This document shows positions 1 to 64,000 of a stretch of DNA of 64,000 bases, in pieces. The translations under genes and the position numbers were made by a program. The stretch is from Lophium mytilinum (taxonomy: Eukaryota). The stretch spans positions 689,834 through 753,833 of the forward strand of contig MU004189.1 in assembly GCA_010093605.1 (NCBI GenBank). The letters are read 5' to 3'. The notes beneath the pieces were generated by a model, which saw nothing but the letters and a program-made list of their open reading frames with translations, searched no databases and was not told the origin of the DNA. How positions within the stretch are numbered: position 1 is the first letter of the stretch; every line of letters begins with the position of its first letter.

Positions 1-48
1 AATAGAGGCCACGAGTAATAGAAGGGGAAGTTGAGAGGAGATAGCCAT
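1..48 (-). CDS. 5' end of a probable secreted protein gene running off the window edge (partial)
   Basis: Minus-strand ATG at 48 gives MAISSQLPLLLLVASI, which looks like a signal peptide. A TATATA element lies about 90 bp upstream (about 139-146). Confidence 0.5.
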   Translation of the reverse strand, partial: MAISSQLPLLLLVASI

Positions 49-835
49 AGCTATAAGTGAGAGGCAAACTACATGAAAATGAGGACACGATTTTTCAAGA
101 GCAAGTGACCAAGGATCGAAAGGTACAAAAGACACAGTATATATAGTAGAAGAATCTACAACCAACCGCGGACGCCCATAAATCTTCCTAGGTAGTAGTC
201 TTCATGTATGCGCCCCTATATGGGCATAGTCATAAACAGAGACGCTTGTATAGCGCTCATTAAGAGCGACATGCATCACGATGGTCGCACAATGACTGGT
301 AGCTATTGGATAACAGAGTAGAAGACAGCGGCTCCGCGCAGAAGGCTTCTGCAGTACTGAGGCACAGTAGATGCACGAGGCCGGAGCATAGCCGAGTGAA
401 GCCTGCAGGCCGGTAAAGACCCTTGAGCGTAAAACGGAGTTTTGCAGGAACTTGATCCCACGAGCATTTGATACCCTGCAGCTCGAAACACCTTGGGATA
501 GGCGAGTCTACACCAGGTCTCGCTCCCGGGAAAGCAGCTGAATGGCCCGCTGGTATTTTCTCGGTATAGCTTTCGGACGTACTGTTTTCCGGAACTCTTC
601 ATATGGTGTCGCTGCGGTAATGCTATGAAGATAGTGGTGGAGCCGTACTCCCATTAGGGCGAACTGATTTGTGATCGGCTAACATGAACGACTTCACCTG
701 CCTAAAACACTCTCCTCTTTTTTCCAGGTAAAACAGCAAGCGGGGCAACAAGGTTGTTTCTCGTCGAAGGATTGTTCGTACAAGCCGTGAGAGTTGTGGC
801 ATGCCAATACGCCAAAGAGATCACACTTCCAGTGT

Positions 836-2265
836 TCATGACTGCATCGCCTCCTCTGTCTTCGCTCTTTTGCCTTCACCCGCGGCCTCTCCGTCAGCCT
901 CCAGCTTTCTCTTAACTTTGCCATTAACCTCCTCTTTCTTCGCTTCTGTGGGCTTCTTTTTCCTTACCAAACCAGTGAGGTCGTTTGCGCCCTTTGCAGC
1001 CTCATCAAGTCGCGCTTTCTGGGCAGCTGGATCGGCACCGAGGAGATCCCCGAGGAGTCCCTTGAAGAGAGCCGGGTCTGCGCCAGAGAGGTCTGCGAGG
1101 GGATTTGTTACTTGCTTCGTAGGGGGAGCGCGGAGGTCGTTCAACTATGTTTGATTAGCAGTATGATCGTAGCCTCGAATCACATCATGCGTACGCGCAG
1201 GTTCATCTCTTCGATCATCTCCTTGACGTCTACAATAGACATTATGTGGTCTTCCTTCTTGGCCTCGGGGAGTGATGCGAGTTCGGCCTCCTCCTTTCTC
1301 AGGCGGAGCTGTAGGGACGCGATAGCTGCTTCCATTTCTACAGCAGCTTCCTCTCGCAATGCCATGTCGATCTCGGCATTCTGTGGATTCGCGTCCACAC
1401 TACCGCTAGCCTCCTGTTCGCGTTGTGCATCTCGAACAGCGGACACTGACGCAAACTCAAGGGACAAGGACAGCTTATAATGACCTTCGGCTATCATTGA
1501 CGATTCTTGGGGATACAATTGCTTTCGTAGCTCGATGGCGGCGCGGGAATCTGATATCGCGTCTAAGAATCGCTCGTTCTCAAGCGATATCTCAGCCTGG
1601 AGGTCATGAGTGTCGGCCAGGCGTTCCTTTATATGTCGAACTTCGGGTGTGTCTTCCGATGTAGATGCAGCTTTGCCTTTGCCCTTAGAGTCCGCCTCTG
1701 TGCTAGACACATCCTGTGATGTCAACGCCTCCAATTGTCGCGAGAGCAGTACGCGTCCAACGTCGAGGATCTCGTATGCATTGGCAAAGTCGTCGTCCTC
1801 GCCCTCTTCGTCTCCCTCGCCCTCCTCTTCCTCTTCTTCTGAATCAGTCCAGTTCTCGTCGCCTGTCAACTGGAAGAATGGCTTGTTCTTCACATCATCC
1901 GCCGGCTTGTTTGCGCCGGCTGGGTCTTCGGTGCCGTTTGCAGGCGCATCACTCGAACTGGCCTCCGCTTGGGCTTTCTTGTCCTTCTTCGACTTGTCCG
2001 GCTTCTCTTCAGACGCGACCTTGCCGCCCAGCACGTCACTCTTCGCGACGGCGACCTTGTAGAGGCAGCGGCCATATTCGTAGAGCAGCTCGGCGTTCTC
2101 GGGCGCCATTTCTCCATTGAGCTCGGCTTGGAGTTCAGTGGCCTGGGAGAAGATATCGGCGGCCGCAGTATAGTTTTTGAGTGAGTATTGAAGGTTTGCG
2201 GAGGTGATGAGCTCGGTGAGTTTGTCGTTCGAAGGAGCAGCCGTGTGGGTGTCTGTGGAGGCCAT
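836..2265 (-). CDS. HIF1: NASP/Hif1/Sim3 family histone chaperone (SHNi-TPR), 2 exons (2265-1195, 1144-836)
   Basis: TPR interrupted by an acidic tract (DENWTDSEEEEEE), SHNi-TPR motif HDLQAEISLENERF...IAEGHYKLSLSLEF, and a C-terminal NDLTGLVRKKK / KRKLE basic NLS. GT-AG intron 1194-1145 joins the two ORFs in frame. Confidence 0.9.
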
Positions 2266-2409
2266 CGTGACCTTGGAAGTCGTAATTACGTAGGGAGTGT
2301 TGTTCAGTAGTATACGCGACGGCAACGAGGAATGAATAGAGGCCCAGCGAGCTTCGTGGGGTGGTTTGTTGATGGTTGCGACCGGTTGGTGGAGGTGAAA
2401 TGGCGCACG

Positions 2410-2415
2410 ACGCGT
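2410..2415. promoter_or_regulatory. MCB element (ACGCGT) in the short bidirectional promoter of the NASP and DPB2 genes
   Basis: Perfect ACGCGT at 2410-2415 and a near match ACGCGA at 2314-2319, within a 248-bp gap between two S-phase genes. Confidence 0.55.
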
Positions 2416-2513
2416 GAAAGACGACGCAGCGAAATCCACTTTAGCCTTAACTCGGGCCTCCGCAACATGGTACAACACTTCCTGCGCATATACCCACTGT
2501 CTCTCTAGCAACC

Positions 2514-4962
2514 ATGGCGGCCACAAATAGACGTTTAGACCAGCCGTCTGCTCTTCCGGAATCTACGCCGAACCCGATTCCCTCCTCTTCGCCTGCCTTT
2601 GCGACGCCTGCACATCCCATCCTCCCCCGTCGAACAGCTCCGATTCCCGCGCCGCCCGCCTTAAAGGCTGCCCCTCCGAAGCCTACAATTCTTCCTATAT
2701 TGCTTCCGCCAGCAACTCTAAGGCCTCTTGCGTTCCGGACCTTCACGAAAAAGCATAATCTCACCCTCACCTCTTCCGCGCTTCAAGCTCTTGCAACGTT
2801 CGTCGGACGGCATTGTGGGTCAGGATGGCGAGAGGAGGGCCTGGCAGAGCGTGTCCTAGAAGAGGTGGCAAAAAGCTGGAAGAAGGGTGGTGGACAAGTG
2901 ATCGTCGATGGTGACGGGGCCGCTCTGAAGGCGATTTTGAAAGCGGTTGAGGGGTCCATGAGTGGGGGAAAGATAGTACAGAGCAGCCATTCCGCACTGA
3001 GCAGACAAGGAAGTTCAGTATTTGGGCCTGATATCAATGTGGAAGACAATGCGGCGACAAGACCACCACTGGGACATACTGAGAGTTTTGGAATATCTCG
3101 GCTTGAAGTCGAGGACCCTCAGGAAGAAGAAGAGGCATACAAGGACGCTCGCGACTGGATACAAGTTGTAGGGGCATTTGAGCAACCAAGACTAGTCTAC
3201 AGTGTTAACAGAAAGCACTTCGAGAAGTAGGACCCTCCTAGGCAGGTCAAGTATCGAACAGTAGCTAACTTTCTACAGAAGCACCACCACGCCATCCCTT
3301 TTCCCCCAAGCATCCCACAAGACAGACCTCTTTCGACAACACTTCCACATTGTCCACCAACGCATACTACGAAATGATACATTCCAAGCACCATCTTTCT
3401 CCGCAAATAGATCCGCGTCTTTGGCCCGCACTTCGTCACTGTCGGCCTCACAAACTACCACCATAACCCCTATTGCCAACCTGCTTGGCCGTACCGGTAG
3501 TACTCACCTCCTTTTAGGCCTCCTTACAGTATCTCCAACTGGGACTCTCGCGCTTTCAGACCTCACGGGCTCCATAGCCTTAGACCTGCAACACGCTCGT
3601 CCAATCCCCGAAGACGGTACCTACTTTGCCCCAGGCATGATCGTTCTTGTTGACGGTACCTATGAAGAAGACTATAGCAACCCAACATCGAATTCGGCTT
3701 TGGGCAATACCGGCGGCATAGGAGGCAACATTGGCGGCAAGTTCATCGGCTTTTCCGTCGGCCATCCACCCTGCGAGAGGCGTTCTACAACCCTCGGCAG
3801 CACCTCCGATCAAGGCGCAAACCAAGCCTCAACCACCACTGGCCCAGCTTTCGGCTGGACAGACTTTCTTGGACTGGGCTCAGAGCGCGCAACGGGAGCA
3901 CGCATGTCCCGTCTCGCCAGCCGTCTGTTACCAACCACATCAACCCACAACATCGCCATAGCGTCAGACCTACACCTAGACGTCCCAAGCACTCTCTCGT
4001 CCCTTCGCACCTTATTGAAGGCTTATACCCCTCACCCTACCGACACACATCCGAACTATCCTCTGGCCATCGTCCTCATGGGCAACTTCTCATCGCGCGC
4101 ATCGTTAGCGGGCGTTCCTGGTGCAGGCTCCATAGAGTACAAGGAGCACTTCGACGCGCTCGCAGCCGTATTAGCAGAGTTTCCCGAGCTAATTGCTCAC
4201 ACGACCCTCGTCTTAGTTCCAGGCGACAATGATGCCTGGCCCTCCGCATTCTCTGCTGGCGCCTCGGCCCCCTTGCCAAGGAAAGCAGTCCCCACCATCT
4301 TCACGAGCAGGATTAGGAGGGTCGTCGCTGAGGCAAATCGCGAAATTTGGGGTGCTGGCGGCGCAAAGACAGGCGAGAAAGGCAAAGAGGCGAAGCGAAA
4401 AGAAGGCGAGGTCGTGTGGACCACCAACCCAAGCCGATTGAGCTGGTTTGGTGTGAAAGGCGAGATGGTGCTTTTTCGAGACGATGTACTAGGTAGACTC
4501 AGCAGAACAGCTGTTCGATTCGGGAACGCCAAAGACGAGAAGGAGCAAGAGGAGGACCGTGTTGCGTCGCCCATGGCAGAGCCTGAGGAAGGGGATACGC
4601 AGCCCATGGACCTCGATCTGCCTGTGCTGAGGGACCAGGCAGAGCAGTTGGATCCGGATACGCTTACTGCTCGCGCTTTGACCCGCACACTACTGTCGCA
4701 GTCACATCTCTCGCCCTTCCCGTTGTCGACGAGGCCGCTGCATTGGGACTATGCGAGTGCGCTAAGCCTGTATCCGCTCCCGAGTGCTCTTGTGGTAGCC
4801 GACAAAGAAGCGCCAGCTTTTGTGGTCAAGTATAGCGGATGTACTGTCATGAATCCAGGCCCTATCAGCGAAGGAGTGGGGAGGGGGAGAGGACATGGGA
4901 AGGTTAGGTGGGTTGAGTTTGATGTCGTGAGCGGGAGAGGTTTGGTTAGAAATGAGGAATAG
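2514..4962 (+). CDS. DPB2: DNA polymerase epsilon subunit B, 2 exons (2514-3226, 3279-4962)
   Basis: LRPLAFRTFTKKHNLTL N-terminus, ITPIANLLGR, LSDLTGSIALDL, GMIVLVDG, VLMGNF, VLVPGDND, TNPSRL, QSHLSPFPLSTRPLHWDY and NPG motifs. Intron 3227-3278 restores the frame. Confidence 0.95.
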
Positions 4963-5241
4963 AAGGAAGAGGTGACGACCGACTATCTGGGAGTTTTCGC
5001 AGGAGCCCGGCGCCAGGAGTCAGGGGCTGTTTGATGTGAAAGGTATTTCAACCTGGGTGGCGCTTTTGGCGGCGTTTGGAGAATATCTAGCCGCGGTGAG
5101 AGGGTTCACATGTCGTGGTGTTGATGTGTTAGATCCTTCTGGAAACGGCTGTAATATGAGGCCAAGGTAACGACAGACTTGAATTTGCAATTGTCAACAG
5201 AGCCGATCCTCTATCACTCTACTCTACGAAACCTCTCGCAA

Positions 5242-6225
5242 CTAATGAGCGGAAGACATAGATGGAACCGCAAGCAGGCTCGTAATCCAAACACCCCATA
5301 GCTTGTATGTAACCCTGTCCGCTTGGGCATCTTTCAGCGTCAACACTCTGCAGCAAATTAAACCTCCTACCACCAACGGAGCCAGATACCCATACCACGA
5401 CGTTTCCCAAAACCTGGGCACCATGTATGACCACCACAACATGGGAACAACCACTGACCATCTTGCCACTCGATCGCCAAAAACAAGCGGTATTGTGTTT
5501 CTACCACGGCACCTATCGCCATCTTGGTCACAGAGATCCTGTATTTGAAGGGTCGTGAAAACGATGGCAGCAATCATCCATTGCCAAAACTGGCCTTCCT
5601 CGCTCAAACTGAACGGGTCGCTCCCATATGCCACGGTCGTTGCCCCCAGAGCGAAGCAGACAACAGCGCAAGCGTTGATGAGATTCCTAGCGACGGGATG
5701 ACTGCCACCCTCGCAATCGTTGTAGAGCCAACCGAGAAAGAGCAAGGTAACCGTGAACGAAGTCGCCCCAAAATGGGTACATCCTCCGAGGACAGCAATC
5801 TGAAGCGCAACCCAAAGAGCGGTTGCCTGATTTCGGCTCAACCTTTTCGATGGAACCGGGCGCCATGGCTTGTTGATCGCATCCTCTTCCACGGACTTTG
5901 GTAGACGTTGGTTACCAACGCAGAATACGAGAAAGTTGAACCAGACCCAAAAGATAACCGCAGGCAAACGTCGACTGATCGACCAGAGATCTTGCTTTCG
6001 ATACGCCTCTTCATTGAGAGCCAGGCCAGCAGACAGGTTTAACAAGCCGGTCATCGTCATAGGGTATACTAATGGCTTGTGGTCACTGACTGTGAACAGC
6101 CACAACGTTTGTAGTTGGAATCCCAGGATTCGAACGACATAAGATACGGCCGCGAGCTTGAAAAGCACTATTAGCCAAGTTTCGAGAGGAGAGCTGGGGT
6201 AACACGTACGAATGAACTTCTCCAT
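5242..6225 (-). CDS. UbiA-superfamily integral-membrane prenyltransferase / UbiA-type terpene cyclase (Fma-TC-like)
   Basis: Multiple TM helices; motifs TLWLFTVSDHK, NQ...EEDAINKPWRPVPSKR, WLYND, RNLINA and QDLCDQDGDRCRGRNTIPL. Start codon uncertain. Confidence 0.88.
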   Translation of the reverse strand: MEKFIRTCYPSSPLETWLIVLFKLAAVSYVVRILGFQLQTLWLFTVSDHKPLVYPMTMTGLLNLSAGLALNEEAYRKQDLWSISRRLPAVIFWVWFNFLVFCVGNQRLPKSVEEDAINKPWRPVPSKRLSRNQATALWVALQIAVLGGCTHFGATSFTVTLLFLGWLYNDCEGGSHPVARNLINACAVVCFALGATTVAYGSDPFSLSEEGQFWQWMIAAIVFTTLQIQDLCDQDGDRCRGRNTIPLVFGDRVARWSVVVPMLWWSYMVPRFWETSWYGYLAPLVVGGLICCRVLTLKDAQADRVTYKLWGVWITSLLAVPSMSSAH

Positions 6226-7140
6226 CGTCCCACTATCCCGTTCTTTTCCAAAGGAAACATCGTCCTTCTACCTCGTTCGGAATTTATTTGATGTGCCCCA
6301 CAGACTGTTGCTCTTCGATCATCGTGTAAGGAACCGCCCGTTGTAGCTTTTGCATTCATGTTTGAAGATTTTCAGCCTTTCTCTGAGGACACCACTCGAG
6401 CATAGGCTTGCTTCCCCTTTCTTCTTAAACTCCATTACCAACACCACTTCTACGGTCCCCGAGGGCGACGAACTCTCGGTGTCAGCAATATTGAGTCTCC
6501 ACATATCCAGCATTCGTGCATCCAACATAAAGAATTGTCCCATAGACGAGCATTTGCCCGAAGTTGTTGCATGTGTCACTTTTGGCGCCAATGCTATGCT
6601 TCGAGTCTATCTAGAGCCCTGTCGGGGCACTCTAGCGATCGAAATTTGAGAAAGCCCGGAGTTGGGGGGAGGTTACATGAATTCTAATTGGAACCACGCA
6701 GCGTCTTTACCCTAGGTCGTGCGAGTGTGCATGCATAGGTTGCGGGCAACGTCGTCACCAGCCAAGGGTCCCTTACAAGGCATTTCTATTCGTGCCTTAA
6801 TCTGATATGCTGTGTAACGACCACAACGGGCTTCCCTGCAGTTGCCAGGGTTGTAATCCTACGCCATGCATGTATGCACTCTTTTAATCCAACACTTGAA
6901 GTCTGGAATAGAACTTTGGAAATCATCCATTCGACAAGTAAGGCAAATTCTACGTTAGCCTTTCTCAACAGGTACTATATTGACGAATAGCACGTGGGCC
7001 GACTCAAAACGCTGCTGATTCTTCACGGTGCTTCTTAGTTCGATCCGATAGACCCTCTGCGATTTTACCATCCTTTACGGCAACTGTCTTGCTGAATTCC
7101 ACTATTTCCTAAATTTTCTCTCAGACATTAAGTTGTAGCA

Positions 7141-8939
7141 ATGTTTGCCACTGTAGCCTTGCTGTCGATTTTCTACGTAAGTCCTACCGAGGTATTAAGG
7201 AACGTGTAACTCACATCCATAATCCAGGTATTTGGTGTTGTCGTTTATCGCTTGACACTTCATCCACTAGCAAAATATCCGGGACCAGTGATAGCAAGAA
7301 CTACGGACTGGTTTAACGTCTACCACTCCTGGAAAGGCGATAGACATGTCCAACTTCAGCAACTCCACCAGAAACATGGTAGGCAATAGAGCTCTTTAGC
7401 AGCTTTGAAACCACTCAAGCATTTTACAGGCCCGGTTATTCGCTTTGGCCCCAACCGTATATCATTCAATACTCCTTCAAGCCTCCATTCTATCTACGGA
7501 GCTCGAGCGAATACTAGAAAAGCGGAGTTCTATCGCATATGGGAGCAACTATTTGGGTCTCCGAGCACTGCAACAATTCTTCACCACGAGACTCACGCCC
7601 CACGGAAGAGAATCCTGCAGAATGCTTTCTCAGACAGCGCGCTTAGAGATATGGAAGACGTCGTACTAGAGAACACGCGCATCTTTTGCAAGACTCTCGA
7701 AACGCCATTTTCAGTCTCTTCGGCTGCAGAAGCAAAATCAGAGCCACCCAATGAGCCTGCTTGGAATGCACCCTGGAATGTCTCATGTCTAGCAGGCTAT
7801 CTAACATTCGATATCATGGGCGACGTAGTTTTCAGCAAAAGCTTCAAGATGCAGAGCGCGGAGGGGAATCGGTCGTTCTTAGATCTCAGCTTAGATGCAC
7901 TAAGAGGTCTAAACACGGTAAGCAACCATCCCGGAGTCTTTTGAGCCGTTGACTTAATCTCTTTATTGCAGGTAGGATATATGCCAATGTTGCTAAAGCT
8001 CAAGCTTGACAAGATCCTGTTCAGCGAACTCAATGCTGGCATGGAACGGTATAAGGCTTATTGCGCCGAGGAATCTGAAAAGCGAGTGGCGCGACAGCAC
8101 GAGATGAAGACCCGAGATGTCTGGACGGAATTGATAACCGCTAGAGACCCTGCCACTGGCGAAATCTTCACCACTACAGACTTACAAAGCGAAGCTGCCA
8201 TTCTTATATCCGCCGGTAAATTTTTCTTGGCCTCGTTTCTAGTCCAGAGCTGATACTCCTAGCGTCTCATCCAATGAGAATCACACTATCCGCCACGGTC
8301 TTCTACCTGCTCCACAACCCTGAGTGTATGAGGGCAGTGACAACAGAAATTCGATCCAAGTTCCCGGGCGTCGAAGATATCCGATCAGGGCCTGCCTTGA
8401 ATTCTTGTCACTACCTCCGAGCCTGTATCACTGAAACTCTCCGTCTCTGTCCCAGTATTCCAGGTGGCCCTCTGCGCACAGCCCTGAAGGGTGGAATCAC
8501 AGTAGACGGGGAGCATTTCCCTGCAGGCACAGAACTCGGGACCTCAACATACGCGCTTCAGCACAATGGAGATTATTTTACTGAGCCCTACTCGTTCATT
8601 CCGGAGCGTTGGATCCTCCTGACTAGAGACACCGAGGAAAAAAGTTCAAGATATGCTACCCAGGACTCGCTCGACAAGGCGCGCGCCGCTTTCTGTGCCT
8701 TCAGCGTTGGGCCTATGGCCTGTCTGGGCAAGAACTTTGCCTATCACCAGGTCTCACTTATTATGGCTAGGATGGTCTGGCTGTTCGAGATTAAATTAGC
8801 GCAGGTTGTACCCGCGGACGATAGCAATGGCAGGATTGGCGGCGCGAAGGAGTGGGCAAGGGCCGGTGAGTACGCAATGAACGACAAATTTTCTGCAGAG
8901 GGCGATGGGCCATGGGTACAGGTTCGGCGAAGGACCTGA
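7141..8939 (+). CDS. Cytochrome P450 monooxygenase with atypical I-helix, 5 exons (7141-7176, 7228-7378, 7430-7917, 7972-8215, 8263-8939)
   Basis: Membrane anchor followed by HPLAKYPGP, then GPVIRFGPN, FDIMGD, ETLR, PERW and the heme motif FSVGPMACLG. All four introns are GT-AG and keep the frame. Confidence 0.92.
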
Positions 8940-9625
8940 ATGGGTAGCACGGCAGATTGGATGTCAGGACGGTTCTATTTGTGGGTTGCAGGCTCTTTGA
9001 GATTTGACTGGTCCATGAACTCCGTAATGTTTCGCAAGCATCAGCACTGAGTTTTCGGTGCAACTCTTTGCGGACAGTATAAAGACGGAGACCGACAATG
9101 ATCATCAAGGCAAGGATCAGCTAATTTTGGAGGGATCACACATGAGCCCCTCTAATGCCCATTATTCTGGACCCATGCTGAAGCTACGGGACGGGCCACT
9201 GGTGGCCGCAAATTGGGGTCCATTTCTGGTTCACGGACCACTCTCAGCGATCTCTATGCTTTCTGGGATAACTCCCGGCATCCCTGAGTGTTCGTTTAGC
9301 CGAAGTTGGTTCCTGCACGTTGGAGAACATCGTGGGGTATGGTGAATGCATTATCCCGTCCCGCAGGAAGAATCAAAATCGCTGATACGACACTCTCACA
9401 TGCTATTTCCCATTTCAGAAAACGTTCGTGTAACCTTCCCATTGAGTGCGTACCAAGCTGTCGGTGTCGTGCAGCATGTAAGGGCTTTGGAAATTCGAAG
9501 TCAACCTTGTCCCTCTGCTCGCAGCGAACGGTTCACCACTCTTCAAACATTGCCAACAACTCTCCTCCGACTGGCGCATTCCAAAACTCACCTTTAGGCG
9601 GCGCAAGGCACTCGAGGCTATCATC

Positions 9626-11377
9626 ATGTCTTTGCCTGGTCTCCTCACCTGTTTGGGTCTAGGCTTCGGCTCACACATACTCTTCTTTATTCGAGGAGAA
9701 CACCACATGAGAGGCCCGGTATACGCGGTGTTACTTCCAATCGCATGGGGAATCTTAATGGTGGCTGGAATTCGCTCTGAGAGTCTACTCAGTGCCGCTG
9801 AGACCAGCACTCTACTCTTGAGCGCATACCTCACCGGTCTCTACAGCAGCATTCTCATCTACCGTACCTTCTTACACCCTCTCCGCAATGTTCCGGGTCC
9901 ACCACTCGCCAAAGTATCTAAATTTTGGCATGTCGCGAAACTCTCTAGCCTCCATAACCATACACTATTGGAGGAGCTCCGTCACAAATATGGAGACATT
10001 GTTCGAACAGGTATGACAGCCTCGGATACGTTTGAATAAATCTGACGAAGAAACCCAGGTCCAAACGAAGTCGTGGTATTCACGCCCGAAGGAGTTCCAG
10101 CAGTTCATGGACCTTCCTCGAAATGCATTAAGAGCGACTGGTACGACATGCTACAGAAGGACCAGTCAATCCACGCCACGCGCAATCCGCAGCTTCACAC
10201 TGCACGGCGACGTATCTGGGACCAGGGATTCGGAACGAAGGCACTTTTAAGCTACCAGAAGAGAGTTCAGACACACGTCGACCTTCTCGACGATAATCTT
10301 GCACGTTCGGCCGGCGAGCCCTTGAATTGCACCGAGCTGTTCCTATTCTTCGGCTTCGATGTCATGGGGGATACGGCATTTGGACAATCGTTTGACATGT
10401 TGAAGAGCAACCAGATTCACTCCGCGGTGGAGATTATGCGTTCGGGTCTATATGTTCTTGGGAGACTTACACCGGTTCCATGGCTTATCAGGCTTCTGTC
10501 ATCGATTGCGGGCACGCGCGACTTTGAGAGGCTGGAACAATTCGCGCGCGAGCAAGTCTTGAAGAGGATCAAACTAGACCGAGATGAAGCCGACGTAGGT
10601 AGTGTGCTTCCAGAGACTGACGCCCTCGCTGACACTTAGCAGGTGATGTCAAAGCTCATTGAAGCAGCACGCGATCCAAATGACAAAGACAAGGTCGACA
10701 TGACTTTTCTACCGGCGGAAGCAACGGTGATGGTTATTGCCGGTAGCGATACTGTGTCGATAGCACTCACTTTTCTCTTCTACCATCTGACGAAACTCCC
10801 ACACCACGTCCAGAAGCTTCGCGAAGAACTACATCAGGTCGAGGATATATCCGATGCGAGAGCCCTTCAACCGCTCAGGTATCTGAATGCCCTCATTAAC
10901 GAAACACTACGTCTTTTTCCACCGGTCCCAACGGCACCTCTTCGCCAAACTCCATCGGAAGGCTTGCAGATAGGCGACCGCTTCATCCCCGGTGGTGTGA
11001 CTATCTCGACTCCCATGTTCTCGCTAGGAAGATTGGAAAGCAGCTACCCTCAAGCAGAAAGCTTTATTCCAGAGCGGTGGTACTCTGATTCCATGATCAA
11101 TAATAAGAGCGGCTTTGCCCCATTCCTTTCTGGTATGTGAACTGTCCGATTTACGATCTTCAAATAGATACGGGCTAACCGAGGTCGACCAGGAACACAT
11201 AGCTGTCTGGGAAAACAGCTGGCCCTGATTGAGCTGAGACTTGTCACCGCGAGGATAGTGACAGCATATGACTTCGAGTTTGCTCAAGGAACTAATGGAT
11301 CCGAGGTTCTGGATTTTGAGGATTGCTTTACTGCTGTTCCTGGCCCACTGAGACTGGTATTCAAGCCTCGGTCATAG
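9626..11377 (+). CDS. Cytochrome P450 monooxygenase, 4 exons (9626-10010, 10059-10594, 10643-11132, 11193-11377)
   Basis: HPLRNVPGP, YGDIVRTGPNE, I-helix AGSDT, ETLR, PERW, and heme motif FLSGTHSCLG assembled across the last intron. Confidence 0.93.
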
Positions 11378-12396
11378 GGTACTTCACTGGCTGGTCGTTT
11401 TGATATTGACTGCACAAGTTTATATGTACTCTGGCTTGCCACTTTCTATCGAGCTTAGATTCATCTCTAAAGTGTCAGATGAGGCATGACTCTCCGAGGA
11501 GCGTAAACCAAAGCAGCTCTCAGTGCTTTTGATCGACTAATTTTCCCACCTTTATGGTTGAATCCATCTTTCGAGCACTCGGGGAAGACTACAATATTTG
11601 GTTCTATCATTCTCAAATTCACAATTGCCGGTGCCAGGGGGCCATGTTGTGGTTCAAACGATCTCAATCTTGGGTATTGCGGTCTCAATATAGCTCTACG
11701 CATCCCCTGCCAGCAGCCATCAACCAAGGATTCTAATTACATGAGTTGGTGATTTTCCCCCGTCGGGAATCAGGGTCCAGCTTCATATAAAGCCAACGCT
11801 GTGGAATTGGGACTCTCCGACGCCACTGGTCTAGAACTAATGCGGCGCCAAAGTAGTGACGGTGTCGCACCGATCATACCCGAATGCGAGTCACACCGTG
11901 TGGCTCAGCATAGTTCCTATTAAAAGAAAAGTGTTCCCACTGGGGCGGGTTGTCAGGGATTAAATGCCGTACGACTGCAACAACGGGATTTAATCTATGC
12001 CCATGTACGGATGCATGGACCACAAAGTCTTGCAGACTCCTTGCGCCGTTGACATAGCACATCCCATAACAAGTACGCCCGACTAGGTTCTGCGAGTGTT
12101 GGGAACGTTCGATCATCGGCCGGAGTCACTGATCTGCAGCCATCTGTTGCTTGTGTTACGATGCCGGGGCAGGACTCATTCCTCCTCGGTGCTCATACAA
12201 AGCTGCCGTGTCTTCTTAAGTATGCGCGAGGTAGAATGGCACTCTCTCCTGATTGCTCGACGTATTGCTTTGCCGTTTAATGAACTCCAGCTTTTCCATT
12301 CCTTTACCTTCTGCCCTCTTACGAAGCTGCGATATATATATTTGAATCTTTCCCATTTTCACAACTTTAAATTACAGACCGTTCATTCAGACTGCT

Positions 12397-13609
12397 ATGG
12401 AGAATTACCCACTGGACGAGCATCATGGCCCATATACCCTTATCACACACATCGTACTCACTAGCATCGCAATGTTAGTAGTAGGATTGCGGTGCGTTGC
12501 ACGATTCACGTCTAGCGGTTTGAAAGCTGACGACTATGTGATGGTGATGGCGCTGGTGAGTACGAATGACCATTAGATCTCGTTTCTGTTCGCTAATAGC
12601 CACACAGATTGTCGCAATCACTAATTTGATTCTCACCTGTATCGGTGTGAGCCACGGTACCGGCAGACATGTATACTTTCTCAAACCAGACGATATTGTT
12701 ACCACCGTTTTGACAATGTTCCTCGGGGAGTTCCTTCTTCTGCTCAGTCTTTGTCTCGTCAAAGTCTCAGTTATGCTCTTTCTGCTTAATTTCGGCGGGC
12801 TGAAGAAATGGCTTAGGTGGACGCTACTGGGGAATATGAGCGTCATTTGCGTGTCGACGTTCGTGTTTATTGTTATTCTATGGAACCAGTGTAAGCCCGT
12901 GCAAGCGAACTGGAATGGGAAAGGAACGTGTATATCTGTGCAAGCACTAATGAGTGTTACTTATGTTTTGACTGGTAAGTTAAGCACCACAGTAGAAGCT
13001 ATTCGTACTCCACTAACACTTGCATCACAGCATTCACGATCTTAACGGATTTTATATCTGTCTTGCTGCCCTTTCCAATCATCTGGAAACTGAAACTTGA
13101 TATGAGGACCAAGATATCAATAATGGGGGTGATTGGCCTCGGGCTATTGTACGTACACCTGCCTTGCAACGTAAGGAATATCTAACACTCTCCCCAGTGC
13201 CGCGGCCTGCTCCATCGTCCGTATTTGTCTAGTTAAAGATCTCCGCCACTCCCGCGAGGATCCAACCTGGGACCTCGTAAATCTTGGCGTTTGGACGGTC
13301 GTCGAGCTCCACGTCGCCATCATCGTCGCATCGCTCCCGCCCTGCCGCGCCCTCGCGCTCCGCCTATACTCTAAGCTTCGAGGCCGTCCATACCAAGCGA
13401 CGGTTTATCCAGGGTCTTCGGGCGCGTCGCGGACAAAGCAGAGCAAGTACTCGACGAAGAATGGGAGCGTAGATGTGAATGTGTATGACAGGACTCAGGA
13501 CGGGTGGTTGAGGATGGACGGTATCGAGGCGAGGGGGGATGCGGGGAGTGATAGGAGCACGAGTGTTTTGCCACTGAATGCGAATGCGGCGGCGAGTAGT
13601 GCTGCATGA
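12397..13609 (+). CDS. Pth11-like (fungal rhodopsin-domain) 7-TM integral membrane protein without CFEM, 4 exons (12397-12555, 12608-12974, 13031-13148, 13198-13609)
   Basis: LRCVARF...GLKADDY, HGTGRH, KVSVMLF, QCKPVQANW...C, TDFISVLLP, WKLKL...K, CSIVR, DPTWD, and WTVVELHVAIIVASLP are typical of the family. Confidence 0.88.
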
Positions 13610-15052
13610 AATATTATCCGACGGGAACTGAAATTGCTAAAATCTTGTGGTTTTGTAATAGATCTACGTATGTTAGCTCTTGTAACATACAAGGAGTCAT
13701 ACAAAGCTTACTTAGATAAAGATTAGGAGATATGATGAGGCGCTTTCCCTAGACGACGTAAGGTCGAAGCATCCTAGTATCACGGCAAGTCAGTACAATT
13801 CTCCGGCGTGTTTTTGAACTTTAGTAGTATTTGATGTAGTTACTCAGACGATGTCGGTTGAAAGTGATCATGAACCGCAGAAGGTTTCACTTCGGCAAAA
13901 TGGTATTCGTCACAACTGGGTTTCATGGGAACGAAAAGAGAGCACTTACTTTATCTTAGGAACAAATTTCTTGCTGGTACATGGCTTAAAAACAGCGGGG
14001 AGCTCACATTTCCCTTTCGGTGTTCGGACTTCTATTCATTTAATCCTCTACTTCCTACACTTTTCTCACTATGTGACATCTCTAATCATTTCGAATCATT
14101 CACGTCTCTCTTGTGTTCAAAATGAGTCGAAATAGATCATTTACTCTACTAGAGATACAGCTTAAACTTTCAGTGGCTCATAGCCTACGTAACACTGCAC
14201 AAGGTGTACGCTAAGTTCTGAACTCAGGATGAGTCGATTTGCCATGCTGCTATTGGTCAGAACCGCGAGACCTAGCCACTTTTGGGAAGATTCTTGCTGC
14301 TTCCATTATCCTGCAGACATTTAGATCCAAAGGACTAGGAGATCTCAGTAGGTTCTACCACTCTCATAAATCACTCTTAATATGCATAAGTCTGTGCACA
14401 CTTGTTTAACACTGCTTGGGGCACCACCACGGGATATCAAGTATCGAGGCGCCTATGTTAACAGCACGCAGTGCAGATTAGACTCCTTTTTCACAAAGTG
14501 GCTGTTTAATGAATGAGCTAGTCCTGACAGTGGTTTCGATTGAACAAGATCGGAAGCATGTAGTAATATTTTCTTGTGGTCTAATTTTATAAATCAGCCT
14601 TCCCCATTTCAACAGCACACATATCTAAAATGACAAGCTCGATTCTTTACGTCAAGGAAATACAAGAAAAGTAGGTATAAAGTACTCCAACAACGTGCAT
14701 ATCATCGTGGATTGATCACAGCAGCGCCTTTCTTTCAAAAATATCAGTAGTAATTAGTCCTTTTCAAGTCATCTGGGCAAACAATTTGGGAAGCGTTCAA
14801 AGGCTAACTGGCAGAGAAATCGAGAGGATATAGAAGAGTACACACGAATATCTAGAGTGTAAGAGAGTATCATGGAAGGACGGTGAATGATTGATAGTCA
14901 CGTGAGAGCGCGTTCAACGTGCATAAATAGCTCTAGACTGACAAGCGAAGCTACGTCCTTCAACTCAACATCCACCCCCTGACCCCGGAGCTGATCCCCC
15001 ATAACGTCGCGATACATAGCCGCCCGGCCCACTCCAACTAGTACACCAGATC

Positions 15053-17497
15053 ATGGACGAGGGGCCAAACATGTACTCGAACCCCATGGAATTTCTGCAG
15101 CAGATGGGCGTCGGCCCGCCGGGGGGACTTCCGATGCCGTCGTCATTTCCCAGTGCTAAAGAAGTCCGATCAAAGGCGCGACCTCTATCCAGGAACGTTC
15201 TGGAAAATTGGAAGACTCTGAACACCATCATAGAGAGACATGAGGCCACAATCCAGAAGCGATGGTCGAAGAAGACGAAAGAGAGCCGGAAGAGAATTCT
15301 GCTCTCATCTTGGCCCGACATGAACGCGACTCATCGTCCTGACCTACAAGCATTCAAGATGAACTCAGTGCGCCGACTGAGAGAACAAGAAAGAACGAGA
15401 GCGGCCTACCTGTGGCCATATATCAACATAGAAGATCTGGCTAAATCCAAGCTACTTCTACTATTCATAAATGCGAGAGGGCGCAACCCACCAGATGCAT
15501 TTGCTCGGGCCGACATTGAGGCATGTCACTTTGGAATGATATCCGGTGCTATCATGCCCGCTTTCCTGAATGAGTACGTCATGATGTTCACGGGAAGACA
15601 TAGTCCTGATACGTACGGCGAACTTCTTTCTTGGGACGATCATCCCGACGCGTTCGAGTGGTTTCAGACTCAACGTGGCTGTGCACATCCGGGAGAAGGG
15701 CTTATGATTCTCGAGATCCAAGACCGCCTGTATTCCTTTCTAGTGCATACTTGCAAGTTGATTCTCCACGAGATACCTGAAGCTAGCCTACTGGATTCAA
15801 GCACTCCTGTCCAACCAGAACCCCCCTCAGTATCAGCAAACGAGACAGGGCTTTCTTCGCTAGCCATCACTGCCGCTGAAGCTCCATATCGCCTTCCAGC
15901 AGCGCTTGATTTGATGCGTTTGGAGTCGATTGTGGCAGCAAAACTATCAGCTGCGGAGGATCATGTCTTGGCACTGCGCGAGGACCCAGGCTACTTTGCG
16001 AGGGATCTCCTCGAATGGAAAGACCACCGTCAGGAGTGTCTACCTGATACCCTCGGACGTCAACACCCCCTACTCAGTGACCCTTTCAAGGAACCGATAC
16101 TGTGGGAACGGGTTGTTCAGAACGCCTTGACCACTGCAATTTCCAACCTGGAAATGTGGCATTCTGCCCACGAGCAAATCGCCAGTCTAGAGCTTTTGCA
16201 ACAGAAACATGCACCAAACATATCCCCAGACAAAGACTTGCCAGAAGAATATGCTTTCGCATTGTACAGGCTCCTACACCACCTCAAGCAGTTCAGTAAA
16301 GGACCTATTGGGGCCCTCAAAGTTGGATTTAGCGCCTCACCACCCATGCGTCCCTACTTCCATCGCGCCCCACATGATTCAAACTTTCCAAACAAGATTC
16401 GCGTCGGCAACACGACTGGTCTGCCCAAAGACCAAGACCGAGATGAACTCAGGTGGATAATGATGGCCCTATTTGACGATCAACAGCTTCATCTCGCTGG
16501 CCTGAACACGCTAACAGATGAGCTTAACCGACTGACACAAAGTAGCTTGAAAGCTCGGCAGCTCACGTCCTCATGGGTCGATGATCAAGTATCAGATCTG
16601 TCTGTGTACTCGCAGTGTCTGCATCAAATCCAAATCTATCAACCTTGGGCCGCGACATTCGAAGACAAGATGGCCGAAGTGGTCGATGAGCTTCGCAATG
16701 ACTATGTTACAGGAGTAGAGAAGTTCATGACTCCGTACTTTCACACCAGCTTTCAAGGTGCTCTTGGAGCTCTTGGCAATCCTTCGGGAGGCAGATTCCA
16801 TTATCCCGTCGACAAGCCGCGGAATCGCAAGAATACCGAAGCGATGAGGGAGGCCGAAACGGAACTGGATGCCTTCTGGCGTGTGCTACAACTGGACTTG
16901 GAACGCAATCATGCCATCACGCCTCGCCTTCGGCTCCTTCTTTCACGACCAATTCAGCGGACACCAGCTTGGACTGAAGCTGCCAGAAAGCCGACATCAG
17001 GTGTTGAAGCGTTGTTGAAACCCCTCTCCGATATAAACCTACACTTAGAGCATAGCACAGAGCATACGATCGGCCGCGACGAAATTCCTACTCGGAAGGA
17101 GAAGCCCAAGACTCGTGGAGCGATAAAGCAAGCTGAGATCGTTCCCGAAGCAGAACCTATCAACCACCAAGCACCGGAAAAAAGCCCGCTATTCAAAGTA
17201 GACAAGCGTGCGTTGAGAGTCTTGAAAACCATCTTCTTTGAGCCATCGGCATCAGCCCAACCAGGCGAAATAGCGTGGGGTGACTTTCTTCACGCAATGG
17301 CATCTACTGGATTCGAGTTCTTCAAGCTGGGCGGATCGAAGTGGCACTTCATTCCTACGAAGCTGGACAGTGAGCGTCCTATCCAAATACATGAGCCACA
17401 TCCGACCGGGAAGATTCCTTACTACACGGCTTTGCGGCATGGTAGGAGATTGTTTCGGGCGTATGGATGGGATAGGGATATGTTTGCATTAGAGTAA
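15053..17497 (+). CDS. Intronless 814-aa fungal hypothetical protein with a C-terminal HicA-toxin-like domain
   Basis: Long uninterrupted ORF. The C-terminal segment VLKTIF...EIAWGDFLHAMASTGF...GGSKWHF...IQIHEPHP resembles HicA-family toxins (recognised by eye). Confidence 0.8.
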   Translation: MDEGPNMYSNPMEFLQQMGVGPPGGLPMPSSFPSAKEVRSKARPLSRNVLENWKTLNTIIERHEATIQKRWSKKTKESRKRILLSSWPDMNATHRPDLQAFKMNSVRRLREQERTRAAYLWPYINIEDLAKSKLLLLFINARGRNPPDAFARADIEACHFGMISGAIMPAFLNEYVMMFTGRHSPDTYGELLSWDDHPDAFEWFQTQRGCAHPGEGLMILEIQDRLYSFLVHTCKLILHEIPEASLLDSSTPVQPEPPSVSANETGLSSLAITAAEAPYRLPAALDLMRLESIVAAKLSAAEDHVLALREDPGYFARDLLEWKDHRQECLPDTLGRQHPLLSDPFKEPILWERVVQNALTTAISNLEMWHSAHEQIASLELLQQKHAPNISPDKDLPEEYAFALYRLLHHLKQFSKGPIGALKVGFSASPPMRPYFHRAPHDSNFPNKIRVGNTTGLPKDQDRDELRWIMMALFDDQQLHLAGLNTLTDELNRLTQSSLKARQLTSSWVDDQVSDLSVYSQCLHQIQIYQPWAATFEDKMAEVVDELRNDYVTGVEKFMTPYFHTSFQGALGALGNPSGGRFHYPVDKPRNRKNTEAMREAETELDAFWRVLQLDLERNHAITPRLRLLLSRPIQRTPAWTEAARKPTSGVEALLKPLSDINLHLEHSTEHTIGRDEIPTRKEKPKTRGAIKQAEIVPEAEPINHQAPEKSPLFKVDKRALRVLKTIFFEPSASAQPGEIAWGDFLHAMASTGFEFFKLGGSKWHFIPTKLDSERPIQIHEPHPTGKIPYYTALRHGRRLFRAYGWDRDMFALE

Positions 17498-18272
17498 GCA
17501 TATGGACATGTAGGCCTCCAGTCATTAGGACGAGTAATTCGACGAGATCTCGTTGATGTTTCGGGGTATGTAGTCTTGCTCATCAACCCAAAATTGGAAT
17601 TCCAAATACACTTATTCAGCTGCCATCGAATACGAATAATTGCCCCAGTAGATTCCCGTCGGAGTCTCCGGACGCTCAGTTGGCCTTTCTTGGAGTTCTC
17701 CGGTCTTCCTAGGAGAAAGTAAAGGAATACGAGAATATACGTGGCCAGCAGGGGCAATGAAGCTTGGCAAAATCGTATACCAGTCCTCATGAAGCTGCTA
17801 ACGTAAGGTAAACCAGTGGGAACTCCGTCTTCGTAATCGACCCACTGCTGTCAACGCTTCCGAGACAGTATTTGACTACGAAATTTGAGCCTTTTTCGGT
17901 ATAGCTCGTGAATGACTGATATTAGACAGCTTCTGTATTTGTGTAGAAAGACCGAACGAAATAGCCAACTACAATGTAGAAAGGTGCCATGATAAGCAAC
18001 CAGGGAATGTTGACCGTACTTCTAAAGCCTTAGTATAAGCTAAAAAGGGATATATTTTTGCACGCTCATACTATACCGAAACCGCCCCAAATTTTGCCTG
18101 GTGCTAAGCAGTAACCCAACGAATCAGTTACCGCCACATTCTTTCTCCCAGCGTCTATTCGGGGGAGTATATTATGACAGTCTTCTGTCCTCCCAAAAGC
18201 AATATTCAACCTTGATAAACTTCAGCACTTCATTTCCCTTCCAGCCCAAAAATCGATTTCAATCTCGGAACA

Positions 18273-20579
18273 ATGTCTGCCGAACAGTTCATCAAGAAGT
18301 CCTATGACTATGTCATTATTGGTGGAGGGACAGCGGGGTTGGTACTCGCAGCGCGTCTATCAGAGGACGAAGCTGTGACCGTTAGTGTACTAGAAGCGGG
18401 TAGTAATCGGCTGAACGACCCTATGATTGATGCGCCGAACAACTTCATGGGGCTATGGGATAAACCGGAATACGACTGGGCGTACAAGACAGTTCCTCAG
18501 GTAGGCCAAATACGTCGTAGAAAGGTGTTTGTTGTAAGCTGAGTGTTAATTGCTATTACAGAAAGGGTTGGACAATCGAGTCGTGTACTGGCCTCGGGGC
18601 CGCTGCCTCGGAGGCTCCAGCACTATCAACTTCAATATGTTTTCTCTGGCCTCGAAACAAGACCTGGACAACTGGGGCGAACTGGGCAATGAAGGGTGGA
18701 CTTTTGATGATTTGGCGCCGTACTACCGCAAATTCGAACATTATACTCCAGCATCGAAAGATCTGGACGCCAAGCTGGGAGGTGCTTCAAAATGTGTTGA
18801 TCCGTTGCTCCGTGGAACGGACGGTCCGGTTCAGGTATGTACGCCTATGCATACCGTACCAAGAACAGGTCTTGTGCACTCTTGCTTGCCACTGCCCGAG
18901 GTACTCCAACGATTAGCGAGAAGACGAGATCGAACGGATGAATGTATACGCCAGGAACCAGAGCAGATTCACGCGCTTCTATTCCATCGATCTTGCTACC
19001 TTTCGGGCTTGTTTACATCAAGAAGTCGGTAGACTTCAGAAGTAGGGGAAAGAAGGAGTGCACAAACCTACGTTCTAGTACTGTAGAATTCCTACAGAGA
19101 TGCTGACTTTCGTAGGTCTGTTGGTCCGAATCAGATGTTGCGTGGCAACAGGAAATGTGGCCGCCAACGTGCTTAAATGCTGGGTACCCGCAACCGCAAG
19201 ACCCACGATCTGGCTCGTCGTTAGGCGGTTTCAACCAACCGCTTCTCGTGGATCCTATCACCATGAAACGCAGGTACGTTTGACCCGTGAAGAGCGTTTA
19301 CAGCTCCCAGGACCGCGGACTGATAGACACACAGCTATTCAGCTCGGGCATTCTACGAACCGAACACGCAGCGTTCTAACCTTTCAGTTCTCGCGGACGC
19401 TTTGGTGACAAAGATTGGCTTTGAGAAGGGTGAGATTGTAAAGGCTACTGGCGTCTCCTTTAAATCAGGCGGCACTTCATTCTCTGTGAAAGTCTTGAAA
19501 GAAGTCATCGTTTGCGGCGGAACGATCAACTCGCCTCAGATTCTTGAGCTCTCCGGAATCGGCTCCTCAGATATCTTGCAGGAAAATGGGATTGAAGTGA
19601 TAGTCGACAATCCTAATGTCGGGGAGAACCTGTGCGATCACTCTGCGTCGGGCATTAGCTTCGTAAGTTCTCAATCGAAAACCATGACTAAGTGGAACTA
19701 ACACTTCTTTCTCAGGCAGTCAAAGATGAGTATCCCACCGCAGAAGTCCTCCTTCGCAACCCCGAAATCGCCCAGCAAGCTTTCATGGGTTGGATGGAGC
19801 ACAAAGCCGGACCCCTCGCAAACGCCCCAACAACGGTCGCCTTCCTCCCCATCACGACCCTGGTCCCTGATACCACTCCCGTCGAGCTCAAGGCCCGCGT
19901 AGACTCCCTCGTGTCTACCCACCAGGCGGCCCATCCCGAGACCAGCGTCAGTCGCACCGCCCTTATCACCCGCCAGCTCTTCAGCCCCGGCGAAGCCGCC
20001 GTCCAATTGCTCTTCTTCGCCGTCGGCCTGGACCGCTACCACTCCTCCGCGGCTGGCCTCTTCAATCACTCCGCGCCTGGGAACTGGGTCTCGATGGTCG
20101 GATGCAGCACACACTCTCTATCGCGCGGAAGCATCCACATCAAGTCATCCGATCCAGCCACACCACCGGCAATCGACCCCGCTTATTTCAGCCACCCACT
20201 TGACCTCGAAATCGCCTCCCAGGCAATGCTGCGAATGGTGGAGCTAGCTAAGGTAGAGCCGCTGCGGTCGTGCCTCAAGCTGGATGAGCAGGGGAACCCG
20301 ATCGTGCACCCGGAGCACCAGGCTCCAACAACTCGGGCGGAGGCTGAGGCGTGGGTGAGGAAGTTGACGGCCACGGAGTACCATCCTGCGGGCACATGTG
20401 CTATGCTCCCGCGGGAGAAAGGGGGCGTCGTAGATAGTGAGCTAAGAGTGTACGGGACGAGTAATGTGAGGGTTGTGGATGCTAGCGTTTTTCCGACGCA
20501 TGTGCAGGGCAATATTATAAGCTGCGTATATGCAGTTGCGGAGAAGGCGGCGGATATAATCAAGGCGGAGATGAAATAG
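18273..20579 (+). CDS. GMC (glucose-methanol-choline) oxidoreductase, 5 exons (18273-18500, 18562-18834, 19116-19273, 19335-19662, 19716-20579)
   Basis: FAD-binding YDYVIIGGGTAG, PRGRCLGGSSTIN, GTINSPQILELSGIG, VGENLCDH, SRGSIHI, catalytic YHPAGT, RVVDAS and GN. Confidence 0.93.
18856..19081 (+). repeat. Nested imperfect inverted repeats (long fold-back) inside the 281-nt intron 2 of the GMC gene
   Basis: TTGTGCACTC (18872-81) pairs with GAGTGCACAA (19056-65). Flanking AGGT/ACCT and AGAAC/GTTCT extend the stem. Inner pairs are CCCGAGGTA/TACCTTTCGGG and CGAGATCGA/TCGATCTTG. Confidence 0.7.
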
Positions 20580-20764
20580 GAAGAGACGTGGCAGATATTA
20601 GGGAGCAGATAGAGCGAACAAAGAGATAAGAGATTATAGACCTTGAGAATACTGGATTTTAGTGTATGGAATTGGAAACTTGCAATGATAAGAAGAAGCA
20701 GAACCGCGCATCAGTCATTATATTGCTACTTGAACTTGGTGGTAGCTTACTGCGATACCCCTCG

Positions 20765-20840
20765 GGCGAGATCTGCTTCGACAGCGGCGAAAACTGCCTT
20801 GACCACGGCGAAATGTGCCTTGACTACGGCGAATTCTGCC
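20765..20840. repeat. Imperfect 21-bp tandem repeat (about 3.6 copies)
   Basis: GGCGA-led units start at 20765, 20786, 20807 and 20828 (for example GGCGAAAACTGCCTTGACCAC, GGCGAAATGTGCCTTGACTAC). Confidence 0.85.
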
Positions 20841-21281
20841 GTACTTTTTCAATCTTCAGTGTGACCTCGATTTTCCCATTTGTAAGACGGCGAAAATGGC
20901 CATGGCTAAACACATATCAATACGTGAAGGCATCGTAATGACCTAGCAGTCATAGACTTTTCATCGCATCTACTTCTCTACTTTGATATTCTCTACGTGT
21001 CCGACAAGAAATCAAAAGGCCCAATTACGCCAGGGTCCTCAACGGTATCGGTACGTGGCACGCCCTGGACTGGTATTGACTAAGCTCGCCGGTTTCCACC
21101 CGTGGGGCTTTCCAGTAGATTCGGGGGCACAGACGATTGTTCAATTGGCCATTGCCGCGAAAGGATATCCAACAGCGACATTTTCGAACAAGTACGGAAG
21201 CGCCTTTTGGTATTTGAGTGTATTGGAGGTGTGGACAAAGAGTTTGAGAAGAGCTGGAATAGCCCACATCAGACGGGTCAG

Positions 21282-23028
21282 TCAAACCATAGTGCTGACC
21301 AAGTTCAGCAAAGCGCCCAGATTATCGACTCCAGCGTTCCACTTATCCAAATTCTGTGCATTGGATGGCGAGTAGCGTGAGTTCTGTGCATCGATCAGAT
21401 CGCCTAGGGTTTCCAATCCGCTCGTATGAAGAATGCGGGTAGCTTCATACTCTAACTCCCAAGCAGACTCCGTGGGCGCATCCCAAAGACTTTTTAGGCC
21501 AGGAAGCGGGAGAAACCTGTAGCTTTGCGATGGGTCGCAAGGGATTCCGGTCTTGATGCATATGACGCAGCCAATAAGGAACCATAGATGCGCAAGTCTG
21601 CAGAGTCTCAATTAACAAGAATTCGCAAGCCACACATAGATGGGTAAGATATACCGTCGTTGAGACTCGGCAAGGATCCAATCTTCCCAATTCAAACTCG
21701 GGCTAGAAAGCTCACTCTGGAATGTGGATCCTACGCAAGCGTCTTTGAATGACATATAAAGAGTCTACGCAGGTCAGCTATTGAAAGTGGGATTGTGACC
21801 GGCGACCTACATGCAATGCCATGAGAAGCTCCAGACTAGTACTTTCACTCTCGGGAGATTGGTCAATGATACACATGATCAGGTAAACCATGCAAGCTTG
21901 CACTGCCGCAAGCAACTCGAATATGGGCATGTGGTGCTTCTTTCAATGGTCAGAACGAGATGAATACGGGGTGGACAGAAACATACCTCGTTGATGAAAC
22001 GACGATACTCGGCTCTGATGGCACACCAGAGATAGAACTTTGTTTCAGCTGTTCGAGAAGCAAAAATTTGCGCAATGCTCATGCAGGTTGACAATGCTTC
22101 AGGTAGAGCACCTTTTGGTGACTTCGAGAGGAGGTGCGAATGCGGATGGATATACCAAGGAAAAGTGTTCCTTCGTAGCATCATTGTGGGAAACGATCTC
22201 ACCGCCTGAATTACAAGGTTGGCGTTGTGCTGAGCATGAGGCCGCTCCTTTTGCAGAACTGCTAGGAGATGAGAGTCTAGCTCTACCATATAATTCTCAT
22301 TCACCACGGATAGAGAGACACCTGTACTCGTCCATGTGCACCAGGACGGCGATTTCTGGTCGCCTTTGTAGTATGGAGTCATTGAGACGTCCGATAAGCT
22401 TTGAAGTTGACCGGAAGTATCATAATCGAATGCGAGAAACCCATCGAGTGTGAGTGACTCGTTGAATGAAAATGTCTGCGCGTTTGGGTCAATCGATGGA
22501 GGACTGTCGCTGTTGGTAAAATGATGTTCGGCGTAACCCATGGCTAGATGGTCGGTAAAAGGAACATTTGCACTAGAAAAGTTCCCGCCGTCCGCATACA
22601 ATGACCAGGGTGCAAGAGAGACACTTGGTGTATCCGAAGGCCTTGGGACTATCTCGGGGGCTGTTCTCGATGAAGTAGGCAAGGCGCGCCTCGGATCTGT
22701 AGCCGCTCCATCGTACACGCACTCAATGTTCTTCTTCTTACACCGCGTACAAGGTGTTTCAAAGCTGCATTTTATCTTCGTAGCATTACACGCGCGACAT
22801 GATCGCGGCCGTTTGCGCTTACGACTACCACAGTAACGAAGATGCCGATGGCTTGAAGATTCTGCCCCAAATGGTTAGATACTATGGAGTAGGCATATAG
22901 GCCCTAGAGGACGTCCTACCACTGGAGAAAGGTTTCTTGCATTGGGAGCAAAAGTAAACGGCACTTGGCGAAGACGAATCGTGAGACAGGCGGCTAGATG
23001 AATTGGTAGAGGCCGACTGTCTTTCCAT
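21282..23028 (-). CDS. Zn(II)2Cys6 transcription factor with an N-terminal C2HC/C2H2-type finger, 5 exons
   Basis: ATG at 23028. CSQCKKPFSSESSSHRHLRYC finger across intron 22919-22862, then CRACNATKIKCSFETPCTRCKKKNIEC. Downstream PWYIHP, WEDWILAESQRR and LPLPGLKSLWDA. Confidence 0.88.
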
Positions 23029-24477
23029 GGTTTGGTATAATAGGCCTAGCCAACGATTAAAAGGATTCGAGCAATTAATCCTCGGCGTGTGTAAATGCAG
23101 CGAGTTTCCAGTCGAAAACTAGGACGCCTAGGACGCCTATAGTCCTAAAGTCGATGACTAATTCAGGGGATAGCCATTAGCCCAAACTGGAAAGGCGTTT
23201 CGTAGTTACGGCGAATTTGGCCGATTGCACTTTCAGAGGGATTCACGACCCATGGACAAGGCTCAGCCAATAGGCTGTAAGTGAGCAGTCCCATAAAAAT
23301 GTCCCGCAGCGACTGAGCAAGATCGAAAATCCTCCTGCGCAAGTAGCTACCTAGGTATGCGGCACGGGCAAGATTCGAGACGTGTTCTTTGGCTCTCAAT
23401 TAGGATTCTGAGGCCACAGAGTCGAACGACTCGCGTGGATTACCATCAGAAGGCATATAGAGTACAGCCTCCTTGCCAAGGCATTGGAGTCTGAGTGCCG
23501 TCATTGTGAAAACGCCTCGTGATAATAAGTCCGACTATGATTGTGGCGGTGCGGAAGATCTGCGGAGGTTAAGCGGCGAGGAACGAAGGCGGTTGCAGAG
23601 GATGAGGAGTCTCGGAATATTTCCATCAAGAGGAGGTCTATGGCTGCTGGTGCTCAGTTCTGAAACAGGATGTGGTGATGTGAGGGAGGCACAGCGGTGG
23701 GGGCTGAACCGTACTTGGCATGCAAACCTTTGTATAGCCAATCACGGCCTTAGTATTCTGCAATCAATGCATATTACGTAGAATAGTGTTCACGTTCACA
23801 TGGAGGAAGGTCTAGCTTCAACAGTTTGAGAAGGGGTTGTCAAAGATGCCTACATAATCTACTCTCACTCATGATGTCTGGCTTGTAGGTACGGAACTGT
23901 GCTTCCAACATGGTTCTTGATATGATGAGCTCCGTTTCTCAGCTGCCCAGCTTATTTCTTCAGCCACGCACTGGGCAGGGTCTTGTTTGATAGTAATCAT
24001 TCCTCCGGCATCTCGATTCTTCTCCAATGGCATGTTAGGTTTTACTGTGCATGTTCTGCATCGTCGCGCGGTCCCAATTAGGTTCTTATTACAGTCAGCG
24101 GCGGGGCAACTGTGCATGCTAACGGCCAGGCTGGGTCTTAGAAGCACTTTGCTAGTGGACCATTCTGCGAAAGGAGCCTAGCAGTAATCAGTCGACATCT
24201 TGCCGGCTTTCGATGCCACAGAGCGCCTGCTCAAACGAAGTGCCCAATTGTGCGAGACTGTGCGTTGATAGCCGATCGTCGCAGCTATTCTTAGGCAGCC
24301 CTGTGCACAGCACTGCCTCATTTAAAAGCCCCATCCAACATATATGTATTTGATGACCATCGCTCACTTGATCTCTTCGCCACTCTCGAAAAACTAATTC
24401 TTTGAAGTTCGACTAAGGCTTCTGACACTTGACTTCTTCTCATCCAATCTTAACCTTCAAGTGCCAAAACATCAAAT

Positions 24478-25179
24478 ATGGCACAACTTCCGCCACTGTC
24501 CCGAGATATCGGCATCTTCCCTCCCTACATTGCACAACAGAGCGAAACATTAGTTCTCAAGGGTGGGTCATCTTTGGCGGTCCTTGTAGCATAGGTGACA
24601 TTAGCTAACAACGCCTTAATCAGAACATGTCTTGTCCCTGTCTGGCGACTCGTTTTCCATCAAGACTACCGATGGGCGTGCAATATTCCAGGTCAAGGGG
24701 GAAGTCATGAGTCTGTCCGGTCGGAAGCACCTCATGGACATGAGTGGAAGCCCCATATTCGACATCCGCAAAGAGGCAAGCTCCCACAAAGTTAGATCTG
24801 GCGAGCTGCGTATACTAACCTCTCATAGCACTTGACCTTGCACACGACCTACTACGGCGAAGACCCATCGGGCAACAAAATACTCGAGGTCAAGTCGAAG
24901 TTCGCGCTTCTGGGCAGCACGGCCTACGGCACATTCACGTCCTTGAGCGGCAAGGCCGAGAAGCTAGAAATGAAGGGCGACTGGCTCTCCACCTCTGGCC
25001 AAATCGTCGACACGAGCACAGGCGAAGTCGTTGCCACGATCGACCGCAAGCTGCTCTCGGGCAAGGACATCTTCTTCGGGCAGCAGACGTATGCCCTTAC
25101 GATCGCTAAGGGGGCCGACATGGCGCTGATGGTGGCCATGTGCATTGCCTTGGATGAGAAGAATGAGAAGAAAAAGTAG
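24478..25179 (+). CDS. LURP-one / Tubby C-terminal-like (DUF567) protein, 3 exons
   Basis: ETLVLKEHVLSLSGDSFSIK, MSLSGRK, IRKEHLTLH, KGDW, VATIDRKL, GQQTYALTIAKGADMALMVAMCIALDE. Confidence 0.88.
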
Positions 25180-25676
25180 ATAACTGACTTCGACGGCTGC
25201 TTGAAATGGTGATACCCCGCCCTCCATGGCGAGAACGGATTCTGGGATTGCGAAAGTTTGCTAGTGAACTCGGAACAGGACATTAAATTGAACTCCTTTC
25301 TAAGGTTCCACAAGTCAATGATCCCACGTGATATTATAGAGGTTTTCTGGAAATTGAGTGTCATGCTGACATGGGATATGGGATATGGTCATATCGACGA
25401 GCTGGAGTCATGGAGGCGATTTTGAATAAGAGGGGTATGATCTACGACTAGGACCAGGAACAAGAGAGAGTCTTGACCACACCACGCTTCTCTGAGTTGC
25501 ATTTTGGGATGAAGGGAGTGTAAGACCAATGGCTCTTTTCCGTGGACAACCGGCATAACGACTAAGGAGGCGCTAACTCATTTGTCCCTTAGCTTCAGGA
25601 CTCAATTCACACTTCATCTCCCCAATTGGGCCCACTCTGAGACCTGCAGCATTCCACTACGCATGCATGAGCAAAG

Positions 25677-26367
25677 ATGGCTCCCAAAGACTGGGACTAC
25701 ACGACAGCATGGCAAATCCAGGTCCGACTCATGATCTTCATAACGTAAACACGCGTTCTCTCACTTTCACGATCGCGCTGACCATGTACCTATCAGTGTA
25801 ATCAGCAAACACCCGCAGTTCAGCGGTAAATCGCCCGAAAATGCGCCCATGAAGCTCACCGCCCTCTGGTATAAAGCCAATATAGTCCGCATGGGAATGG
25901 GAGAAATCGACGAGAAGAAACTGAAAGCGGGCGACGAAAAGGAACATGAAAGCCTCGTCAACTTGGCCATTTATACTCAGAAAATCGCTCAGATGGCGCT
26001 TACGGGGCGGGGCCTCCTACACGCTATGAATGAGTCAAAGTGTGGGCAGGAATTGGCACAAGGTGCCCCCGTTCCTGGAGGCCCGGTGCCGGCATCTGCG
26101 TTGCTGTTCGATGTTGGGAATGATGTGAGAAAAGCGGCCGAGAGGCTGAATTTTGGCCCTGAAGGAAGATATGCGGATTGGGGGACTGGTCAATATGAGG
26201 GGAAGACGGGAGAGTGGGCTGGGGCGGAAGATGAATGGGAGGATGATGATGATGACGATGATGAAGACGATGATGGGTTTGAGTTTGTCACAGAGGAGGA
26301 GATGATCAATGAAGCACTTGCAAGACAGCGAGTTGAAGCGGTACGCAAAGGCGGTGCTTCTAGATAG
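25677..26367 (+). CDS. Hypothetical protein with acidic C-terminal tract, 2 exons (25677-25744, 25797-26367)
   Basis: A GT-AG intron with a GCTGAC branch site joins MAPKDWDYTTAWQIQVRLMIFI in frame to the 172-aa ORF. No family recognised. Confidence 0.65.
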
Positions 26368-26790
26368 CAACGAGGCCACGCATGTACTTCGAGGCAGAGG
26401 GTCTTCTAAGACGGACTGGATTTCGAACCTTATACGGCGCTGGCGGCTCTTTGCGTCCTATTTCTACTTTTTGTAAGATACCAGGTAACACAACGAAAGA
26501 ATGGTTCGAGAGAGTTTCCTCAAGAATAGACGACACCCTTTTCGCAATTCACGCATGAGTTTACGAGTCCGATACCCTTCTGTAGCAACATGATTTAAAA
26601 TGGTCACATACTTTAGGCTTGTTGACTCAAGTCAATCCCCGTACCGTCCAAAATACTGAACAAGAGTCATAAACTCTGACCAAAAGATCTGCATGACTCG
26701 CTAAACACCATCCCACCAAAATATTCTGGCTCCTACACCCACAGCTCAAGCCGCATCCTCTCTCACAATTCCACACCGTGACCTTCAAAA

Positions 26791-28130
26791 ATGGACCCAA
26801 CAACCGACCCCGCCTTCTCCGTCGACCTCGACGAAACCGCCCTCACGACCCAAAGCATCCTCCTCGCCGCCGCCCACCACGACATCCCTGCCCTACGCGA
26901 CCTGCTCCGCAACACCTCCGCCAACGTGCAAGACGTCGAAACCGGCTTCACAACTCTACACGCTGCCATTGCCGCGTGCGAACCAGACGAAGAATCAGAG
27001 ACAAAGCCCACAAACGGTGAGACCAACGGTCACGAGCCGAGTGAAGAGCGCAAGAACGAGCTCGACGCGGCTGCGCGCACAGTCAAGTTCCTGTTCCAGA
27101 ACGGAGCTATCTGGAATGATTTGGATAGCAATAATGAGACGCCGGGATGTGTGGCACGACGGTTGGGCCTGAGCGAGATATATGAGATTGTGGTGGATGC
27201 GGGAGTGAGGGCGGAGTTGTTGTTGGCGCGGTTGGATCAGTATCAGATTCTGGGCGATCAAGGAGATTCTGATGATGATGATGAGGAGGAGGATATGGAA
27301 ATGGTTGAGGTCGAGGATGCGACGGAGGGTAACAAAGAGGTGGAATCGGCTGAGGATGTTGTGGAAGTAGAAGCGCAGACGAATGAGGAGGATGTCTCGA
27401 CTACGAATCCGAGCTATCTGGCGTCACAACTCACGTTCACGGAAACACGGATATTGGATGGGTCTGCGAATGGAGTCATGATGGCCTGGGAGACGACGCT
27501 GATGCAGCGCTCGGCGGAGCTTCTGCTGCCTTCGAGCGGGCTCCGCGTCCTGAACATTGGGCACGGCATGGGCATCATTGACGGCATTTTCCAATCGCTA
27601 AATCCGTCCGCTCATCACATCGTCGAAGCACATCCTGATGTGCTCAGACGAATGAAGGAAGAAGGGTGGTTTGAAAAGCCAGGTGTGGTCGTTCACGAGG
27701 GGCGATGGCAGGATGTAGTGCCAGGACTCGTGGAGAAAGGGGAGACGTTCGACGCTATCTACTTCGACACGTTTGCTGAGGAGTACACGGCACTTAAAGA
27801 ATTCTTCACGGAGCATGTCATTGGGCTGTTGGCTCCCAAAGAAGGTAGTGGAGAAGGTGGGAGGTTTGGATTCTTCAATGGGATGGGTGCGGATCGGCAA
27901 GTGTGCTATGATGTATATCATAAGGTAAGACTGCATGCACTTTTCCGTGAAAAGTCCGAACTAAACCTTATCAGATTGTTGAGATGGAACTCTTCGAAGC
28001 TGGGTTTGATGTCGAGTGGGAGGAAATCGCTGTCCCCGACCTGCAGGAGTCCGGCGAGTGGGAGGGTGTGAAAAGAAGCTATTGGGCACTCGACAAATAC
28101 AGGCTACCGACTTGTACTTTTATTGGTTGA
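26791..28130 (+). CDS. RMT2: Protein arginine N-methyltransferase 2 (type IV), 2 exons (26791-27924, 27975-28130)
   Basis: N-terminal ankyrin-like region, GAIWNDLD..NETPGC, GVRAELL, NGVMMAWE, VLNIGHGMGIID, EAHPDV, FDAIYFDTF, FFNGMGADRQVCYDVY and C-terminal YRLPTC. Confidence 0.95.
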
Positions 28131-28207
28131 ACGAACCAAGGCAACTACAAAGTGCACCAAAAACACCAACGCTTAAACGAAGCAAGAAATCAAGCTCGCC
28201 GGGCTCC

Positions 28208-29476
28208 TCAAATCAATGGGGGAAAGGCGTGATATCGACTCTTTTGCGGGTCTAGAACCTGCCTCGCTTGCAATGCTCCGGATATAGGAAGTCTTTGCAG
28301 ACCTTCCTCCTTCATGTCCTTGGGTACATTCTCTGGATCGAGAAGTCCGATTTGAAGCAGCACGGAGGCTTGGTCCCAGTACACATGCTCTTGTGTCAGC
28401 TTGCCGCCCCGTACTCCGACAATGCTGACTATTGGTATTTCGACTTTCTTGTTCGTTGGCGGTACGTTTGGTAGAAGCCAATCAATTTCGGCAGTGTGGG
28501 TAAAAGACACGACCATTTCGTCGACTACGCGATCTACACCAATTGTACGGGAGACCAGGCGGATCTTAGAATCTGGGGCTATGGATGGGTCGAAGTAATC
28601 CCGATAGAAGACTTCGAGGTCTTGCGCGCCGATGCCCCCAGTGAGAGTAGGGCCATAGGTGACGTGTGGGTCCTCCGGAACCATTATGTCTACCATCTCG
28701 GACCCATATTCATCATCGTATAATTCGGTAGTGAATTTCACTGAGCATGGTCATCAGCCTCATCGTTCTCAGCACTTGGTGCAGATGCATCTCACATTGT
28801 AGACTCTTATCCCAGGTCTCCTCAACTTGAGGTCTTGAGTCCAGCCTAAAACCCCTCTGCACGCATCCCAGTGTCCTTCCCCATGCTAAGCCTGCTTCCA
28901 CTCCCTCAAACTCAGGTTTCGCATACTCTGCGAAACCCGGCGTTGTTCCTGCGTATCTATAGGACTTGAATTCCGTCTGTGGCACGACCTGTCTTCCAGC
29001 GAGATGCACCACGAGCTCTAGCTGCGAGGGATAGGTCGCTCGCGGGTTTGGGATCACAGACGGGTAGTAAGCGACCAGCGCGCAAAGTCTCGGCATCGGT
29101 TTGGTTGCAATCCGCAGAACTACAGAAGCAGCTGTACCGTAGGCGATGAGGGCGTAATGGACGCCGAGGGGCAGCTCGTTATGGAGGGCCTTGAGCCGCG
29201 CAATATAGGTATTGGGGTCGGCGGTAGGTTTGTAGGGGAGGTACTTCGTTGTGAAGCCTTAATGCATATATCAGTGAGCAGGTTTGGAGCCAAAGTCAAT
29301 TGGATAAAATAGTTCTAGTTACTCTAAACCAACGCACCTTCTTCCTTCCAATACCTCAGAGTCGTTTCATCGAACTCTTCCTCGTCGCCGGTTATCCAGA
29401 CCAGCGGGGGTTTGGCATTGAAGCTCAGGAAGCCTGTAGTCCCATTTGGAGTCGCATTGCCATTGCTGAGAGGCAT
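28208..29476 (-). CDS. Dienelactone-hydrolase-like / SnoaL (NTF2-like) two-domain fungal protein, 3 exons (29476-29338, 29257-28796, 28740-28208)
   Basis: WKEEGF, YALIAYGTAA, ALVAYYP, GFAE, AWGRTL, then SnoaL-like PTLTGGIG, LVSRTIGVDRVVDEM, WLLPNVPPT and EHVYWDQASVLLQIGLLDP. Confidence 0.88.
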
Positions 29477-30396
29477 TGCGTCCTAACTTCGTTCCGGTGC
29501 TTCGTTTTGACGTGGGAGTATTGGTGGCGTAGATGAGTTCAAGAACGGCTGAAGCCAAGCCGGTAGAAGAATATCTTGTCTAGTCTAGCTACAAAAACTA
29601 AGACCAGGAAGAGGAGAAGGATTTCCATGAAGCGTTCTGAGGACCGCAAGCACGCTATGTTCTAAATGTGAACTCAAGAGTTGGAAGAGTAGAGTTGAGC
29701 TTGGTAGACAGCGGGGTGAGCTGCAGTTTGGAGCGGGGATTGACACATATATGCAAAGGGGAGGGGATTGCGCAAGCTTGTGAGCTTGCCAGCTTTTGCA
29801 AGGTTACATGCTGTTAGATCTTCGCCGAGAGCCGCGGGTGGGGAATAATGATGTCGGAGACGAAACGTGAAGTGCTGTCGATCACGTGGACTAAAACTAC
29901 GTCATTGTCCATCTGAAACACATGAATCCATCCGCCTTAGCGAGCTCATGAGCGATAAATAGTGATATACAAAGGTATGAACTCTGGAAAGCATAGAGTC
30001 TCAGGGGATCCGCCCAATCTTAGCTCTACAAATATTAGATCACGTGATGTATACTATCGCATCCGTCTTTTCCTGTCTCAGAGATTTGCTCAACCTAACC
30101 TCGCTATTGTTCGTAAAAGTTCATCACCTCCTTATCTAGAAAAGGTTGGCTCAGCGAGGTATCTTCAAAATGATTAACAGCGATTACCGTGGTATTAGTT
30201 CTAATTCAGCCGAGCCTTCTCAGCCTCGAATGTGGCACAAGGCTCAAACTCAACCTTTCCACCTAAGCGTAAGACTTAGGTACACGGGAAATCCGTTCAT
30301 AGAAGATTCATCAACTCCGTGGTTTTTATCATCACTCTCTGTCTGAGTTATTCTAAAGTATATTGCAATAAGTCACTTCAGACTCCCTCAAGTACG

Positions 30397-31041
30397 ATGA
30401 GTATGGTCCTGGAGGATGTGTGGGTATGTCAAAGTTGCGGAGACACAAACACTCTCGTACTAGCCCCCAAAAGATGCCCCACATGCAGAGAAATCCGCTT
30501 TTCGGGTAGCAAATTGGAGCAAGATGGGACGGTTCGTCCTTTGAGTCAACCAGAAACGAACCGTCGCTCAGACCTTGATGCCGTCTGGCCTGGACAATAT
30601 CTGGCATTACAGAAACTCCCATTCGAGTCCGTGCGAGCTCTAGGTCATGGAGGGTTTGCCCAAGTCGATGCCTTCAAAATGACAGACGGGCCGATGAGAG
30701 GCAAGATTCTCGCAAGAAAAGTCATTCGAGCGACCGGGCCACAAAGCCAGCAAGGTAAACAGAGCGTTCGTAATGAGATCGATTTAATGAAGAAACTCCG
30801 ACACACGCACATCGTATCATTTACCTTCACCTACGAGCAGTCGTTATCTAGGGGAAAGGGTCTAATCTTCGGCATCGTCATAGGTACTGTAGCTGACATT
30901 GACTTGGCCGAGTACCTCGACGATATGGAGGACTCGATTAAGAACGGCGGAGATCCTGCGTGGCTGTTGGAAACCCAGACGGCGTCAACCTACGGTACAA
31001 TGTACACACCTCAGGCCAAGTATAGGCGTTTGGGTCATTGA
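30397..31041 (+). pseudogene. Truncated Ser/Thr protein kinase fragment (zinc ribbon plus N-lobe only)
   Basis: WVCQSC...CPTC, Gly loop LGHGGFAQV, ARK, NEIDLMKKLRHTHIV and VADIDLAEYL, then a stop with no HxDxK or DFG motif seen downstream. Confidence 0.65.
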
Positions 31042-31443
31042 AAGCCATTGTCTCACAGCCTCAGCTGGGATACCAAATCCGGCATCGCGTGAAAGCCTGC
31101 GCCACACATCCGTCACTGCGGCCGTGATTGGCGGGCCTGAGTCATCTGCGCTGTCCCGACGGCCTCCTCCCTGCAACCTGTGCCTGATGCTGTGACAAGC
31201 TCCACCTCCGACTCACACCCACGACACGCTTAGCTGGAACATATTAACTCGGGTCCTCAGGCAACTACTCTTCTTCTTTACTTCCGCTGACACCCTCACC
31301 CACCCTTCGCAACCCTGCTGTTAAGCTCGAAGCTCTCCCGTTCACCCCACCTTTATCCGCGGCCTTGTCGTGCGGCTCCGACTCCTGAACCTCCAACCAC
31401 CGGGTTTGAAGAGCACGAAGCACAAAAGGGAGGATAGGCAGTT

Positions 31444-32052
31444 ATGTCGTCTTCGATAAACATCCCTAGGCGGCGGAAACAGTCGGCGTCTGCGTTGGCG
31501 ATGGACCCGGCGTCGGCGTCCTCTGGCCTTGCGAGCTCGTCGAGCTCGAGCTATGGCGGCTTCACGGGGAAGGGGAAGAGCCCGGCTGCCAGCTCTGCAG
31601 CGCCAGAGCCGAGCAGCTTTGGTGGGAGGGAGAGGAGGGTCAGCCTTTTGGGTATGCTCGTTCCGACATCCCTGAGGTTCTTTGTGAAGGGAGGATAGAG
31701 GGGTCGAGATAAGGGATTAGACGACACGAATAGTGAATATGTGCTAATTGATTGGTGGTTAGGCTCCTCGCTCTCTAAAACCGAGCATATTGTCGTCAAT
31801 GTCGGGAGCCCGGAGCAAGTGCGGCTGGTACGTTGTCCACCTGCTACGAACACCAAGGCAGAGGCATAGAGCTAATTGGAGGAATCACAGATCACTTGCG
31901 TCAAGTCCTCCCAAGGCTTCGAATGGAGCTCAGACATTTTCCTTCCATCATACGCCAATGACCGTGACTCCCGCGACCTCGAGCGTAGGCAAGACCCCGT
32001 CGAGGACATCATTGTTACGGATGAGGAGATTGCGGAGATGTTCCCGCAGTAG
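31444..32052 (+). CDS. Small conserved fungal hypothetical protein, 3 exons (31444-31651, 31763-31827, 31891-32052)
   Basis: Canonical introns with GCTAAT branch sites give RERRVSLLGSSLSKTEHIVVNVG...ITCVKSSQGFEWSSDIFLPSY...DPVEDIIVTDEEIAEMFPQ. Confidence 0.8.
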
Positions 32053-32933
32053 ACGGGCAGTATGGACGCCAGATCTTTCACACATAATTCACGAACGGGA
32101 TAACTAGGCTGGCGAATAGATGCGGGCATATGCGGTCCTCTGGATCGCCTCGGGAGCACGGCACGGCAAGGCTATAGAATGGCTCTTTCTCCTCTCCTCT
32201 CCTCTCATACTCTACGGATAGCTCTGGGGATTTGCTTTTGGTCCAAGGCACGGTTTGATTTTGGTACATATAGGCTGGCATTTGGGCGGGTTCATGATCT
32301 TATGGGCGCGCGGGTAGGTAATGAGCTTAGGTACGGTGTTAGGGGTCCTTTCCTATCCTCATTTTCTCACGTACTGTGTGGGTTTGGGGCTAATAGGTAT
32401 TTCCTTTCTGATTCTTTGCGGTACGTAGTCTGGATTGGTTTGGGTGTTTATATCTCCACTTAGCTAATGCTACGTACATTCATCAATTCACGAATTAATA
32501 TCATAGCGGGGCTGCTTTGAAAGATGTGAAAGATCAGATAACAATCCATGGAAGAGATTTGCTATGATATGGTCTACGCATACTTCAGATGAAGGCTTTC
32601 ATCTTGCTAGCTTACCAGTGTAACATTCAGATGTCCAGAGCTTGTTCCGAGTGAATGTCTCTGCCCCACTATTCTACCCCGCACGTGCTCACCCGACGCC
32701 AAGATACACATCCCTGCGGCGATCTCTCCCTCGGCCCGTTCAACATCAACACCACCCAAAACAACGCCTTATCCAACAATCCATGCGCAACTGGCCTCCC
32801 CAACAAAAATCCCAGAACACTCCCCACTTCTACATACGTCAAAATCATACCACACGCGGCGACTACGCCATAAAACGACCTCTCCCAGAGAGAAGGAAAA
32901 CGCCCCGCCCCCAGACAAAATAAAACCCATACA

Positions 32934-33590
32934 ATGGCCACCACAACCTCCACAGCCCACCACCGTCGCATCGAGCTCCAATCCCCCCTCGACCTCTCCC
33001 ACCTCCAAACCGCCATCTCTTCCGCCGCCGCCGCCAAAATCGACCTCCACCTGCCCCCCTCGGCCGCGCCTCTCGGCGAAGACGCACTGCGCGCCAACGT
33101 CGAGGCGCGCGTCGCACAGTTCGTCGACGACACGTGGCGCCTCTGCCGACCGAATCTTAGCGTCAACGGTGTGGATCTCGAGAGCGTGGGCGCGGCGGCG
33201 GAAGGGGGAGCCGGGCAAGGGCAGCCGGAGGTGCTGGAGGTGTATGAGGACTATGATGGGGTGCTGAGGGAGCGGTTGGATGGGTTGTTTGCGAGAAGGA
33301 ATGCGCTGGTGGCGCGGGTGGCGGAGATGAGGAGGGTGGCGCCCGGGAGGGCGGCGGAGAGGTTTCGGGGGGAGTTTTTGAGGGGGGGGGAGGGGGTGGA
33401 GGAAGGCGAGCAGCGGGTGGGGGAGAAGGAGGGGGAGGTGGATTTAGGGGCGTTGGAGAGGTGGGAGGAGGTGGCGGGGTTGTGGGAGAGGGCGGTGGAG
33501 GGTTTGGGGGAGTTGAAGGGGGGGTTGCCGGAGCAGAGGGCGCGGTTGGAGAGGGCGGGGGGTGTGGTGGGGTATTTGGAGGGGAAGTAG
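32934..33590 (+). CDS. MIS14: Kinetochore Mis12-complex subunit Mis14/Nsl1
   Basis: HHRRIELQSPLDLSHL, KIDLHLPPSAAP, NLSVNG, YEDYD..LR, RRVAPGRAA and LPEQRARLERAGGVV. Confidence 0.85.
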   Translation: MATTTSTAHHRRIELQSPLDLSHLQTAISSAAAAKIDLHLPPSAAPLGEDALRANVEARVAQFVDDTWRLCRPNLSVNGVDLESVGAAAEGGAGQGQPEVLEVYEDYDGVLRERLDGLFARRNALVARVAEMRRVAPGRAAERFRGEFLRGGEGVEEGEQRVGEKEGEVDLGALERWEEVAGLWERAVEGLGELKGGLPEQRARLERAGGVVGYLEGK

Positions 33591-34378
33591 GGGGTTATTG
33601 GGGTGGGGTTGTGGGTTTTTGGGCGTCTTGGGGGGTGGGTGTCTAGGATACCCGTTGGTCTGGTGTTTGGGAATGCGTACGGAGTATATCTGATACTTGT
33701 ACACTGTACTCTTCGAGTCCTGTACGATACGAAATTGCTTTATTCTCCAATATTACTTATCAAGACACATCAAGTCAGTATGCTGAGCAACATTTGTACG
33801 CTTTTATACATGCAGTACGTTCAACAATCCGTATTGCGAACCGGAGGTATGCTTAGCAAGATCCGAGGGAACAGCTTTGTCGACGCGAAGGTAGACTATC
33901 TCTAACCAAGTGGCCTAGGAATATTGCATCATGGAGCCGTATTCCACAAGTTACATGATTCAATACATCCAATCCCGTCATGTTTGTCACGCCGAGCCAC
34001 CATCTCTGTCTCAGCGCTGCCAATCCTACCGAAAGCTGTTCCCGTTGTAGCTAATATAGCTGTTGTTGTCCTTGGCGCGTCTCCTCGACAGGTCTCGCAG
34101 CTATCGCCTCGTATATTCGACGTAGCCTTGACTTGGATCGCAGTACTATGACTCGCTCTGCGCCTAATGCTTCCGTCGTTCGAGTTCGACGAGCTATATT
34201 TTCTTGAGTTTATCCCATGGCCGGCTAAGAAGCTGGCTTGTGATACCCCGTAGATAGCGGTGAGCTTTTTACAGCCTCGGACTGGTAGACCCAGCTCGCG
34301 ATAGGTATCCGTGATTGACGATGGGACCAACTGACCTTCTCGTGTACATGTTGTACATGTCGAGGTTACGATGCTGGC

Positions 34379-36263
34379 CTAGAGCGATCCGGTAGATTGG
34401 GCTGGCGAACCCTGAATAGGCGTAGCAGAAAGAAGGCCTGCCGAAGCTTCTTTTTCGAGACCAAGCTTCATGTCAAGCCAAGAGTAGAAGTTTGGCGATC
34501 GACAGAAGCTCTCGTATAGGTTGTCGCGTGCTTTGTGTCGCTGCATTGGACTTTGTCCTCTGAACTTCATAGAGCTGCCATGCTTGGAGAGACTGTAGAG
34601 AAAGTCGGCTTCAGAAAAGTTGGCATAACGGTAGTCTCCTCCTGGAGAGGTGAAGTTGGTGGACGCGCTGGTGGCGAGATACCTGTTGACAGGGGCGAGA
34701 TATTGAGCTGTTAACTCGGCATAGTGTCGGCGGATCAGTGATGAGAGCTCATGGTTTGCCGGATTGCTTCTTAACAGCGTATCAACGGTCTGAACGAAGG
34801 CGCGGTCGCTTTTGACGAATCTTTTAGATACCGTCTGAGAATCTATGCCCCCCGGCATATCAAAGCTTTGGTTGCGGTGGTGCATGGAACGATGCCTCTT
34901 TATTGGAACTGGGTCCTCGGAGGCGTGGAGATATAGTACGTGTGGCTTACTGCGATTACTGGTCTCCGAGGCACCCAATATACGTTTCAAAAGGAAAGGA
35001 TTCGTGATACCAATAATGAAAGGTCGAGGTGTACCTCCGTCGATACCGATGGATTGGAACTCGGATTGCATGATCATATATGGCTTGATCTCTCCGGCGT
35101 ATGGTATTGGTCGAATTAGATCGACAAGAGCACTTACGCCTTCACTGCAAAGCTGTGGGCTCTTGGCAAGCACGATGATGCTTTCGCAGAGGAGCAATTT
35201 CTCATACACGACATCGAGATCGGACAAACATGGCATGAATTGCATGACATTTTCCCAGGTCCCCAGTGGTTCGTAGGCATATATTGAAGGTGCCCTTCCG
35301 GTGGCTGATATGGTAGGCCTCGTCGATACGAGTCCCTGAAGAGGGAATGCCGGATGCGGAGTTCTAGCCTAACATTAGAAGGCATCTTTCGAGGCAAAGC
35401 AGGAAACTTACATTTCAAGCGTCAACATGGAGCCCATGAATGGGAGTTCATGTTTGCCCAGTGAAGGGGGCGCCCATGTGAGCATCTGATTGTGTGCAGT
35501 CTCGAGAGCGGTCGGGTCACTGATGACGCCCGACGATGTCATCTGCTTGAGAAGGTGGATGAAGAATGCTGGAAATTCATGAGTCGTCACTAAGACAAGT
35601 GTTCGTTGATTGAAGCTCCGCTTCATAGAATGGTCAAATTCCTGGCGGAAAACGCAATTCCCGTAGAAATCGGTGGCACTGCCATGTGGCGAGCAGGGCG
35701 AATCTAGGGCCACATCAGGCGAGTTATTGGGGATGGTGAAATGAAAGGTAAGATCCGCTGCAGTCTCAGTATCCTGGCGCTCGGGAAAGCTGCCACTACA
35801 GTCAGTATGCCGCCCCATGATTCAGAGCGGGATCTACATGCCTATTGAAGCAGATGGCAGAGAGATCGCTAGTAGAGAATTGCGTATTAGGTGGATATAC
35901 TATTTCGATCTCTGGGCCTGTGGCGTGTTAGAAGCTAAAGAGGAACGTGTAGAGAAGGTAGAAAGGCAAGGCTATCAACAGATTTGAAGACTGTATGCAT
36001 TTCATGAAATGGATACGGTCTTTCACTGAAAGAATAGGTTGCTCTGACGAATTGGAACAAGACTAGAGGGAATATTCTTACCAACGTCCACATTGAAGTT
36101 ACAGACGATACTTCACCCTTGTTAGCGAACAGCCTGGTGTAGATCAGGGTCTTGGCTCTCACAATGCTACAGCCCATTGCCGGAAGTTGTTTTGCGTTGG
36201 AGTTGGAGTGACTTGTCGGGATCGCCTGTGGTGTTGCAATAATTTGTTCTTGAGCTTCTCCAT
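34379..36263 (-). CDS. DENND6/FAM116-like DENN-domain protein (putative Rab GEF), 5 exons (36263-36163, 36110-36082, 35917-35842, 35789-35412, 35363-34379)
   Basis: Spliced product reads FRQWAVAFIVCNFNVDVGPEIEIVYPP...AICFNSFPE, then FYGNCVFRQEFDHSMKRSFNQRTLV, IIGITNPF and FCRSPNFYSWL. Confidence 0.85.
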
Positions 36264-36699
36264 AGCGATCTCAGCTCCACTTCAGGAGGGGGGTCGCGGG
36301 GCGGACTGGTGGTGAGAGTGTCACTGTGGAAGAGGGCTTCCGAGAGAGCCGACCATTCCGCTGAGTATGGTGAATAACTTGAAGGGCCTTCCGGCGTATT
36401 TGTGAGTATGGTAGCAGGTTCGGCGTCCTCAAGGCAGCGTTGAATCTCGTCGTCGTCGGCCTGCATAAAAGAGCTCGGGCCACGTCGATGACGCCGTTGT
36501 CTCGAGGGCTTGCTGAAAGACCCTGGGGACGCGGCTGTACACCACACGCCTCAGCTTCTCACAATTGGCCTCAACCTCGACCACCAATACTTCCTCGACT
36601 TTCTGTGCATGCTGTACCTCTGGCTGTGCTAACAGCCCTCACTCGCGCCGTTCCAACCTCCAACCAGCTATGTAGGGGGTCCAACAACCGCTTGCAGAT

Positions 36700-39600
36700 A
36701 TGGACGTAAACATTCAGAAGGCACTGAACGACAAGCTCTACGATAAACGGAAAACGGGCGCCTTGGAGTAAGTCCTCTTCTTGTTGGACAAAACCACTCA
36801 TACCGCAGCATGCTTTCTTCAGTGCTCACACAGTGTCTCAATTCCTCACCAAGCTTTGCGCCGTACAGCCATACCACTTTGAAGCCTGACTAACCGCGCA
36901 TCTTGTAGACTTGAAGCACTTATTCGAGACTCCCTTGCTGCGAACGACCATGACCGGATACAAAAGATAGTCTACCAACTCTGCCACGAATATGCCTACG
37001 CCGTCCACCAACCACACGCTCGAAATGGAGGGCTTATCGGACTCGCAGCAGCCTCTATAGCTTTGGGAGTTGTACGTACAACATTAGGAGGGACTTCTAG
37101 TACACGGCTAATAAATGGTTATAGGAGGTTGCGAGGTACCTGGAGCAGATTGTGCCTCCGGTGCTTGCTTGCTTCTCGGACCAAGATGCTCGCGTCCGAT
37201 ATTATGCCTGCGAGAGTATGTACAATATTGCAAAGGTCGCAAAGGGCGAAATACTAGTCTTCTTCAACCAAGTTTTCGATGCCCTGTGCAAGGTATGCTC
37301 AGCTCATTTTGTCATTCAAAGGCCTCGAGGGCACAGCCAGCAATTTTATGAGATCTTTCAACAGTCTCAAGAGATTGTCCAGCAGTCCCAAGAGGTTTCC
37401 ACGATGCTTTCTACTTTCCCCCAGACCTTAGCTGACATTTTGTAACCAGCTTGCTGCAGACTCCGAATTGTCCGTGAAAAACGGCGCCGAATTGTTGGAT
37501 CGACTCATCAAAGACATAGTCTCCGAATCGGCTGCGTCCTACGTCTCCGTACTACATCTACCAGACGAAATCGGTGAACAGTCTGACGATGGTGCAAATA
37601 AAGAACAATCACTTGAGACTCCGACGGCATTCTCTTTACCCGACTTCATACCACTTCTCCAGGAGAGAATCAATGTTCTCAACCCATTCACGCGGACATT
37701 TCTGGTTTCTTGGATAAACTTATTGGACTCCATACCGGATCTTGAACTCGTGACCTATCTTCCATCTTTTCTCGGCGGCCTATTCAAATTTCTTAGTGAT
37801 CATAATCCAGACGTGCACACGGCGACCCAGACGGCGCTCGACAAGTTTCTATCAGAGATAAAGAAGATCGCTCGAATCAAGCGTGGAATTGCCGAGAGCC
37901 GAAAGAGTGCTGGAGATGATGCAATAAGGCACTCCGCTTCCAGCGTTCGAAGTATGCAAACTATGAGTAGCGATGGTAGCATTCCCCCGGATCGGCAACG
38001 ACATGAAGACAGCCATGACGACGAGAGCATCGATAGCCAGTCTATGACCGCGACTGACGAGAAGCTAGGCAGCGCAGAAGATGACTGGATACCTGGCCAA
38101 GACGTTCAAGTTGACCATACCAAGATCATGGAGATACTAGTAACATTCCTTAGCGAGTCGTCGGGTATGAGCCATCTCCTCTTTGAGAAATCATAAGCTG
38201 ACCTTAGACTAGAAGAGGAGATCCAGCTCACTACACTTCGGTGGATTGATAGCTTTTTCGAAATCTGCCCAGAGGATATGATGCCGTTTGTGCCTCGCCT
38301 GCTGTCACATGTCCTTCCGACGATGTCACACGACAATGAGAAAGTTCGACAGGCTGCTAATCGGGTCAACACTTCGCTCACGGATTACATCTTGTCGCTA
38401 TCGGACGCGAGTCCAAAAGCTGAGGCTCCATCATCTGCTACACTTCAGCTCCCGTCTGCACCCGCAAATGCCGCAAAAGAAATGACAGGAGAGAACAGGC
38501 GCGATTCAAACATGTCAAGCAAGTTACCAAGAGCCAGTAGCCGGGATCCTACGGCAGAAGCTCGATCAGTTGACGCTCGCTTGAGTATTGACACTCGAAC
38601 GCCGACACCTGCAGAAGAACGAAGTGCACCACCCCGCCAAGGAGCAGACTTGGATTACCAGGCTGCAGTGAATGCTTTGACTCTGCAATTTTTGAATGAG
38701 CATGAAGCTACACGAGTAGCTGCAATAGCCTGGCTCATCATGTTGCACAGGAAAGCTGGAGGAAGGGTAAGTTAGACCTTACCTCTTTAAGATACATGCT
38801 GATCATGATACTGCAGATTCTTTCCATCGATGATGGAACCTTCCCAGCACTTCTGAAAACATTATCAGATCCTTCTGAAGCGGTTGTCACCCGTGATTTG
38901 CTTCTACTGTCACAAATTTCCAAGAACAGTGAAGACTCGTACTTCACTTCATTTATGGTGAATCTACTTCAGCTCTTTTGTACTGATCGTCGGCTTCTCG
39001 AAACTCGTGGCAATCTTATCATCAGGCAACTGTGCGTCACTTTGAGTGCAGAGAGAATTTACCGAACGATGGCCGACTGTCTCGAGAAAGATGAAGTACG
39101 TATCATTCTCCAAAGATAAGATATGAGCGCAAGCTAATCCTTACCAGGACGTTGAGTTTGCAAGCATCATGGTGCAGAATCTCAACAACAACCTGATCAC
39201 TGCGCCGCAGCTTGCAGACCTCCGGAAACGTTTACGGAACCTAGAGACTCGAGATGGTCAAACCTTCTTCGTGACCCTTTTCAAGTCTTGGTGCCACAAC
39301 GCTGTAGCCACCTTCTCACTCTGTCTTCTAGCACAAGCATACGAGCAGGCATATCACCTGCTCCAAATATTGTAAGTAAATATTCGCATGATATCCTGAT
39401 GGCTACTAATGCTCTTAGCGCGGAGCTGGAAATGACCGTCACTATGCTCATACAAATCGACAAACTCGTGCAGCTCCTCGAGTCCCCAGTCTTTACCTGT
39501 AAGAACTTTTCCTAGGAAACCCTACAAAATCCGCTAATATTACCAAGACTTACGCCTTCAACTCCTGGAACCTGACAAGTTCCCACATCTATACAAATGC

Positions 39601-40131
39601 CTTTATGGCTTATTAATGCTCCTCCCCCAATCCTCCGCCTTCGCTGCCCTCAAAAATCGCCTTAATAGTGTTAGCGCTATAGGCTACCTGCACATTGCCC
39701 CACGCCCGTATGTCCCCTCTCCCATTGCGTCATTCTACCATTCTCGGCAGAAAAGCTCAGAGACCGTACCTCACAGTACTCAGCCGGCGTCCAGCACGTC
39801 GAGCTTCGAGCGACCCAATCGGCTTAAGGCAAGAGAAGAAGGTGGCATAAGGTGGGTTGAGCTGCTGGAGAAGTTTAAGAGCGTCCAGGAGAAAGCAAGA
39901 AGGTCACAACGCCTGGCGACCATGGGCGAAGATGCTATCATGACGCCGGTTGTGGAGAAAGAGAAGCCGCAGCCTCCGGAAGTGCCGCCAAAACCCTTCA
40001 TACAAAGTTCGGCTGCAGGTTCCGCTCGTCCTACTGCTACACCCCCACTCGGACACCAAAAAGCTAAGTCGAGTTTGAGTAATCTAGGACGCTTTACTGG
40101 AGGCGTTACTGGAAGGAAGTCCAAGAAATGA
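36700..40131 (+). CDS. VAC14: Vac14 HEAT-repeat scaffold of the Fab1/PIKfyve complex (multi-exon)
   Basis: MDVNIQKALNDKLYDKRKTGALE, ARNGGLIGLAA, DQDARVRYYACESMYNIAKV, VKNGAELLDRLIKDIV, LLKTLSDPSEAVV, RGNLIIRQLC, QIDKLVQLLESPVFT and MLLPQSSAFAALKNRLNSVS. Confidence 0.96.
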
Positions 40132-40952
40132 GGGTAATAGTCAGCTCTGGCCTTCTTCATTGGGTGTTCACAGTGTACAAAAACTCTTTGCCTTCGTTGT
40201 AGCGTTCTTTGATTAGCACTTGGTATATATTTGATGTGCTTCTGGGGTTTGGGGAGAGCGCTTCTTCTGAGATAGCGTAGACTATTGATTTTTATAGCTA
40301 CACGAACTTCGGTGGGCTTGTTCAGAGCCTCTTTCAAGAGTAAAGATAAATGGTGGGTTTCCCTCGACATAGCTTCATTTGTATCCTCCAGGACTTAATG
40401 GCCTAGTCACGACACAGTTCCTCCATCAATCGAATACCGACACAGGGCCACATAGCATTTGATAATTCTACGAAGCATTGAGCTATATCTCAAGAGAAGC
40501 AGCTAACGGGTAGAAATCGCAATTCACATGCCTTCTAACGCCAGTTTAACATTACTCATTATACCACCCCAAAGTGCACACGCCAGCCCTGCTACTCACG
40601 TGGTCCCGCACCGCTGTGGCTGAGGTCTGCCATCACGGGCGTCTTCCGACGGACCCACCACATCCATGGGCTACGCGCTACCCCAGGATTTGCATGTTTC
40701 GTTTCACCAGACGACGTTCAACATTACAGACTCCTAGCCCCCATGGTAGCCTCTCTATGAATAGCTATAATTCTACCCCGAAAGGCTGCACGATGAAACA
40801 ATCCTTCTATCCACTGCCGCCGAGGCGTCAAGCATCTTCCTTTGTTCGGCCTAGTTTCTTCTCTGGTAGCTTGGAGAGCCTCGAAAGACACACTCTGGTT
40901 TCTGTTATCATTACGCCTCCAAGTTCTCGAACCTCGAGCTCACGATCTGAAG

Positions 40953-42253
40953 ATGATGTTCAACGAGGCATGTCTCGTCCTATTCTTCGCCCTTCTTCCT
41001 GTGTGCAGCGGCGCTACGGCGCCGATACCGATCAAGCGCACAACCATACGGTTCAAGTTCGATGACTGGCAAATGTATACCAAACATGTCGGCGCCTTCC
41101 AGGAACCCGAGGTCGGTGTGCCACGATCCCCAGAGGAGTCGGCCTCGCGGCAGGCGAGGCACCAGCATCCACTCGGTCGCCATGATCAATCCACCTTATA
41201 CTACACTCTTTACACCGCCTCGATAGCCATCGGTACCCCGCCACAGCCCTTTACGGCATCTATCGATATAAGCTGGTCAGACATGTTCGTCCCGTCTGCC
41301 GAGTGTCTGCAAGACCCTGCCACTGTGCCACGCTGCTGGTGACACAACAAGTACAACTCATCGCACTCCAGCACTTACCACCCAAACAGGACTGTCACCA
41401 ATGTCATGTATGAAGGCCTCTCGACATCAGGCCATCTGTCGCGAGATGTTTGAGATTGGGGGGGTCTGGATATCCTCGACCAGCAACTCGAGGAAGCGAC
41501 CTTCTGGCGGACCATGTGCCTGAATGCGGCGCCCCTGCATAGCGCACTGGGCCTTGCACGCCTCCAAATTCGCACCCCAGCCTCTACCGCCGGTACGAAG
41601 AGCGCCCTGCGGAGTATGCTAGATCAGAAGTTGCTCAGCCGCCCCGTGTTCTCTCTCAGGCTTCCCGGTCGCGATGATGAAAGCGGCGACTTGGCGTTGG
41701 GGTATATTCCATCAGGAGTTCTGGCACAGAGTGCGGTCATCCTCCCTCTGATCGAGGCGACACCCCCAAAGGAACTCAGCCAACTAGCGTACTACATTTC
41801 GAGTGGATACACCGTCGAGCTGGAATCGATAACCATTCAGTCTTCTCCCGGGAGCAATCCCAGTGACAGGGAACCGTCCACATACAAAGCCGTCTTCACC
41901 AACTCTTACGATTACATCTCGCTCCCAGGCACACTGCTCACCGAGATTCAAACTAACATCACCCGAACCTAGGAATGGACGATCTGCTTGCGGACCTGGA
42001 CTGTTCAATGCGGGACGAACTGCCAAATATTGTGTTCTCGTTTGGCAAGGACGCAGTGATCGTATTGACCCCATAGGACTACTTGACAGAGGTCCGAGAT
42101 ATTGATAAGGGGATGCGATGTGTGCTTCCGTTTGCCTACTTACAGCAATCCGACGACGAAGAGGTGGTGCTGGGTTCCGCGTTCATGCAAGGGGTGTATA
42201 GCGCGTTTGATTTGGAGAATGGTGAAGTGTCGTTGGCAGCGTTGGGGGAATAG
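40953..42253 (+). pseudogene. Pepsin-like (A1) aspartic protease pseudogene
   Basis: Signal peptide, YTASIAIGTPPQPF, KYNSSHSSTY, PVFSLRL, LGSAFMQGVYSAFD. In-frame stops at 41340, 41451 and 42074, a frameshift near 41965, and degenerate DTG motifs (DISWSD, TNSYD). Confidence 0.85.
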
Positions 42254-43214
42254 ATCCCGAGGCGCTGGAATACACGCCTCGATCTGCTCAGGAACTCCTG
42301 GTATGTTCTAGGTGCATATTTGAGCGACTCTGGTTCGAGCGCATCAGGCTCTATAGATTCGGAGCAGTATTGTTTGCACGCCCCAGTCTCGACCCTTCCG
42401 GTCGAAAACAGGGCCCAGAAGTGGGTTTCACAAGGTGCTCAATCTCGGCTCAAGATGCCCTCACCTAACACAGCCACGAGCAGCTCATGTTTCTTAAAGG
42501 GAAAGGAAATTGCTTGGATATACATTGGGATATCGTATAACCTCAGGCAGACTCCTATATAGCCACGTCATCAGAAGCCTAACCCGAATCTACCATGGAA
42601 CCACCCACCGCCAAGACTCATCTGCACTCATGCCTATATAAACCCGACCTCCCCCCGTCCCTCTTCTCTTCCTCGCCTTCGGGCATCCCCTCCTTCCAGT
42701 TTCCTAAAATCAAGGTCTCATTGCATGTATCGCCATATACTTTGTATATGCAGAGCACAAACCCGGCTCTTGTAGACTATGCTATCTAGACCCTTCCCCC
42801 GCCATGTATTACCCACTTTTGTCACTCCTTGGGGGCAGCGGTTCAAACCCGACAGATACTTAGTAGGAGTCGATGCGCAGATGGATAAGATTCTTGTGGA
42901 TTTGGTTTGGCTATATAGGAGGTTTTTGACCCCGAGAAAGGGTTTTCCTCGCAATCATATACTGTTCTGATCTAATTATGACATCTCTGTGATATTTGTG
43001 ATGTTTTTGAGCTTGTGTGGTGAGGACAGGTGGTCTGAGTGTGACTTCGTACGGCAATCCCTCCATCCTCCAGCTCTAACAAAACTGAACACGGCTGCTA
43101 GGCTGTAATCTTACAACACTTTTGCTTCACCTCAATTAGTGAGCAATCCTTGACCACATCGTACTAGAAACGGCGGACCTTCCTGCCTTTCAACCTGCCA
43201 TTAAGTCAAACGCC

Positions 43215-43900
43215 ATGATTGATAGCAACTACTCAGACGACGAAGTCTTCCTCCACCTTTCGCACCGCCCACGCTATATTCTCGACAGTGTGATCTCAGT
43301 CGACGAGTCGAAAAACCTAGCATTCACGCTCATTCGACGTGAGTGCCAATCGTCTCTAGGACAGCTCGACAACATAGCTCTCGAAACCCTACACGACTGC
43401 CTCGGATACTTGGATCTCCAGTCCCTATGGCGCCTCTCCCGTGTCTCCCTCCGCGGCAAAGCCGTCGTTGAGTCCTTGAGTGAATATGGAAATCTTGTCA
43501 CATCCGTCGGCCATACCTTCAAGATCCTGAAACGAGCGAAAATTCTTGCCATCCACTCTATTACCACACTTCACGCCGCCCTGAGTTCGGCGCGATGCAT
43601 ATCATGTGGCGCATTTGGAGCATTCCTACTTCTAGTCTCTGCTGAGCGGTGCTGCTCTATATGTCTAGTAGTCAACCAGCCTCTCTGGATGATCTCGTTG
43701 CCATTAGCTGGAGAATGCTTCGGCCTCCTAAAGCAGCGCTTGACCGCGCTACATCGATAAGGCTCACAAGTGTCAAAGCCGCAAAAGAGCTGGCTCTCAA
43801 GGAGCATGGGCCAATCGACACATTGGCGACGAAGTCTCTCACGGATTTACGCCAGACTCCAGTTCTCGATCGGATCGATGTGTTGACATGGTTCCGATAA
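43215..43900 (+). pseudogene. Fungal F-box protein, C-terminally frameshifted/decayed
   Basis: F-box-like SSLGQLDNIALETLHDCLGYLDLQSLWRLSRVS and CISCGAFGAFLLLVSAERCCSICL. The expected downstream motif LTSVKAAKELAL is in another frame, followed by a stop. Confidence 0.65.
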
Positions 43901-44607
43901 GCTGACCCGCATCCTCTCTTGCAAGCCCCTCTTACTATAAATGATGCTGAAACAGTATCGGTTTGGAACTTCGAGGTAGAAAGCGTTACCATTATCTAAA
44001 CTGTGACCTACTCAAGAGGTAAAGTCATATGGAGTACGAACTCTCCAGGAGCATATAGAGGCGGGAGTCAGAGGGAGGAGAAGACACTTAAGGTAAAGTA
44101 TGCGCCGGGGAGTCAGTATTATAAAGCTGAGAGCGAAGGATAGGATCGAAGGCATTCACACGAAGGACTTGGAATCGATTTTACTTGTACAACAACGCAT
44201 TCACGTATGATAGGAGCGGAAGAAGGAACACGTAAACAAGCCTCTTCGTATTGTTGCTTTAAAAACACGTAGCTTGTCTGGTGTATCCCTGTTTTGGCTG
44301 AAGCACTTCATCGCACATTCAGAGGCCGACTGGCCGGTCGGTCGGGCGTCGGTATAGGAAGAAGACGATGACTTGAGCGGAATTCCACTGAGGGGGTGTG
44401 GGGATGATTAGTTTTGACAGCCACCGGGGGAAGACGGCGCGCGGTGCCTGAGGACGCTTGGACCCGAGGTCGTCTAGATGTTATCTTGGTACCTAGCGCG
44501 CGTCATGATGTTCAGATTATTCCCAACAACCATTGTGTCTTCCAGAAAGCTCCGTTGAGCTGCACAACGCCCAAAAATTCCCCAGCGCGGGCCTCCCAGC
44601 TTTGAGA

Positions 44608-45997
44608 ATGACGAGCCGGTGTCCTAGGCTCGTGAAGAGCAGCTTGAAACCCCCACCATCACTCCGCTCGCCATGTTTGCAAGCCATCCTCTCTCCCGCC
44701 GTCCACGTCCACTCCCTCTACCATCCTAGCCGGCGAAGAAACCAATCAAGCTGGGCTACTGCTGTCTCAGCTGCTCAGCATGTCTTCAGTGCTACTCCCG
44801 ACCCCAAGTCGCCAATCGGAGCCGATCCATTTCAAACCGTCGCGAAAGAGATGAAGTTTCTCACCAAGAACATAAAACAGCTGTTAGGATCCGGCCATCC
44901 CTCACTAGATACAGTAGCAAAGTACTACACGCAATCAGAGGGGAAATATGTACGGCCAATGTTGGTGTTGTTAATGTCAAGAGCTACTGCTCTCGCCCCC
45001 AAGAGTAGTCGATCGCTCATACCCGAATCCGTGGACAAGTCCTTTGCGTCCCCGGAAATCCTCATGGACGAGAACCCCTCTGCGCCCGCCTACTCACCAC
45101 TCACGTCGCTATCAAACGAACCTGCCTATGCCTCTGAGGACTCGGAGATCCTTCCGTCTCAACGGCGCTTGGCCGAGATCACCGAACTTATTCACACCGC
45201 CTCGCTCATCCACGACGATGTCATCGACCACTCGGAAAGCCGGCGCTCCGCGCCCTCAGCGAATATCGCGTTTGGCAATAAAATGGCAGTTTTGGCCGGC
45301 GATTTCATGCTAGGACGCGCGTCTGTCGCTCTAGCCAGGCTACGGGACCCAGAGGTGACGGAGCTATTGGCGACGGTCATTGCGAACCTTGTGGAGGGAG
45401 AGTTCATGCAGTTGAAAAATACCGCACAGGACGAGAAACACCCAATTTGGACCGAGGATACGGTCACATACTATCTCCAGAAAACCTACCTTAAATCCGC
45501 GAGTCTAATAAGCAAGTCGTGTCGAGCCGCCGCTTTACTTGGCCAGAGTACTCCGGAGGTTGTAGAAGCCGCATACTCGTATGGAAAGAATCTTGGGTTA
45601 GCGTTTCAGCTGGTCGACGACATGTTGGACTATACGATCAGTGGAGCAGAGCTTGGAAAGCCTGCTGGGGCTGACTTGGAACTTGGTCTTGCCACAGCGC
45701 CCCTGTTGTTTGCTTGGAAGGATAATAAGGCTCTTGGAGCGCTCGTTGGGAGGAAATTCTGCCGGGAGGGAGACGTCCAAAAAGTAAGAATAGCTACTTC
45801 ATTACAGTCACAGCTACTGATCATAACATGACCAGGCTCGAGAACTTGTGGCCCAAAGTAGCGGATTAGAACAGACCCGAGCGCTTGCTCAAGAATACGT
45901 TGACAAAGCGATCCAAGCCATCAGCGCGTTTCCCGAAAGCGACGCCAAACAGGGACTCATCGAGATGTGTGAAAAGGTTCTGAAGAGGCGGAATTAG
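44608..45997 (+). CDS. COQ1: Mitochondrial polyprenyl diphosphate synthase for ubiquinone, 2 exons (44608-45783, 45836-45997)
   Basis: Mitochondrial presequence, GKYVRP, ELIHTASLIHDDVID..RR, GNKMAVLAGDF, LVEGEFMQL, LGLAFQLVDDMLDY and GKPAGADLELGLATAP. Confidence 0.95.
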
Positions 45998-46736
45998 ACT
46001 CGACTCCTCGAGATGTAGAAAATAATCAATCTCCTTGTTATGTGTACGAGTATCTTCAAGTAAAATCCTAGACGACGACAAAAAAGCTCTTTTGTCATGG
46101 ATGAGGTAAATCACGAAACGACCTACGGCGCTTTTCTCATTTTCGTTCTGTACATATAGACGTCCACGTATACGCCATAGCTTTGGAGTCTAGACTATTT
46201 GACATCAGACACCTGCCAGGTGCGTTGTTCTTCATCTTCATGTATCAGATTTACTGATATCACGTGTGCTCTAGTCGACCAATCACGAGCCTCGCATTTC
46301 CATGACTTGACTTTCTGCTGTACCGCAAAGCTAGAGACAGCATCACCTTAGACCAAAGGTCCGCTCTTCTAGCTACTTTTCACTAGCAAGAGACAGTTGT
46401 GTCGCCTACTCTAGCAATGGAGGTAACCGAGAATCTCACTCCGTGTGCCGGTTCTGATACATGTTACACTCAGCCAATTCTACGAATCCTACCACGAAAG
46501 GCGTGGTTCAAAACGTTCTCGTATCTGGCCTCTCAAGAAAGAGCGAGTATTTAAATTATCAACTGTCACTTCGAACATGTCTGCTAAGCAGCAAAAATCT
46601 GGAGCAGAACGCTCGTCTTTTAAGTACCACGATACATTTACCAAGAGGTCTTAAAGATACAAGTAAGCGTAGAAGCTTAAGAATCACTGGAGTCAACAGG
46701 ACTACGAGCATCACTCGACACGCTTCCAACATAATT

Positions 46737-47227
46737 ATGACAGCAAATCGCAGCCCACCTACCTCCAACATCTCTACCCTAACCACCCGCACCCTCTATA
46801 ACGCCATCGGTACCAACTCCTGGGACCCCTACCACATCCACCGCAAAGCGCAATCGGCCACCTTCTTCAACTTTCTCGCCGCCTTCGCCCACGGCTCCAA
46901 CGCCTGGCCCTGCCGCGTCCGCCTCAACCATATCTCCTACGAAGGCAAGACCGTCCATGCGACCGTGTGCGCGCGTACGCGCCTAGCCGCTTTCGCATTC
47001 CCGATCCGAGGGGCGAGCGGGCTTGTGAATCGGTTTGAGCGGATGCGGGAGCGGGTGTGACGCGAAGGTGCGGGGGAGGCGCGGCTTGGGTTCTTCGCCC
47101 GCGGTGTCCGACGGATTTCAGCGGGGAGGTGCGGTTTGTTAGGGTAGAGGTTATGGAGGTTATGGTTAAGGCGTGGCGGATGGTTGGGACGGCGGGGGAG
47201 TGGGGTGGGGGAGAGGGGAGGGTGTAA
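46737..47227 (+). pseudogene. Probable decayed or orphan gene of unknown family
   Basis: ATG at 46737, coding-like C-rich 5' half and G-rich 3' half like nearby genes. Stop at 47058-47060, with coding-like text continuing across a frameshift. Confidence 0.35.
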
Positions 47228-48982
47228 AGGTAGAGTCGGTATGTGAACTCTTTGCTATTTACGTCTTCGACGAATTGTAAGACTTCAGGAGATCAATATA
47301 GTCTCATCTCTGAATCTGTTTCAACGGTTACTACGTATGGAAATAGCATCTGTCCCTATATGGGATGGAAAGTGAGTAAAAAGACAAAACAAGCTAAACG
47401 CATTAGCTTTTTGGGCCTGAGAAGGATTCGAACTAGAGCGGTACTAATTCCAATCTATCAGGCCGAGGGGTTCTTTGGTTCGTGGGGTTTGTGTGCAAGA
47501 ACATGAGAGCGGTACCCATATTGTTCGCGGGGACGAGGGAAAATAATGTGATATATATAGGTTCAGTGCGGGGGAGAGGGCTGGGATTAGGGTATTGGTA
47601 GGGGAACGAGGTTATGTAAGCTCACGTGTCAGTTAGTAGAGGTCATATAAAAGGGTGAGTAAGGGGCAGTGAAGTCGACAAAAGGTTGGGTTGCAGGATG
47701 AGGATCGAAAATCGGGACCGAACCATGTTATGGCTCTGGTGGTGAGCGATTGGATCAAACTCGGCGAAGGCACATGTGGTGGAGGCGTCTTGTCTAAAAT
47801 TACGGAGCCGGTGACGACCATCTCTACTAGCATGTAATTCTCTTCGCTAACACGGCGAGGACCTGGTCAATATCATTGAATACATAAGGTGAAGAGTAAT
47901 ATTGGAGTGGAACAGACTCCTGCTAATAGAACTTCTGACCTACCCACGAGCACTGCATTGTCCTTCAGGTTCGTCGAAGAATCTTCATCACTAGGATTGC
48001 CATATCCTGCTATTACCATACTCACAGGACTGATGAAAAGCGTCACTAGCATCTAGCAAATGTGTTCGTCATCACCATTCCCTAGACATAGTGGTACCAT
48101 TCGTCGACGAGGTGAATTAATTGAACAAGCCCAAGCCCGGACATCGAAAGACCTGCCATCTGTTTTGTCCACATCTGAGGTCTTCCTGGTAATTGGTTGA
48201 TCAAGGCGCACGCCTTAGTATTGATCTGTGGGATTGAACCGCAATGGCCATAGAGTTTTATACTTTCTCCACGCCGCAATCACGAGACTACCATGTGATT
48301 TCTCATCCTTTTCCCCGGAACAGCCAGAGTGGGCGTCCGTGGTCCGTGGTGCAAGGCTGACCGAAGGAGCAGAGACAAAACAGGGCGCAGACTGACTGGA
48401 AACTGCGAAGGAATGCGGCGTGACCTTAGGCAGAATCACGTCTCACCTGGCGCCAAGACAGCAAAGCGGCACAGATCTGCATTACAGAACTGGCAAAATA
48501 CGAGTCTGCCTCGCAACTTTGACGTAAGATACGGCGCGGGGTGGGGCGGAGCGGGTAGGCCGACGATCGAAAGCGGGATGCTAAAGATTTAGAGATTACT
48601 ACTTTGAGACTGACTCGCATACGAAAAGAGACGAAAGAAACCGTGTTGTTGATTTGATTGATTAACTAATTCGGGGCTTGACTTTGATTTGGGTAGTACG
48701 GGAGGTTGAAAAAGCCAATGTACAAGAAACTGAGCTCGACTTCTGCCGCCGTAGCAGAGAGGTAAGGCGTGCCAACTTCACTACCGTATCTTCACAAAAC
48801 CGAGCTACTGTGTGGATTCTGTGGCTCCGATGAGGCTTGATATCTCATGTCCTCCATTCCATGTGCGCCGGTATGAGAAACCCTACCATTCAAGCCACCC
48901 TGATGCCTTTGAGACCGTCGAAACAACCCAAACGCCTGTGCCCCGTCCTCATAACCTCATCGTGCAAAAAGGTATGCAACAT

Positions 48983-49599
48983 CTACCGGATGATACCATC
49001 GTGCTGCTTGTTCGGTGGTGGACCGGCTGGCGGCGTATACACACTGTCCTCGCCTCTGTACGGCGTATGCGCTGGCTGCGGCGACTGGAGCTCGACGCCA
49101 TTCTGCTGGCCGTAGTAACCCTGGTTGGCGCCATTTCCATAGTAGTTTTCGGTTTGCGCGGCCGTGTATGGTGGTGCGGGCTGGTTATTGTTGTTGCTGT
49201 AATACGGTTGCGCGTTGTAGGTAGCGGGATTGTGGCCTGGGGGAACACGACCACCAGCCCAGCCAGTGCCATAGAAAGGTTGGCGGCCGGCGCGACGACG
49301 GCGACGCGCAGTGAGACAGCTGCAGAGGATGAAGAGCAGGAAGAAGCCGATGACGACCACGGCGAGCACAACCCAGCGGACCCAGTTGTCCCATGCGGAC
49401 GATTGGCAGTATTCCTGGCCGTTGTTGCCGTAGTAGCAACTCATTGGGGATCAATGTTAGCTGGTGGTTCTCTGAGAATGAAAGAAAGAGGTTGGCGACA
49501 CAGCTGTTTGCTGAGGGCGGGGTGACGAGTTGGAGGTGGAATGTAGCACTGGGAGGATAGAGAAACTCACTTATAGTAACGTTTATTGAGGACGGGCAT
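48983..49599 (-). CDS. RCR family (Congo red resistance / Rsp5 adaptor-like) single-pass membrane protein, 2 exons (49599-49571, 49439-48983)
   Basis: CYY...C.SAWDNWVRWVV, a TM helix, ARRRRRAGRQPFYGTGW, PPPY motif and YTPPAGPPP. Confidence 0.85.
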
Positions 49600-51446
49600 A
49601 GCTGCGGTGGATGGTGTACGTAGGTCAATGACGAAAGGTAGTGAGTGATGTTGGTGGGAGGAGAGGCAAATAAAGGTTTAAAGAGGTGGAAGCAGGCCGG
49701 CGGGCTGGCTTGGAGAGTGGCTGAGTCTCTTCGTCATGCATGGAATTCTTGGCTGCAAGCTAAGCTGCCCCAGAAAGTCGGCTCGACCGCGGTCCGCAGC
49801 AAGCAGGGCACGTGGTCGGTGCGGTTTTCGATGGTTTGACGTCTGCTGCGGTTCGTGAGATTTGGAATCGGCCTCGTTGCAGGCATATCTTGCGAAGATG
49901 CGTGTCTGATGGTGACAGTTATTCTTATTGTAAGGCATGCGCCGCCAGCTTTGTCCGTGTTCTTTATCATTTCAGCAATCAAAGGCAGGAATAATCCATG
50001 GCATGACAATAATAAAGCTTGACGTGCGTAACTGCCCACGTCACTGCTTCGATGAAGGTTAGATCTGTGTTATGAAAGTGTGCCAGTGAAGACCCAATAG
50101 TCTGTGCTCTACTGTTTCACTGATCACTCATCCAGCAACGAAGCACTCCTCGCATCCACTGGAATGATAGCAGGCTTCGTTGACCAGATATCCAGGTCCT
50201 GAACGTGTATTGCTAGTAGCATCAATCCATGGGGAATGTTGCTTCTAGAAGTGTCGGGGTTATTTCCGCAGAACTCACCCAATAATAGCGCGGCTCCTCA
50301 TCGTTTTAGCTCCCTTGACGAAGCTGAGTCTAGAGTAGAGGGTCGTCTGCTCGGACTACCGGCCGAACGACTCGAAAGCAATGCTGCGGTCCCGTGAGGA
50401 TCTCAATGAAGAGCATTGTTAGGGGCCAGGGCAGCCGTGCCGAACGCCAGAAGATATCCCTGCAGCGCCTCACGGGTGCGATATCCGCACCGCCACACAT
50501 GGCCCATTGCAGCCACCTGCGCCACACCATTCTTCACCTCCCATCCCTTTTCGTCAGGAGTTTCAAGGAATTCGTCCAGTGCGCGACACAGACGACAATC
50601 AGTCTGCGAGATGATAGTTTCGATAGAGACAGACATGAGTGTCATTACATGGAGAACTGATGAGCAGCTACGAAGTTGACTTGAATGCTTATATACGTAG
50701 CTCTTCAATTGGCATCGCTCCCTTTCCTAGTACTCTAAAAGAATCATTTGGTTCTTCCAAACAGCTACCGCGTTGCACATTGCCTTCAAAGGCGAGTCGA
50801 AGGGAGTGTGAACCCCCATATCCCGCTACCCAACCAATCTGCGTGTTCCCTGAGGCTACGTAAGAGCACACAAAAAGCAAAAAAGGATACAGATCAAGGA
50901 ACAAAACACCACCTCCTTCTACCCACAATGCAATGATTCTACGATAGCTCTGGGCAAAGTACCTCGCGCGTTGCTTGTCGTCGCTATTGAGTTATTATTT
51001 GACGTGCAGGTGCTCAATGGCTATACCCAGGACGTCGTAGGACTCTAGAAGTTTCAAGATGAGACTGGAATGAGACCTTAAGTCAATGTAGTGTACACAG
51101 AGAACGAAACAAGCTTGTCTCTTGTAACAACGCTGGTCATCTCGAAACCAAGGCACTCATAAAGCAAGTCGACGACAACAAAGGCGTTGTGGTGCCTCAA
51201 GGTGAAGAATATGTCAGGCCGCCAGGCTATCAAAGGGTCCATCGGTACTACTTAAGGGTAGATAGAGCGTCGAAAATCAAAGTAGACTCAAGCTTGACAT
51301 CAGACTCTTTACTCTTGCAGTCATATCTCGAGATTGGTCGTTGCCACAAAACCAAAGTCAAACCTACCTTCTCAGGTTCGAGGAATACCAACATGAGCAC
51401 CAACCCAGACTAGCCCGAGATCGGCACACAGACAGCCTCGCTATTA

Positions 51447-52199
51447 ATGCGACTCCGATCTCTTCTGAACACGCTCGGCTCCATGAGACAAGGTGTCAAT
51501 CAAGCGAAGCTAGACATGGAAGACATAAAACATGACCCTCTCAGAGAGCGCATTGACCCTCGCAGCAACCAGATAAACCGAGATCACGTAGCTAAGAGGC
51601 TGAGCAAGCAGCTCAAGAGCTTTCGCGGCCTTATGTTGAGCCACATCAAAACTCTTGGCCCTGCCAAAAAGTACAAGGGCCCTCGCAGCGACGAGGAAGA
51701 TGAAGAAAAGGTTACGAGAAGCCTACTCATACAGTTCGAGCACTTCGGCGTCGACATATCCAACCATCTAGATGCCCTAGACGATGCTGCTGGGAACATG
51801 AAGGGGTTGGACCTTCTCAGGGAGAGCTTGGAGTCGTTTGAATCCGATCGCGGAAGCCTCATCGAATACCTAGGCGCTGATCCAGGAGCTAGGAAGGCAC
51901 CCAGTCTGAACGTCACCGTGAATCGATTAGAAGAGTGCAACCAAGCTGTTACAGCTATGCTCGCATTCGAGCATCTAAGGTCGGCTGCTCGACCTGTGAC
52001 CTCCGAGGAACTCATTGAGTTCTTGTGTCCTTGGGTCGGCAATAGGGCGGCGCAACAAAACAGCTTTCTCCGAAGCTTCCGACGTAGCAATGAACATCGC
52101 GTTCAGTACAGCAAGGAAAACAACGCCTACAGCTACCTGCCGAATCCGGAGGATGGGTTGCCACAAGTCCACGCGCCAGGCGGATCAACGGCACCATAG
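51447..52199 (+). CDS. Hypothetical protein (250-aa ORF); probably the 3' part of a longer disrupted gene starting near 51.0 kb
   Basis: Helical, charged ORF. The same frame extends upstream through a TAG at 51411 and a TGA at 51060. Confidence 0.5.
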   Translation: MRLRSLLNTLGSMRQGVNQAKLDMEDIKHDPLRERIDPRSNQINRDHVAKRLSKQLKSFRGLMLSHIKTLGPAKKYKGPRSDEEDEEKVTRSLLIQFEHFGVDISNHLDALDDAAGNMKGLDLLRESLESFESDRGSLIEYLGADPGARKAPSLNVTVNRLEECNQAVTAMLAFEHLRSAARPVTSEELIEFLCPWVGNRAAQQNSFLRSFRRSNEHRVQYSKENNAYSYLPNPEDGLPQVHAPGGSTAP

Positions 52200-53840
52200 A
52201 CGCGTTTCGAGTGCTTGAGAGGAGCAACACAACGTAACGCACACTTGCGAGATCCTGCTTTCAACCACTAGCTATTTCAAATTGGTATGGAAACAGAAGA
52301 TGGGAATGTGGCATTGTGACCTGGGCCATGGGCTCTATATCTGGGCCTAACATATGCACTTAGGCAGTTCATAGCCTGCGAAACTTCCGGGATAGGCGTA
52401 TTGATTATAGGTTGCAACCGTCGTTTTCATTATGCGGTAAGCTGGATAATGTTTTCGTTTGTCTTTTCTGCATGTTTATAGTTTGCTGCTGGCGTATTTC
52501 CTTCTTCAACAGTCTTTCGTTTGCGCGATGCTGCTACTAGGGCGGAATGAATTGAATCAAAGTTAGAGGTGGATATTCACTAATAGGACGATGCTTCAAT
52601 TATGGTGTTGACATCTGCGTGTGCAGTGAATATGAGAACGTAAGGGGTGGTGTTGGAACCGGTGGCGATCCGGCCGACACAGAGTGGGGATGCCTTAGTA
52701 TTTACCGTATAGTTTCTGAATATATTCAGAAAGTATACGGTATACGTCCAAGGGCCGTCTGTCTTCCACAGGTTCGGCCTACAGGGGATGCCTGTCCTGC
52801 TGCCAAGACCTTCCGTTCCAAGCACCGCGATATCTCCGCCAAACCTCAGCCCTGCGACAGGGGTTTTCCGGCCATTCTCACCGAAACCCGCGCTAAGGCT
52901 GTGAGGCCAATGCTTGACAGGTTTAAGCCGCGCTCGCGGTCAATGATGGGGCCAAAGCGTCTTCTGGATCACCAACGTCACAGAGGCCTCTCAAGAAAAC
53001 TTCGAACGCCCACAACACCCGAACTCAAGTCCAATTCAATGGTGCGCGGGCATTCCTTGCATTAAGAATTTCAACCGCGTCCTGAGCCAACTCGTAGATA
53101 TTTCTAAGTCGGCCCGAGCTGATCTCCGTTTCCACCACACCTCCGTCTCCTCTTTACATGCTACATACGAGCTCTAACACGTAGGACCATGTTATTTGAT
53201 TTCCCGCGAGTGATCTACATCGTACAAGCTATATAGCTAAGTCTATTACAAAGTTATAGTTACAATGGAGCGTATAGTCGCGTTGGTGACTACATTCTGC
53301 ACTGAATGTAAGCAGACACTAGACCGTTTGGGGCCTTGTCGTGCGAGCGCAGAATCATTTGACACAGCATTTTCCGTCGGCGAAACACCTATCCTTCAAA
53401 CATCTAGCTCTCGCAGATGCTTCTGCAAAAGAATCCGGTTGGTAATTAAGGCTGTGTATGCAGGCGCAGATCGTCGTCACCTCGCGCACAGTCAGCGTAG
53501 TAGATGGCTGGTCAGGAGATGGCAGTGGAATTCCACTCGTGTCACTTCAGCATTTTATTCACAGAGCTCAGATAAGACAGGTGTACTAATGTACGATCAT
53601 CCAATCTTGATTCGCTCCTTCTCTTCAGCCTCAGCTTTAATCAAGGCTGTGTTACCCCCCTAATGGACGCTATGGGTGGCTTTAGCTTCCTGTCAGTTTC
53701 TGTGCTCCATGTCTTAACCTTATAAAGGTTGATGTCTTCCTTCCAGATAGACAGAAGAAAGTATCCATTCCTCGTATCTTCTATTCTCTAAGACGCAGCA
53801 CCGCACTCTACCTAGTCACGCTCCTTTTACAACTCCCACT

Positions 53841-55472
53841 ATGCAACCCCATCATCTCCTCTTCGCGTTGCTCTTTGGTTCAATCCAATGCGCTCCGCTC
53901 TCTTCTCCTAGCAGCGACTTGCTCCGCAGCCTTAATCTTTCAGTTGACGAGCTTGGCGCAACGGTCTTCTCTCTGATCTACGGCACTCCATTGATGAATT
54001 TCTACCAGTTGGCTGCAGGAACCTTAACGAGCGTGGGCCCGAACTTTATAGGGCACCGCAACACAACGGCTACAGCTAGTACAAAGAATGTCGTCCGCCC
54101 CAACGTGGACACAATATACGGAACTGCCGCAACTGATCTTTCGGCAACTGATTTGGTTCTTGTGGTCCCCCCTATGGATGCCGACCGGTTTTATCTATTC
54201 GCCCTCTATGACCCGTTAGTACTTCCTGCCTACATTATATCCACTATTACAACAGGAGCACGAACGAGAAATCCAAGCACCCAATAACTTACATATTCGC
54301 ACAGTTACGGAGACAACTTCGCCACTATCGGTAGCGTGGCTGCCAGCAAACCAGGGAAATACCTCCTCCGATCCTCGGAATCGAACTGCGACGACGACTG
54401 CGAAGGCTACCAAGGCTGCATCACATTCCCCACCCCAATCGGAACGATCCTTGTCCGCATCGAAGTCAAGAACAACGGGACCGACGTCGCCGAGGTCAAC
54501 TCCTACTTCTCGAAAGTCTCTCTTACCCCCATCAACCCGCGCAAATCCTCCCTCCCCGCCCTTTCCCTAGCCGACTTTGATACCCTATCCAACAACACCG
54601 CGGTCTCAACACTCGAGCTGACCGCCCGTCTCGAGTCTCGCTCTCCCCCAGAGACAGCCGACTTCCAAGCCGCTGTCCCCGGGATCCTAGCTCTCGCCGG
54701 TATCAGCAACGGCGTCTATACAAAGCCAGCATCCGTTAATCTTACACACGCATCCGAGCTGGTCAACGCTTCTGCGGCCGCCTTTACAAACGCGCCCGGC
54801 AACTACCCCAGTTTCGGCAACGGCTGGTCCATCCTGAACAGCTCCTACAGCGGCACTTTCGAGTCCGGCACCGCCATCATCCCGCGCGCCCTTACCGCAA
54901 CAGCGCTCTACCTCCAGAACCAGGCCGCAAACGCGCTCTACCCAACTCTCGGGGCGACGCAGCTCAGTCTGACTGACAGTGAGGCGTACGTCTTTACCTT
55001 CTCCGGGAAGCCGCCGGTTGCAAGTGATGGTTTCTGGAGCGTGACTATGTACGACGACGCCGGCTACCTGGTGCCGAACGATGTGGACACGTACGCCGTT
55101 GGCGACCGCAGCAACATCACCTTCCCCAGCGGGGACCTGGTCTACGGCAGCGGCGCCAAGGATGGGAGTTTCCAGGTGCTAGTGCAGGATGCGAACGTGC
55201 CCCCGCCGAGTAATTGGACGGCGAAGTGAGTTTCAACCCACGCACAATCGACACGAGGAATGTTGACTGATTCTGTGCTTGTAGCTGGCTTCCTGCGCCT
55301 TCCGGTGGTGGCGACTTCACTGTGACTTGTAAGTTTTCCCCTTCCTGCGGTTCTGGCTTTGTGGGAGAGGGCTGATGGGTTCGTAGTTAGGCTGTATGCG
55401 CCTACGACCGGGGCTTCCGATGGGTCGTATGCCTATCCGGTTGTTACGAAGGGAGACGCTATTACGGCGTAG
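53841..55472 (+). CDS. Secreted DUF1254/DUF1214 domain protein, 4 exons (53841-54214, 54305-55225, 55285-55328, 55387-55472)
   Basis: Signal peptide, YGTPL, VVRPNVDTIYG...DLS, LYDPYGDNFATIGS, GKYLL, ALYP, GFWSVTMYD, YAVGDRS, NWLPAP and FRLYAP. Confidence 0.88.
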
Positions 55473-55983
55473 AGCGCGAGTCAGGATGCGGCCTACTCCC
55501 AGCGGGGCCTGCGACGTGCAAAGTTGTCAGAGCAGGCCTTGCTCTCGGGGAGCTAAAAGCGCTGGGCCGATAGTGTCACAGTATAGTGGGGGGCAATTAG
55601 TATGGGAGAGGGGTATTGTAAGTGGACTGCGGGCGGAAGAGGCAAGAGCGGGAAGTGGTCTAGTCGTCACGCCATATGACTTTTATGTGGGAATTCTGAG
55701 GGCCTGGGGCGTTCGATAGTTCTAGTAAGTAGCCATTTTTGAAGATACGACGTGCAGATCGATTTTGAACGATGAATACTTGTGCAAGATTTTGACTCTC
55801 TCGGAACGTGGATAGGAAAGTGTCTCTCCAGCAATAGTAAGATTCGAAAAAGATTATAGGGAAAAAGAAGTCATGATTGGTAGTTGATAAACAATACCCA
55901 CACCTTTTCCCCTGAGGTTATATAAATTCGGGCTAAGCTACTAAGGTTCGAATAGACAAACGATAGCTGTACAGTAGCTAGAG

Positions 55984-56961
55984 TTACATGAACGGTCTCA
56001 CCTTCTCCTCGCACCAGTCCCAGAGCTTCTTCGCATTCCCCTCATCGATTGCCCTGTAAACATCCTGCCGCGAATTAGGCTTTATGACCCCGAACGGCCA
56101 AATATAGCACCCATTCTGGGCCATAGTAATCTTCTCCGAGAATCCTGCAAACATCATCGTATACGTACCATATTTGGCGTGGTACAGCACGAAAGTCTTC
56201 AGGAAAAGCACGAACAGCCAATGCTCGCCAGCATAAATCCCCGTGTACAAGTTCCCAGGATTCTGGCACACGCTGATGATGCCCTGATCTCCCCATCTCG
56301 CGGCGCCTTCGTGTGCGAGGAAGAGATTGCCGCATTTAGACGCTGCGTAGTCGATATACTGCGTGACAGTCTTGCCACCATTGAGGCGCGGGAAGTCAAT
56401 GCCTCCTGGTGGCGAGTTCATTTCGATCTGGACGGACCCTGTCCAAACGACTCGCGACGGCTGGGTGGAGTTCTTTGCACCAGCTCGAAGAAACGGGACG
56501 AGTAAAGTCGTGAAAAGGAACGGTCCAACTGCGTTGGCGCCCATATGCGCTTCAAGGCCTTGGGGGGTGGACGACCCCGGTGCACAGCCCATGGCTGCGT
56601 TATTCCATATGATGTGCAGCTCCTTCTCCTGGGCTGCGAATCTCTCATAGGCTGGCTTCACGGTTCGAAGGTCGCTGAAGTCGAGCCCATGGAGCGGTTT
56701 TAGAATTCCCCTGGTACCTGAGGTGGATGCTGTTGACTCGATCTCGGCAATGGCCTTGGTGATTCTCTCCTCGGACCTTCCGGCAAGATAGATGGTTGCG
56801 CCGGTGGGGTAAAGGAACTTGGTGAGCTCTTTCCCGATTCCAGAATTCGCGCCCGTGATGATGAAGACTTTGCCCACTTGGCTTCCGGGTACAAGGTCCG
56901 CTTCCGTAAAGGTGGGTGATCCGGAGGGGAAAAATTGCTGCCAGATTGTTTTGAGCGACAT
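55984..56961 (-). CDS. Short-chain dehydrogenase/reductase (retinol-DH-like classical SDR)
   Basis: ITGANSGIG, WNNAA, RVVWTGS, catalytic YAASK, NPGNL and KLWDWCE. Confidence 0.92.
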   Translation of the reverse strand: MSLKTIWQQFFPSGSPTFTEADLVPGSQVGKVFIITGANSGIGKELTKFLYPTGATIYLAGRSEERITKAIAEIESTASTSGTRGILKPLHGLDFSDLRTVKPAYERFAAQEKELHIIWNNAAMGCAPGSSTPQGLEAHMGANAVGPFLFTTLLVPFLRAGAKNSTQPSRVVWTGSVQIEMNSPPGGIDFPRLNGGKTVTQYIDYAASKCGNLFLAHEGAARWGDQGIISVCQNPGNLYTGIYAGEHWLFVLFLKTFVLYHAKYGTYTMMFAGFSEKITMAQNGCYIWPFGVIKPNSRQDVYRAIDEGNAKKLWDWCEEKVRPFM

Positions 56962-57122
56962 TATTGCGGTGGCATTGAACAATGACGGAGGAAGACTGAG
57001 GTAAACCTTTTTGGATTCAAGTTTCGAGGTAAGCTGACGAAGCCGGCTTATGTAAGCCTTTAGCACAGGGTGAGATAATTCGAGGTTGGTTCAGGGATAA
57101 TTAAGCCCATGACCGAGAATCT

Positions 57123-59441
57123 TTAGACGTCCTTGAAATCTGACATTGCAGCACATTCGTGCTCGTCTGCTCTGCCTTTTCCTTTTCCTGGGCATTTGCA
57201 AATTGGAGTATCTTGGATGACAGGATCTTCTGAAAGATTGATTCGGTTAGGTTCGCTAGTGTCAAACATCGAATTTTCTGGAATGGCGGTAGGAAAGTCT
57301 TGTACAGAGAAGAAGTTACTCCAATCTACTCCAGCGTCAACGTTATAGTTGCAGTTGCTCGGAGACTCCAATTGCTCGGATTGAAGTGATCTGTAGCCGG
57401 AGTCTGACTCATTTGATTTGTCCAATTGTTGAAGAGGGATTGGAACTCTGGCTGAAAGAAGCCCGTCATCAGAGTATGGTGGTACAGAGAACGCTGCCAA
57501 GTCGTTGGAGATTTCCAGACCGCCAAGGTAGGTTGCAGGAAAATGACCGTACTGATCGGCAATGGTGTTGTCCGGCCCAGAGGTCTCTGGTAGCGCGACG
57601 GTGAATTGCTTTGAGGACGTAGAAGGCCTAGTTTGGTAATTGCGGAACAATTCTTCCTGGCATGTTTTGACAATCTCAATTATTTGTGCCTTGAGTCTCT
57701 CTTCTACAGGCTCTAGTTCTTTGTCTAGCTCATCTTCTAGCTTTCTGCGAACTCTTCGTGGAAGCTCGCGCGAAAGGTATTCTTCGTAATTGGCGATACC
57801 TATGGAGTCTGAAGACTTCGTGGCATGTTCTGGACTAGATCCGTAGTCGTAGTCTATTTTGTTATTATATGTTGTCCTAGTGAGCAGGATTGTGGGTGCT
57901 TACACGGTGTTGGAATGTTGGATTCGTCTTCATCTGGGAAAAGGATGATATATACTTCCCGCCATTTATCCTCCTCAGATCTACTAACTGCAGATCTCTT
58001 CTTGCTTCTCAGTCTAGTCTCTTGCTCTTTGTCAAATCCTTCGATAGCAGTCTTCGTACGGACATCGCATCCTTCCGAGGCTCTTTGGTGATCTTTCAAT
58101 TCCATAGTATGCTCGAAATGCTGATAGCAGCGTGGACAATGTATGGGCGATGCATGTCTTCTATACAGGTGCTCTCTGTGGATTATGAAATGTCAAAAGT
58201 ATCCAAGAGCAGCTAGCAGGCGACACTCACTTCAGACGAGGCACAGAGCTCCATCCAGGTCCTGGACACGACGTTATGTCCTGGTATCTTCGAGGGTTGT
58301 GCTTAAAGTATGGGCAAGCCAGCCTCTTCACAGACCCAGACCAATTTTTACGTAGCTTTCCACCCCTTGGAGGACCGTCATTGGAATCGTCGCCCGCATC
58401 GCCTTTGTGTGATAGCGAGTCATTATCAACGGCTCGATGGCTTCCCGTTGCTTCGGAAGAGTGCTTATTCGCTCCATTGCCTATGCCAGAGGCTCCGGAG
58501 TTTCCCAATGAGTTAGGTCCAGTGTATGACTTGAAGCCACGTGCAGATGGGTCGAACGTGGAGTAGAAGTACTCCATCAAGCGATCTAGTAAGGCCTGCC
58601 TTTTCTCCTCTACTTGAGATACTAGTAGGGCATTATTCCTTGTCGGACTCGACGATGTACCAGAATAGGACGAGTCTTCTCCATCGCTGGTATTTGAGTT
58701 TTCAAGATTCTCAGTTCCAGAGTTTTCTTCTGGATATATCTCTTCAGCGTTCGGCTCTTTGACATCTTCCGGAACTGAACGAGAAGAAAAGTGCGCCGTC
58801 GCTACTGCTCGGGTGGCATTGCTTCCGAGCGAATTGAAGTCGGATTTTTCTGCAGCACGTACTCTCATCTGCAATTGCGGTTCACTTCGGACGGGATCAA
58901 GCACTTCCAGGTTCGCCGGTATGTTATAATAACCTCCTTTACTCTTGGCCTCTGCGACAATGTTCTTCGTGTCCCTGTTATCGTGGGTAAAGCTTTCGTA
59001 TTGAAATTGCTTTGGGCTGTTCTGCCCTTGGCGTGCCTTTATTTCTGCCTGCTCGCCGCGTATTATCTTGTGCTCACGGGCCATCTGCTTGAGCAACTCT
59101 TTCTCCTGTTCTGCTGTAAGGCGGTGTTGGTGCTCTTCCTGCTGGCGGCGAAGCTCTTGCCTCGCACGGGCTCTGTTCTCCATACTGCGCAGGGGGGCTG
59201 GAAAGGCCCGAGTATATCGTCGGTTTTGCTCGGCGAACTCTTGTTGGCGTCTGTAGTCTTCTTCTTCTCGTTGGAGTCGCTGCTTTGCGAGGGCGGCTTC
59301 TTCTAGACGATACTGGCGCTCTACTTCTATGGCTTGTTCGTGCTGGGCAGCAGCCTGCTCGCGTTGGAGGGCCACTTGGAAGAGCACCTCAGCTTCGAGC
59401 TTCTTCTTCTTGCCTTTACTGAAAAGGTTCCATATCGGCAT
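57123..59441 (-). CDS. Fungal C2H2 zinc-finger protein with N-terminal coiled coil, 3 exons (59441-58231, 58175-57904, 57853-57123)
   Basis: LACPYFKHNP...CPGPGWSSVPRLKEHLYRRH...HCPRCYQHF...HQR...C, EEDKWREVYIILFP, IPTPYY and YEEYLSRELPRRVR. Confidence 0.85.
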
Positions 59442-60751
59442 TTTGAGGTGGATGTGTCTGGGGTTTTAGGTAGCCTAGTAGGGGAAGTAGAAGAGTAATA
59501 AGCTCGATAGGGCAGTATAGTTGTGCGCGAAGGCTGAAGTAAGGCGGCTGCAATGATTCAGAGTAGAATGAATAGAAATATCGAGGAGTTGAGAAACAGG
59601 TTTTAAATATCTGAGAAGGCTGAGCGCGCAGATGCGCACAACCTCGACGTCGGAACCGCCACATCCAAGATCGGCTAGTGCGTTTCTACGATGCACTACA
59701 CGCGGGCGTAGCATGAGATACGTACTCGCGATCTTGAATGCTTTTGTTGGAGTTTTTAATGTTGAAGATATCTTATTGAGCAAGCTCCAGAGAGCCGACA
59801 TCACTATCTGAGTACTGTTCGTTGAATTAACCAGGTTACCTACCTTTGTATGGAATGATGCATAGCTTGCGATGTATCAACCACGATCTTGGCTCGCGCG
59901 TAGACATATCTAGATTGTAATTCAAGGTCCTGACGATCGATCTAGTTAGTAGTAAGCAAGTAAGATATGAGTTGGAATAAGGGGTGAGATAAATTGGGTG
60001 GGTTGAATCGGCTTGCAAAAGCCTCTGTCATCTACTTAACCTACCGAATTACCCCGAGAGCCTCTCGACTATTCTAGTCTGCTTAGAACAGGATTAATAG
60101 GGTCTTCAAATCGAGATTAGGGGTTTGAGATTCCGTAGAGACTTTGAAGGCGATTCAGAGACATTAGTAGAGATGCAAGAGAGTTATTGTAAGCAGCGCA
60201 TCCTGCACGTCGACTGCGACGAGCTTGACAGTGCGAAACCCTTAACGGTCGAAAATCGGAGTCGTAGAGTGGCACACGGACGAGCTGACAGATCAATCGA
60301 AAGGATTCAAGATGGAGTAGGACATCCCATCAACTAGCTCGTTCGAATCCCACCCGATCATGGATAATGATGCAGAGGCGCAGGGCTCGAGAGCCAGTGG
60401 TGTGCTTTGAAAGTCGGAAGCGGAGGAATTGGCTCGCTAATAGGTAGGATTGGGTTTGCGCCTAGGGAGGGTTAGCACCGAATTCGCAGACTTGCACCAA
60501 TTTAGGCATGGTGAGTAGACCTCTTCTGCGCCGAATAGTGTTCTTTCACCACCAACATACCGACTCGCTCAAGATCTAACAAGATAAAGCAAAATGTATA
60601 TAACTATCGAGGGACCCGCGTGTAAGTTGCTTTCCACAATTCAAGCCCGTTCGCATCAGCTCAAACCGTCTCAATCTCATCTCTCATTCCATTTCGTGTT
60701 CAACATCTATCACTACCATTACCCATTTTCAAGCTTCAGATCTCCCCCAAA

Positions 60752-61820
60752 ATGGTTACCCTCACCCAAGTCAAGACCTCCAATGCCCTCCTCTCCACCT
60801 CCCTTCCCAACCTCGTCGCCGTCTTCGTAGGAGCCACCAGCGGCATCGGCGAATACTCCCTTAAAGCCTTCACCAAACACGCCCTCACCCCTCGCGTCTA
60901 CATCATCGGGCGCTCGCAGGCCTCCGGCGACCGCCTCACCGCCGAATGCGCACAGCTCAACCCCGGCGGCTCCTTCCACTTCATCCAAGCCGAAGTCAGC
61001 CTCATCAGCGCCGTCGATGCCGCATGCGAGGAGCTTCGCCGGCGAGAAAAACACCTAAACATCCTCTTCAACAGCGCCGGTTCTTTCGTGTCCGCAGGTA
61101 CACAATCCCTTTCCTTTCCCCAATCCAACCATACACCCACCCATTCTAACCCATCCCTCACTCACAGACACAACCGACGGCCTCCCCCAAGCCATCGCCC
61201 TCGGCTACTACACCCGCACCCGCTTCATCCTCAACCTGCTCCCCCTGCTCCGCGCCCCCTCGCCCTCCTCCCTCCGCCGCTGCGTCTCCACCTTCTGCGC
61301 CGGCAAAGAAGGCCCCGTCGTCGTCTCCGACTTCCCGGGTCGCAAGCCCCCCTCCATCATGGCGGCCCGCGGCCACGCCGCCTCCATGGTCTCGCTCTCC
61401 CTCGCGCAGATCGCCCGCGAGGCCCCCGACGTGACGTTCATCCACAACTTCCCGGGCTTTGTGCAGACGGGGATCATAGATGACTTTAAGGGGGTTGGGT
61501 GGGCGGCCGGCCGATTGGTTATGAAGGCCGTCGGGCGGTTTATATGCATGCCGAATGAGGAGTGTGGGGCGAGGCATCTGTTTTTGATGACGAGTGGGCG
61601 GTTTGGGAGTGGGGGCGTGCGGGTGGCCGGGATTGAGGGGGTGAAAGGGATGGATGGGGGGGTGGGGAGTAACTGTTTCTCGGTGACGCAGGAGGGGGAG
61701 AGTACGGGGGAGGGGGTTGTGAAGCTTCTGGAGGGGTTGAAGAAGGACGGCGTGCAGGAGGCGTTGTGGAGCCATACCATGGGGGAGTTTGTGAGGATTA
61801 CGGGGAAGGAGAAGGTTTAG
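60752..61820 (+). CDS. Atypical fungal short-chain dehydrogenase/reductase, 2 exons (60752-61097, 61168-61820)
   Basis: VAVFVGATSGIGE, YIIGRS, LFNSAG, YYTRTRFILNLLPLL, FIHNFPGFVQT, ECGARHLF and WSHT. Confidence 0.9.
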
Positions 61821-62244
61821 GGGGGGGTTGAAATGGGAAGGGAGGAAGAATATACCAGTTGTTAGTGTTTGATAGAAGCTGCGAGAATATAGTGATAACT
61901 TGTAATGACGCCGTTCCACGTGGACACATAGTTCGCATCGTGTTGGGTTGTGAAGTGACTGATCGCTGAGAAAAGCTCTCGCTTTTTGGAGGTTTTAAGC
62001 TGTACTGAGTTGAGATATGAAAATGTTTGTGTTATGGATTATATACTTTATGATCAATGCAACCAATGAAAAGGTTATTACCAAGCAGATCGTAGAGCGG
62101 GGTATCATGTGTGTCAGTCGTCGTATTAGGAGCCATGGATCCAGTCGCAAGGTGAGTCCCCATCAACGCCCAATCAAACCTTCCCATCCCATACAAACCC
62201 CGAATCCGCAACATGCGCCTTAAACCGACAATAGCGAATCGAGT

Positions 62245-62985
62245 TCAAACATCTTCATCAAGGAACTTCCTATTCCTCCTCCTCCTCTTCGCCAACTGCG
62301 GGCTCCAGATCCCTGCAAACAGATCCTCACACTCATCCTCGTCCTGACTATCAAACTGAAGCTCCTCCTCTTTCCCCTCTTCTTTCCCCCCGGTTCGGAA
62401 TCCAGCGCTCTCGCCTATCACCTCCAGCTCCTCTTCTTCCCGCTCCCAGTCCACAGCCCGGCATACCCTCTTCGTCTCCAGAATATACTTTCCCACTTTA
62501 TAACGCTGGCTTTCCTCGTCTGCCGCGACGTACTTCCAGCCCAGCACAGTCCCGCAAAGGGCACAACTTATATCGGAGACGGTATGGGCGCCGGTGACGA
62601 GCTGTCGCGGAACTGCCTTGTGGATGTGCGTGTTCGGTAATTCTCCCGGCTTACTGCGCAGACTGGTAGCTATAGGAGGGCTCGGCGGCGCTACGAGGTA
62701 TGCACGACCATGGCGGCCAGTGAAGCCTTTGCTAATGATGGAGGCCGTGGGACATATATCTGTGAGACAGCGTGCGCAGCGAAGGTGGGAAGAGGAGCCG
62801 GTCAGATAGGCGGGTTGCGGCGGTAAGGTGGATATGGTACTGGTAGGGGAGCTGGAGAGAGAGGGCGGTGAGGCGGAGGTTGAGGTTGAGGAACGCCGGC
62901 GGAATGGGAGGGAGGGGAAAAGGTAGAGGGGGAAGATGGCGGGGGGTGATGGAAAAGAGGGGAGGGTGGGGGATGAGAAGGGCAT
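62245..62985 (-). CDS. Yippee/YPEL family zinc-binding protein
   Basis: LRCARC, IISKGFTGRHGRAYL, RQLVTGAHTVSDISCALCGTVLGWKY...QRYKVGKYILE. Confidence 0.92.
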   Translation of the reverse strand: MPFSSPTLPSFPSPPAIFPLYLFPSLPFRRRSSTSTSASPPSLSSSPTSTISTLPPQPAYLTGSSSHLRCARCLTDICPTASIISKGFTGRHGRAYLVAPPSPPIATSLRSKPGELPNTHIHKAVPRQLVTGAHTVSDISCALCGTVLGWKYVAADEESQRYKVGKYILETKRVCRAVDWEREEEELEVIGESAGFRTGGKEEGKEEELQFDSQDEDECEDLFAGIWSPQLAKRRRRNRKFLDEDV

Positions 62986-64000
62986 GTCGTGGCTCAGGTG
63001 TCGTGGTGTTGTTTCGCGTTTGGTGGTTATGAGGGTAGTAATAGACCAAGGTCACTGAGGTGGGGTCAGTGGGTGCTTTCATTCGGGCATCCGGATTAAC
63101 AACCTTAAGAAGAGGAGGTTTCGGTGATTGCTGTTGGACGAGCGCCGGCACCGCGTCCTGAGGCACCGCCCCAAGACGCTTGCAAATAGCCTCTTACGGC
63201 AGAAGTCGTGACGTGGTGTGTCGATGTCGTTGGGTCTCAAAAGCTACCCGACAGCTCACAGGTTGGCGATAAGATAAGACGCAAATAGAAGCGCGCGAAG
63301 CGCCACAACGGCGATGCAGCAAGGCGCGTCGAGGGGCGAGTGCGAGGCTGAACAAGCAGAAAAAGCACCGAGAGTCTCGCAGCCGTTTGGTTGCGAGAGG
63401 CGTCTTCGTTTCTTGTTCAATGCACGATGGTTTCACAGAGCGAGAGGTTGAGGCGGGGCTGGCGTTTCGACTCAGACTGGATGGATCACGGGAATGCGGG
63501 TCGAGCTGGGTCATGCGGTCGACTGACGACTAAAGGATGCTGGCATGCATCACGGGGTCGTTGCTGGCACGTTGGACCGAGTGTGTGCTGATCCGCCGTC
63601 TTACTTCGAACGTCCAGCCTCATCATGGTCCGCGCTCTCCTCTGTCGTCCGTCGTCTGAGCAGACGAAAGACGGCAGACCTCCCCCCTTACCCCTTGACT
63701 ACATGCCTTTCTCCATGTCGGACGAATTTCGTGGACCTCGCCCGTCTCTTTGTAAAGAACGGTACTCTACTGCTAACCCTCAGCATCTCCCCGACGCCGC
63801 TCGGTAGCCGGCATCTCTGCTGTGGAGGTGTGGACGACGCGTTGCCGTAACAAGTAGAGCCACAACTGTGTGAAATTAACAGCAGACGACCGAGGCTGGC
63901 TGGAAGAAAGATCTGAAGTTTCAGCCGTCATCCGATGCACTCCACTGGAGGATGAAGCCACAAGCCCGCTCTCTCCCGGATGCTGGATTGGGGGTTAGCT

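Follow-up and report, generated by a model that had tools for sequence, protein, structure and literature searches.

UbiA-type terpene cyclases and their gene clusters in fungi

Gene clusters that combine a UbiA-type terpene cyclase with P450s have been present in the literature since 2013-2018, and the cluster described here is therefore of an already known kind. It lies in a window of 64,000 nucleotides (the whole stretch of DNA that was analysed) from Lophium mytilinum, positions 689,834 to 753,833 of contig MU004189.1 in assembly GCA_010093605.1. Among the ascomycete cyclases of this type, the BibS alpha-bisabolol synthases of Luo et al. reportedly have a distinct motif I, and their identity to Pb_BisA is said to be 31-36%. 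Other published systems are compared below through the gene descriptions and motifs quoted in the available portions of the cited papers. The Pb_bis cluster of Penicillium brasilianum encodes a bisabolene synthase (BisA), a P450 (BisB), a 'GPCR-like' protein (BisC) and a decarboxylase (BisD) (PMC11393291; PMC11745945). Production of Pb_BisA in yeast yielded beta-bisabolene, and the enzyme is only 24% identical to Fma-TC (PMC11393291). The latter, the beta-trans-bergamotene synthase of Aspergillus fumigatus, is likewise a membrane enzyme of the UbiA fold that cyclises FPP and has an adjacent multifunctional P450 (PMC5895447; PMC9835599). The basidiomycete Antrodia cinnamomea has two synthases of (+)-(S,Z)-alpha-bisabolene, named Tps1A and Tps2A, in a cluster with a P450 (PMC9835599). 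In the HEx study, antiSMASH2 recovered 326 UbiA-like terpene clusters, 13 with an adjacent P450 were chosen, and UTC clusters expressed in yeast gave oxidised sesquiterpenoids (PMC5895447). Cluster finders thus do not generally miss UbiA-type clusters, and the warning in the first-pass annotation of this DNA that standard tools can miss them is to be corrected to that extent.

The L. mytilinum locus shares several traits with Pb_bis. Both enzymes have a motif I of the form N-Q-R-x-P-x-S-V-x-E-D and a motif II of the form QDxxDQxGD, both clusters are compact (~7.5 kb in Pb_bis) with a P450 and a GPCR-like protein beside the cyclase, and both look like stand-alone terpene pathways without a PKS or NRPS. 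By gene description, the two differ in that a second P450 is present in the window and a decarboxylase is not. The HEx clusters TC1 (Trichoderma virens), TC3 (Botrytis cinerea) and TC9 (Schizophyllum commune) resemble the window in joining a UbiA-type sesquiterpene cyclase to proximal P450(s), and TC9 is described as having two adjacent P450s, as found here (PMC5895447). In contrast, the fumagillin cluster also contains PKS and acyltransferase genes and additional tailoring genes, all lacking from the window block. Given the low identity between Fma-TC and Pb_BisA, whose motifs are of the window type, the window enzyme probably belongs to a subclade other than that of Fma-TC.

A four-gene block next to DPB2

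The cyclase gene is intronless and occupies the stop-to-stop frame 5242-6267 of the minus strand, with the first ATG at 6225 and the stop codon at 5242-5244 (Table 1). The arrangement that the first-pass annotation had described was recovered in full: ~280 bp separate the UbiA stop codon from position 4962, where the frame of DPB2 (PF04042, E 6e-37) ends, one P450 gene is transcribed divergently from the cyclase across ~0.9 kb, and a second P450 gene follows the first in tandem. The encoded protein, P0001, is a member of the UbiA superfamily with the PF01040 fold. It matches the PF01040 profile over residues 95-310 (E 1.9e-22; 80.2 bits, cut-off 34.2), and its AF2 model is helical throughout (pLDDT 93.7, pTM 0.89). 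The best PDB match of this model in Foldseek was 6m31 (E 2e-6, TM 0.55-0.62), followed by 7bpu, 4tq4, 4od4 and 8djk; these best matches include UBIAD1 and are UbiA-fold enzymes.

Table 1. Features of the cluster region; positions are counted from the first nucleotide of the window
Feature	Position	Strand	Description
Putative UbiA-type intramembrane terpene cyclase gene	5242..6225	-	1 exon, 327 aa, P0001
Divergent intergenic region, cyclase/P450-1	6226..7140	.	915 bp between the two ATGs
P450-1	7141-7176, 7228-7378, 7430-7917, 7972-8215, 8263-8939	+	Gene model, five exons (7141-8939), 531 aa, PF00067
P450-2	9626-10010, 10059-10594, 10643-11132, 11193-11377	+	Gene model, four exons (9626-11377), 531 aa, PF00067
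PF20684 'fungal rhodopsin domain' (PTH11-like) 7-TM gene	12397-12555, 12608-12974, 13031-13148, 13198-13609	+	Gene model, 351 aa, P0271

The two P450s are 27% identical. P450-2 has canonical motifs (I-helix AGSDT, ETLR, PERW and the heme loop FLSGTHSCLG). The heme loop of P450-1 reads FSVGPMACLG, and its I-helix has SAASHPMRITL at the place where AGxDTT is usual. The cyclase and P450-1 presumably share a promoter in the intergenic region that separates them; transcript contigs have zero depth in the bins 6455-7036 of this region.

The cyclase and both P450 genes are transcribed, and the P450 transcripts are spliced. The expression data are contigs from one run (X1) of one study, in which the RNA nature of the contigs is a tool's guess except at the spliced joints. 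These contigs skip all seven predicted P450 introns, four in P450-1, with GT..AG ends, and three in P450-2, and an unspliced contig covers 5557-6191 of the cyclase gene. The PF20684 gene is scarcely covered in the same run, and one contig keeps its predicted intron 13149-13197.

Conservation of the neighbourhood and borders of the cluster

The extent of the cluster was revealed by its closest relative, locus L001, whose cyclase is 64% identical to P0001. The two loci are colinear over window positions 5248-13417 only, the flanks beyond are unrelated, and the colinear set consists of exactly four genes, the cyclase, P450-1 (56% identity), P450-2 (65%) and the 7-TM gene (50%). The colinearity within unrelated flanks indicates that the cluster reaches 13.6 kb. 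The first-pass annotation had proposed a three-gene unit ending at 11377; the three genes were placed correctly and the end was not, as the gene at 12397-13609 is colinear too.

The linkage was also apparent in a wider survey of 33 loci (32 dereplicated loci of relatives and the window), in which a P450 lies within 10 kb of the cyclase in 24 of the 33. The co-location in other genomes that had been suggested as a check was observed in the closest relative and, for a P450, in most of the loci surveyed. No P450 was found within reach in the remaining nine loci, several of which have short flanks. A PF20684 gene also occurs within 10 kb of the cyclase in 24/33 loci, in varying orientation. Both families concentrate near the cyclase: 33 matches to the P450 heme exon fall at 0-6 kb and 3 at 6-10 kb, with 25 and 2, respectively, for PF20684. 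Where a heme exon is within reach, it is upstream of the cyclase and on the opposite strand in 19 of 23 loci. The orientation and the side of the P450 and PF20684 genes differ among loci while the linkage stays. Synteny in other genomes together with the spliced transcripts shows that the block is more than a chance assembly. That the cyclase-like, P450 and 7-TM genes are mere neighbours acting independently is very improbable, for even though fungal genomes are rich in P450 and PF20684 genes and a profile search of the frames found no pathway-specific regulator inside the four-gene block, the colinearity with L001, the disappearance of P450 and PF20684 genes by 8-10 kb from the cyclase and the persistence of the linkage through changes of orientation and side all speak against it.

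Signature motifs and phylogenetic position of the cyclase

All the motifs quoted in the first-pass annotation were located in P0001. Motif I reads N105QRLPKSVEED115 and continues as AINKPWRP, motif II is Q229-D230-L-C-D233-Q-D-G-D237, and Y168-N-D stands between them. Seven residues of the first region (N105, Q106, E114, D115, N118, K119 and R122) and five of motif II (Q229, D230, D233, G236 and D237) are invariant across 27 relatives, and Y168 is kept in at least 90% of them. Among 270 proteins, the long motif I occurs in 180 and the QD of motif II in 242. The family of canonical UbiA, COQ2, MenA and CyoE (COX10) enzymes has the fold in common with P0001 at an identity of 13-18%. In the alignment with E. 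coli UbiA, motif I has an equal N...RP spacing in the two proteins and the DxxxD of UbiA aligns with D233xxxD237, preceded in P0001 by an extra Q229-D230. The prenyltransferase NDxxDxxxD is absent: N-D-YA-D-RKF-D in E. coli corresponds to N-Q-RL-P-KSV-E in P0001, where the N is retained as N105 and the next two Asp positions are taken by Q106 and P109.

Described cyclases give meaning to these differences. QDxxDxxxD marks UbiA-type terpene synthases and DxxxD marks prenyltransferases, and Tps1A mutated at D100, Y155, D215, D218 or D222 gave no product (PMC9835599). Tps1A and Tps2A share with P0001 the QDxxDxxxD, in which their three Asp are essential; they also have an essential Asp in motif I and an essential Tyr, which by spacing would correspond to D115 and Y168. 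The spacing from D115 to D230 is 115 residues, equal to that from D100 to D215 in Tps1A; Y168 lies 53 residues past D115, against 55 for Y155, and from this spacing would be its equivalent. Motif I of Tps1A/Tps2A is given as NxxxG/AxxxD (PMC9835599), a literal form that bacterial relatives alone fit and P0001, with a motif two residues longer, does not. The motifs of Pb_BisA are given as N95QRHPGSVAED105 and QD219MYDQPGD226 (PMC11745945), and the 11-residue motif I of P0001 has the residue spacing of the Pb_BisA form. The kinship of P0001 with Fma-TC, BibS or Pb_BisA is suggested by motifs quoted in the papers.

The phylogeny that had been called for was carried out in part, in a tree of 59 rows that holds neither characterised fungal cyclases nor fungal aromatic prenyltransferases and has E. 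coli UbiA, MenA and CyoE as outgroups on very long branches. The fungal family including P0001 formed a single group (SH-aLRT 82) adjoining a bacterial group (99) that contains a protein with the JGI label (R)-axinyssene synthase; the E. coli enzymes fell outside both cyclase-like groups. Many of the relatives bear the automatic JGI label '4-hydroxybenzoate polyprenyltransferase'.

A candidate sesquiterpenoid pathway and its alternatives

Together, these data make it probable that the region from 5.2 to 13.6 kb is a four-gene terpenoid cluster in which a UTC-family enzyme cyclises FPP and both P450s oxidise the product. We infer a cyclase rather than a transferase activity, FPP as the substrate and P450s that act on the cyclase product. 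By analogy with the described enzymes, the diphosphate of FPP would be bound via Mg2+ on N105/D115 of motif I and D230/D233/D237 of motif II. The substrate would then be ionised and the allylic cation cyclised in a cavity embedded in the membrane; Y168 would be the conserved aromatic residue. The output would be a sesquiterpene hydrocarbon or alcohol, which P450-1 and P450-2 would subsequently oxidise. The first-pass annotation had likewise favoured a stand-alone cyclase followed by P450 oxidation, and the signature, fold, neighbourhood and transcription fit this predicted activity, with no acceptor pathway nearby. With P450 models backed by transcripts, the cluster may yield an undescribed oxidised sesquiterpenoid. 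Its four genes, ~8.4 kb in all, come from a Dothideomycete that has been little studied and are a compact target for heterologous expression.

A cyclase acting on GGPP, in the manner of EriG, or on another chain length would lead instead to an oxidised diterpenoid or the like. The family does contain the diterpene cyclase EriG (PMC9835599; PMC12703729), and the bacterial sister group bears a JGI diterpene synthase label. We nevertheless consider this reading unlikely. A GGPP synthase gene was found neither within the four-gene block nor in its colinear counterpart of L001, and the sole polyprenyl synthase of the window, at 44.5 kb, lies 31 kb past the block end with housekeeping genes between; its best match is to long-chain solanesyl/octaprenyl synthases, of the ubiquinone type. 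In addition, FPP is the substrate of all ascomycete cyclases of the UbiA type in the available parts of PMC5895447, PMC9835599, PMC11745945 and PMC11393291.

It is quite unlikely that the UbiA-fold enzyme is a prenyltransferase whose acceptor is made elsewhere in the genome and whose meroterpenoid product the P450s tailor. PF01040 is chiefly a prenyltransferase family, every solved structural match of P0001 is a transferase, and automatic labels name '4-hydroxybenzoate polyprenyltransferase' or 'digeranylgeranylglyceryl phosphate synthase'; against this stand the replacement of two Asp of NDxxDxxxD, the cyclase type of motif II and the bisabolene synthase activity of Pb_BisA, the published enzyme that shares the motif forms. 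The surrounding genes point the same way. In agreement with the first-pass annotation, which had seen no aromatic-acceptor PKS or NRPS, domains of PKS, NRPS and class I terpene synthases were found in none of the 125 stop-to-stop frames of at least 110 aa across the whole window, whose longest frame has 825 aa. Nor did a PKS, NRPS or other acceptor-forming gene appear among the recurrent neighbour families of the 32 loci.

The PF20684 protein and the atypical I-helix of P450-1

The four-gene block also encodes a PF20684 7-TM protein, P0271, as a conserved accessory member. Residues 31-268 of P0271 match PF20684 over positions 1-235 of the 237 in the profile (E 3.8e-53), its closest Atlas clusters are PF20684 without exception, and a public protein of 351 aa includes exon 2 of the gene letter for letter. 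It is divergent, as the HMM of the main neighbour group gives it an E of 1e-8, against 1e-30 to 1e-50 within the group. The survey indicates that many ascomycete UbiA-type cyclase genes travel with a PF20684 7-TM gene. In the literature searched, no PF20684 protein had a functional assignment in a terpene pathway and a 7-TM partner appeared solely as the uncharacterised 'GPCR-like' BisC, which, judged by its description, would be a PF20684 protein (PMC11393291; PMC11745945). One could imagine the 7-TM protein as a partner within the membrane, between the cyclase and the ER P450s, which would take over the lipophilic product, isomerise it, cyclise it further or export it. A second twist is the I-helix of P450-1, which in the window and in L001 has lost the acid-alcohol pair (SAASHP for AGSDTT) and suggests that the P450 chemistry of this subclade is non-standard. 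A working role of the 7-TM protein in UbiA-cyclase pathways, combined with such a P450-1 chemistry, is offered as a tentative and rather doubtful proposal; if true, membrane-bound terpenoid biosynthesis could gain a new component in the 7-TM protein.

Other gene families recur in subsets of the loci, namely methyltransferase, alpha/beta-hydrolase, BBE-type oxidase and SDR genes. The assemblies of the ascomycete relatives in which a PF20684 gene lies beside the UbiA-type cyclase are often lichen-derived.

Gene organisation and transcript evidence

Gene models built on GT..AG introns place a UbiA-fold cyclase gene head to head with a first P450 gene, P450-1, with 915 bp from ATG to ATG, and a second one, P450-2, in tandem. 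Both P450s are 531 aa long and carry the ExxR, PERW and FxxGxxxCxG motifs, and they share 27% identity. On the other side, the end of DPB2 lies about 280 bp from the cyclase stop codon. The first-pass annotation had described this layout, with a divergent UbiA/P450 pair about 0.9 kb apart, a tandem second P450 and 280 bp to DPB2, and every UbiA motif that it quoted was found in the 327-aa frame. The frame, the gene models and the two spacings therefore show that its coordinates and description were correct.

Coordinates of the genes and sites discussed
Feature	Position	Strand	Basis or remark
DPB2	ends at 4962		PF04042
UbiA-fold cyclase gene	5242-6267 (stop to stop), ATG at 6225	-	327 aa; PF01040 (UbiA), E 1.9e-22
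P450-1	exons 7141-7176, 7228-7378, 7430-7917, 7972-8215, 8263-8939	+	built on GT..AG introns
P450-1 I-helix	8170-8300	+	exon junction 8215/8263
P450-2	exons 9626-10010, 10059-10594, 10643-11132, 11193-11377	+	built on GT..AG introns
7-TM gene (PF20684)	exons 12397-12555, 12608-12974, 13031-13148, 13198-13609	+	gene model
825-aa frame	15020-17497	+	no Pfam family
GMC oxidoreductase	18521-20579	+
Zn2Cys6 factor	21879-22874	-
Weak SnoaL-like match	28208-28750	-	Pfam, below cut-off
Polyprenyl synthetase	44509-45831	+	PF00348, E 8e-64
Short-chain dehydrogenase	55984-57090	-	Pfam
Short-chain dehydrogenase	60626-61483	+	Pfam
GMC gene beside cyclase homologue	L061 12733-13398; L059 4620-5285

Transcript evidence came from a public sequencing run, X1, which contains 56% of the sampled words from 5000-13700. 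In its contigs, all seven introns predicted for P450-1 and P450-2 are spliced out with GT..AG ends, and the cyclase gene is matched without splicing over 5557-6191. None of the candidate runs is recorded as RNA, and the RNA nature of X1 follows from a tool's guess and from the spliced joints; because of these joints, the contigs were taken as transcripts and the gene models as confirmed. As contigs from one run of one study, these data carry no information on expression level or co-regulation, and the stretches without coverage in X1 (of the PF20684 gene and the intergenic regions) were not counted as evidence. Contig depth summed to 216 in the bin 5000-5290, compared with 2-11 in the other bins of the stretch, and a single contig extended past the left end. 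The signal probably stems from the 3′ end of the DPB2 mRNA or from a different abundant RNA of the 280-bp gap between the two convergent genes.

The putative cyclase and its predicted reaction

The AlphaFold model of the cyclase (pLDDT 93.7) has UbiA-fold proteins as its top matches among solved structures: DGGGP synthase (6m31), AfUbiA (4tq4), ApUbiA (4od4) and UBIAD1. The enzyme was aligned with UbiA, MenA and CyoE from the E. coli K-12 record. The motif I Asn and the RP dipeptide are spaced as in E. coli UbiA, and the Asp positions of the UbiA NDxxDxxxD correspond to Q106 and P109. At motif II, D233xxxD237 aligns with DxxxD of UbiA and is preceded by an additional Q229-D230. According to the available text of one study, QDxxDxxxD distinguishes UbiA-type terpene synthases, among them Tps1A/2A, Fma-TC and EriG, from prenyltransferases, and D100, Y155, D215, D218 and D222 are essential in Tps1A (PMC9835599). 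From the first of these Asp residues, Tps1A has 55 residues to the Tyr and 115 to the motif II Asp, compared with 53 (D115-Y168) and 115 (D115-D230) in the window enzyme. Compared with NxxxG/AxxxD, the motif I given in the literature, the N-Q-RLPKSV-E-E-D of the window is longer by two residues. Exactly this long form is reported for Pb_BisA, the UbiA-type bisabolene synthase of Penicillium brasilianum, with the motifs N95QRHPGSVAED105 and QD219MYDQPGD226 (PMC11745945) and, as its reported product in yeast, beta-bisabolene (PMC11393291).

Among 270 collected proteins, motif I took the long form in 180, the long form after a second N in 18 and the short form in 42, the first-listed of which are bacterial relatives; QD was present at motif II in 242. 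A pattern search of these 270 proteins for the exact published Pb_BisA motifs gave no match. The family is a large one, with 841 representatives at E <= 1e-30 counted by profile search, one per 50%-identity cluster. In a profile search of the protein collection for named cyclases, all fungal relatives obtained were unnamed or 'hypothetical', and the other matches were UbiA-family proteins of bacteria; no characterised protein was present among 10 looked up from the 150 listed of the 841 relatives. The fungal proteins come together as one group (SH-aLRT 82) in a tree of 59 rows, and the adjoining bacterial group (SH-aLRT 99) includes a protein labelled (R)-axinyssene synthase by JGI. The three transferase references, E. 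coli UbiA, MenA and CyoE, fall outside on very long branches. The tree covers part of the phylogeny proposed in the first-pass annotation, with these three enzymes as references rather than Fma-TC, BibS, Pb_BisA or fungal aromatic prenyltransferases. In it, the closest proteins to the window enzyme are those of L001, a related locus from another genome, and of Epicoccum nigrum.

The best-supported reading of the cluster is a stand-alone terpene pathway, as had been suggested from the sequence. The membrane cyclase would use Mg2+ bound at its two motifs to ionise FPP, which it would then cyclise; the product would be oxidised by P450-1 and P450-2. This reading draws on the motifs and on the absence of an aromatic-acceptor gene, an absence claimed beforehand and borne out by a scan of 125 window frames of at least 110 aa. 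The rival reading, in which the UbiA-fold enzyme acts as a transferase, is disfavoured, since the same motifs count against it and no acceptor-forming gene was found in the scanned frames. For the stand-alone pathway, FPP is favoured over GGPP as the predicted substrate because neither the window block nor its L001 counterpart contains a GGPP synthase and because the sole polyprenyl synthase of the window, 31 kb from the end of the block, is of the long-chain ubiquinone type. The top solved relatives of the latter are 3apz, a geranyl diphosphate synthase entry, followed by solanesyl and octaprenyl diphosphate synthases. This synthase is probably a COQ1-type long-chain enzyme outside the cluster and was rejected as a member on this ground.

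According to the available text of the HEx study, 326 UbiA-type cyclase clusters were found with antiSMASH2, and 13 clusters with a proximal P450 were expressed, yielding oxidised sesquiterpenoids from 5 (PMC5895447). A UbiA-type cyclase with an adjacent P450 is thus an established cluster type, of which the window cluster is one more case: well supported, ready for expression and unsurprising to a specialist. The closest published parallel, as far as its available text describes it, is the Pb_bis cluster of ~7.5 kb, composed of the BisA cyclase, the BisB P450, the 'GPCR-like protein' BisC and the BisD decarboxylase (PMC11393291). The vinigrol, lpg and sydonol pathways were discarded as parallels, since they use other cyclase types.

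Conservation and borders of the cluster

The neighbourhood was surveyed by scanning metagenome contigs, which gave 353 relatives, with 80 loci kept. These fell into 43 groups at >= 90% identity, and after omission of 11 groups with < 8 kb of sequence, 32 representatives and the window made up the set (n = 33). Frames of at least 80 aa were clustered and recurrent clusters named by Pfam. Within 10 kb, besides the cyclase itself (33/33), a P450 was present in 24 loci, one subfamily of PF20684 'fungal rhodopsin domain' proteins in 21, a methyltransferase in 10, an alpha/beta-hydrolase in five, a FAD/BBE oxidase in four and an SDR in three. HMMs made from the neighbour clusters placed a PF20684 N-terminal exon within 10 kb in 24/33 loci (median distance 2.2 kb) and a P450 heme exon in 23/33; at L014 the nearest PF20684 match was unconfirmed by Pfam, and a Pfam-confirmed frame lies 4.4 kb away. 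As an internal control, hits were counted by distance to the cyclase. PF20684 gave 25 hits at 0-6 kb (354 kb of sequence) versus two at 6-10 kb (182 kb) and none at 8-10 kb, and the P450 heme exon 33 versus three. Linkage of both to the cyclase is kept while side and strand vary among loci, and PF20684-positive loci are scattered across the whole cyclase tree. Larger versions of the cluster were observed in L029, L030, L040, L051, L052, L056, L065, L072 and others: one combines the cyclase, divergent P450 and PF20684 gene with the methyltransferase and alpha/beta-hydrolase, and another includes the FAD/BBE oxidase and the SDR.

Comparison of window 1-30000 with L001 by tblastx gave a single colinear stretch (window 5248-13417, L001 10873-3245) and no match beyond it. 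The stretch comprises the cyclase (64% identity), P450-1 (56%), P450-2 (65%) and a 7-TM gene of the PF20684 family (50%). The co-location of the cyclase and both P450s in other genomes, which the first-pass annotation proposed to check, is thus found in L001; a P450 lies near most surveyed cyclases. The flanks are a subtilase and a molybdopterin oxidoreductase in L001, and in the window DPB2 on one side and an 825-aa family-less protein, a GMC oxidoreductase and a Zn2Cys6 factor on the other. Because colinearity is confined to the four genes and the flanks differ, the conserved unit is taken to span 5242-13609.

The PF20684 gene and the I-helix of P450-1

The recurrent PF20684 partner is one of two odd features of the cluster. 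In the window, translation of its second exon retrieves a public 351-aa protein of Lophium mytilinum (hypothetical protein BU16DRAFT_618124), with which the spliced model agrees in length. As a PF20684 member the protein is full-length (E 3.8e-53) and divergent, scoring 1e-8 with the HMM built from the main neighbour subfamily. The gene is scarcely covered in X1; one contig on 13119-13434 runs ungapped across the predicted third intron (13149-13197), and may derive from an unspliced transcript or from DNA carry-over, or point to a different gene model. PTH11-like PF20684 proteins are often annotated as GPCR-like, and for this reason the window gene probably has its Pb_bis counterpart in BisC (GenBank PP700701). 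In the literature searched, no paper ties PF20684/PTH11-like proteins to a role in a terpene pathway. Complex prediction for the cyclase and the 7-TM protein, run without controls, scored 0.00 and speaks neither for nor against binding.

The I-helix of a P450 normally reads (A/G)Gx(D/E)T(T/S). That of P450-1 reads SAASHPMRITL, and SAASHPSRTTL in the L001 ortholog; P450-1-like genes near other cyclases have TTGSDTTA (L010/L011), STGSDTTS (L002-L004) or IAGSSTSA (L007). A spliced joint in X1 confirms the intron next to this site. Because the acid-alcohol pair is lost in both the window and L001, the sequences suggest an unusual chemistry for P450-1, with non-standard oxygen activation.

Excluded neighbours

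The 825-aa frame was rejected as a member, having no Pfam family and resembling 'Ipa protein family' hypothetical proteins. Its nearest protein-atlas clusters consist of ascomycete hypothetical and 'Ipa protein family' proteins, and its C-terminal 100 residues show a low-scoring likeness to the HicA toxin fold. The GMC oxidoreductase and the Zn2Cys6 factor were rejected as both are missing from the colinear L001 block. This last gene, the SnoaL-like match and the two short-chain dehydrogenases are suggestive of secondary metabolism; they are dispersed in the window, and none is tied to the cluster by synteny. The GMC gene lies 5 kb past the 7-TM gene; in the L059/L061 group, a GMC gene 36% identical to it adjoins the cyclase homologue, and the protein atlas holds a 52-member cluster of PF20684-GMC oxidoreductase fusions. 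These observations hint that the 7-TM domain is connected with redox enzymes, although the colinear L001 block lacks the GMC gene.
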